DNA of 64,000 bases, from positions 5,151,244-5,215,243 of the forward strand of contig CM082597.2 of the NCBI GenBank assembly GCA_040954595.2, in the 5' to 3' direction. This DNA is from Balanoglossus misakiensis. Lineage: Eukaryota; Animalia; Hemichordata. The position numbers and the translations under genes were made by a program. Of this stretch, positions 1 through 64,000 are shown piece by piece; the first letter of the stretch is position 1; the number at the start of each line of letters is the position of its first letter. Under the pieces are notes generated by a model. It did no database searches. It worked only from the letters and a program-made list of their open reading frames with translations, and was not told the DNA's origin.

Positions 1-3000
1 TCCCGTGGCTGTGATGGGCCCTGCGAGGTCAGGGAAATCGTACATCACCAGTCAACTGCAGGAACCAAGACCGAGTGACTGTATATTCAGAATGTCTAAG
101 AATATGGATCCAGAAACAAAGGGTATGGTGTATCATATTATTTGCATTCTTATACATGCCCAATATTAGGCCGTCACTGCAAGTTTGACGTTTCAGGGGG
201 GTAGACAACCGATATTTTAGTTTACTTCAATTCTTCCCCTGGGGCAAGTTTCTAACATTTCCCAGAGAGTAGTCGCACGCAATATCACTTTTGATTAGAC
301 AGTGCATTTATCTCCATACAGGCAGAGTTTACGAAATTCAATTAACATTTTTTTCACGCTATGTCGAATTACACATAGAATTGCAATTGCTGTGTAGCTT
401 AAATGGTGAGTTTCGTTTCCATTGTCAGGCATATGGATCAACACTTCTCCTTTTAAGAAGGTACTTGATGATGGAAAGGAAGTCACAGTCGTTCTTCTTG
501 ACACGGAGGGATTCGGGTCACACGCTGCCTATGGAGATCCAGAGATGAACATGTTTTGCCTGACCGTCCTCTTGTCGTCTGTTCTCATATACAACAGTGT
601 CGGCGTGCCAAGAGCCGACGATTTGTATAAGTTCAAGTAAGGTCATTGATGTTGCACCATCAGTTGTGTATATTGCAGCTATTTGCGCATGTACTGTGAT
701 ATTCTGACTGGTACTGTCATTAAAGAACACACTCACGCACACTATTAAATTAAAAGTAAATACACACGGTGTTCGTTGGTATCGGAAGTTGCCGGAATAT
801 ACATTTTTGTATATGTGCTGTATTATTTTACAGTTGCGCAACACAAAAGATACATATAAGCTTAAAATACTCAATATCACTGTTTACGGTTTTTCCTTCA
901 GTTGGGTTCTTGAACTCGTGAATTCAATTCAAGTACGGGATGAAGACGACACGTCAGCGGCAGGAGAGTTCATTCACTTCTTTCCAAACTTCCTCTGGTT
1001 ACTACGCGATGTGCAACTGCAGCCGATAATTGACGGGCATGAAGTCAGCATTAAGGAATATGTTCTTACCAAGGTAGACTATTAACTGAGATTTATTTTC
1101 CATGCGAATTTTGAAGGATTTGGTGTCAGTGATATCAGTACCAAGCTGAGTATAAGATGTAAAAATTGCAGAAATCCGCCATCTTGATATTCTGTCGACC
1201 ACATGAGATTTTTACCACTCACCTAGGTAGCAGAAATCTATTTAAGGTATTCAGAATTTACTCACTCACTTAGGTAGCAAAAACCTATTTAAGTTAGTGA
1301 GCATTGGAAACATCACGACTTTCCACGTTCGCCTCCATTGTCAGGTGTTTGGTTTTGAGCCGGAGGGAAAGAAGCGAGCAGCCAAACAGAATAATCAGAT
1401 TCGCACCGCTATGCTAACCTACTTTCCTGATTTTGAAGTCTACGCCCTCCCACTACCGTCTGCTGACAGTGAGGTACTCGGTAACATGGACAGCGGCAGA
1501 TATCGAAAATCGTTGAGGCTGGATTTCGTCGAAGCTGTCGACGCTCTGTCAGCTACTGCCGCCAAAGTCATGAAAGCGAAAACAGCATGGCCCTTTGCTG
1601 GCTACGTCAACGGCATCGGTAAGTACAATACTTGAACCTTAACCAAGTTACTTTCCGACAATTGTTTTTTCCTTTCTAGTGTAATTCATTCACTATTGAA
1701 AACTAATGTTTGAGTGAGAGGTGTATATATTTTATAGTACAGCATTGTCCCAAGAAAATTTTCTCCACAACTTTATGAATCAATTTGCTACATGTTTGTG
1801 TATATAGCTATATCGTCCATGCATGTTACAGTAGTTTCTGATTACCTGCTAGTTATTTTAAATATTTTTTTTCAAGAATTTACCGAGTTATTGACAAACT
1901 ATGTCCAGTGCCTGACGAGTGGACCCGTCGATGTGCTGTCTGTTTGGGACGGCGTCTTGAAGAACGTCTTCAACAAGGCAATCCGAGAAGCATTCAGTCA
2001 CTACAAGACAGTCATGCTTGATTTTGTGCACAAGCGCTGTCCCTGTGACGAGGATGACGTCATCGAAGAACACGGAAAAGCTCATAAATCCGCCATCGAG
2101 ATATTCAAAGCAAACACACGAACTATCAAGGCTGCAAATCTGATTGAGAATTGCGTGCAGCAGTTAGTAGTACGTAATGTAATGCATTTAACAGACACAC
2201 TGCAGTGCAAAACGAATAAGCCCCAAAATATCATATGGGTGTTGTAATCTGTGTTGTATTCTTTTGTTTTCAAAGCATCATTTTTTTATTACTTTCAAAT
2301 TCTCCCTTAGGCTGTCTGTTCCTTACATGGGTTGTAGTTTGGGGGATTTGAACTTTGACCCTACCTAACCATGTCATGTAGCAAAGATGACAACTAGAAA
2401 AGCTTTAGTGTTAAAATGTGATTCTGCATTTGAAAGAAAATGTTACATTTTGCGCGTGATCTTATTATACACGAGGCTATCAAACAGACGGGCATTCCCC
2501 TACTAGTACACATCTTACACTCAAACAAGTTCAAAGGAATTCTTTATATGTATTGTTTCACACAGGATAAAATGGCCGTCTACGTGGACGAGGACAGCAG
2601 TTACAGTGGGGGCCTCTTGCCGCAACTCTTACAAGTAAACGTCAAACAATCAGATTCATTTTGCCGTTCACTTGCCAGAGGTCTTGTCGAGCGCAAACTG
2701 AATGTGTTGGATACAAAAGGGAACCACAATAAACAAACAACCTTCAGGGATATCGAGAAAGTGTTCCAGGAAATCGAGGAGATGTATGACAATCAAGCTA
2801 GGGGGCCTCGAAAATTGGAGATATATGAACAGGAAATAGCTAAAGTAGGTATAATCCCCTAAAGGTTAATAAACTGACGTAGTTCTATGTAACACGTCAG
2901 TTAAAGGAACCCTGTTGCAATAATTCAATATTAGTATTAAAACTATTATAGTTGAGGTATTCATGTTTCTCCGCTCACAACAGGCATTCCATGCATTGAG

Positions 3001-5029
3001 ATTCACATGGATTCCGGCTACATCATGTTCTACGTCATCAGAGAGTTAAATTTTACCTACGCCATCATACTTGAGCGGAGGTCGATCAACATATTATTCA
3101 AAGCTCTCCGGAATGTACAACGATATAAAGAACTCTAACGCAAAAACATGTAATCTGTGCAAGACTTCCTTCAGATACCTAACAGGTAGTGTTTGTATAA
3201 AAAATAAATTACCGTCTTCAACAGAGTCATCGCCAAAACTTGTTTTTTTTTTCCAGAAAATTATGGAGTTCTATAACGAACACATTGAATTTTTGAGCAA
3301 ACTGGACTACTTCCGATCTCCAGAAGAAGCAGAGAAGATTCGAGAAGGGGAAATGAAAACACGAGCAGCCGCTGATGAAGTGGTACAGACTGGCTTCTTT
3401 GTCTCATAATGATCTCTTTGTCTCATAATGATCACTTGGTTTCGTCTCTATTTCAAACACACATTTGTAATTACAACCAGTTTCATAGAACTGGTGCGAA
3501 AGCACTGATAATAACAATAAAATCTTTGTTGGCATATAGTTTAGCTAGCAAACGTTTTTGAACCACAATGTAGCCAAAAAAGTCAGCATATGGTTGAATT
3601 TTGGAACTTTAGCAAGTTTGTGTCCCGTGTGTAATTCATATCAGCAGGGTACGCTTACCCAACCCGGACACAACCTAGCAGTGGTTCAAGACGACCCAGT
3701 TAAAATTGTCATGTTTTTCTAGTTGTTTCTTGGACCTGGAATGATAATGATTATTGAACCCGATTTTTGTCATGTGTTTTGTTTTCAGGAGAAAAGAAAT
3801 TCGCTGAAGAAGAGGCGTCGACAAAACCAGATAGAGAAAACAGCAGTGGTGAGTTGTTTTGGTCTTGTCTTGTCTTGTCTTGTTTCTAAACTCTCTAAAT
3901 TGTTGTTATTGATGACACGATTCCTCGGTACACTCCTGTCCATTTATAGGAAGCATGTTTCTACATACAATTGACGCCTCCCTGTCCCTAATACGGGAAC
4001 ACCTGCAACCTGTATTTTATAACTTTCGGTTCGTGCCTTTCAGCTGCTTGCAGCTTTAGACAACGTCTGCCAAGAGAAAGAGCAGAGGACAACAGACACT
4101 TCTGCAATTCGTTCAGTGTTGAGACACAAAAGTCAAATGCTGAGCAAGACTCACACAGCGCTGGTGGACACGATTGAAGAAATCGACCGGAAGTTGGCCA
4201 GAAATAACACGGTGAAAACGGACGAACTGGAGAAGAAGACACACGAAGTTGAAAATCGCTGTGAGTATATACAGAAACCAACGATAGCAAGTGATGAAAC
4301 GCATGGTCTTTGAGACTATACGTGCTCTCCCTAAATATTGTCGTCTGCTTGTAAAATGTTTGAAACTCACCAAGGTAACGTTTGAATTCAGAATTACGTA
4401 TATTTGTCTTGCTAGTATACTAGTATACTTGCTAGTATTGTATTCTTACAGCTTTCCGTCTCACGACATAAGCCCCGTGCTTTAATCCGTTGATAAAATT
4501 CATATTAGGACCTCAATAGTTCAAGTGACTATTGCAATGAATTCTTTTTCGTTCTGTAATCAGTAAGGAGAGAAGAGAGTCAGCTTAAAAAAGACAAACA
4601 ATGGCACGAAGAAGGTGAGGTTGAAATTATTACATACAATGTACAACTATTGCCGTAAGATGTGAAGTGTTGTCGTTCACTACATGCGTGCAATATGGCT
4701 GACACCTTCATTACATGTGTAGTGACTGGCGTGCTCTTTTTGGCTGAGTGTCTTCCATTAATGTAGAAATTGCACTTGCTTAATTATACATTTCATCCCC
4801 CTAGAAATCAACATGGAGTCAGAGAAGTTGCGGAAAGAACGTAAGCATATACTATCTAATTACAATCATCTTTCTTGTAATGTCACGTTGCATGCAAAAA
4901 ATCCATATCTCTCTAACTGGCCGTGATAAGGTTGCAAATTTTCGATTGCTACGTCAGTATAGTTTCTTTGTCGTTTCAGATGAAGGTTTGAAGAAACAGA
5001 AACGTTCGTCGCATTGCCGCTTGATGTGA
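1..5029 (+). CDS. Guanylate-binding protein (GBP/atlastin-family large GTPase), 5'-partial, multi-exon, C-terminal CaaX
   Basis: Phase-consistent exons: <1-122, 429-636, 902-1073, 1345-1618, 1877-2169, 2566-2844, 3257-3382, 3789-3848, 4044-4260, 4564-4614, 4805-4840, 4980-5029. Motifs: G1 GPARSGKS, G2 ETKGIW, G3 LLDTEG, LLSSVLIYNS, G4 FLWLLRD. These are followed by a helical/coiled-coil region and the end KKQKRSSHCRLM*. Confidence 0.93.
1206..1293. repeat. Two-copy ~49 bp intronic tandem duplication
   Basis: gatttttaccactcacctaggtagcagaaatctatttaag is followed by gaatttactcactcacttaggtagcaaaaacctatttaag. Confidence 0.7.
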
Positions 5030-7139
5030 CGTCACTATCAAGAAAGAAAAGGATCTGTAGTTGTTAAACAGAACACATTGACCAAAAATAGTCAAAATAC
5101 CACCTTAGGTTGCTATGCATTGTAGTTTTGACACAGATGGCGTTATGGCAAGTCCGCGGCCGCTTGAACCCTACATTGAGGACAATTAAAGGTCATTTAT
5201 CATCATATAAGATACACTTGTTGACCTCAAGCGCCAATAGTAAAATGTTGTAGTCATAACGACCACACGACAACGATACTTGTAAACTGTATTTCGCATA
5301 TACCAACTGTGTGTTTTCAAGCTGATACCATATTACGATTATCATTGTATATTTTTCAGGAACATTATTAAAGTCGTTGAAAATATGTTCAAAAATAATT
5401 AAATGTAGAAAATTAGTATCGTAACAGAAATGAGATGTGTGGTACGTGAAAAGAATTATATCCGAAAGGAAATAAAGTCATCGAACGCGTCCAATAAACT
5501 CGATACGTGTCTAACATTATCCTGGGGATTGCTAGGGAAACAGGCAGACAGGTATTTACACCAATCATGACGTCATAACATCTCTTGCACAAGTGTATCT
5601 GGACTAGACTTGACCATCGAGAGGTTAATATTGAACATAAAGTAAACACTGACCTCGCAGACTGCCACAGTAACGATGATAAAATACTATTTGCATAGTG
5701 ACATGCGGTTGTCAACCACGCAACTGAACTTTACAGGTCCCCAGGAAGACGAGGGGATGTGTTCTTAGTGCTTCGGTGCTTATGTTTTATCCAAGGCATA
5801 CATGGACTCAACAGGTAGGTGTAAACAGTCTGTTAACGATTGCAGTTACAATTGCATAAGCCGCAGTGTTTCTCGTCATGGGACAAGCTTCTAACACGCG
5901 AGTGTTAACATTTAGTGATTTCCATAATGAGGCCTGACCTTAAGTTCCAAGGACCTCCACAACTGAAAACTTAGCACTAGCAAACTTGCAGAGTGTGCTT
6001 GCCAGTGAACCAAAAACTCATATGCATTGTACACTGGCTCGACTGTGATTTTGACGGCATTGTATTGTGTTTGTGTTCCACGGCCATGTGTAAACACGGG
6101 TTAGTTTGCTAAAAGGCAATCTCTGTATCACAGTCCGTGCATGGAGGGACTGTGTTAGCATGGACTACGTGTGCAAACCCTAACGAAAAAAGAATTTAGA
6201 CCGAGTGATTGGTGTCCACTTAAAGGTATATGGTTTATGTACAGCCGTTGATACAATCATTATCAAAGCTCGAGATATCAATGTTTGCAGTTCGAATACG
6301 TATAGCTTGACCCAGATATCGATTTCAGAGCCTGCTGCTACCGATATCCCATTGCATCGTGTTTGTCGCTGAAGAGTAAGCCTGTTAGATCATATAAGAT
6401 AATATGAATAAATTCTGATGACTATCTAAAACATTCTGATATTAGTTTATCACGTCACAATCAAAATGCATCTGATGTTTGGATTGAAAAAACCTGAATT
6501 TGTCTTGGAATTGATGAGTATAGGTGGTGACACAGACACTTGTGGAGGGCGATATCTATTAGTGTTTGCTTTGTATCAGATATAGTTTCTTGATCAACTC
6601 TGTGTGCATGGCACACTGCTATTGGCAACAACTGCACTGAAGAACCGAGTTTATTTCATATGTCAATAATAACAACGCCTAGACAATTGCATGAGGAGCA
6701 CAGACATACATCCTGCAAGCAACTTGAACCTTGTGTCACTGTGTTGAAAGATATCCCAGTTTAAATTGTATGTTGGTCAAATGGTCAGCCTACATGTAGG
6801 TGTTTACACATAATCCAAATGTAAGCATGGATTTCTCCTCAACAAGTGACAGGTGGGGCATGCACTAACAAATCCAGAAACCCTGAAATAATCACTTGGA
6901 TATTCAAATGAAGCTGCTTTGTACTAAATGCTAAAATAATAACATAATGGCTAAAATATCTGTTGAAGAGTAACCTAGCCATACCATGTGAATTATGTAT
7001 GGATTACCATACTAAATGAAATATTATCTATGAAATATAATATATCTTCATAATATAACCAACATAATAAAAAAGACAGAAGTGGTTGATTTATGTGTTT
7101 GTCGTGATGCACACAATGTATCGAATATCAGACACACTC

Positions 7140-7320
7140 GGAAGTGAAAGTTCATTAGTTGCCAGGGTGGAGGCAAAGTTCAGAATAGCAAGTCAATATT
7201 CAACAAGATACAATTCTCGAAAATGTTAGTTGAGAACCAGACATTAAAGTAGTCTCTTGTTGACTCTGTCCGTCACAAACTGAAACTGCCAGGTTTAATC
7301 GATATCTGTGGAAAAGTAAG
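7140..7320 (+). promoter_or_regulatory. Putative promoter / non-coding first exon of the death-domain GBP gene, with IRF-type motifs
   Basis: GGAAGTGAAAGT (7140-7151, Ets-IRF composite type) and AAACTGAAACT (7277-7287, IRF type). A GTAAG donor at 7316 could pair with the acceptor tgtacag at 8407, just before the accATGG start at 8418. Confidence 0.4.
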
Positions 7321-8417
7321 CAAATCATAATGTCAAAAAATAAAAAAATAAATGTGTGTTTCTTCCAACACGCCCTTTAGGGCGAATTTTGGAATTCTAC
7401 CTAATCTTGCGAAACTTCCCTCAAATGGAGTGACAGCAAGTTTAGGGTCAGGGGTGTTGAACTAGGGTAGGTCGGGTTACCGGAAACACACAATCATTTT
7501 CTTGAGGGAGAGCACTGACACAATAATGTCTATATGAGCTAGCCTAGTACAAGAATACGGAAACTTGGTAAAACATCGTTGGAATTAAGAGGTAAGGAAA
7601 TGCACAGTATCAAATAGAAATCCTCGTTGAAAAGCACAGTCTAATTTAAATGGGAAAACATGAGAATGTGCGGTTCGTGCTGTACGATAGTTGCATAATG
7701 ATTTAAAGTATCTCTGCTATCTTGTGGTTGGTGACGGAACCAAGACCTCATCGTACATATTAATACTTTAACTAAACTGAACACACTCTTGGATGTTTCT
7801 TATGACTGTCAACTTTTAATATTCTCTTGGATCTTTTTCTTTCGCCAAAGCGTCGACGTTCCATCTGACCAAGGTCACAAAACATAGCTATGCATTCGTT
7901 GCGTGGACAGTTTTGTATTTCAGGGGACTTATGGTCACAAAGGCCAGTAATTATCGCCAAAGGTTCAATTTCGCACAAACGCATTTGCACAGTGACTGAC
8001 TGGGTTCGGTAATCAAAACCACATATATCATTTCAACAGATTTGAAATTGAATATATCTGAGCCATTATCTTCATAGAACGAATCAGGATGTCGACCTGA
8101 ACCCCGCGTTTTACGACTAATGTGGTTTTGCACTAAGAAGTTACATGTGTCCCATAATTTGTGTTTCGTCACCACATCCACCCCTTGTCTGCCAACGCTC
8201 TATCAAAACACAGTTGTCGGTGATTACATGTTATATCAACAGATTAGTCAGTCAGTCAGCCAGACAGACAGTCAGTCACAATTAATGGCCCCAAAACGCA
8301 TTTTTTTCATTATGATTTTTAAAGAAAACATTCAAAATGCTTTCCAGACACGACAGCTTATATTACCTAACACCACAATTACATTAATATTTGTTTTTAA
8401 TGTACAGTTTACCGACC

Positions 8418-11400
8418 ATGGAAGCCGAGGTGATAGAAAAGATAGCCAAGTGTCTACAGGGTGTTGACCTCGATGAACTGGGGTTAAAACTTGGATTGGA
8501 TCAAAGTTCAGTGGAAGGACTCGTCGCCGACGAAACCATGGCGTCGCGGGATATGCAAATAGCGTTTGTGAAGTTGTGGCAATCCCAAGGGAAAGACACG
8601 TCCCCGGAGAATCTCGTGAAAATGTTGAAGGAGATGAATCGTGGTGTGTCAGCGATGAGAGTTGAACAGTTGAAAATAAAAAGCCATAGAGACGATGGTA
8701 AGATTAGCAGAGATGGAAAAGTTTACATTTTAACAATGTCATATACAAACCGGAACATGAGAGAAGAAATCCATAACATTGCCGTACAATTAGAATAACA
8801 ATGGAAAATATATCTTTGTTATACATCCCCCAAATATTATTATCAAAAGTGACTGTCTAAATGTTTCTCCGTGAACTAAAACAATGTCTGTAGATCTCTT
8901 TCAGCAATCATTTTTAGGCTACAGCACACATTACTATCTGCAATTCTCTGTATTGCTCCGTATAGCGGAGATGACACATTTTATAATGTAATTTATACCG
9001 TTGGAGTATCCTGATAATTGAATTATGTGTTACTGGATTACAGGTAATAAACAGCCGATCCTCAAATCAGTTTCCAAGCTACAGGAAAACATTGCTTCTC
9101 CTGTTACATCATGTACAGATGCAGAAGGTAAGTATATATGTGTGTTGGCTATCATTTTCCTCCGTCTTAAAACATTCTGTTCGTCTATTTATGTCATGCT
9201 AAAAACAAGCTATAATGTTAATAATAAATATAATGACATTTCCGTCATTTCTCTCAGCAGCTAAACAGTCCAGTGTGATACCACTGTGCTACCCCGACAA
9301 CTTTGAGTGGTGTAGCGAAGATGGCGTGTTAACGAGGAAAAGTGACGAGTCGGCCAAACTGACAGTGTGCGAAGATGCTCTGAACGTGCTAAAGCCTCTC
9401 AAAGGTCACGTGTGTGTCGTCACTGTGTTGAGAGACTCTAAATCCGGGGAATCGGGAAGAGAACGACACACGGGTGAATGTTTGTTCCGTCCTAAGAAAA
9501 ATGACGTCATCCACCAAAGAGGTTTGTATATCCGCCATATTGAACACCAGTCAAGGAAACAGCCATCATTAAGTAACAGAGCTGTTAAAACTAAGACCAT
9601 CCCTGTCAAATGCATCGAGTAATATGTTTCTATGCGGTAAATTAAGCATACTGTTCTCAGCGATTGTTATAAGGAACAGACATTTGAAACAGGCATGTGT
9701 AGTTTTCACAAACTGGTTATAACAAGTAAATAACACGTCAGGTGACCAACGTGGATCATCAGCTTTCTATAAACCATGAAATGACAATTTCATAAGTGTT
9801 TTTTTTTTAATATTTTGTTTTCTTTTTACATTATAATTATAAGGGCTATGGATGAGAAAAGAGACACTCAGTCGAGAATTGAAAGGTGGTGATAACGTCA
9901 CGGTTGTCTTCCTGGAAGCTTTTGACGATAGTAATACATCAACACAGAAAGTGGCCGATATCTTTACGTTATCATGTTTGTTGTCGTCTATGCTTATATA
10001 TAACATTGACCACAATCCAACGACTGACGATTTACAAAATTTAGGGTAAGTACTTTAATGATTGCAAAGGAAATTTGATCATATGATCAGAAAGAGGGGG
10101 GGGGGAGGAGGGAGGGAGGAGGTGGAGGAGAGAGAGAGGATACTGTAACAGATATTGTATGACTGTTAAAATCGTGTATTATTTCTCGCGGTTGTTGGCT
10201 GAACTGATTTTCTATTATTTTGTAATTCATTGTATATTGCAGCTGGATTTGCAAACTAAAGGATCTTATAAAGATGAAACAGAAGAATTTCTTTCGATTC
10301 TTTCCTCATTTCATGTGGGTGGTCAATGATTTTGCTGCAGCCCCTCCGGCGACAGTGAATGATAACAGCGACATCACCAGATCAGACTTTCTGCTGAACA
10401 ATGTAGGTGATATGCTCATAGATCAGCATTTATCTTCGATCACCAGAATGGGGAGAAAATCTTAATTAGCGTCTATGTTTCTCTTGAAGTGTTCCGTTTA
10501 CTCTCACCTTCCCTTGCAAAGTCAATTCAAAAAAAATGTGCTGAAACATCTTTAAGTTTTAAAATCCTACACCAATTCCAACATCTGCTACATGTATGTC
10601 GACGTTTGAAATTATTTGAACAAGCAAAACAATTGATTGATTAATAAGATGTCCTATTTCACGTGTATTGCAAATATTACATAATTTATGATTTCGATTC
10701 CGTTCAGTTTGATTAAAAAAACGCTGGAACATGTCTCACTTTTCCAATATTCTGACTATTTTTTTTTATAAAGGTTCTACAGTTTACACATGACAATGAA
10801 GAGAGTTCTAAGTTTAGAAATGATATAATAATGGCTCTGCTGACGTACTTCCCAACCTTTGGTGCCGATGATGTAAACACGGGTCCAGAAACCCACCAAA
10901 GCAGTCAACATCGCCACGACCACGAAGACTGTGGGATAGACAAATGCTTCACAGCATTCTGTGAACAGACATCGCTTCAGTTAAGAGCGAAGAAAGCGTG
11001 GCCCGATGTGGGAAACGTGGACGCAGAAAGTAAGTGTGTGGCGAGATAGAATTATACTGTGATAAAATGGCACACAATACATCCGTATTTATTATATTTT
11101 GCCAGGAAGAAAAAATAAATTGTTCATCGGAATCGCCGCTTCTACTTTGGCTGATTTGGAATTTTTTTTTTAGATCTCGGCAAATTCTACTTCCGCGTTA
11201 CAAAATTCTTAGTACTACCGCTGGTGGCCAGAATATGTTGTGCAAACAACAACTATAAATGTAATGGCCTATGTTATTGTTGGGAAATATAGTATTGAAT
11301 TCAGTTACAAGTACATGTATCAGTGTTTTTGTCCGAGATATTTCTGGTAAAAAGGAAAACAATTATCTCGCCCTGTCTGCATTTGTGCAAATATGCCAGA

Positions 11401-14400
11401 GAACCGCCTAAACCAAAAACAAAATTTTCGCTCGCCGCTCCTGGAACTAGGTCCAAAAAATCCGATGAACAAGATTTTTTTCTCTCTGGCCGTATGGCTA
11501 TATTTTACCTTGTATTGTTACTTTTAGCATTGGTTGGACTCATTAAGGGCTACACATCATGTCTAAACAAAGGACGCTCTCCGATAGACGTGAAAGCAGT
11601 TTTCGATGGCGTGGCAATATCCTTGGTAAGGTCTGCGGCCAACGACGCTTTCCTCCACTACTCAAAACAAATGAAGACATTTGTCAACGACACGACTCCG
11701 TGTGACGAAGCACTGATTATCAAAGACCACGGCAAGTGTTTCAGTTCAGCTCTACAGGAATTCCAAGAAAGGACACAGTACGTTACGGATTCCGACCTCC
11801 TCGCCGAACACAGAAAGAAATTGGCGGTAAGTTCTTCCGCGCGAGTTTTATAGTGCACGCACGAGGTACTATACTAAACAGAAAAAAAAAATCCATAACG
11901 CTATTCAACAATGTTGCAACAATGTATACGAACAATGGAAGCAACACCCAAGGAAAGTCTGCAGCTACAAAACGCAGACTGAACGAACGAGCAGCACAAA
12001 TCTTATCCCGCAATGCCGCCAATGTAACGGAAATTCCGTCGGACTGAGGCCCAAAATTTGTCAAGCCTTAGTGAATGACGAACCTTGGACCAAACAGGCA
12101 ACTCAACGGTAGCGTAAACGTAACACGATCGAGCCTTGACGGCGTAGACCGGTCCCGTCCTAGTCATGGGTCGATATACCTTGCGCACGGCAGAACGTGC
12201 GCTGAGAGATGTGCTGAAAAGACCTGAGCGTTGCGCTCACACAAATACCAAGAAAAACCTCGGAATTACGATCCGTAGACAACTAAAACTCTCAGAGGTT
12301 ACAGGAAAAGTGTTCCCACAAACGTGGAGAAAGGTTTTAACGAAAATATAAGAAAGACAGAGGTAAAGTACGAATTCAGATCACCGCAACCGAGAGCACG
12401 ATGCTCACAGTTCAACCGCCATGTCTCGTCTGCCGTTGATGCCGAGGGGAGTCACTATATATGCAACCAGCCCACGTGATACAAGCTCCGCCCCCAATAG
12501 TGGAAAATAGTTTCTCCTGCTATAGGGTAGCCCAGTCTGAGAATCAGGAAAAAGTCGCATTTCTTGAGATCCGAGTCTTGTACGTGTACGGCATTTGACC
12601 TACCATTTGACCTAGCATTACCATAACAATGTATCGAAAGTTATTTTGTAGCGTGTTGCTCGACTTTTGATTTTATGATCCGGTCATAATGAATATACAG
12701 AAATAATTATTTTGCTTGGATTTAATTCATCTTCCGATCTGAAATATGTACATCGTAGGCTTATAAACATTGTTATATTGTAATAATCAAAACACATCAG
12801 CATTATTCCGATCAAAATTATAAAATTAAAAATCGGCTCAAAGCTTCATGCTGGTAAACAATATATTTTAACGGAAATTATGTCGGACTGACTTGCAATC
12901 TGCAGACTCCCACAAATTATACATAATACTATCATAGACACGAAACTGGTCATACTAAGAACAATAAGCCTTAAATAGGGGTCTATGGGGGGGCTTGTGA
13001 GAAATGAACTTGACTCGCTTTAATTCTGCACTTCATCGCTCACTTCTCCATCAGGTAATAACATAAGAGGTGGCAAATCCATAAAGTCGTCAGAATTGGA
13101 CGCCTCCACAGACCGACCTAGAATTTTATAGTGCACGCGCGAGGTATACTAAACAGAAAAAAAATCCATAACGCTATTCAACAATGTAGCAACAATGTAT
13201 AAGAACAATGGAAGCGACACCCAAGGAAAGTCTGCAGCTACAAAACGCAGACAGAACGACTCCGCAGCACAAATCTTATCCCGCAATGCCACCAATAAAA
13301 CGGAAATTCCGTCGGACTGAGGCCCCAAATTTGTCAAGTCTTAGTGAATGACGAGCCTTGGACCTAACAGGCAACTCAGCGGTCGCGTAAACGTAACACG
13401 ATCGAGCCTTGACGGCGTAGACCGGTCCCTTCCAAGTCATGGGTCGATATACCTTGCGCACGGCAGAACGTGCGCTGAGAGATGTGCTGAAAAGACCTGA
13501 GCGTTGCGCTCACACGAATACCAAGAAAAACCTCGGAATTACGATCCGTAGACAACGAAAACTCTCAGAGGTTATAGACAAAGTGTTCCCACAAACGTGG
13601 AGAAAGGTTAGAACGAAAATATAAGAAAGATAGAGGTAAAGTACGAAGTCAGATCCCTACAACCGAGAGCATGATGCTCACAGTTCAACCGCCATGTCTC
13701 GTCTGCCGTTGATGTCGAGGGGAGTCACTATATATGCAACCAGCCCACGTGATACAAGCTCCGCCCCCAATAGTGGAAAATAGTTTCTCCTGCTATAGGG
13801 TAGCCCAGTCTGAGAATCAGGAAAAAGTCGTATTTCTTGAGATCCGAGTCTTGTACGTGTACGGCATTTGACCTAGCATTAACATAACAATGTATTGAAA
13901 GTTATTTTGTATCGTGTTGCTCGACTTTTGATTTTATATGACAGTCATAATGAATATACATAAATAATTATTTTGCTTGGATTTAATTCATCTTCCGATC
14001 TGAAATATGTACATTGTAGGCTTATAAACATTGTTATATTGTAATAATCAAAACACATCAGCATTATTCCGATCAAAATTATAAAATTAAAAATCGGCTC
14101 AAAGCTTCATGCTGGTAAACAATATATTTTAACGGAAATTATGTCGGACTGACTTGCAATCTGCAGACTCCCACAAATTATACATGATACTATCATAGAC
14201 ACGAAACAGGTCATACTAAGAACAATAAGCCTTAAATAGGGGCCTATGGGGGGCTTGTGAGAAATGAACTTGACTCAATTTAATTCTGCACTTCATCGCT
14301 CACTTCCCCATCAGATAATAACATTAGAGGTGGCAAAATTCATAAAGTCATCAGGTTGATATACATTGGACGCCTCCACAGACCGACCTGGAGTTTTATA

Positions 14401-17400
14401 GTGCACGCGCGAAGTACTATACTAAACAGAAAAAAAATCCATAACGCTATTCAACAATGTAGCAACAATGTATACGAACAATGGAAGCGACACCAAAGGA
14501 AAGTCTGCAGCTACAAAACGCAGACAGAACGACTCAAATCTTGTCTCGCAATCCCACCAATTTAACAGAAATTCCGTCGGACTGATGCCCAAATTTGTCA
14601 AGCCTTACTGAATGACGATCTATGGACCTAACAGGCAATTCAAACGGCCGCGTAAACGTAACACGATCGAGCCTTGACGGCGTAGACCGGTCCCTTCCAA
14701 GTCATGGGTCGATATACCTTGCGCACGGCAGAACGTGCGCGGAGAGATGTGCTGAAAAGACCTGAGCGTTGCGCTCACACGAATACCAAGAAAAACCTCG
14801 GAATTACGATCCGTAGACAACGAAAACTCTCAGAGGTTATAGACAAAGTGTTCCCACAAACGTGGAGAAAGGTTAGAACGAAAATATAAGAAAGATAGAG
14901 GTAAAGTACGAAGTCAGATCCCTACAACCGAGAGCATGATGCTCACAGTTCAACCGCCATGTCTCGTCTGCCGTTGATGTCGAGGGGAGTCACTATATAT
15001 GCAACCAGCCCACGTGATACAAGCTCCGCCCCCAATAGTGGAAAATAGTTTCTCCTGCTATAGGGTAGCCCAGTCTGAGAATCAGGAAAAAGTCGTATTT
15101 CTTGAGATCCGAGTCTTGTACGTGTACGGCATTTGACCTAGCATTAACATAACAATGTATTGAAAGTTATTTTGTATCGTGTTGCTCGACTTTTGATTTT
15201 ATATGACAGTCATAATGAATATACATAAATAATTATTTTGCTTGGATTTAATTCATCTTCCGATCTGAAATATGTACATTGTAGGCTTATAAACATTGTT
15301 ATATTGTAATAATCAAAACACATCAGCATTATTCCGATCAAAATTATAAATTTAAAAATCGGCTCAAAGCTTCATGCTGGTAAACAATATATTTTAACGG
15401 AAATTATGTCGGACTGACTTGCAATCTGCAGACTCCCACAAATTATACATGATACTATCATAGACACGAAACAGGTCATACTAAGAACAATAAGCCTTAA
15501 ATAGGGGCCTATGTGGGGCTTGTGAGAAATGAACTTGACTCAATTTAATTCTGCACTTCATCGCTCACTTCCCCATCAGATAATAACATTAGAGGTGGCA
15601 AAATTCATAAAGTCATCAGGTTGATAAACATTGGACGCCTCCACAGACCGACCTGGAGTTTTATAGTGCACGCGCGAAGTACTATACTAAACAGAAAAAA
15701 AATCCATAACGCTATTCAACAATGTAGCAACAATGTATACGAACAATGGAAGCGACACCAAAGGAAAGTCTGCAGCTACAAAACGCAGACAGAACGACTC
15801 AAATCTTGTCTCGCAATCCCACCAATTTAACAGAAATTCCGTCGGACTGATGCCCAAATTTGTCAAGCCTTACTGAATGACGATCTATGGACCTAACAGG
15901 CAATTCAAACGGCCGCGTAAACGTAACACGATCGAGCCTTGACGGCGTAGACCGGTCCCTTCCAAGTCATGGGTCGATATACCCTGCGCACGGCAGAACG
16001 TGCGCTGAGAGATGTGCTGAAAAGACCGACCGACCTGAGCGTTGCGCTCACACAAATACCAAGAAAAACCTCGGAATTACGATCCGTAGACAACTAAAAC
16101 TCTCAGAGGTTACAGACAAAGTGTTCCCACAGGCGTGGGGAAGGGTTAGAACGAAAATATAAGAAAGATAGAGGTTCAGATCCCTACAACCGAGAGCAAG
16201 ATGCTCACAGTTCAACCGCCATGTCTCGTCTGCCGTTGATGCCGAAGGGAGTCACTATATATGCAACCAGCCCACGTGATACAAGCTCCGCCCCCAATAG
16301 TGGGAAATAGTTTCTCCTGCTATAGGGTAGCCCAGTCTGAGAATCAGGAAAAAGTCGTATTTCTTGAGATGCGAGTCGTATACGTGTACGGCATTTGACC
16401 TAGCATTACCATAACAATGTATTGAAAGTTATTTTGTAGCGTGTTGCTTGACTTTTGATTTTATAAGACAGTCATAATGAATATACAGAAATAATTATTT
16501 TGCTTGGATTTAATTCCATAGTTATAATTGTTGACTTTTGAAAGAGAAATTTCTCCCCCAAAACCTGAATAAGCTCCCTCTCCGTTTTGTAGGAGGATAT
16601 GGCAGTGTACAATGACGTCAACAACTGTGGGGGCGGTCTGTTGAGCCACTGTCTTCAGTCAAATTCACAGCAGTCAGAAGCGTTCTGTTTCGACCTTGCA
16701 CTTGGTCTGGAAGACCAGAAACTGAAACCATTGATTCGCACCTCGGCGACAAACAAGGAGCTAACGTTTGAGGATTTCGAGTCTGTTGTGAAGGACGTGG
16801 AGACTGCGTACTTCCAGGCAGCAAGGGGTCCGTACAAGTATTTGATTTACCGGACGGTGCTTGTTGAAGTAAGTGTAGGTAAATGAAGGCAGCACACAGA
16901 TATAGGCAGACACAGCTTCATTCATCTCAGTGTAAATGAAAAAAAAAATGTTGTGAAATGCTATTTGCATTGATTTGAACTAGCTAATGTGACATCAACA
17001 TTGATATTCTTTTTATTTTGATCACATAGTCATTGTTCTGTTAATGCAAGTGGTGGTGAAATGTGCTCCATTGGACATAAATACAAAAGTCTGTGAATAA
17101 TATAAAGGGATTTGTTTCAACACCCATACCACCATATGTATTACTAGTATGTTATCAACGCCACGAAAAATGCTCTGACCCCTATTCGCACTTCCTATGC
17201 CATTTTCAGCGATTCACCGAGTTTTACTACGAAGGCGAGGGATATCTCCAAAACCTCAAAAACTATAAACCAACCAGTGAAATTGACAGCCTGGAAAAGA
17301 GTGCTTTCGAGTACGGCGCTGCTGCGGAGGAAAAGGTGGGGTTGTCTGTCTCACTACTGGAGGCGATGTCTTTGATTTTTAAAGTCAGTCGGTTATTTAA

Positions 17401-18704
17401 TGCAATAATACAAGGAGACAGTATATTCAATACTGTTTTAAATTATTAATTGGATTTTTCGGTTCATCAACGGGTGATGAATTATATGATTAATAAATTT
17501 ACATGGTGACTGTGTCCCTCCACACCCAAATCATCACCTCCATCTCGTCTTACAGGTGATGAAGATAACTTCTGAACTTATGAAGTATCAAATGCAGACT
17601 GAAGCCCGTGCACAAGTAATATATGTTCCTTATTTGATCTTTTCAAGCCTACATACTACAGCAAATTGCGTTGTGGACAATTGCAGTTTCATTTGTGCAA
17701 GTTTGCACACTTTTACCACATGCATGCACAGCAACATAAGGGTTATTGGCAATACAACAGGGCGAATTTTCATATGCGGTTGCAATTGTTGCTTCGATAT
17801 GATTATCTTGTTGTACAATGTGAAGTCCTCTATTCTCAAATACCATAACCGTTGAAAATATGGCTGCTCCGATCAATAATTGCCTTTCGAATAAACCCTC
17901 CGAATTGTCATTCTATTTTCTGACCGTATAACAATTTATTAAACGTCACCTATCACCAGATATGCGCGGAAATAGATGGAATAGATCGTGAACGTGACGT
18001 CACATCCACTGATTTCAAGGAAAGGCTGAAGGCGTTGCATCTGCAATGTGACAATCTGCGGGGAACACACGTGGATTTGGTGGAGGAGCTAGAATTGTTT
18101 GAGGAAGACTTGGATCGTGAGCATCTTATCATGGTGACAAAGTTGGAGATTAGGAAACGAGACTTGCTGGAAGAAAAAGGCGAGTGTTCAAAATCATTTG
18201 TGTTTCTGTGATATGTTTTCAATGTGCATTGATGTTGATAAAATGCATTTCATAACAGCCTGTCGATAGTTTTTCGCTATTTAGAAGTATGTAAAATTCT
18301 CATAAGGTATTGCTACATACACTCACTGATTTTGAAATAATGTCTCCATAGATAACCCTGTGTAAATAATTTGCATAATTGCAGACGAGCTGGAGAAGGC
18401 ACTGGCAGGCAACCCAACATGCAATGGTAAGAAACAAAATTATAAGAGCGACACCCATTTGCTTTTGGATCGACACAATCTACTAAAGATAGTGATTTCT
18501 CTTTTGTTGCATTCGCAAAATATATTTTGGTTTTGCTAAAATCATTTCACACAGATCTCAGTTTCTGCAGGTTAATGCATATCGATAATTTACAGACATA
18601 AATTATGCTAATATAACCAGTCACTATCACGTGATTTTTTCTCTTTGTTTTCAGACGAAGATGGGGTTCCTATGTCACCGGAGACGCATTGTTTAATACT
18701 GTGA
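8418..18704 (+). CDS. Death domain-fused GBP-like pseudo-GTPase with C-terminal CaaX
   Basis: Exons: 8418-8697 (death-domain-like: LDELGLKLGLDQSSVEGL...FVKLWQSQGKDTSPENLVKMLKEMNR), 9044-9127, 9258/9261-9521, 9844-10045, 10243-10402, 10774-11029, 11528-11826, 16593-16868, 17210-17335, 17556-17615, 17960-18179 (GC donor), 18385-18426, 18655-18704. The exon layout and sequence parallel the upstream GBP (LLSSMLIYN, FFPHFMWVVND, LLTYFP, AKKAWP, PCDE, MAVY, QAARGP). Ends SPETHCLIL*. Confidence 0.9.
11846..16517. repeat. Intronic tandem array of a ~1.27 kb unit, ~3.7 copies
   Basis: The unit marker ttttatagtgcacgc occurs at 11846, 13124, 14394 and 15659 (spacings 1278, 1270, 1265). Copies are highly similar, and the short ORF MGRYTLRTAER... 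recurs in three of them. Confidence 0.97.
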
Positions 18705-20847
18705 TTGGTAATAGGAGCCTGGTCCTTCAGCACGCTTTGTAGGAACTAAGGTCAACAAAGAGGACAACGACATTTTCCAATATGTACATACATTCATCAC
18801 ATTTTATGTAACTACTTGTTGTACAAAGCCCCCACCCACTAAACGTTAACGGAACTCACTACTCCGGAAAGGATGTATTCTTTGATACAGTAACATGTTA
18901 ATGTGGTTGAAAGTGCCATAGCATCGTTGGCTTGGCTACTAAATTTGTCGTCAGTATCTTACTGAAATAGAATGGTAAATGTGCTTGATTCTCAAAAGTA
19001 ATACATTTACCGTTAGTGTGTTGATATTGGTTTCGAAGAGTCAACGAGACGCTCTTATGTATTTTGAGTATCCACATGACTGTAAATTCGGTGGACTGAT
19101 CTCTGAGCTCGCCTTCTGGGAGACAAATTTAGAAGATTGTAACTTAAATAACGTCATACATGTATATTAAAGCGTGACAGTTCAAGCCTTGCCTTGTCGT
19201 CAACTTGTGTAGGCCTATGCCACGATTTTGGTCAAGCAGGAATCCCTTACCCTATGTATGCGTTACTCGCACGACGAGCTGTGCTTGTTTGCACATAACT
19301 GGAATCAGCAGAAGAATAACTACCCCGCATTTCTTTGCAGAAATACCCTGTCCCAGAACAGCTACAGGGAGAGAGTCAGTATTTTGAAACAGTATAGGAT
19401 GTATAACCTCACAGTTGAACCTACCGGTCTATATAGGCGGAGTAGGTATCATGTAACGTTAGCGAGGCTGACGGCTAGCTCGTGTAAGATTGGCTCATTT
19501 GTAATTTATCATGTGAATGAACGGTAAATCATCAACTTTGCAACGGTTGAAACGCGATGGCAGTGGTAAGAAACGCTCATAAATTACTGATTTACTGACT
19601 GCAGCGTGACTCGATGACTTGGATGTTAACATGTTTTCAGAATTGCAGGGTGACGCGGATCTTTAATAAACCAAAATGTCTTCGTGGAAAGTAAGATTTC
19701 TCTCATACCGACTTTCAAGGGAACAATTCCAGCGTGTTAATGCGTCTTTGATTGATGTCTGCTGTACGCGTTCGCGTGACAAGAGCGTACCGCGTATACC
19801 AACATCCAATCAAATTACACAACGCATCCGCCTCGTTGGCTTGTTCTAAGAATTTCTCGACGGCTTTCCGAAGTAACAGTATCGAGTTCTAACCGGGTCA
19901 GTTCCCCGTGCTTATCCCGTCTTTTAGTTTCGCAGCAAACACTTTAGGTCTCCATAATCAGCTGTGGTCTCTAGGGAACACTTTTATATAAAATATATAA
20001 CTTCCCGTTTTTTATCGAGGGTTTTCGCGTACCCGGCGAACGTTCCCAAGGCTTTGTCCTCTGAGAAAAATGCATATAATACATAATTGTAAATTATGTT
20101 TAATTGGTTGGTATCCTATATGAGATTTTTTTTGGTGGAAGACTTTCACGTTTAACTTTCCTTAGCATGGTTCAACCCCCCCCCCCCAAAAAAAAAAAAA
20201 AAAAAAAAAAAATTATGAAAAGGCCACTATTTGTAACGTCTCAGGCTGTCATTTGTCATAATTGGTGTTTAGTGTATCAGCTACATTCCCGTCTTCTTTT
20301 ACAAAAATGTACCTATGGCATCCCGACACACCAAGTTTTCTGCTTGTCATGTGTATGTGTATCGGTCAATGGTATTCTTGACAAACGCATTTAAGTCCGG
20401 ACTTTAATTTAAATGTCAAATGTTCACACATGGGCTATGATGAGAAGACTAACACTGCATATTTAACCTTGCTCAATGGAGCTAAACAAAAAACATGGTC
20501 CTAACACAAAAAATACACTGAAAATGTCAATAATTAGAGAGTGAACCTTTAAAGACGCCTCTTGGAATTTTAGAGCAAACACACACAACCCCATAAACGC
20601 CCGGTCTGTCTGCGAGCCTTCAGTCCCCGAACAAAAAAGGTAATTATTTACATATAAACACGTATGGACCAATCCGGATCGGTCGTGAATACGTTTGACG
20701 CGTACGCGGAAATACATAATTTTTTTTGCAGTGTCTGTAAGCGTCCGTTTAAGCCAGACGTCAGCTGAGAAACATCTGATCGTTTTTCATGGGTGCACAG
20801 CATGTCCGGAATGGTTTGACCAGTGCTGACCAGGCCGGAGTTTCGAA

Positions 20848-23800
20848 ATGGCGGTTGACAGAGGCATTGCGATATGGAGGGTGTTGATGTTGTGCGGTAA
20901 GTACCTTGTTGGTGTACGGGTACAGTGAGTGAGCGGTCATAAACGTTTTGAACCATGCACACAGCAGAAAGGATCATGGTGGCGTCCTGTGGATTTTAAA
21001 AAGCCCAGGCCTCCATTCTTAATCAGTCTTTTAGTCATCTGCTGGTTCATGTTTAAGGTTGGAAGTCTTTCTGCGTTTAGTGTTATGTTATATTGGTATT
21101 TAAATATCTCTGTGAGGTGTATCCCAGGCAAAAACATGCGGTCTGACCGCAACGCGGAAGTGACCACAAATAGACCACAAAATGGCTGCTTCACTTCAGC
21201 GAAGAGTTTCCACTTCGCGATTGTAGCTGTACAGTGCCAAATAACAATTCAAGCCGTAAAAGAGGTTGGGAGTTGCATAACCTGGATTGTCAACTCTCGT
21301 CAGGTGTCACCATCGTGTTTTAGCTGTAGGCCTTATGATGAATGTGCTGTATAGTGTCATGTTGGTTGTTGAAGCTCGGAATGAACCTTTGGACAGTTCA
21401 AACGTGAATCGTCGAAGTTGCACGGGCTATAATTAATAAAACACTAGTGTTTTCAACGTCTTGGCGTATGAGTTGTGTTTTCGTATGCCTTCAAACGCAC
21501 AGGGCCGGCCTAGCGACGCACACAGTCACAGTAGCCGCGGGTCGATCAAGTGACCTTGGAACTGTTTGCACTATTTGCTCGGCTATTCAGGCTTTGAAAC
21601 AGAAGGGGGTAGTTCTGACTTCAGACTTTAAACTGCATACTTTACTTTGTACGTGGGTGCCAGCGAAGAAAACCATTCACAATTACCACCACCACTTTCC
21701 TTCCACCAATGTTGTAAAACAATATATTTTAAACCGTGGCATGACTACACTTGTAAACGTTTTCAAGACACTGTATCTGTCGGGGCATAAAAGAAAAGTG
21801 GCTGGTGTAATAGGGTCACGCCTCATCGCAAACTTGGGGGGGGGGGGGGTTGTACTCCTATAGAAAGGTGGACGGGTATGTGCAGCCCAGAGAGGCCTCT
21901 TTCCACTGAAAAAAACTTAACATGGGTCGTATATTAATCCGAAATAACATTACTGAACATGGGTCGATAATATAGCTGTAGTATCTGAGTGCTCTTGGAA
22001 AACCGGTACAAGCAACGCTGAGAACAACGATTCTGGTCATTGAAGATATCCCAACTATTGACCAGAAATCGCTTCAAGTACGATGGGCCAATTCTTGGGG
22101 TATCTGTTGACTGAAGTTTCGAACTCTGGCCCCACCCCCACCCCCGTTCGGAAAACTGAACTTTGACGATCACGTCCCAACGAAATAAGAAACCAAGCTG
22201 CGAGGAGTTATTTCCGTTTTCCTGCTCATGGAATAAACACAATTTATTATTAGTATAGTACCCTCGAATGTTTGGTGATAAACTTTAAAGAGAATACATT
22301 TAAGGGAGTCTTCAGTATTTACAGGGGGTGGGCCGGGGTGGTTAAGCGTACACCTGGACTCTAAAATATGACCCTCCCCCATATCCTCCCTTCTAAAATG
22401 TGACCCTCCCCCTTGTCCGACATTGTAAACCCTGACCCCCATCCCACCACTTTAGGACATTTTGTGCCATGATATACAGTACACTGATGTATATTAAGTA
22501 TTTCACCACCATGATTTGTCTTTAATCTAATGTATCTATTGTTTTATATGGCAAAGTTGGACCTCTACTCAGGCAACTTGAGGTGAAAGTGTTTAACATG
22601 CCAGAAGCTGTTACTTTTGTTCCATGAAGATGATGATGATGGTGGTGGTGGTGGTGGTTGTGGTGGTGGCGGCGGCGTAATTTACTAGGGAGCTTTAACA
22701 ATGAAGAATTTCACTTATAGGAAATTAAAACAGCGTTGAAATTGCATCCTCCTCAGATTAAAACTGCGGCAGCTTCAAAAAAACTGGGCATGTGTTAACT
22801 GAAACCATGGCTTCACTTGATGGAGTTGTGAAGTGGCGCTTCTTGCGTGACTTTCGACAGGTCATAAAGCGATCGACGACACGTGACTTGTGCTACCTTA
22901 CGCGTGATGTTTAACTGGTGATCGTTTTGATGTGAACATCCGCCGCCTTTAATTTAGATCCCATATCCGGGGGACAATTGTTCTACGGGAACCCAGTTCA
23001 TTTCAGAATGCCACAACACTTTGGTGTAAGCTCCACTCATGTTCAGTAGTGTGTTACTAGTAAAATAAGTTTTATGACCCAATCTCGTCCCTCTACCAAT
23101 CAGCTCTTGTGTTGGATTTTGACTGCAGTAATCCCATTGGTAGCATGAGTAATTGTGATAACAGAGGCATTGGTTCATAATATTTAGTTTGCGATGTAGG
23201 ATGTAGCTTTTTGCTGCTTTTGTATTTAATTCACACACAGTCCCTGTGTGTGCAGATTCTTTCAGGTGGTGGTGGTGGTGTGTGGGGGGGGGGGGGAGGA
23301 GAGATTAATAAGCCGGTACATATTCGTAATGTAGAAAACGACAAAAGGAGAAGTTGAGTGGCGGTTATTCCTGAGTGTTCAAACATATTGGATTTGAACA
23401 AGATCGGATTACTAGAGTCAGGCATCAGGCGATAACAGTAGGACCCCTGTTTACCCTGGACTGTAGTATTGTAGGAGGAAATGTTTACACCTACAGTTTG
23501 TGGTCGTGCGATCTTGAACGGTTAGGGTCATTTGAAAGCACGACACGGTTTGGTTGTCACTCAGCTGGTAGCCAGAGTTTGACAGATGAGGGTGGGTCAA
23601 CCCCCCCCCCCCCCGAATATGGCCTATGGCGTATTGCAGAACCAAAATGGCGCTGAAACTGAGCAACAGGACTATGTGCACTGAACCATGGGTAAACGAA
23701 CCGGAGTTGTTAAGCAACTTAGCTATATTACTTGGGGTGAAAGGTTATTGACATGAGACTATTACTCGGTGGCCGATTGCAGCGGTTTACATCTACCTGT

Positions 23801-25569
23801 CTATGGGGGTGGTTATTTATGTAGGGTCATCACACTCATCTTGGAAGAGAGCACGTTAATTTCTGGGGATAAATGTCAAACTTTACACCATGTATACCCT
23901 GGGCACGTAGCATATCTTATATCTCCCTTAAGCAGGGTACTCTCAGATGCAGTTCATTGTTATCATATTTCATAGCCTTACACCGTATGTTGAACTTAGA
24001 GGAAACAACTATTGCAATATTGTCATTTTCTTGCGAAAAGGGGGCTTTAATAAATTATATAAAGAAAACACAAACTGATAGAGTAGGATGGGAATACCAA
24101 TATTTTCGATTTAGTGTAGACTCATGATCTTATGAATTTGTGAAATTGTTGCTTAGAGCAGTCGGCTCGAACCAGGAACGCCGTGAAAAAATGGTTACAC
24201 CGGAAATAACATGATCATCAAGTTCCTTCTGTGCCAGGCAATTGTGTTATGGGGATGAAAAATAACCAAGAGTTCGGTTACAGATCACTGTATTCCCTTA
24301 TACTTGGTGATGTCTGTTTTAACCAACTTCACCACGACCTGAACACTTATACTTATTGCAAATGTAATACTGAATCACATTGATTGCACAAGACTGGTAG
24401 GCACAGGGCTGGATACTTTCAAGTCAGAAACGGTTGTCGAGGATTGAGGCCGTGTTCATTGTAATGCTGTCTTAAGTGGTTTATGTGTTGAAATTTCATG
24501 AATACGGTATACGCGATACATGCCTTCGGGCACGTTTTTCTCACGACTAGAAAGAGGAAGTAAATCCGCTCGCAAATTAAACACCTCCCTTTGTTAGGAA
24601 CAATGTCGCAGCCTTTAAGCGTAGGCGTAGGAGTCAGGGCACCCCTCGGGGGAAATTGAATCGGCCTTTCAGAATTTACCTTTGAACCGTGTGATGCTGC
24701 CCGCAGTAACATAACGATTGGTGTTAGTACGCTATAACCTTACAGTATACTATCCCAGTCTCATACAGTCACATGACAGCAGATCATCTGGCATCGCTGG
24801 CCTAATAATATTTGCTAGTTCACTTTGAAAGGTCAGTGACATCTGTAAGTGGCCATCTACAGGTGTTGCGAAACGTTCGGTTATTTTTTTCTTCCATATG
24901 CAGTTGTTCCGTATGCAAATAATATAGCTAAGCTTTGTATGAAACTAGAATTGGCGCAAAATTTAACAAAAATTGTAACTTTTGTGCCGTTTTACACGAT
25001 GAACCATTTGCTGTTTGCCCTGTGTTGCGAGAATGTCCCGCCATATTGCCTAGCCAAGCGAAATCTCGCAAGCTCTCGTGGAGTTCGGAAAACCGTCTAT
25101 TTAACAATGTCTGTATCATTCCAGGCATCAGTGTGGCCGCGAGTGCAGGCAGCATACAGACTGTAACGGCCACAGGGCAAGAGGGAAAAGATGCGATTCT
25201 GGAATGGACTTTGGAAAAACCGGACGGCGACTTCCACGACCAAACGGTAAAGTGGGAACGAAAGAGGGAGGGGGATTGGATTGTTGTAGCAGCATCATTT
25301 TCTGACTCTGTCAGTAATCTTCACCCGCGATATAATATCAACAGTGACTACTCCCTGGTGATTCACAACGTGACGATATCAGACGAAGACCTCTACAAGT
25401 GCTTGGTCTCCTACAAGCGCAAAAATCCACAAGAGTCTGACGGGACATATATAACTCTTGTTCAGCGCGTAAATCTAACTGTCATAAGTAAGTTAACCAA
25501 GGCTTTTATTGTAAACACGTGTGTAATCTGTTACTGATATGGGTAGAGCAAATCTGTCCCTGTCCAAAA

Positions 25570-25622
<53 letters not shown>

Positions 25623-28600
25623 CAGGCAGGCAGACAGACAGATAAATAGTTATCATAATTATTAGCGGCTATTTTGAATGTCAAATATCGTATGAAATGT
25701 TTGCATGCCCACCCACGTTAGAAATGTTAAGAGAGCATGATCTAAAGTTGACTTGAGCAGTATATGGATACAAGCTTTAGACTTTGAGGTTTGAAGTGTA
25801 TACTACTTTGAATGTAGGTGTCAAGGTTCTGCCTGTTACTTGTCAAGTTCCTGCTAATCTTGTCTTTCTAAAACACAAACGTTGGGAAGGTTAACCCTGT
25901 ACTATTTTTGAAGCTGTTCTCATTCGGTTCTGAAAACGTCATGTGTCAGAGTCTATTGATGACTATTCGCTTCAGTGAGTTCATTCAACTTCATGTTTCT
26001 CTTGCCAGGTCCAATCAACGATCTCCTTCTCTATTCGACCAATGATGACTTACTTGTGTGCAACGCCACCAACGGCAAGCCTCCCGCGTCCATTCATTGG
26101 ATCGTCAACGGTGTGGTCATCACCAAGAGTACTAGAGAGTTCAGTGTTTACAGCTACCTTGAAACTACATCCTACGGAAGAAGTGATTCCATCAGTGAGC
26201 TGACCTTTTTGAAGTTTTCCAATGAACATATCCCCATTGTGACATGTGTCGCTCAACAGGAAAACCTTGCAGAGAGATATGTTTGGATGCCTTCAACAGA
26301 TCCTCTCCAACCAGGACAAGCAGGTATTCATGGCTGTATAATTTTTCAAGACCTTTGACAAATCTATGTTTTGTTTGTGGTTTTGCTACCCTGTGAATGA
26401 CAATTGGCCAGTCTCATTTGCAGGAAACATTAGACTCGTTCTTTGCCCAACCATGGAGCTAGAAGCATCCATGGCCCAACTCTGTTGCCCCAAAAGGGAC
26501 AAGTATCCACCGCCATTTTGTCCAGTCAAATTACACAATTGTGCATGTGTAATACACTGGAACATGCGCAAAGACATGACTAGTCCATGACACATGCGCA
26601 ATGACGTGGGCTATGGCTTGAAAAATGGCGGCGGATACTTGCCCCGCTGGGTTCCCTCAGGAGGGTTCCCTTTACGAAACAACCGGTGTAAGATCGCAGC
26701 GCCCCGATTGAGCAAGGAGCGAGCCTATTGAAACAGTATAACATGACCTACTCATTGTGGTACCTTCCACCTTGTAGGTTCCTCCGAGACAGCGCCACCA
26801 AACACAACAGTAAATGGTCCAACAGCTGCTCACGACTCCACAACTCCACGCCAAGGACCCATCAGTGTTCATGTCGGTGCAATGAACTGGATGCTGGTGG
26901 TTGTGGTTATGTTTATCGTCATGTGCATCCTGGTAGTATCATTCACCATCATTGTGTGTTGGATGCGACATAAGCCAAACAGTGTACGTATGTTGAAATA
27001 ATTTGACAGTATCTGAAAATCTTGAATGAATTGTATTGCTTCTAAAACGACCAATATGTTTTCAGAGTCAACCCACGAACTATCATCTGGATAGTTAATT
27101 CGTTATACGTTGAAGATGGCGTTTTCACATGGTTTTGCTAGTTTAGTCACCGTTGCCAGGAAACACGACGCCTCTGGGCATCTACTTAGCATTCATAACA
27201 CTTCTTTTTCACAGACGGTTATTATCCAAAGCGATATTGAAAACCAATCATGTCTGAATTCAAATGGACTAGGAGAATCATCAGGTAGCGACGCTCAGCA
27301 AAACAATAACAACACCACCAACGGGGAACCGAGCTTCTCCCTCTTAACCGAGTTCACAGGAAACGGTTTCACAAATACACTGGTGAATAACAGTCTGAAC
27401 AACAGCTTTTCCCGTGATGTGCCCGACCTAGTGGAACCCCATGCTGGCATTCAAGCGACATCCCGCAGTAGAGATTCCGGTTATGACGAGGCGGATGGTC
27501 TGACAAAATTGCTTGGTTCTCCGCCCGATGACACAGTGTCTACCGTGTCTTCGTCGTCCGCCAGTACTGCGTCCAGCGAGGCGTCCATGAGTGACCGCCC
27601 TCTGTCGCCGGGCTATGTGTGCGACAGAGACGCCTTTGAGATCCCTCGTGATGATATCATCTTTGACAAGAGAGAGAAACTTGGTGCAGGATTTTTCGGA
27701 GAGGTTTTTAAAGGACTGGTTAAACTTCCTGGCAAAGTAGAGACAAGCATCGTTGCGATCAAAACTCTAAAAGGTACAGTTATTTTCAGACAGACAGACA
27801 GACTTTTAAACTTGCTAATAGTTTTCATATGTTGTCACTTGCCTGCGTTTTACATGTATTGGCTACGTTTTAACGAGTAATATGGCGCCTACACCACTGA
27901 TGTAAAACTTAGGCGTGTTTACATGTATCGTTTTTTCGTGTCACCTTTTCCACGAGAGAACCAAACTGAAACCACACCACGTGACATCAGTGCGAATTGA
28001 GTGTATTTACCATTTCCATCCAGAATGCAGCAGCAGTGATCACTACGACGCCTTGCTCCGTGAACTTCAGATCATGAAGACCCTGAACATTCATCCTAAT
28101 GTGGTGACGTTACTGGGATGCTGCACACGCCCTAGAGATGGTAAGAAGACGATCATGTTCATGTGTCGCCATGTCAGCCTTTTCAGCCACCAACACACGT
28201 ATCAGTCAAACCCCTCTTAGTGGCCACCTCTATATAGTGGCCACTTTGTTACAGTCCCTGTGTAATTCACATGTGTGTTAGTTAACCTCTATCTAAAGGT
28301 CTCCTCTCTCTAAAGGCCAGTATAGGAAAGTCCCTTGACTGGCCACTATAGAGAAGTTTGATTGTATTGCTATATGATTAGACTAACCATTCAAAGGACT
28401 TATATGTAATATTATTACCTTATCAAACACATTCAACAGTCATACCATTGCACAATCCTTGGTTGACCAGTTAAACCCATTGCATTTTGTTACAAACAGT
28501 ACAGCGATATTTACACGTTATGAAGAATACATACATGTATGGATTTTGTTCCAGGATTGATACACCACTAAGATACACCTCCTGGATTGTATTTACACAG

Positions 28601-30467
28601 AATTTGTTTCAGTTAATGAAAAAAACAGAAGAGTACAACACTTATAGTATTGTGATACCTTCCTATTTGATTCCCAGCACCCATATACGTTATTGTTGAG
28701 TTTGTACCGCGTGGAACCCTAAGGCAGTATCTGCAGAAAAATCGACCGACTTCAATCTATTCCAGGACAGATATAATCCCAACCAATCGAACTTTGACAA
28801 ATAAGGATCTGATAAAGTTTGCATATCAAGTTGCCAAGGGAATGAAGTTTCTCCATCAGCATAAAGTATGTATATATTATACTTTCATTTTTTATAACAG
28901 AAAAAATAACAAAATATGAAAAAAATTGAGTGAATTTTATATGCTAACTACAAAGACAGAAATGTTTCACCAAAGGAAATCATGCAATACAGTCAACATA
29001 TAATTTCTTCTATCTCTTACTACATTGAGTTGTCGACTTTTTACCCACCATGCAACTTTTTATTAATTTAATGTATTATCCATTGGTTATTCATTGTAGT
29101 GCATACACCGTGATTTGGCAGCAAGGAACGTTCTCGTGACTCACGACGCCAACTGTAAGATTTCAGACTTTGGACTTGCACGGAATATCACAGAAACACT
29201 GGAATATGTCAAGAATTCGTCGGTAATGATTCTTTATTTTTCCTGTCAAGTCTTGAAAGGGTTAATTGAGACATGGAAAACTTAATGGGTATTTTTATAC
29301 ATTATTTTCTGTTGGTGTTATTTTAACAATTACTGTGGTCATACTTCTTTATGTTATCCTAAAGGCACCTTCAGAAATTCACAGTCGAATTTCTGATTCT
29401 ATGGTTTTTGTCTAACTATAGGGACCGTTACCGCTTCGATGGGAGGCCCCAGAGTCTATATCACAACGCGTTTACAATCTTAAGACTGACGTCTGGTCCT
29501 ACGGCATTCTGTTGTGGGAAATCGTCACCTTTGGCGGCCGGCCGTATCCACACCTAGAAAGCTGTGATGATGTGCGGAAGGAAATACTGCAAGGTCGTAC
29601 CATGCAGAGACCGAAACACTGCCATAAGAAATTGTGAGTTATTGCTCAAGTTATGCACACAAGTCCCACTTAGAGCTGTCCCTCTATCCATTCTCGTTCA
29701 AAAAAATCAACCAAGACTGTAATTATCTTTCATTGCTCAATAACCTTATTTAAACATTTAATTTTCCTCATTTTCATACCAAAGCCAACCCTGTACTAAC
29801 TATTTGACATAGAAAAGGTCTATTTAAATTCTTCCGACGGATACTTGCAAAACATATTAATTCGACGAGAAAGAAATCGTTATGGTGACTGGTATATTTG
29901 GGGTGTATTTATACAGTGTGTTAGTCACATACGACGATATCTCTTTTCTTCATTCAGATATAAAGTCATGAAAGCATGCTGGGCAAAGGATCCGGAGAAG
30001 AGGCCCAGCTTCAGTAATATTGTAGCTCAGCTAGAACCAATGAGATCCACCGATGAAGTAAGTAAACAACGCATGCGCATAACGATGCTTGTCAAAGAAA
30101 TGTCTGAACAGCGCAGTTACAGCCGCCATCTTGGAGAGAGAATTCACCATTGTACAGTACTCATGATCAGGATTCCATATTTACGCGAGCAGCTACTTAC
30201 CAGCAGCAAACTAAGAGAAGGAGCAATGAGTTTGCAACAGTGCTAACTAAACTAACCCATGATGGCAGTGATGACTCTTGAATTCAGGGCCACTGACAGT
30301 ATTTAGATCCGCAGTATAGGGAGTTACCATAACACCATCAGTAATATAGTAATTCAACCCCATAATCACCACACGCCTGATTATGTGAAATACAATTGAA
30401 ATATCCTCTTTTATTGCAGGAATATGTATATACTTCACAGTATGATGTCCAATCTTACATGGATTAG
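20848..30467 (+). CDS. Receptor tyrosine kinase: signal peptide, V-type Ig, second Ig, S/T/P stalk, TM, long juxtamembrane region, FGFR/RET-like kinase
   Basis: Exons: 20848-20896 ([16 protein letters not shown], less certain), 25125-25487, 26009-26323, 26778-26983 (TM: [25 protein letters not shown]), 27215-27773 ([13 protein letters not shown]), 28024-28140 ([12 protein letters not shown]), 28678-28865, 29100-29222 ([14 protein letters not shown]), 29422-29633 ([16 protein letters not shown]), 29958-30057, 30420-30467 ([15 protein letters not shown]). Confidence 0.93.
25572..25641. repeat. (GACA)n microsatellite
   Basis: Run of agac/gaca repeats with a few aggc variants in RTK intron 2. 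Confidence 0.95.
26496..26645. mobile_element. Palindromic MITE-like element
   Basis: gggacaagtatccaccgccatttt (26496-26519) is nearly the reverse complement of aaaatggcggcggatacttgcccc (26622-26645). No clear TSD was identified. Confidence 0.55.
28203..28364. mobile_element. Tc1/mariner/pogo-type MITE
   Basis: Termini cagtcaaacccctct...agagaagtttgattg, followed by TA on the right. Internal repeated tagtggccac motifs. Confidence 0.65.
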
Positions 30468-32168
30468 AGACAACACCTACTCACTATCAATCACAGTTAG
30501 CGGCTGACCAAACGACAGGCACATTTCAAAATCTGTCACTGTGTGGAAGACATTTCACAAACATGGATCCCGCTAGCCAGAGTCATCTACTTTCGCTCCT
30601 CGGAGAGAACACTCTGGCTTATTTGGCGCAAGAAATTCTCTTTAAGAAACTGTTGCCGTAAAAAGGTCGTGATTCACGACAATGGCAGACGACAGCATGA
30701 TATACATTTAAAATTGCTTGCTTTCTTTCTAATTTTCACAGAAAGATAGAGAGATTATATTGTTTATATTTTACGGATATATTTTTATAGAATGTATACA
30801 AGGTGATATTGTTATATACCAGAATTGTGAGATAATTTCTTAGAAATGCAAATGCTTATGTGTATGTGTTAAATCATGTTTTCAATTGTTTTGTGCTCTG
30901 CAGACATTTGTCTATGAATTATGGTTGCAACAACCTATCTTCTTGTAAGTCTGCAGTAATCAACGAAAGAGAATATTTTATAATGACTGTCTCAGAGCTC
31001 AACTCTCCATTTGGTCATTATGATATGTCCTCTTGTTAGTGTTTGACGATATAGAGGGTGTTTCAGAGAAAAGTGTGACCACAATCAAATCGTTTCAACG
31101 TAAAAGGAACAAAAAAAATATTGGCTGAGATGAAAAATGAGAAGCCGGAAGTTAATCTGATCGGCAGACGATCGTCAACTTCAAGTGAAGTACAAGACCA
31201 TTTGGTGTTAAAGGGTGTGTGTCGTACCGTCTGCGGCTGCGGGTGTATCATTATTAGTTACGGTTGCTCGAAGTAGGCACAAAGTAGAACTGCTACAATG
31301 TACATCTGTGTAAACAATGGTGTTTATTTGTATTACACAGTACATTATGGCAAACAATGCTTTGTTACATTTTTATCAATTTTCAAGATTACAGATATAC
31401 AAGAATGTCGCACATGTGCAATTCAGACGACCCCCTTCTAAATCAGTATTGCTGAAATGCCATGTACACAATTGAATGGACAGTTTTTGTTGTGTTTAAA
31501 TAGTTATATTGTGAAATTATATCAAAATCATTAAGTAGAGTTAGTTTTGTTTTGTTATGCCGGCTATAGGTTTGCGAAGATGCAACCTACTGGCGGATCT
31601 AATGTAAATATTGTTGTCGTGCATAAGTTGCCAATTTTGCTTTGAACTTTATACATCTATCTATTTTAAGTTTTTGCACACTGAAATAGATGGAGATAAA
31701 AAAAACATTTTCAGAATAATTTGGTAGTAGTGAGTAAAGACGTAACCGTCCAGAATTATGTTAATTCAATTCAATTCAATTTTAACAGGGGTAGAAATAA
31801 TATTTTACATGATTTAATTTCGAACTATGATATTAAAGTTTCCTTTTACGACAAATGTGTGCATAAAGTGATTATATTTTGTTAAAACAATTGTATTTTC
31901 TTAAAATTAACCAATTTAATGCCTTTTAGTGATTTCACCTTTCAATTATTATTTTTTTGTCTTAGCATGAGTAGACGAGAGGAAATATTAGGAGTACATT
32001 TAGTGAGAGGAATTTGTCGTATTTGGCGTAGATGCCAAGACTTAGTGGATGTCGTTGAAGTGTGTCAGTAAGAGCTATGGTCAATCTTGTTTGACACATG
32101 ATTGTTTCAGAACAAATAAAAATATTTTCTATTTACTTGATTGTGTAGACAGAGGTTTTCCTTAAGTA

Positions 32169-32228
32169 AATCAATCAATCGACTGACCAACCAACCAACC
32201 AACCAACAATTCAATCAATCAACCAATC
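32169..32228. repeat. Compound (CAAT)n/(CCAA)n microsatellite
   Basis: aatcaatcaatc...ccaaccaaccaacc...tcaatcaatc. Confidence 0.8.
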
Positions 32229-35200
32229 ATAGTGTTCTGCTCACCAGAAGCATAGCCACTCACCGATAAGCTGTTACAACACAACAATACCCTGGACATG
32301 CGTATAGCATGTGAACATATTTACAATACAATTGTAGGTAAATGATGGGAGTACTCATATGTAGTGCTCTTGTACAGGGAGTAAACTGTTCTTTAACAAT
32401 TGTTGGTTGACCATGTTTTACTGAACAGGATAAAGAATTTATCAAAAGAAACTAATATTGCAATAAAATCGCAAAAAATGTCTGCTTTCGTCCCTTTAAC
32501 TATGAGTCGACCTGTCGCAAACAAGGCCCTCATACGTAACTATATTTATCACCAATTTCTAGGAATTGGCAGGGGTTACTAGGGGGTTGATAAGGTTCAC
32601 GACCCTTCAACCTTGCCATAATTTCTGGATAAACATTTCGCCTGCAAAGTCTGTGCTGTGTCTATCTGTTTTCAAGAAAACTATACGTGAGTAAGCTTGT
32701 CCATTTGTATTTAAAAGATAATTTTCATTTCATTTATGGTCATTTAGTTATGAATTTCACCATTGCAATCTTTCTAGGCACATGCGCCAACTTACTCTGT
32801 CGGCGTGGTGCAATTTTGTCCAGTTTGTATGTAGACTTTGACCTACGCGCCGCGCACAATAGCAAGGCTGATGAGTGACTGACAGAACATAACATATTGT
32901 GGAGGAGTTTTTGCCTAATGTCATTTCAAGGTACCATCTACAGTATTTTCTATGGAACTGACCAGGATCAAAACCTACAGTACCGCCTAGACAACTAAAT
33001 GGCACCCACAAACATGGCCGTGATTGCAAAACTGAATGGTGGGTCGCTATAACGCTAGCGGTAACACTTATCGACCCGAAGCAATGATACAGGGCACGTA
33101 CTTATACCTGAAGCTCTGTGCTTTTAAGATAAGTCTGCACTCGACATTTTGTGTTAGGCAACTGTGTGCGACACCAGCGGCAAAGTACAGACTAGTTACA
33201 ACTGATTTTTTCCTTTTCCACACTCAGATTAGTCCATGTGCTTGTCTAGAATCTGTAGATCTCGTATCGGGACTCTTGCTCTTGTACTAGTGAAAAGAAA
33301 ATCTTGACAATTCAACAACAAGTTAGGAGATCAATGCCATGGCTGATGCATTAAAGACTTCCTTATTTTCCATGTTACGCCCCCATTTAAACATTTCAGC
33401 TCAAACCATTTTCATTGTATACATAGTAACGCATGGGTCACGTAATTCAGTTGAGATAGAGGTGTTATCGGTTGCCTTGCACATGTTTGCAGATACGATT
33501 GGCTTTATTTACATACATCATTATCTATCAGTTGATGTGTGTAAATGTTTGTGATGTCGTCGACAACAAAGTGCAAATATCAAACTTCACTCAAGTTTTA
33601 GCTACTTTATTGGGAGTAGCCATTATGCTTAGGGCTCCCTAGTATCGCGGTTGGATGTTCAAGATAAAATTGGTCGATGTCACTTTACAGTGATTTAAGT
33701 GGACACTATCAATACTTCATTATCTAATAACCCAAAGACACGTTGGCAACCTGGGGCATTTGGTATCAGTAGAAATAAACGCCATGATGTATATAAGATA
33801 TTTATACCTGACTAATCATCGATTAATTGAGCGATAACTCCGTGTCTCAGATTACAGGGACATATCAGATTCAGATTACACGAAAGAGTTAGAGGGGCCT
33901 TTCTGTAGTATCATGAATACATGGAATACTTGAATAAAATCTAAGTGTACAGAATAATGACGACACATAACTTCAAAAGTGTCCAAAATTTACCCCTTTT
34001 GCTGTATGTAAAAAACTAATTTTGTAAGTGCTCTCATGACAAAAAGCCTACTTTCATAACAATTCGTTTCTTCGAGCAAATAATCATTGCCACATTGTTT
34101 AATCTGCCACAGTCTGAAGTATGTAAACGCCGTTATTCGTATTTCCTGTGTGGTAAAGTTTACAGTCTGATTGGCAATGGTTGTTAAATGAGACAGACTG
34201 ACCTCAGTCTTACCTTTGCAGTCCAGGATTGTTACTTTTAACGACCCACGCAACTGCTCACACGTACGTAGCAGTGTGTAAAACTGCCAAGCCACGGGGA
34301 ATCTCGCAGGGTCTCGTGGAGTTTAAAAAATGGTCACTTATTAGTCTCTTGGTGTAAGTTACATGTATTATGCACTTTGGGACACGTTTTCAGCAAAATA
34401 GTCTTCCAAACCTTTTAGATCTTTGCCAATTACAGTTTGCAAGGAGTTTTCATGAAAACATTTCACTCTTCATAAATATCACCAGCTTAAATTTTCTCCA
34501 TTGAGTTAACACAGAGAGTGACTGCGAGTTTGAATTTCAAATATGAGACAATTTCACTCTTTCATTCAGTCAAACTTTTGCACGGTGACCCCCCCCCCCC
34601 CCTCTCCATTGTGGGGAGGCAAACAAGTATAAGTCACCGCATTGGTATGAGCTAGTCCAAAGGTAAACACCATGAGCTATGTTTAGACATGCCAAAAACT
34701 GTTTACACAGACGAATGTTGTAAATGTGTAAATTGGTGTAAGAGTGGGGAAGGGGAGGGGTAAACACTTTGCTACGAGAGTCTCAATAGGTAAACACTTG
34801 AACCTGGTTGTAGATCAGGTGAAACTGTGTAAACGTATTGGTGATTTGTCAGTTTTTTTGTAAATTCCTTGTCAACACTTAACTACTGGCCGCCATCCAG
34901 GACGATAACTTGAGTTCATCTGACTATCAATAAATGAAATGTTTCTGTGACTTTTTGGAAGTCTCTGTTCTTAGAAACGACCAAGAGAGCAAATCTGGGA
35001 GTGATGGTTTAGCCAATTTTTTCCAAAAAGTTTCCAAAGGCACCAACCAGAGCAGCCACCTCACGTTCAAATGGGATGCGCCTCGTCAATCAAAGTGTTA
35101 AATTAAAACCTTTTCTCGTATTTTGCTGCAGGGAACTTAAAGAATTGGAAGATTCGGTGTCCCCCAGGCACATACAACCTTAAGTCGTTAACATTCTTTA

Positions 35201-37357
35201 CTTGTTTTGGGGACACAATGAACATTCCTAACATTTAATTTGAAAACAGTCCCGAACGACAATATTTGACGTCAGAATGGAGGAATGCATTGATCGGTTG
35301 TTTGATTTGTGGTGGGAATTTTAGCGATGCGGCGCTCTGCGGTATGGGATTATTTCAACACTTGAACTTTCAGCCTCATCTGGTCGTAAATCAAATGATC
35401 AAAGTCCCGGGCCATACAGCTCACTGTTTGAAAAGTGTCATGCGTGCAGGATTGACCCTCACAAGATGGTTATAAGCCCGGGATTTGTAGCTGAAGTGTG
35501 AACAGTTACTGTATAAGTGTGGTTATATAGGGTTGTACATTTGAACCACCGTTCAGTGTGTCACTATAGGTGTTTGTATGTGACAGAGTATGTGCTCGAT
35601 GGTGCAGGGTACACCACCCACACAAGTATTCAAGTCTCGACCATTAGTTGATGACGATAAGCATCCTTTTAAGGCACTTGTTACGACTTAGCACTTCAGG
35701 TTGGCAGATAAACACGTGCAGTGTACCTTCCATACCGATATTTCACGTTGCTTACATGAAATTTGCAGTCTACTTTCCCACAGAGTGAATACATTCATAT
35801 TTTTTTTTGTTTTGGGCATGTCTTTGTTAAATATTTAGTTTATCTTTAATATGACTTTTGCAGAAAGTGCATATCAAATTAAGTTAACCGTGATATAATA
35901 AAACAGATTCGTATTTTTTTCTTCAGAGCTAAGGTGTTGCACATGCCGAAATATAACTGAAATTTCCAGTGATGAAATCTTGTACATTGGTTTGTTTGTT
36001 TTTTCTGGCGAACGCTCTCAATATCATAGTATATATGTTAACTATAAGTGATGAGACTAATTTTTACCAATTTTACAAAAATAAGCCAACTTGATGATGA
36101 TTGTGATTGTGATGGCCGTTACCTTCGTTTTTTCATTAATTTATTTGTGAGGGAAATCATAAATATACTAATGGGAAAAACCGCAATGATCGACAGTAAG
36201 TGCATGTAGTGGCTTGTAGTGTACCTCAGAGGAGTGACCTTTCACCTCTGCGGTTTGCTCACCGTGTTGGAATCTCGCCAAGTCCAGAACAGGTTTTTCT
36301 CACAGGAAAAAAATTACCGTACAGGAAATTGAGATCACTACTTGGTTATCAAAGTCACGTGCTTTTTGACATTTCACGATTTCAAAATTCAGGTTCCGTT
36401 TGTGTTTTGCACGTTGACCAAAAATACCAAACAGACAAGTTTAGCATGGCGGTGAATTTGTCATTTCAGACACACCGTTGAGTAAAGATTTTCAATTGCA
36501 TAGGAGTCCTGTAAGACAAAAGTGTAACTAGATTTGCCCGTCCATTCCGAATGTACAGACAGTGGATTCTACCATAAACGTAATTGGGACGATTTTGTGA
36601 TTACGATTTCTAGAAAAATCATATAAATTGTTGGATTCTACGAAATTTTATTAATTTTTTTAGAAATTAAGTTTCTTTCAGAAAAATGCAAACAATGCAT
36701 TTTACTGATATAATCAATTAGAGGGTAGAAATGGGTATAAGTTCAGAAGCAACATTCTACCCAAATAGGAAATCTATCGTAGAACCCACGCGGAACTATA
36801 CGCTAACGGCGATACGATCTTCAATACACTTAAACGTACGCGCAACAGTAGTGGGCGGATGGTATAGCCAGGGTTCAGTATTCGTTCATTTGAACCCGGA
36901 AGAATTTCAGATTTTCATTCATTCATTCTAAGCCCACGCACATGCAGTCAAGGCACACGCCAACATTGTCTTGCATCTAAATACAATATCACACGTGATT
37001 GTGAGCTCACTACATGCACTTTCTTGCAATAAATAACTCTTATGAATGTATGATGACGTGCAGTTTACATCTTGAATGTGTAATACTATTGTGGGTTTTA
37101 CGGCAGGCATTAAAGACTGGGCATCCGAAATTCACATCAAAGCAACCTGTCATCCGTGGAAAGAAGTTTTGACAAGGATGACGTGAACCCAGCACCCCAA
37201 AGACCGAATGACGACAACAAAATCCCCCACCCGCACAAGAATTTCTTTGGAACTACAAGGAGGGGTTAGGCTGTAATGACTCGAACAACTTTGGTATATA
37301 TACCCCCAACATCTACCGTGTAGTGCTCATTCTGAACGGGACTGTTGGTTGCAGAAG

Positions 37358-40081
37358 ATGTCTCTAAATCTAGGTCCAACGCCAGCGTTTTTTCGTTTGC
37401 TATTGGTGATGCTGCCTGCCTCAGGTGAGTGGTATCAGACACCGTGCACGTGTGAATATACAGCCGGAGTCAGTCCACACACGTGTAAGACTAAGCTAAT
37501 CAGATCTTGTTACGTAAGGCAGATTCCTGGTCGGTACTAGATACAGACTTAGAGACACAAGAAGAGATTACTTCTGATAATACCAAAGACAGCTTAATTT
37601 TTCGTGCAGTTGCAGAGATAGAAGCCTGTTATAGCTGGGATACATGTGTCCAGCCGGACCTTTGCCCCTCCAATAGGTTTTGTCTCTGAACAACATCTAG
37701 ATATCTTAACAGGTAAAATTTGTTTTGTAGCACACAAACAAGCTCTATATTTGTTTTAAGTCTTTGAGAGACAGATTTCTTTAGGAGCCAAATTATTAAT
37801 ACAAGGAATATGCGGATGACAGTCACCTCAAGCATTGCAAGGCCAGTTTCTGTGATACATGTGTGCTTAGAAATTGCTGCTGAGGAGAATGTTCACAACA
37901 AAAGAAACTGATTTTTATCCATTTCTGTGACTATAAAAATTAGGTCCATTCAAATCCAGCAACGTCACAAATATACAAATGGGCACAAAGTTGGCACCAG
38001 TCCTTAATTTTCAGTATTTCAACCGCAAATTAAAATGTTTGAGGAAAACCTCTTATATTTTAAATTGTTGTATTACGTTAGAACCTATAGACATATAATC
38101 TATGTTGGAGATCGGCTCGGAATATAATATAAACCATATCTACTAAATCATAAATTGAAGACATGAAGAGAACGGCCCACTGGTCATTGCGTCTTTCACC
38201 CTATTACTTATCAAAGTTGGATAGTGATATTTCGACGACATTCGTCTCGATGGATATCTACGATCGTGTAGTACAATGTTCCTATATTGAACTGACGGGG
38301 TCCTACAGTTCTGACACTTCCATCTGGTACTCTAGTTAAATTTAAAGATTCGTTCACTTTGCATGTCCGTATAAATGTGAGCGTTTCAGTAAACTAGATT
38401 CGTGGACACAGTGTTGTCTATAGTGACATTCAAGTTGTAACATCTGCCATGGTACTGTGTAAAATGTGCGCGTTCGTAAACTAGATACGCTGACACAATG
38501 TTATCGAGTGACATTCAAGTTGTAACACTTGCACCACGATGCATATCCGTTTTGTGGGTTGAAGTAGGTCGTTTGGGGTTTATGCGCGATTCAGTGGCTC
38601 AAGCGGCCGGAAGTGTGTGTATGGTTCAAGCCGTAAAGTCAATGACATACAGCACCGTGTAACCACCAAATCCCGTCCATGTTTGCTTAATACACGAGTT
38701 AATTTAAGGACAGCCTACACGACTTCAAATCCAAGAGACGGATTGTTGGCGAAATGCAATTGAAACATGTACTCACATGACTAACATTTCCAATTCTTCG
38801 GTATTTTGCAATACCTAAATAACAATTAACGGTTTAGTCCAAATAGTTCAGTACTTGCGATTTATGTGCAGTAGCTGATGAATACTGTCCAGGTTGAACC
38901 CATACTCAGTCACACGCACCAACAGATTAACGGTTATCGACCCCTTCAGTCAGGGTTCTGTTGTCTCTATATAATCATTTACAGAGAATGTATTTATGGT
39001 ACCTCAAAACAGTGTTTAGGGCATGACCCACTTTTGTTACACTATCACGTGAAAACAGGACATTTTACGACCATTTATAGCTACCACTTGTCAGTGCAAG
39101 AAGAAAAAAGTCGAAAATCTGGAGTAGGTCATTGTTAGTTTAGTAAGGACAGACTCACTGGGATTAGTCTTTGTGTTCACAGCTACTAAACACAAACCAG
39201 ACTAACATTATATCATAAATTATACCATCAACCATTTATTATTTGAGTGATGGGTTTTGTCATACCTCAAGCAACCCCTAATCAATTATATATCCATTCT
39301 TTTCTAGGGCTGTGTGCCAATAAGATAGATGTCGAACCTTTGCTCCCACAGGGAGTTGGGTACGTCGTTGACGACGGGACATCAGTGTTAACGGCCACCT
39401 TTCTTTTCCACATCAATCGTGTGCTGACCGACGAAGACGTCATTCATGCAACTCTTTTGCACGAATCCCACGTCATCCTGCAGGAAACATTGCGTGTGAA
39501 TGGATCGCCCCAGGTTCTTGGTCTGTACGCCATGCATATGCATGAGACTCCACCTTATGTGAGGTTTACTGTGGACATGTGTAATGTGACAAGGGACAAA
39601 GAAGGAGAGTACGAAGTCAGATTGCACATTTTACCGGACAGTAACATATTCATCGAGACCCAATTGCGCTCAACATTTTCTGTTACAGTTAGACAAGGTA
39701 TATACAAGTAGATGTATGTATGTATGTATGTATGTATGTATGTATGTATGTAGAGAACCAAAAAAGTTAAAATCTTGCAGCAACAACAACTTGATGAAAT
39801 TTTGAACTATTTTGTATGTGGGTCTATATTGGAAGAGTACAAGAACCTTTACCATTTGTCGTCAGTTTACTTATACCTTTAAGTTGACTAATACTTCTGA
39901 CAATTTCACAGGCAATGCCAAAAACCATCTCCACAATCATCACAGCAATGCTGGAAGGCGAGGTGACGACATGAGAACCCGAAATCGACATGGCAGCAAC
40001 GAAGGCAGAAGAAACGAACGCAAAAAGACAAGAAAACAGCGGCGCCGTCAAAGAAGTGGGTCTAGAAAAGACCAACATTAA
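37358..40081 (+). CDS. Secreted single Ig-like domain protein with a His-rich, Arg/Lys-rich C-terminal tail
   Basis: Exons: 37358-37424 (MSLNLGPTPAFFRLLLVMLPAS, phase 1; TATATATA at 37295), 39308-39697 (FTVDMCNVTRDKEGEYEVRLHI...STFSVTVRQ), 39912-40081 (NAKNHLHNHH...ERKKTRKQRRRQRSGSRKDQH*). No TM segment. Confidence 0.8.
38391..38527. repeat. Two-copy ~87 bp tandem duplication
   Basis: aaactagat..g..gacaca.tgtt...agtgacattcaagttgtaaca occurs at 38391 and at 38478. Confidence 0.7.
39711..39752. repeat. (ATGT)n microsatellite
   Basis: Perfect atgt repeats in an intron. Confidence 0.95.
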
Positions 40082-42746
40082 ATCCAAAAGACTAGAATTT
40101 TACCAAGAACATTAACTTCCGCCTCACCAGGGAAAAAGTATTATGGATTGAAATCAACTCATGGAAAACACCCTTTAAATGGGTAGTGTTTCGTTTCAGT
40201 AGAATGTTATAGAAGGCTTTTTTTTTCTTTCAACCATAGTACATTAGAATGTGTGTCTGCAAAAGCTCAATAGACAGGACAATACATGCAGACAACCAGA
40301 TATAAAGAGAACTTTTATTTTTTGTGTGAACTCCGAACAAAATATGACTGTGGCATATATGTACGGGGTGCTTTTAGTAGCATGTTTTGAGGTTAGTTTC
40401 TCACTCCCCAAATCCATATAAGTTCACAAAACAGATGAAGTTTGGGGCCGTCCACTGTTTAGTCTGTAGAACCAGCCATCGGTATTAGAGAAACCACTGA
40501 CTCTTCATAAACTTGTCGAGACTAAATTTGTACAACGATGAAAATGATATATTCACCACTGACAAGTTCCATCATGACTTTTAGAACGTGCATTGCGGCA
40601 TTCTTATTTTCATGGTGCATTTTCTTTTCACTAGTGGTTTTATTGTTTCAGTATTTCATGTGGGTATTCCTTACTTTGATTTATATAATTCCAGTGTTTA
40701 AACAAATGAATGAAGGAATTAAACTTTTTATTCGAATAGAAAACTTCACTCTTTGTCACTTTGCTTGTTTATCTATATTTTTTAGCAACTAATCAACTCT
40801 TATTTAATCCCCCTTCTGTAAGTTATGTTGTCTGTGGACTTAACATCTGAAATAAGTAAATCAAATTAAAAAGTTGGCTTTGGTGGCGTGCTCTGAAAAG
40901 TGTCAGAACACAAAATTTCCTATCCCAGCACTGGGCCTGCTGTGAGGGGGACCAATCACAGGCAAAAATGCTAATTTCTTCCAATTTAGGACATCTTCGG
41001 TTCCACGTGGTCAATGCTAAATTTTCTAGAGTTACCGAGCCGTGATCAGTCGATGGCAAGCATTGCTCCAGCAATCTCCGTCCAAAAATGAAATACACTC
41101 AGTAAATTACGGTGTTGTGGGACTAGGTACAAAGCTTCAGCTGGTCAGGTGTATCGAAAGAGTAGGAAGAGACAGAATTTCTGAACACATTGTAACGAGG
41201 CTTTTGTTAGCTCATAAGAAGCCACAACCAGCTGGCGCCACGCAGTCTCGGAAGTTTAATACACGTTTGTTGGTTCTTGTCAGTTTGGTTACATTTGGTT
41301 TAACTTGTTTGTTTCATCTTGCCTCCCTTTAAAATACTTTGATCTTAGATGTAGCAATTTACGCGAAACACGCCGAGGGCCAGTGGCATTCAAAAGTTGT
41401 CGCGAGCTGTCTGGTGTCTGTGAGTGGCGCGCGCAACCCGGGGGTCCACTCCACTATTAAATAAGGCCTATTCTGGAGCTGCTAATATGTGGGACCATGC
41501 GAACACGGTATTTACACATGCAATGTTTCCAGCTATACCAGCTAATTTGTTATTTTCACAGAAGTACTCTTTTTCCTCAAATCCACCATTATAAAACAAC
41601 AACAGTAATAACGGTATAATTTTTTCTGAACACATTAAAATGCTAGCGTGTGTTTGTTGAGGGATGACATACAACCCACTCTTTGTTAGATCCGATATTA
41701 GGCATCAATAGCTTCCCCAGATACACACCTTTGTATGTGAGCATGCATGCCTCTATCGCGACCATATTTAGGCATGTAGCCCATTTCCCTGGCAGACGTG
41801 GTTTCACAGGAATTATTGGCAGCAATCCAAAAGTCTTATGATCATACAGTACGAAGTCTAACAATGTACACAGTTTCATAATATTCCTGCTTTCTTCCGC
41901 TTTTCAGGGGTAACCTTTGCATTCGTGGGCGTGGGAAGTACGCTGGTATGTATTGCTGTTATCATCAATCAACACACCTACGCTGGCCTAGAAAATGCAA
42001 CGTCCTCTACAACTTCCACAATAGGGAAGTCAATATTAAACTTTGCAAATGTCTACAGTCTTGTTCTACGCCGGCCTTAGGGGCAGAAATGTAGATTACA
42101 CGCAGAGAACTGTAGTGGAGTTAAGATTGTTAACAAAATACCACACATCGCTTGGAAATATGGCATGTTGAAATACAAATACTAGTATATGGTTTTACAT
42201 AACAACACCAAGTTGCATAGGCCTCATACAATGAAACGAGTGTACATGTGGTAAGTTGGCTGCCATGCTGTGTCTTAAAAGGGGCGGGTCATCTAAGCTG
42301 CCATTGACATTGTTCCCACTGTTCAGGAGGGGGAGGGGCTCTGCCAACCAATACATGCTACATGTACATGCAAAATAACTTGGCAATGTGATAAAAAGTA
42401 ACGACTATTATCAAGGTGAAACCAAGAGACAAAGCAGCAAGTGTGACATATGCAACTGAGTAGCAAACCATGATCTGACAAAATCAGACATGAGTGTAAA
42501 ATGCAACACTGAGTGGCACCTGCTCGTATTCATGTTTGTCTGGCTAAGAACAGGCTTTAATTTTTTATTACGCAATTTATGATATTTGTGTGCTGCAGGG
42601 CTGGGCTCTTTACGAGCAACAGGTGTTGTTTATGTAAATTGAGAAGCACATATAAGTCCCACACCATGTGATGAATTTACGGTCAGCTATTGGATAGCAT
42701 TGCAGAAGTAGACTTTCAATACAGTTCTGTGTCGTTGTTATAATAT

Positions 42747-42797
42747 AGTCATCAACATCAACGTCATCATCGTCGTCGTCATCATCATGATCGTCAC

Positions 42798-42860
<63 letters not shown>

Positions 42861-42869
42861 GATCGTCAC

Positions 42870-42934
<65 letters not shown>

Positions 42935-42972
42935 ACTTCATCATCTTCATCAACTTCATCATCATCATCATT
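42747..42972. repeat. (CAT)n trinucleotide microsatellite
   Basis: Long cat/atc run, twice interrupted by tgatcgtcacc. It produces the spurious poly-D, poly-M and poly-I ORFs. Confidence 0.97.
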
Positions 42973-44410
42973 ACTCATGCCCACTCACCGCACACATCAT
43001 ACGAACTACACACACCACACACATCATACAAACCACACTCATTCGCACACACAATCATCATCATCATCATCATTTCTCGCCGCCAGAATCATCATCTGAA
43101 CATTCATATTTTTTTTTCAGCCACTTTGCTGTTTCCTCTCATAACATTGTGGCTTTTCCAGGTTTATCTGAAAAATGTAAATACGACGACTTGTGTTGAC
43201 AAAAAAATGCAAATTGCCACATATTTGAAAAAAAGAAGATATCGTTCTGTCTCGATGGTGTTTCCTTCACAGAAAGTTGAACTGTGTGATAGATGCCTTA
43301 CACTCGAACGGAAGTTCATGAGTGAAAGATTTGTACAGCGTACTTTCCAGTTTTTATGTCCTCATTACTTTTCTCTCTGGGTTGAATACCTGCGTGTATG
43401 ACTAACACACTGGTCCACATTGGTCCCCGTGCACTGTATAAAGTGGGTCACGTTGGCTTATGCAGTGCATTGCACATGTATAAGGTGTTTTCACGGTGTA
43501 CGTGTGGACTCTGCATCTATGATTACCTCCATCACTGACGCCGTGTATAGACATAGCCAAAATTGTTTGGCCCATTAGTCAAGTAAAACTGGGTACAATA
43601 TCGCTATCAGTGCACACACCAGTTGCATTATCATACTACATGCATTACATAATGGATTGATTCCTCAAAGCAAATAGTCTGTAGAATTATGCGTTTGTCA
43701 CCCATGACTTGTTGACATACAGAAAAATAGGCGTGTGGTGAAGTATGAGGAAAACAAGAAAATACAGTTGAAACATTTATTCAATTGCTGCAAAAATAGC
43801 CAGAAGTTATAGATAGTGTCCACCCTGTTTTGGTTTTACAAAGCTGTGGTGTTTGTAGTGTAAACAAAACCTGTGATATTTTATCAAGCAAGTTAATCCA
43901 GGCCCGGCTAGAGGTCATAGGTTATCGGTAGCATTTTTGAGTTGTTGCAAAATATGTGTAAACGCTACATTACGATGCACGCTAGATTGCGAGGCACTCA
44001 CTTGTAGTAACAGGTCGCTGTTTTGGCGGGAAACAAGTTTCTGTGGTTCTGGGCATGCGCAAGAACCTGACAGATCCTTGTCAAATTCATGTACAACATA
44101 TAAATTCATGCCGGCCGTGGCTAGAAGTGTATATGACTATTTTGAATAGCTTCTATGGCTAATCACATGACGGTTTTTTGTTCGTGACAAAAACTGCATA
44201 AAATATCACAACTTTTCACGAATCGTAGTATTTCTGTCATAGAACCATTTTCAGAGTTTTAGTTGAATTCTGGAAACTTTTCTGAACTACACGTGTGCGA
44301 CGTTTCCCTTTCTTACCGTGTCTAAACTAACCATTGGCATTATTCCCATTCTTCATGGAGACCCTGCCAAACCATACATTTTATATCAACATTAAATGGA
44401 ATTGAGATAA

Positions 44411-44555
44411 AAAGTAACGATACAGTGTTTGCTATTGTGTAAAGTATAATACAAAGTAACAACCACACTGTTTGCAATGATGAACATTGTAGCAGTTACA
44501 CTACATTGTAATACAAAGTAACAACATCAGTGTTTGTACTGATGCACATTGTAGC
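44411..44555. repeat. Degenerate ~62 bp tandem repeat
   Basis: taatacaaagtaacaac...tgtttg...tgatg.acattgtagc occurs twice, with a partial third copy upstream. Confidence 0.65.
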
Positions 44556-46356
44556 GCTTGCTTGCACCATATTTTTACTTGCCAGCAATTGTGTCGTATG
44601 GGTCCCATAACCGTAGCTGCGCAGACGGGACGACACCCACTCTTTGAAGTAGCGGAAGTTCACTTCTATAGAACAAGGGAAGACAGTAAAACAGATATGG
44701 GGATTTCACATGCGTAAGCCAGGCAGGCACTTATGAACAGTAGCCTCATAAGTGACTCAACTGACTGAAATCACGAAATTCAACAAACTAGGAAATTATA
44801 CATTTTCACCCGTCGAGGTCACTGCACAGTGGCAGCGTCTTCTATCAACGGGAGCTCGATGGAAACAGGACGTTGTTTAGTGACAAGAGATGACAAGAAA
44901 TGACTAATTTATTTACTATGCATGAATAGGACATACGCTGCTCCATGTCTCCCGTAAAGTGCGGTCATCTAAGTTGACGGAGCTTAACCTGTAAATGAAT
45001 TCCAGTGTAGTGCAACGTTTATTACCACGCATTTCATCAAAACCAGACTACATCTCAAACTTACATTACGTTCATTTGCTTCGTTTGATACGTGACTCTG
45101 CTCGGCACAAATCATGTAAAAAAGGGACGTTACAGTAGTTGGCCAATTTGTTTCCGTTTAGCTAACACAGTAATTTTTGATACGGGCTGTTGCAATATCT
45201 CATTTTCGTTAAAATAAAGATTTTATCCCTGTGAAATCCAAAGAACATGGAATTTATATTTTTGTCGAAATTTCTGAGACAATCGTCCGAAAGTGAGTGA
45301 ATATGCACAGTATGGCAATTTCGGGAAATGAACGCGGATTTAACAGAATGCATATATTGTCACATACTAACACTATATTTTCATGATTTACAACGAAAAG
45401 TTAGATACTATCACACAAGGAAAAAATAATTATGAAATTACTCAATCGGTTAGACATAACTCTGATTTTATCAAATTTTCATTCATGTCAAAGGAATTTT
45501 AGCCATGTCACTTTTTGCATTGCTGTTTGAAAAGGAATTCTCATAAAACAACAAAGCTACAGAGTCATAAACCTACATGAAATGTAGAATTAGACCAAAA
45601 CCGACATATGAGAAATACATGAAGCAGACAGACAGTCAGATAAACTGAGACAGTCGAAATAATCTAAAAATGACGGATGCAGCAAAAGAATTTTTTACTG
45701 TAATGTCAATATAAAACTTTATGCCGAATACAATTTGAGTTCATAACTATATTCTTTGGGAATCGTGTGAGTGTTGTTAAGAATAATATAGTCATGATTT
45801 TATAAAAACTAATTTTTCGTTATTTTCCTGTATCACATTCATTATATCTCGGACATGTTAGCCACAGGCATCAGAACTTATAAATCATATACTTTTAAAG
45901 TTTACTCCAACAAACGACCGGAGGCATTTGGTAGATGCGGATGTAATGTTTTAGCATTCTCGAACGTTTTCCTAAAAATGCACAAATGGGGAAATTCATG
46001 TGTGACTCAACCCCTAATGAGTCTCCCCTCCGCCTGCAGTGGGGTTTCTGAGATCCAACACAACTTGTTTTTCTTGCTGTTTAGCAAGCATGAAAAGTTC
46101 GCTATTGCATCATCTCAGGTATTCCTCCAATCGGTCCCTGGATGACGTCACTTTCATCATATATACTGGCTTAGCGAGCAAGATCTTCATTTTCTCTGAG
46201 GATTTCAACTGGACGGTTTCCGTGTTCATAGAAGAGCATATCAAAGCAGCCTAAGAAAATTGAGATTGGCTCGAGGTTTGGAATCATAACATCATCTTAT
46301 GTTGATTGCCACCTGCGCCTATACCTTTACCCCGTGTGGCAGTATTCATTTTGACG

Positions 46357-48242
46357 ATGGCCACCACGCCATCAGCAGCGATGCTTTGCATCATATTGGG
46401 AGTTATTTTACACAGTCATGGTAAGTGCTATTCCTAATACTAATGAGGAAAATCGTTCTGGATGCACTGATGCTAATTTGTGAAAATAGTTTTTGTACTG
46501 CCGTATTTAGTATTCTTCTATCAAGTCAACAATTTCTTGCATGCATGATCTCCGCATTAAAATTAAACGATTTACATATGTAGATTTATATGTAAGAAAG
46601 TAGGTTCTGAAAATTAGAGAAAATCAATATTTTTCATTTTTTAAATAACTTTTTTTCTTTAAAATATTTTGCATTATGAAAACCCTAGAGTGGATGAAAA
46701 GTGGGTGTGGTGTTGAAGTTATAGTATTTTACTTAGAAATCATTTTGAGAGGAATTGCACGAATCCTTAAAACGATTGTAAATCTGCGCGCTTGTTGTCT
46801 CTCATAACGCAACTGAAAAACACTTTCCTATTAACGTTCGTGGTTATATTATGTCAATAACGTTGCTTATTATAACTTGCTGATCGTATTGCAGGATCTA
46901 GCCAAACGGAACAATTGAAGCTGGAACCAAACGGTATGCCATACGTGGTTTCTCGAGGCAAGCCTATTTCTATAACGATGACTATGAAGACCAGAACCCC
47001 AATCACCGGTGACGTCACACTCTCAGCCATCGTGCAACGCCGAGGCGACGACGATGGACCGCCCCTCCATGAAAGACTGTCACGTGACGACGACCGCTGC
47101 TCTGGCCGCTTCTGCGTCGATTGGTCGAACAGAGGAAAGAAGTACAAGGTGAAGTTGACCATAGGGGACGTGCGCCAAGAGGACCTTGGGAGCTACTCTG
47201 TCAAACTGAGAGTGACCCAGGACGGCCTGCTGGCCGTGCAAGGTGCCGGAAGTTTTCAGTTGGTGAAAAACGAACCAGGTATGGCAGTACGAACCACGGA
47301 CTCACGTTTGACCTTTGACACCACCGTTGGTACAAAACCAGAGGTAGTTTGATTCAACCGCAAAACACATAAAAGGGGTTTCCCCGTTCAGCCATAGTGT
47401 TTGGAAACGGTGTATACGTAGAATTGAAGACTAGTGCATTTCTCGATTTATTCACATGGTAAAAGCAACGCGGAAATATTCTTGTTAGACTGGTTTATGA
47501 ATAATGGGTCTACTTTCGAAACAATGATGCAGAATTAGTCATCACTTTGTATCCCATATTTGTTTAAATATAAAATATATTGCTGGGAAATAGAGGGGAA
47601 AGAAATTAAGAGTTGGAGTGAAAATAGGATTGCTCGCTTCAGTGAAAGGGTCGACCTAAATACATGGAGGTGGTCTTATTCATGTCAATGCGTTAGAGAT
47701 ACATCATGTATCTCATTTGAACCTTTACGTACATTTTGCAGTATTGGGGCTCATACTGCACAGAAGCCTATGGATATCCAAGAGTATAAATTCTGTCTGA
47801 CAATGTTTTTGTCTGAATCTTTTCCCTCGTTTCAAATACTTGTTTTACATTTTCACCCTTTAAAGTTTCCAGATCACCGACTGCGCGACGATTGAAACCA
47901 AGCGGGCGGAAGTATGTAGCGGTGCCGGGGGAGACGTTTGAAATCACGATGAAGTTGAAGACCGGAGGCCAAGTTGATGACGACGTGGATGTGCTGGCAA
48001 CTGTCGAGCGCCAGGACGGGGAGACCAGGTTTCAAATGATGTCAAGTGACGCAGACGGCAGGTGCTCCGGTCGCCAGTGTCTGGAGGTGGTTCGCAAAGG
48101 GAAGAAGGTGTTCGTCACTTATCAGATCCAGGCGGTTAACGAGGACGATATTGGCCAGTATGAAGTCAGGGTGGCATTCAGTAGAGACGGTCGCTTTGTT
48201 CTAAGAGGTGCCGGAACGTTTGAACTCCTGGAACGAACTTGA
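46357..48242 (+). CDS. Secreted protein with two tandem atypical Ig-like domains (CSGRxC motif)
   Basis: Exons: 46357-46420 (MATTPSAAMLCIILGVILHSH, phase 1), 46895-47278 (LTIGDVRQEDLGSYSVKL; RCSGRFC), 47866-48242 (YQIQAVNEDDIGQYEVRV; RCSGRQC). The two domain exons are clearly homologous (G..YV...G....ITM..KT, GAG.F.L). A further exon at 48525-48610 is possible. Confidence 0.85.
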
Positions 48243-48251
48243 AGGTATTAA

Positions 48252-48365
48252 AGGCCCTTCTCAACATTGGGTCAAATCTTTTGTTTCCAATAAACAGTTA
48301 CGTGCTAACACACAGGATTTCTTATTTGCCTTCATTGTTCTGCCCTGGGATAGAGAAAATGGCCT
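48252..48365. mobile_element. 114 bp TTAA-flanked MITE (Kolobok-like AG..CT termini), copy 1
   Basis: ttaa|aggcccttctc...gagaaaatggcct|ttaa. A near-identical copy lies at 57906-58019. Confidence 0.8.
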
Positions 48366-50397
48366 TTAACACATACATGTACAACCATTGAGCGAATCAT
48401 ATGTTTTGCACACGCGCAGTGATATTGTGTCCTGTAAAACCCATCCCCTACAATTGTGTAAGCAGGCAGAACTTTGACACGTGAGAGTTTCACTTATACA
48501 ACATTCTTCCGTGTTATTTTTCAGCCTCAGGAGTCGATCAGAAGTTAACATGGCGGTGGACTTTTGATTTTCTGGACCAGCACGAGGAGGAACTTCGGCC
48601 AGTAGAGTAGAGAAGACTAGCAAACCAAAGAACTTATTTTCATCCACTTTGAAAACAGATTACTTTGTTTTATTCAAGAGTACCTTGAACTTAACATGTC
48701 CACATGTAAAGAAAATTATTTCTATCATGTGCATTTTTTCTTGGCCATTAAAAGAATAAATACACAGTTCATTTCCTAGCATGTCTCAGGAGAGCGCCGT
48801 TCTAGAGGAAGCCTAATGTCACCGAATCACCACAATACTCATGAATCATGAAACACAGGCCTCCACAATTCCTCAAGTTAAATACAAATAAACATAGGTA
48901 TTTCTGGCTGACCAATTAACTCGTTGCTATTCTTAATGTTACTGTTTTTATTGTTCTTGTTGTCGTTGTTGTTGTTGTCGTCATTGTTTTACGTTGTTGT
49001 CAATGTATATTTTATTTTATTTAGACTGTTGAACCAATGACCAAGCTTACGTTCCTTCTCGCACAGGCTGTGTTACAGAAAGTCTCTCCTTCAGAACTTC
49101 ACAGTTTTTCTTCTGCTAAGGATTAAGAAAACACCCGCAAAATTGCTCTCGAAAAAGATAAATGTGACCAATTTCACATCGAACGATTAAACGAACGCGT
49201 GAACAGTCAAAACATGATAGCGTCGAGGCGCAGAAACTGATTACGTATTTTTAGTAATTTTGTTCTGTTTATCCACTATGATTTTTTGTTCGGCTCCTCA
49301 CAGCGCAGTAGGATTAAATAACCAGCGGTTATCTTTGCAGCATTGCCCATGTGTGCAAAATCGATGTTTAAAAACCGTTTTAAACCCTAATAATGCTTTA
49401 TTAACACTAACAATAGTCTGTACGCGTACAAAGTTTGGGATACTACATGTATATTGAGGAGAAGAAGGTTTGTAAAGAAACTGACGAATCGAGATGAAAG
49501 GTCGAAAAAGGCGCCGATATGCTGATTGGAATGATGGCATAATTATGACACAGGCCAAATAAGACAAGTATCGAATTTCAGAGAGAAATCAATGGAAGTA
49601 TTACGTACATGAAAGTGTCATATTTAATATTTTGGTGAAGTGATTATTATCGGTGCCAGTTGCTAGCGCCTACGCACATCAACAAATGCAGACATGGAAA
49701 GACGCCGCGGTGTAGTTCCTGTTTTTTGTTAACCTCGCCCTCTTGGAAAATCCCACAGATGGGACGACGCCCACCTTAAATGGAGAAGTGCGGCAATGTT
49801 CTTCTTTAAGACCACAGAATGATGGCCATACTAATAAGTTCACGAGGAGTAGAATATTATCAAAATATTCTTGTCATTCAAATATCCATGTCACCCAGTG
49901 AATTTTCTAGTGCTGGCCATCAACTGAAGGTGAAGGTTACTAGTATTCACTTTCACCAAAGATGATTAAATTCACCAACCAAAAGTGAATTATTCATATT
50001 TGTCCAGGTCACGTGGTGACAAGTATAAATTGACTGATCAGTCATTGATGAATGTGGGAAGTACTCCAAAACCTATAAGGTATGAGGATTTATTGTTTAA
50101 TATCATTGGCTACTTTCTAATTTGCACGAACAAAATTGACTTCCTCACGTGTGACTAAGTTGTTTTAGTAACCGGGTACTGCATGGCGTGCTTAATGATA
50201 TTATAATTTTTTGACACATTTCTAATTTTTCAAAGACAACCTCCAAAACTCATTTCATGTAAGAAACTTCAAGCGTAAAGGCATAGAAGTTTATTTGGTT
50301 TAATTTTTTATACAATGTTTTAGCTGATGGGATTTCCATATATTATAAATACATTTCAGATAACGATACTTCCTTAAATTGAACTGAGGCTTTGGCG

Positions 50398-50405
50398 TAT
50401 AAATA
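50398..50405 (+). promoter_or_regulatory. TATA box of the two-Ig secreted gene
   Basis: TATAAATA about 58 nt upstream of the ATG at 50456. Confidence 0.5.
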
Positions 50406-50455
50406 CGTCACCCACTTCTCGTTGGTCACATCGGTAGAACGCAACGCTGTGCGTC

Positions 50456-52243
50456 ATGGTGGTACATCTCCGTCGCCGGCTTCTGCAAATCTACCTCGTC
50501 ATAGGTAAGGCAAATGTATTTATTTACTGTCCTACCACACATGTTGGATTGGCCTCCATCAGTTTCACACTACAACGTTTTCTGTGACCCCTTGATAATG
50601 GAATGCCAGTCATGTAGCTTGGTTTATGCAGTGTTGGTGAGTCATGATAAGAGATGAGACAAACTCATATACGAAGACAAAGGGACTGTTCTGTTGTAGC
50701 ACATTTTGGTCTGGATTGAAGTGATGAGAATCAAATCTCATCGCCAGACGTCAGGGCAAGGTTGAGATTCTGTCAGGCTTGTAGACAACAAGAAGTATGG
50801 CGCCGAATGAGTGTACTGACTAGTAGAGAAAAATGTAATGTTTTTGCGTTTTAGGACTGGATGCATTCGTAGTCTATGCGATAGAGGCTGAGCCCGGGAC
50901 TCGGGTGGAGTTGCCTTGTCACTATGAAGAGCCACAGGTCCAGTACACCCGGACGACGATCGACTGGAGGAAAATAACACCGGACAACCTGGACCCCACA
51001 CTGGTGACGGTGGTTGACTTTCGCGTCAGCGGTATAGCCGAACAGAGGTACAGTGCTACACTGAATGGATCCTTGATCATACAGAACGTCACGGTGGCTG
51101 ATAACGGTTCCTATAAGTGTGTCGTCGTCTTCAGGCTGGTTGAACCCGTGGCGGGAAATGGTTATCACACCGAAATACACAAAGTTCAACTTGAAGTTAA
51201 GAGTAAGTATTTCCTCATATGTGTTCATTTTCGGCCATTTTTTTCAGTATTTTTTTATTCCTCTGCCAGTGACATGAATGCTGTTTCAAATTTCCCCCTT
51301 TCTCGAAGCCCGAACAGTTAATGACAACCCCATTCAAAGCATTACCCTGGTTTTGTTTCCCATGGGTCTGTGTTCAGATACCATCAAGAACGTGGTCGTG
51401 TATCCCAAAAGTGAGACAGACGATGTTGATAGTATGATGCGCAGAAGGGCGCACGCACCGACACTCGTGTGTAGGGCAGAAAATAGCAGACGGCCAGCCG
51501 TTGACGTCTTGCGTTGGAAGATTGGCAACGTTGTTCACACGCCGCCCCGACACAAAACAACATACTCTGAAGAAAAGACTTCGGACGGAAAGATGAACGT
51601 GTTCAGCGAACTGGAATTTCTCAAATCACGCGATAGCACGACCCTCCATTGGTACAATGTTTCTTGCATCGTCTCAGAGGGTAACACAGAAATTGTGTTC
51701 ACGTCATCAGTTTTGGTGTACTTGGATGTCCGAGGAGGTGTGTTCCAACGTAGTCTTACACAACACTTACTACACTTGTAGTGTACTTCAGATGGCCAAA
51801 CTAATTATACCAGTCGCACCTATCCAAGAACCAAAAAGTCTGTATTAAAGCCTAATAAGCTGCAACTACACAACAAATTTTATGCTTAAGTTAGATATGT
51901 TGTGTATGCCCACCGGGTAGCTCATTTAAATGGAACAATCTAATATTGAAAGTATTATCGTGAAAATCATGAAAACAATGGCATGCATCTATTGGGTCTG
52001 TAACCATTCCCCTATTTCACCAGTATAACTACCTTGGTCAGTTAATACTGTGTTAAATATAAGCATTCTGTTCTCTCAGGGTCACGTGGACGCCTTAGGA
52101 AGAAAGTGAAGAGGCAGAAAGCGAAGAGGCAGAGAGATAGGACAGTAAAGACCAGGAGAGAACGGGTGAAGGGAAGAAGAAGAGAAAAGAAGAAGCAAGA
52201 TAGAAGAGGTCACAGAAAACAACGCAAGGGCAGAACAGACTGA
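50456..52243 (+). CDS. Secreted V-type Ig + second Ig protein with a highly basic tail; related to the ectodomain of the upstream RTK
   Basis: Exons: 50456-50504 (MVVHLRRRLLQIYLVI), 50855-51202 (VELPC..IDW..GSLIIQNVTVADNGSYKC), 51378-51737 (LVCRAENSRRPAVDVLRW...SELEFLK...VSCIV), 52080-52243 (GSRGRLRKKVKRQKAKRQRDRTVKTRRERVKGRRREKKKQDRRGHRKQRKGRTD*). All junctions are phase 1. No TM segment. Confidence 0.88.
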
Positions 52244-54839
52244 ATTAAAATAATCGAAATGGCCGGCCTGTGTCCCTGAACTCGATTTTAAGCAAATAAA
52301 ATCGATGTTTCATAACAGGCGCCAGTACATACGAACACTGCCTGTTTGTTTATGATATGCTTTCGTAAGTATATGTACATTACCGATTATGTCAGCAATG
52401 AACATGATGCAATTGTACCTGTACAACATCCTTATGGAAAAATCGTAAGGTTAGCGATTCCATCTTGGTGTGTTTTCGTTGTGAATTGAAACCTGGGTAT
52501 TCACACCAATGAGAATCAAGTCGATAGGCTTTCCGCATTAAGCTATGCCGTTGACATGTTTACATACATGATGTTGTTGTGATAGTTCACATTCAGGGCA
52601 TTCCACACATATTTGTTTCTTCAAAAGTGTCACTTTAATCCCAAAAAGCCAGAGGAATCCCATACCATACATGAATGAAATCTATCCATGTTAGAATTCC
52701 AAAGTTTTTGAGTCACAAGCATGTTAATGTTACACTTGTAACAAATCTGTGTATGCTGATTTCATCATCTATACGAGTCACTATGATTGTAAGTTTTATA
52801 CTTTTTGTAGTTATTTTTACATTTTTATCACTGCCAAAATGTTTCAATTTTATATAAGTATACCCCTATCCCTGTATATGCCAGTTTTTAAAAGGAACAC
52901 CCGCTCATTTTGTTTAGGTTTTGCACGTTTAGAAACTGAATATATTTCAAAACATTCCCGTTATATTATATATTTGTAGCAAATTACTTATATGTTCTTT
53001 GGAAGTGTGTTGCTGGAAATGAGTATTTCATTTATTTTCATTTCCATGGATTCGACACATTTGACCCTGGACTACTCAAAAGCCAAAGTAAATGAGCTGG
53101 TGTTCAATAGATTATTTTAACGAGGACATTACTTGCTAACCACAGTGCCATCTGTTACAGATTCAACAGTATATAGTCACTATTTCTCTTTAAAAACATC
53201 GTTGCGTTCATTTAAAGCGAACGATGCAAGAGCAGCTTTAGGGGGAGGGGATAGAAGTTACATTAAGCTGACAGTATAGATTGACACACACACACAGATG
53301 GACTATTGTACGGAAGTAATTCGACAGGATCATTAAACAAAACAACTTCTGTATATTTTACTTGTTATATTTCAACATGAAATGTTTCAGCAATCCATGT
53401 GTTTGATCTCGGCAGACCACATTCGTAAACGTCAATTTAATAAATATTTTATTTGACAAAATTTACATGTCACGTGACCAGAGAAGCCATGTAGATAGTG
53501 TCGTAATAGTGTCGTAACACACATTTAAAGGGCGTTTGTTAGTATGGATTTTACACTGAAATCCTCCAACTTCACAAAGCTCAATTTATTGTATACTGAC
53601 GACTTTCTGCTTGTATCGAAAGTAAAATATATTTCGATTTGATATTTGGAAGTCGTGTTGGTAATTTCCGAAATGACAATCTTATTGAGTAATTCATATT
53701 AGCATATGAAAAATAGGGAAATTAGTTTTACAGAAGCAAAACTAAGCAAATTGGCATTTTCGGAAACGATAAACAAATATAATATACACCTCTATCGTTG
53801 TGCTATCTTGACAACACACTGACTTGCATAAATACTTCCCAGTAATACGAGAAGTTTACACATCCTCTTTCACTTCCCCATGGGTGTTTTTCTTCGGTAT
53901 TACAATTGGGAGAATCACGTGACTTGTGTACGTGTAACCAAGTTCAAATTATTTCAGAATCGATATGTTTACCTAGCCTAGTTTAGCTTCAATTGTTTGT
54001 TGGACTGCTTCAGCTTTTGAAAAGGTTAGGTGGAAGTGTGAGCATTATGTAGTAAACAGATACAATGGAACCTACATGTATAATGGTATTTAGCGTGTAC
54101 ATGTATGTTTACCACGAAACTTTATAATGTGGTGTTGTAGACCCACTTCTGGTCTGGACTGGTGTCCTGGGCCACAGGACATAAAAATGTGTGATTCCGA
54201 TAACATTTTTTTTTCAAAAATATGATAGGTTTATTTATTATAGATAATAGATAAAGGCCGTAATGTTATTTTGTTATTGTTTTAAAATTTATTCAAGTCC
54301 GGATTTGAATATGTTTGTCAACAATCACAGTGATTGGTAGCACTTCGACGGAATTTTTTTGATTTTTTTTTCGGAAATGGAAAATTACTGTGATGTAGTG
54401 GATGTTTGGTCCCTGGATAAAATGAAGTGAGCCACCACCTTGTTATTGGAAGACTTTGACACGCCTTTTAAACCATATATGGTCACACGTCACTAGTTAT
54501 TCACTCCTAACTTCCCTTTTCCATTTTCAAATGGCAATGAAAAAATTACCAGAATTAATTTTCAACGTTTCTACAATGAATACGGATGTAGTTTTCAAGG
54601 GGAAATCCCTTAACTTTGATCACAAGGACTGTGCTTTTATACTAGAGCGTGTTATGTAGAACGTTATATTCAAGTTTTCCACGAAAACTGGGGAGCTTGT
54701 CAACATAGAAAGTAAACACAGTGAAAACCAAGGGTAGTCGTTCAGTGAGAGAGAGGCACAACACACAAGTCACGCTCGTAGGATTTTAACGACATATATC
54801 GTTCTTCATGTGTGTATCGAATTAACATAACAACCCGGT

Positions 54840-55184
54840 CTGTCAGTAAGTTGTAAGCTGAGCAGAACCGGCCTACATTCAGGCTCGGAGGATTTGTTAC
54901 ATAAAACGCGCGTCTGTGAGATTTTGGAGCCAGAATAAGCGCGGGAAATTCTGTCTAGACCACCAGACGACATCGCGGGGCGTCGTCGATTCGTATGAGA
55001 CACGCGGGATCCAAATGTCTGCAATATTTGCAACACCTGGTGGCGGCGGCGGGAACATCTTGCTGCTAGAATACGCCATGTTGCCCCGCACGCAGTCCTT
55101 GCCCTCACTGAACGCCGCGGCAGCGTCCCGGGGACTTTCAAGCGCCGGATTTGTATGTAACAACCATCATACTACAAGGACCAA
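54840..55184 (+). other. GC/CpG-rich segment ending in a strong splice donor; possible first exon of an unidentified transcript
   Basis: Locally GC-rich. The open frame MSAIFATPGGGGGNILLLEYAMLPRTQSLPSL... starts at 55015 and runs into aa|GTAAGT at 55185. No recognisable domain. Confidence 0.35.
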
Positions 55185-55956
55185 GTAAGTAGAACTCAAG
55201 CTATGTACATCCCCATTTCTGTGTTTTCACCGACCGGGTGGCAGTGTATGATTAACTTAGCCAGACTATGTGTCCGACCGTTGCTATAAATCCCGGTCAC
55301 TGTAGTGTCACCTCCAGTCGACCTTCTCGGATGTGTGCTTCGTGTACAGTGTCGCCGCTACTGACAGACGACCTTGAATCGGTAGCGTATGCGTGGTAAC
55401 ACCTACCTGAGAGATAATCCTAGATTCAAATAGATCGAAAGGGGACTTACTAACAGTACAGTAGTCGAAGCTCATATCACTAAAATACTTTCTTGTCATA
55501 ACATATTGTCTTCCTGAGTAGACAAGGTTGAAATATACTCTAGGCTCGAATTTTCTCTGCAATGCTATGTCTCGTGTCCCAGACACCAACTTAACACCTG
55601 GTAAATCGAGTGCACCTTTGAAGGTCGGCCCGGGGTTATATGTTAAAATGCACCCAGTGCTCGCAGATAAAACTGGAGGAGGCTTAGTCTCAGTAAAAAC
55701 GTGTGCAGTGAAGCAAAGCCTGAGAAAAAAATGGCGGAGAGAATTGTATTTCAAGCAGAAAGACTCATCAAGACAGAGTAGAAGAAAAGGGGAAGCAACT
55801 ACACAAAATTACCATCCGGTTCTGTGTCCGTGTGGACAATCAGCTAGTGGCGGACATGAACCGGATCATTGCATTGACTACGCAGGACAATTATCACAGC
55901 TTAACAAGAAATATAACGCACTGTTGTCTGCTCTTTTAGGTATCTCGCGAGACTTA

Positions 55957-56235
55957 GTTAATGCACGTAGCAACAGGTTGCCAGCCAAGTAAAACACGTG
56001 CACCTTATTTCCGTAAGATGCACTGGTGATTTTCAGAGCAGTGATGAGGGTGTTCAAACCGAATGAATTACTCTGGTAATTCGACTCTTATATTCGACAT
56101 GGTTAATGCCCGTAGCAACAGGTTGCCAGCCAAGTAAAACACGTGCACCTTATTTCCATAAGATGCCCTTGTGATTTTCAGAGCAGTGATGAGGGTGTCC
56201 AAACCGAATGAATCACTCTAGTGATGCGACTCTTA
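55957..56235. repeat. Two-copy 145 bp tandem duplication
   Basis: gttaatgc.cgtagcaacaggttgccagccaagtaaaacacgtgcacc...cgactctta starts at 55957 and at 56102. Confidence 0.92.
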
Positions 56236-57905
56236 GCCTTCAAACGGTGAACAGTGTCCGGTCAAACTGCCCGAGGGTTTTTATTTTCTTTTGTGCTACC
56301 AGTTTTTGCATTGGTGTTGCCATTGACAAGTAATGGATTCGACTAACAGTACACACTATAGCCACTGCACTGAACGTATGAGAAAAAAACTCAACATGAA
56401 TAGACCTATATACAGTTTCCCATATACACGTCATTAAAGAGGCAATCGTATTACCGACTGCATTGTGAACCAAAGTGGTTCCCTCACAAATCGGGGACAG
56501 ACATGTTTTGACCGCTTTCAAGTGGTCAGTAACTTATTACCGCGACATAAATAGTTTAAGTACCGTTTATACATTACTTTTCAATTGAGGAGGTGAGGGC
56601 GCAAGACTAAAGTGTTAATGGTCGTTTATAACTTTTAATAGGTCAAACTGTACTGAATTGGCACACCTTGTAGTTGAGAAAACCAAAACTTTACATGTAG
56701 AAATGACGAAACACTGACACATTTGAAACGGTTTATTGTCACTTCTAATCACGTACGGTTATATACATGGCCAAAGAGCCTGTTTCAGTCTTCGAATAGG
56801 CATTAGGTGGCGCACTTTTTGCCACATGGGCCACCAACTGAAAACCTGACAGCTAAAGTTCACTTTTTCCATGGTAACAGTGGTTTAATTTGCAATGGCG
56901 ACTATTTACCTGTAATCACATTTTAAGAAACGTGCATCGTTGCCTTGTTAGATGACAGTTGTTTTGAAACTCCAAAAGTGGCCGCAACCCATTTCCAAAC
57001 GTTGCCCCAGGCAGCCCAACCTAGATGCAAGTATGATATGAAATTCAGGTCATTCACAGTCGTTGCTACAGCTACTGTTAAATTGGTTTTCATTATAAGA
57101 CAGTCATTGATTGTACTGTGCAGATTGCCAACATGTTAAATTAGGGGCATTGTCAACAACCGAGAGAATTTAACGGCTATGTACTACCAAGCTTCCTGTA
57201 TGGCATTCAATAAATTAATTATACAGAAGCCTTTCTAATACTCTCCTATACCAAATACAGTAAGTTTTTTGTTGTTCCTCTGGCTTTTTTACTTTATACA
57301 GTAATTGCAGGAAGGGGTAAGCTTTTGGAACGTGCTGATTGTATATGTACTAAAATAGTTTCATGTGCGTTTAAGATTTTGTAGGACTCCCACAAAAGCG
57401 TCACAGTGGGAGATTTGACCTTTACTCTAAGGTGAGATTATTCACTGTACGAGACCTGGACTGGTTGATCTGTGACAAAACTTTATTTTATTTTCAGCAA
57501 AGTTGAAGCCAGAACATGTGGAAATAGGCGATGTCATTATGCCAGATAAATCCATAGAGTCTCGGAAGAAAAAAAGAGTTCAGTTACCACAAATGAATAA
57601 CTATTACACGTGTTTTCGATGACAGGTCATGTGATAGTTTCCCGCCAAATCACCTGGCAATATTCCAAACATCCCTCAATGAAAAGAATGAGAAAGGAAA
57701 CATTAGAAAATAAAAAACTGAGCGTTATCATGTGCAATGTTGCAATATCTTATGTAACTAAATTCAATTAATACAATGAGGACATTCAAGTTGTCTTTCC
57801 AAGATATTTTGTAGTTATAAAACAAAGATCACAGCTAAGTCAACAATAGTGACACCACAATTCCCAGTCAAAAGCAGTCAAGTCCGAATTTGAATACCAT
57901 TTTAA

Positions 57906-58019
57906 AGGCCCTTCTCAACAGTGAGTCAAATCTTTTGTTTCCAATAAACAGTTACATGCTAACACAAGGAATTGCTTATTTGCCTTCATTGTTCTGCCCT
58001 GGGATCGAGAAAATGGCCT
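57906..58019. mobile_element. 114 bp TTAA-flanked MITE (Kolobok-like), copy 2
   Basis: ttaa|aggcccttctcaaca...gagaaaatggcct|ttaa, matching 48252-48365. Confidence 0.8.
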
Positions 58020-59725
58020 TTAAATGACAACAATGTCGATTGTTCACACTTTGGCTTTGTTAATGTTGAGAAGATTAACAATTAGCGTTTAAACCTGCCT
58101 CAAGACGACGAACAAAAATGGTTGATGCGTAGAATATAAATGAAAACATACGTTCAGATAGAGGGCCTTTAAATTGAGCCCAGTAGCACTCCTTTATCAG
58201 CATAAATATCAAAATGTTGTGCATGTATTCAACCTATTTACTCCCACTGTCCAAGGACAAACTACCTAAAAGAACCACACAAGTTAAAAATGATAAGAAA
58301 AATCAATATCGCTGCTAGACAACCGCTGATTTTAAAATCTATGGTAAGAATGTAATATTAATCAAAATCTACTCACACTTAGACACTAAGTCAGGTTCTA
58401 ATCTCCACTTCTTATACATGACAGTCCCTTATATTGTACAGTATCGGGTGTTTGGCGTACATAGAGGTGTCAATCCAAATATACATATACATGTAGCTTG
58501 ATCGTGAGGATTTTGGTGAACATAGATGCAGACCGGGTACAGCCCACCAGTCCCCTTTTTTCTGTGTGTAATTCAAGTTTGGTGGGTTTTGCCACCTCTT
58601 TTGGTATGTTTCAGTTGGCCCCGATGTGTACCAAATAATCGAGAATTGTGGTAAATATCACATATATTACTTCAATGTGTATATACATATTGCCTGGTTA
58701 CATGGATTGTGAGATTTTAACCGGGGGGGGGGGGGGGGGCTAGAGCAAAACAAGCAAAGGTCATGGCATTTTTAAAAGCTTGGGTGTTATAAGATTAATG
58801 TCATTAAGTGGTGAAGTTCATGTCATAAATTGTTCTGTGTTATCGCTTATCTTTTATTCTCGATTTTTAGAAAGAATAAGCTCACCAGATAAGCAATGCC
58901 TCCAGACTTTGATTAATGAGGCACATGTACGAGAACCTTTAAATTTAAAAATAATCTGATTGTCCAACAATTTATATCACTTAGTGTTAGTGTTAACTTA
59001 AACCTTCACGGAAAGAGTTGTAAATTGTTCTTTTGTGGATTTAAGCCAAAACGATGAGATGTTAATTAGCATAGAAAAGTGCAGAAATCTGCTATTTCAC
59101 CATTTATTATGTGACAATTAGAGCGTATGAGATCTGAAAATGAGTATGTCTGTCTGCCTGCCTGCCTGCGTGATTTCACTGTTAGTCTATTTTCCACGAA
59201 GAAAATTATTTAGACCATCGCAAATTTGTCTACTATGAGAACTGTTTGATTAATACGATAATTAAAAACCTGCATGTTTAGCCTTGGGTTATGGTAAATA
59301 TCAACCTATTGGCCTTGGGTAATACAATGTTTCCCTTTGTACAAATGTATAACATAAATCTGAGGTTTTAAAGGGGTGCAAGGTGCAGTTAACATTTATC
59401 CGTATCCGTTGTAGCATGGATGCCTGAAGATGTCGAATAACATAGAAAAATAACATCCCAATTGAAACCTAGACGTGTAGCTCATGTTGGCAGGTTATGT
59501 TGTTGAGTGTAATTTGTAGGTGTGATCAGTAGATGCGCGTTTGATAGTTCGAAATGGTTGGTAACATGACCTGGATACCACACTCAAATGTGCTATATCT
59601 TAAATTGATGTCCTGAAATGTCCTGATATCACGGTAGGGCTTATTGACGGTGTCTGACCTTTGCTACCTGTTAGTCTGTTTTGCCCGCGAGAAGTATGAC
59701 GCGTTACACCCCTGAGCGGCCGGTG

Positions 59726-59745
59726 ACCAATCAAATGCGATTGGT
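59726..59745. promoter_or_regulatory. Inverted pair of CCAAT boxes in a GC-rich promoter-like region
   Basis: accaatc-aaatgc-gattggt, about 140 nt upstream of the ATG at 59885. Confidence 0.45.
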
Positions 59746-59884
59746 TCCTAGAATCCCCTGATGTTGGTGCAGTTGGGCCGACAGCAACGCAAAAGTCCAA
59801 CTTCAGTACGGCTGATCGCGGGGTGCCAAACGGCCTGCGAGACTTCGACTCAACTGCGCCAAATCCCGTAAGAAACCGGCCAAG

Positions 59885-59933
59885 ATGAACATGATCTCAA
59901 GGCTTCTTCGAATTTTGTCGTCTGTAGCGTGTG
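59885..59933 (+). CDS. Signal-peptide first exon of a further secreted or membrane protein; downstream exons not found in the window
   Basis: aagATG start, MNMISRLLRILSSVAC + G|GTAAGT. A 49-nt phase-1 exon, the same length as the first coding exons at 20848 and 50456. Confidence 0.55.
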
Positions 59934-62900
59934 GTAAGTCTCAGATGGGCTGTAATATAACTGATTTGAAACTGGCTGAGTTGTGACTAACATTCGACCA
60001 AGTGTACATAAATCGTTCCTGTCGGCCAACAAAGTTAACACTCTGAAAGCAGACTGTAGATCCTCTTCTAAGTCAGCTACCGACGCCCCTAAAGGAAACA
60101 ATTGAAAGTACCTGACCAAGGTACATGAATATTCATAATCAGATGATCCTTAAAATTGGTATAGGAAATTCTATAACGAAGAAACTTAATGTAAATTATG
60201 TGAATAGCAGAGAGTCAGTACATGAATAATTTTTGTTTAAATTGGGTCAAAGTGCAACCTGATTTATATTAACTTAAATGTATTGCCCGTGATATAAACG
60301 TTATGGTATCTAACATACATGTATTGCCATTATATTAACGTTTATTCAATTTCATGACACATGTTTTTCTGCGCGGAGTTTCTGAACTGTTTTCCTTTTT
60401 TGTGTAGCTCTCCTTACCGAGACCTTAACACTGAGTGAATGACGCCTTAAAGTTAGTTATAATCGCAAGGAATTGCGTATCTTTCATTTTCGAAAGAGCG
60501 TCATCGGAGTTACCCCTTTCGAGTTAAGTAGGTGGGCGTTCAATTTTCTTAAATGAAGCATACAACACTTGAAATAAGACATGTAGTGATGACAAACGTA
60601 CTTGTATTAACTTTTGTGGGAAATATTTCAACAAATACATAATTTTACTGGATAACATAGAGGAGAAAGAGATTTCTATGAACAAGAACACTTTTCTGCT
60701 TAAATCTCAGATACTAAACAGTAGCATACATTGTAATCAGCCATATTGCGTTTCCATGTTCCAGTAGCGTCTCATGCCGCTGTTTCCCAGCCCCGTTCAT
60801 ATTTTCATATCATATTGAAACACTGACACTGATTCAAAATGTAATAAAGGCATGTTTATCAAAGTCAAAAGAGCTGCCGACTCTAACTCTTAACATAAAG
60901 TTATCTTGGTAAAATGGCCGACTTGCCCAGCAACAAAAGACCATGCCACAAATCCTATCTGATATATTCTCGACCCATTCAGTTCTATTTGTGCCATGGA
61001 AAGTTTCAATCTTACAATTTCTTGCAGTTTAATTTCAGATGTTTATTTCTAAATAGTTTAAGGGTACACAATGTAGCCAGAAAGATAGTGTATGAGGCTT
61101 CTACATGACATAACTAACATTGACACATTCAGGAACCTGTTGCATGTGGATATATGAATTCTTTCAGTGCGCGTCAAGTCATATACCATTACAATTATAC
61201 ATGGCTGTGACTTTGTTGATCACTATTTTCTTCGCGGATATCGACATGAAATATGTCACATTAACAATGTAATCTTATAAGCATATATAGTCATATGCCA
61301 CTTTTGGAAAATGGCGAGGATTTACAGATGATGCTGACTTGTATTAAAGCCAGAACATTGTATGGTTGTTTCCTGACACTATATGTAAACCTCTTCTGTG
61401 TCTCATAAAACCAAGCTCCATGTATTACACCCATCAAGCATTGTTAGTATTAGAAAATCGACACACTATTGTTTACATAAATTTGACAAACAGAAAACTG
61501 AAAAGTTTAGTATGTTTTATGGAGACAAGACAAACAGCTGTCGTTCATAGACTGAAACATCATGGCAGTGTATTTAAAAGGTAGGACTATTTGAACCCGG
61601 ATCTTGAAGAAGTCTGCCCAATGAACAAATAGGTCACCTGGGTGAAAGGTCAGGGTGCACTAGGTCAACAAGTTAGCGTTATTTACATATGTAAATATTG
61701 AGTATTATTTAAAGTAAACTTCAGACCATATTCTCAGTAATTTTGTTTCTGTTATAATTGTGTTTTTTTTGTTCTACTTTATGTGAGACATAAAGAATTG
61801 TTGAGTATTTGTTTTTGACACCTTTGTGTAATATCCAGTGAATTAATTATTGAAAATTAAATTCAAGTCCGGTCAAGAATTTGTCAAAAATAACAGTGAC
61901 CATAACTCATATACAGACTTGATTGAACGTTCCATGAAGCAATCCATAATAGAATAAGAAACAAATACATGGGAGAAAATTACAGAAAAAAATGCTAGAT
62001 TCACTAGGGTTTTAACTGATGGAGTTGAATATCAGTGTTGTTCCATGTGGCAGGGCACCGTGTCACATTAGTCCTTACTATAAAAAAAAACATTTTTACC
62101 CCACAGTCCATTCTTAGAAATAATCCTTGGTAAATATTACTTTTCTTTTGCTGCATATAATCTGATTTGATAAATGAAAGTTTCAAATTTCTCTTGCTTT
62201 CGGATACAAATGTGTGCATATAAAGGGTATTATCGGAAATCTCAAAGTCAATTATTATTTCTGGCTCGCATTGAAATTAGTGAGGTTTCGTGTAGATTAG
62301 ATGAGAACCAGATGTTTGCGGCAAATATCGAAAATTAGCAAGTCATTGACAACAAGCATGTCTTGCATCTGAAGCAACTATACAGAAGGTGTAACTGATG
62401 GCGTAATTGCCATATTTATCTTCAAGTTGAAAACTTCATCATCGATGTAAATAATGTCACAGGAAATTCCTTTACTGAGTTAGGTATAACAGTAAGAGTG
62501 CTTTGTGCATTAGAAAAACACCAATTCTGTGAATCACGTTCCGCTGTAAAACATCATATCTATTTTGGGCGGGCTATGCTGAATATTAAGGTGTGCTCCA
62601 CGATGTAAACAAAGTTCAGTCCACTGAGATACGGGCTCTGTGGTGGTCACCATGGCTCGCGGTTATCTTACTACAACTTTGATCAGTCATCTCTTTTCAA
62701 CAGCGTTGATACTTGCAGTGATATCAGGTATGTTGTGAAACCACTGTTAGGTACTCATAGCATGCCAAATGTAGCAAAATTAAGCAAACATCGAAGACCG
62801 CTGGGCGTTTGACAGATACTGGCAGATTTGTAAGGCACTCCAAATTGACAAATTAACTTAATAGACTCTCTAAAATTGTCACCCCGCGAAATATCTCCCA

Positions 62901-64000
62901 TCTGGCTTTCAATTTGATTTATGTAGCCCTACTCGTCTTAATACAGCCCCAATCAATAGTATTCTTTATTGAACAATACGGCCAGAGAAACTTTATAATG
63001 TTCTGTATACTTGCCACCTCAGACCAGTTGAATGTAAATGTAAGTGGGAGAGTGACCGTGGTCAGACTGAAGACTGAAAGCGTGATCACTTTTGACATTT
63101 TATGGCGATTATATGATCTGTTATTTGAATGTTACACTCTTTTCGTTTTCCAAAACTGCCGATCCATTCAAAGAACATTTGCCAGTCCAATGGCAATTTC
63201 TTCCATACTTTCTTCCAAATGTTGTAAACGGGAATCCCCCAATGATGGAGTAATAACCCATGCGCATATAATGTGCTGGTTCAATCAAGGTTAATGACAC
63301 CTTCTGGCATAATCTTAGCTCTGTACCTGGTTGAGATCCCCTGAGCAATGTGTTTTGACAAAGCTGGTCAGATGGCTAGCTGGCAATAATAATGATGACA
63401 TTGCCTACGGGTGCACTGGCGCTTAGGTGATAGGGGACTCTTCCGTGCCAGGAATGCACAAGTACGTGCAAACCCCTGGATTTATACAATGATAGAAGGG
63501 ATTAAGTTGTCGTCATTATTTATATTCGTAATGTACACAGGACGCTCTACCCCCTTCCAAGATAATTTAAATGACAGATGCACTCGAATGAAACCCCAGA
63601 CAGTTATAATACGATCTGTGAAAATATCGATCGATGAATCGATCGATCGCTCGATCAATCAATCAACTAATTACACGTACACCTAAGAGTATGCTTATTT
63701 AGATAGACCACTCTAAGTTTGCAAAAAGTGGCAGCTACCGGGCTTTAAATCAGACGGGTAACTGGAGAGTTGTCACGTACATGACCTTGCGAAACCGTCC
63801 ACTAAGCACTCAATTGCGGGTTAAGGGTCAGAGGTCATTCACGCGGAAATAACACATTAAAAGGATTCCATGTAAATGGGAGCGTAGAAGTAGTTCTTTT
63901 TCATAAATCTCAACGCAGGATTTTATTAGCATGTTATGATACATAAAATTTTCTAGTAATTAAAAAACTAAAACTAAAATAACATCAATATATACATTAA

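What the first reader, a model, noticed from the sequence alone, without database searches (positions are those of the whole stretch)
8418..18704. Death-domain-fused, prenylated GBP pseudo-GTPase that has lost all four G motifs but keeps an intact ORF
Seen, by aligning with the adjacent active GBP: G1 GPARSGKS becomes RDSKSGES (9431-9454), so the first Gly, the GBP arginine finger and the Walker-A Lys are all changed, and a few residues of the following helix are deleted. G2 ETKG becomes HQRG, G3 DTEG becomes EAFD, and G4 RD becomes ND. Yet 13 coding exons splice in frame without a stop, an N-terminal death-domain-like exon has been added, and the CaaX box is kept. Established: mammalian GBP1 coats bacteria/LPS and recruits caspase-4, and zebrafish Gbp4 carries a C-terminal CARD. 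Inference: this is a catalytically dead scaffold that displays a death domain on membranes and links pathogen coating to death-fold signalling. I do not know this N-terminal DD plus dead GBP architecture as a characterised system.
Basis: partly seen in the sequence, partly recalled or inferred. Interest (0 to 1): 0.85.

Follow-up and report, generated by a model that had tools for sequence, protein, structure and literature searches.

The report
Dead immune GTPase with death domain
This intact animal gene encodes a guanylate-binding protein (an immune GTPase) whose GTP-binding motifs are broken and which carries a predicted death domain at its front; an acorn worm keeps the same broken design, so it is a maintained gene that likely acts as a brake on GTPase-linked cell-death signalling.

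Summary
Thirteen exons (8418-18704) splice into a 772-aa frame with no stop: a predicted death domain (DD), a GBP G domain with G1-G3 destroyed (G4 keeps its Asp), a GBP helical stalk and a CaaX box (CLIL). It is not a decaying pseudogene. A 774-aa Ptychodera flava orthologue (XP_070548584.1, 54.5% identical) has the same layout and the same dead motifs, and 0 of 1000 neutral simulations stayed stop-free at that divergence. Constraint is uneven: DD 74%, stalk 66% (active neighbour 64%), G domain 45% (neighbour 79%). P-loop-Lys-dead human GBP1 is monomeric and does not heterodimerise, the protein lacks a basic tail, and GTPase-dead zebrafish Gbp4-CARD is dominant-negative. A brake or decoy role is more likely, as for the Arabidopsis pseudo-GTPase GBPL1, but it is untested. 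That the DD was 'added' is not shown, because the active neighbour's P. flava orthologue also has a death-like N-terminus (a lead only). Each part has precedent; I found the combination undescribed. New variant of a known kind.

The parts
8418..8697 (+). Exon 1: start ATG and predicted death domain (about residues 1-85)
   Evidence: Pfam Death E 6.8e-4, below cut-off. Single-sequence AF2 pLDDT 76, five helices. Top 7 Foldseek rows and top 9 VIA rows are death domains. 63/85 identical to the P. flava orthologue.
9044..9127 (+). Exon 2: variable linker
   Evidence: AG/GT sites, phase 1-1; 9/26 identical to the orthologue
9258..9521 (+). Exon 3: start of the pseudo-G domain; dead P-loop RDSKSGES at 9431-9454; G2 Thr lost (9512-9521)
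   Evidence: 38/88 identical to the orthologue; no Pfam GBP hit for this exon alone
9844..10045 (+). Exon 4: G domain; G3 changed to EAFD (9915-9926)
   Evidence: Pfam GBP E 1.3e-6
10243..10402 (+). Exon 5: G domain; G4 RD to ND (10325-10330), Asp kept
   Evidence: Pfam GBP E 0.041
10774..11029 (+). Exon 6: end of the G domain
   Evidence: 32/80 identical to the orthologue
11528..11826 (+). Exon 7: start of the helical middle domain
   Evidence: Pfam GBP_C E 0.0099; found the orthologue at E 1.4e-27, 60%
11843..16516 (.). About 3.7 tandem copies of a 1.27-1.28 kb non-coding unit inside intron 7 (11827-16592)
   Evidence: copies 90-93% identical to the first; longest stop-free frame 93 aa; no Rfam hit in the window
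16593..16868 (+). Exon 8: distal middle domain, as conserved as the DD
   Evidence: 68/92 identical to the orthologue
17210..17335 (+). Exon 9: helical region
   Evidence: 27/42 identical
17556..17615 (+). Exon 10: long C-terminal helix
   Evidence: junctions collinear with the orthologue
17960..18179 (+). Exon 11: long C-terminal helix; followed by a GC donor
   Evidence: 43/73 identical; GC donor
18385..18426 (+). Exon 12
18655..18704 (+). Exon 13: acidic tail, CaaX CLIL (18690-18701), stop
   Evidence: the orthologue ends CSIL; tail charge
1..5029 (+). Upstream tandem paralogue: GBP with intact G1-G4, basic tail and CaaX CRLM; its 5' end lies outside the window
   Evidence: 12 exons, no stop; 364/536 identical to P. 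flava XP_070548642.1

Best explanation
The gene encodes a conserved GBP whose GTP-binding motifs are broken, with a predicted death domain in front and a CaaX box behind, and it likely works as a nucleotide-independent brake on GBP-linked death-fold signalling. Shown: intact frame, dead G1-G3, an orthologue with the same lesions, and selection kept on the DD and the helical stalk but relaxed on the nucleotide loops. Predicted: the GBP fold is kept, and CLIL is geranylgeranylated (the X = Leu rule is recalled). Inferred: without GTP binding it cannot dimerise through the G domains, open or polymerise into a coat. Its DD would still bind the DD adaptor that active hemichordate GBPs use, and its conserved stalk may contact active GBPs, so it would tie these partners up in non-productive complexes, probably at host membranes, and raise the threshold for signalling. 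The partner is unknown, and binding to the adjacent active GBP is not shown.
For: Orthologue: P0037 (P. flava XP_070548584.1), 774 aa, 417/765 identical, with G1 RYSSSCEE, G2 KPRG, G3 EAID, G4 ND and CSIL. First Gly to Arg and P-loop Lys to Glu are shared by both species, so the loss predates their split. 0 of 1000 neutral runs stayed stop-free at 54.5% identity, and 0 of 1000 at 77%. In matched columns the G domain is 102/228 identical between the two dead orthologues against 180/228 between the active ones (p 5e-14), while the stalk is 156/236 against 151/236 (p 0.70). Identity is lowest over the P-loop/switch I (0.33-0.34, against 0.82-0.89 in the active pair). The orthologue's model matches GBP1/2 (Foldseek E 1e-20; VIA Z 25.6, rmsd 5.9, 515 aligned), with pLDDT under 50 at the nucleotide loops. 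Precedents, read as passages: GTPase-dead Gbp4-CARD is dominant-negative yet joins Asc specks (PMC4932187); AtGBPL1, with mutated G2/G3, is a proposed negative allosteric regulator of GBPL3 (PMC12489281; PMC10473214; PMC12422185); K51A GBP1 is monomeric and diffuse (PMC2998424). The tail is acidic, unlike the active neighbour's.
Against: No expression, biochemical or interaction data exist for this gene. K51A GBP1 also fails to form heterodimers, and the loops at the G-G interface are the least conserved part here, so direct inhibition through the G domain is unlikely; the brake would have to act through the DD or the stalk. GTPase-dead mouse GBP5 showed no dominant-negative effect in the same study. 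The DD shows no sequence likeness to the N-terminus of the active neighbour's orthologue (67 of 100 shuffles scored as high). An immune role rests on family knowledge only. Low pLDDT at the loops may reflect disagreement with the active-GBP alignment rather than disorder.
Confidence: 0.45

Rival explanations
1. Positive adaptor: the dead GBP would be carried into, or sit next to, coats built by the active paralogue and present its DD to nucleate signalling.
For: DD, stalk and CaaX are all conserved. GBP-CARD and GBP-DED fusions link GBPs to death-fold signalling (PMC6400534, passages). Human GBP1 redirects GBP2 and GBP5 by heterodimerisation (PMC2998424). The middle-domain crossover organises coats (PMC11746146, passages), and the distal middle domain is the best-kept part of the stalk.
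Against: K51A GBP1 forms no heterodimers. Gbp4 needs its GTPase activity to activate caspase-1. The tail is acidic. If the active paralogue already carries a death-like domain (a lead), a separate adaptor is less needed.
Confidence: 0.28
2. Bait or guard: the fast-evolving pseudo-G domain would mimic active GBPs to catch microbial effectors aimed at them, and report the attack through its DD.
For: The G domain keeps the fold but diverges about twice as fast as in the active pair (terminal branches 0.38/0.43 against 0.18/0.20). A structure of GBP1 bound to a bacterial E3 ligase is among the fold matches, so GBPs are effector targets.
Against: A bait should stay similar to the protein it mimics, but it is only 30% identical to the neighbour. 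Relaxed selection explains the divergence without positive selection, and dN/dS could not be computed.
Confidence: 0.12
3. A membrane-anchored DD tether with a role outside immunity (for example developmental cell death or organelle organisation), the GBP body being only a rigid spacer.
For: The best fold matches of the DD include ankyrin and p84 death domains, not only immune adaptors. Nothing tested here ties the gene to infection.
Against: It lies in tandem with an intact GBP, in a family that is expanded in P. flava, which is the usual pattern of immune genes.
Confidence: 0.11
4. A decaying pseudogene, or a mis-joined model in which exon 1 belongs to another transcript.
For: One intron needs a GC donor and intron 7 holds a 4.7 kb tandem expansion. 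The G domain is strongly diverged.
Against: An independent RefSeq model in P. flava joins the same DD to the same GBP body, in two isoforms. All 12 junctions are collinear with it, 10 of 12 with no gap within 8 residues. 0 of 1000 neutral simulations kept the frame. Conservation differs between exons (chi-square p 2.5e-6).
Confidence: 0.04

Closest known systems
Ptychodera flava XP_070548584.1 / XP_070548583.1 ('guanylate-binding protein 2-like', RefSeq, uncharacterised)
   Same: Orthologue: same length, DD + dead G1-G3 + stalk + CxIL; 54.5% identical; one clade at 100/100
   Different: Its P-loop is further decayed (RYSSSCEE). Isoform X1 has a 13-residue insert in the linker. The database name mentions neither the DD nor the dead motifs.
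Arabidopsis GBPL1 (pseudo-GTPase GBP that restrains GBPL3)
   Same: A GBP-family protein with mutated G boxes, lineage-restricted, beside active paralogues in the same genome (PMC12489281, PMC10473214, PMC12422185; passages)
   Different: A plant nuclear-condensate system. Plant GBPs lack CaaX, and no death domain is named in the passages read. G2/G3 are marked as mutated there, whereas here the P-loop Lys is lost as well. Independent origin (inferred).
Zebrafish Gbp3/Gbp4 (GBP-CARD)
   Same: GBP fused to a death-fold domain; the engineered GTPase-dead form is dominant-negative (PMC4932187, PMC6400534; passages)
   Different: C-terminal CARD, active GTPase required; here an N-terminal DD, a naturally dead G domain and a CaaX box
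Branchiostoma floridae GBP-DED fusions (Shenoy 2012, as cited in PMC6400534)
   Same: Invertebrate deuterostome GBP with a death-fold domain
   Different: DED rather than DD. I saw only the review's sentence, which says nothing about dead G motifs; the primary paper and its supplements were not seen and could list DD-GBP forms.
Human GBP1/GBP2/GBP5
   Same: Fold (VIA Z 25.6 to GBP2), G + middle + long-helix layout, CaaX
   Different: Active GTPases with no death fold; 18-20% identity in the structural alignments

Membership tests
GBP family (fold and ancestry) | GBP-type large G domain followed by a helical middle domain and a long C-terminal helix | tested here: met
   Pfam GBP E 6.5e-13 on the orthologue and E 1.3e-6 on exon 4; model matches GBP1/2; nests among hemichordate GBPs in the tree. 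The full-length fold was modelled on the orthologue, not on the window's protein.
Active GBP GTPase | G1 GxxxxGKS with the catalytic Arg | tested here: not met
   RDSKSGES here, RYSSSCEE in the orthologue; intact in the neighbour
Active GBP GTPase | G2 Thr and G3 DxxG | tested here: not met
   HQRG / KPRG and EAFD / EAID
Active GBP GTPase | G4 RD guanine-specificity motif | tested here: inconclusive
   Arg to Asn, Asp kept in both orthologues
Active GBP GTPase | GTP binding, hydrolysis and nucleotide-dependent dimerisation | not testable with these tools
   needs biochemistry
Death domain (PF00531) | Profile score at the curated cut-off | tested here: inconclusive
   20.2 bits here and 18.6 in the orthologue, cut-off 22.6; E 6.8e-4 and 2.1e-3; the only 3 PDB sequence hits at E up to 1 are all Fas DD, E 0.68-0.96
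Death domain (PF00531) | Death-fold helical bundle | tested here: met
   Top 7 Foldseek rows (best prob 0.97, TM 0.53-0.60, none at E 0.001) and top 9 VIA rows (Z 6.4-7.9; best MALT1 DD, rmsd 2.8, 80 aligned) are all DDs. The scores are middling, and only five of six helices formed in the single-sequence model.
Death domain (PF00531) | Homotypic binding to a DD partner | not tested
   no candidate partner identified
Prenylated GBPs (GBP1/2/5 type) | C-terminal CaaX | tested here: met
   CLIL, orthologue CSIL; prenylation itself untested
Regulatory pseudo-GBP (GBPL1 type) | Binds and restrains an active GBP paralogue | not testable with these tools
   needs co-IP and genetics

The most novel reading that the evidence does not exclude
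Acorn worms have a paired GBP switch: an active, basic-tailed, farnesylated GBP that coats microbes and carries its own death-like domain, and next to it a dead, geranylgeranylated DD-GBP that sets its firing threshold. This would be the first natural animal counterpart of the plant GBPL1/GBPL3 circuit, wired straight into death-domain signalling in the way cFLIP pairs with caspase-8 (analogy recalled).
Probability: 0.25. Interest if true: 0.78.

Novelty: new variant of a known kind. Interest (0 to 1): 0.58.

Why it matters
Animal GBPs are thought to need GTP binding to dimerise, expose their lipid and coat pathogens. A GBP that lost this long ago but kept its DD, stalk and CaaX under selection shows that the GBP body has a nucleotide-independent use in animals. 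It is a natural version of the dominant-negative Gbp4-CARD mutant, and it gives a direct test of how GBP-linked death signalling is restrained, in a deuterostome lineage where GBP function is unstudied. It also shows that database names such as 'GBP2-like' hide pseudoenzymes.

Tried and rejected
No genome is held for the window, so the neighbour's 5' end and further copies could not be read. RNA runs: none was listed, which is no evidence either way. The search with P0037 returned only itself and one active paralogue, P0049, among 7996 scored candidates; it missed known relatives such as P0001, so the range outside Ptychodera is open. Metagenome contigs: 75 pattern matches, none confirmed. Complex prediction of the active and dead P. 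flava G domains: no verdict (score 0.00 in two runs, alignments not used); not used as evidence. HH-align and BLASTP of the DD against the N-terminus of P0048: no likeness. Pfam gave no Death hit for P0048. Alignment A1 of exon fragments was poor and was dropped. dN/dS was not computed because no P. flava DNA was available; a substitution-only simulation stood in for it (no indels, kappa 2). The tree used 18 rows, 544 of 774 columns, midpoint root; it leaves the relation of the dead clade to the neighbour's clade open, and two outgroup rows that my script labelled 'Coral' (P0020, P0031) are unnamed records. Rfam: 0 hits in the window. TRF does not see the intron-7 repeat, whose period exceeds 500. 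The AvrB_AvrC hit on the helical region (E 0.004, under its cut-off) was rejected as helical noise. Literature: 10 searches listed no paper on a DD-fused pseudo-GBP; PMC2575513 has 0 occurrences of GBP, guanylate or GTPase; PMC8195603 notes TRADD-N fusions to GBP GTPases (passages). Earlier scan findings: nothing relevant in 5 look-ups.
Full report
Observation. Splicing the 13 exons at 8418-18704 gives 2319 nt, 772 aa and no internal stop; all acceptors are AG, 11 of 12 donors are GT and intron 11 uses GC. The upstream gene (1-5029, cut by the window edge) is an intact GBP with GPARSGKS, ETKG, DTEG and RD, and it ends CRLM. The two share 10 of 10 comparable intron phases and 30% identity over 600 aa. 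G4 keeps its Asp, so three of the four motifs are clearly destroyed. The G-box definitions are from PMC12489281 (passages), the catalytic Arg48 from PMC11746146 (passages), and Lys51 from PMC2998424 (passages).

Organism and orthologue. The closest named proteins are from the acorn worm Ptychodera flava: 87% to one exon of the neighbour. At 54-68% whole-protein identity, the window is likely from another enteropneust. An HMMER search of 1.84 billion representatives with exon 7 gave 8 hits at E up to 0.001; the best, P0037 (E 1.4e-27), is XP_070548584.1, 774 aa. It has the same N-terminal domain, the same dead motifs (RYSSSCEE, KPRG, EAID, ND) and ends CSIL. All 12 exon junctions are collinear with it, 10 of 12 without a gap within 8 residues. 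RefSeq lists two isoforms that differ by 13 residues in the linker; such models usually rest on RNA-seq (recalled, not checked). The two proteins form a clade at 100/100 on a long stem (0.93) among hemichordate GBPs. The Gly-to-Arg and Lys-to-Glu changes in G1 are shared, so the loss of catalysis is ancestral to both species.

Selection. Global identity to the orthologue is 417/765; DD 63/85, G domain 126/278, helical part 206/332. On columns shared by all four proteins, the G domain is 45% identical in the dead pair against 79% in the active pair (p 5e-14), while the stalk is 66% against 64% (p 0.70). The P-loop/switch I windows fall to 0.33-0.34, and windows over residues 540-633 reach 0.71-0.83. 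In neutral substitution-only simulations, 0 of 1000 runs were stop-free at 54.5% identity (mean 18 stops), 0 of 1000 at 77% and 9 of 1000 at 90%. The gene is maintained, and what is maintained is the DD, the stalk and the CaaX, not the nucleotide site.

Structure. Exon 1 hits Pfam Death at E 6.8e-4, under the cut-off. Its single-sequence model (pLDDT 76; 2 of 5 models confident; five helices) returns death domains in the top 7 Foldseek rows and the top 9 VIA rows (Z up to 7.9), above CARDs and PYDs. These are middling scores, but three methods agree. The orthologue folded with a 22-row alignment (pLDDT 68, pTM 0.62) matches GBP1/2 over residues 128-711 (E 1e-20; Z 25.6, rmsd 5.9, 515 aligned), with pLDDT under 50 at 184-197, 201-207, 240-246, 310-324 and 370-378. 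The window's own full protein was not folded.

Was the DD added? P0049 and the Saccoglossus protein P0046 begin directly at the G domain. The P. flava orthologue of the active neighbour (P0048) has an N-terminal extension of about 100 residues. In the ESM Atlas its residues 1-90 have Death-containing clusters as the top two feature hits (0.87 and 0.86; Death in 17% and 27% of members) and in 6 of 10 structure rows (TM 0.59-0.63). This is a lead only: Pfam gives no Death hit and there is no sequence likeness to the dead gene's DD. So both genes of the pair may carry a death fold, by descent or by separate gain.

Mechanism. In human GBP1, nucleotide binding drives dimerisation, middle-domain crossover and exposure of the lipid (PMC11746146 and PMC9005921, passages). 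K51A is monomeric, diffuse and forms no homo- or heterodimers (PMC2998424). A Lys-to-Glu protein should therefore not build or join coats by the usual route (inference). Its last 30 residues are acidic in both species (1 and 3 K/R), while the active neighbour has 8 K/R with a basic patch just before the CaaX, the position of GBP1's R584-586 motif. The closest experiment is zebrafish Gbp4 KS to AA: it still enters Asc specks through its CARD and acts as a dominant negative, although GTPase-dead mouse GBP5 did not (PMC4932187, passages). The closest natural case is Arabidopsis GBPL1, a pseudo-GTPase that sequesters active GBPL3 (three reviews, passages; the primary paper was not seen). I therefore put a brake or decoy role at 0.45, a positive adaptor at 0.28, an effector bait at 0.12, a non-immune tether at 0.11 and a pseudogene at 0.04. 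No step of the mechanism has been tested.

Novelty. GBP-CARD in zebrafish and GBP-DED in Branchiostoma floridae are reported (PMC6400534, passages), as are TRADD-N-GBP fusions (PMC8195603, passages) and pseudo-GTPases in other families (septins, PMC10731463, abstract). Ten searches of the open library listed no description of an N-terminal DD on a naturally dead, CaaX-bearing GBP. Subscription papers such as Shenoy 2012 and Li 2009, and their supplements, were not seen and may list such forms. The orthologue is in RefSeq under a generic name. Verdict: a real and conserved new variant of the GBP family, so far seen in two species; interest 0.58.

Noticed in passing
window 11843-16516: About 3.7 tandem copies of a 1.27-1.28 kb non-coding unit, 90-93% identical to the first copy, fill intron 7; a recent local expansion with no ORF over 93 aa.
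   Followed up: partly
P0048 (P. flava XP_070548642.1) residues 1-90: The orthologue of the active neighbour has a death-like N-terminus by the ESM Atlas, not seen by Pfam.
   Followed up: partly
P0045 (P. flava XP_070548502.1): A 356-aa protein, 344/356 identical to the C-terminal half of the dead GBP's orthologue, with stalk and CaaX but no DD or G domain: a recent partial duplicate or a partial annotation.
   Followed up: no
window 9128-9257: Intron 2 holds a short stretch that resembles the start of the 13-residue insert of P. flava isoform X1, but it is followed by a stop and has no AG acceptor just before it: possibly a decayed optional micro-exon.
   Followed up: partly
window 20840-30640 (approximate): A receptor tyrosine kinase gene with V-set and C2-set Ig domains, a transmembrane segment and a kinase with an intact-looking HRD motif.
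   Followed up: partly
window 50839-51778: V-set and C-type Ig exons of another surface protein.
   Followed up: no
window 39247-39708, 46876-47349, 47817-48239: Long exon-like frames with Ig-like beta-strand patterns but no Pfam hit at E 0.05.
   Followed up: no
window 42712-43100: A long (CAT)n-type microsatellite gives spurious poly-His, poly-Ile and poly-Ser frames.
   Followed up: no
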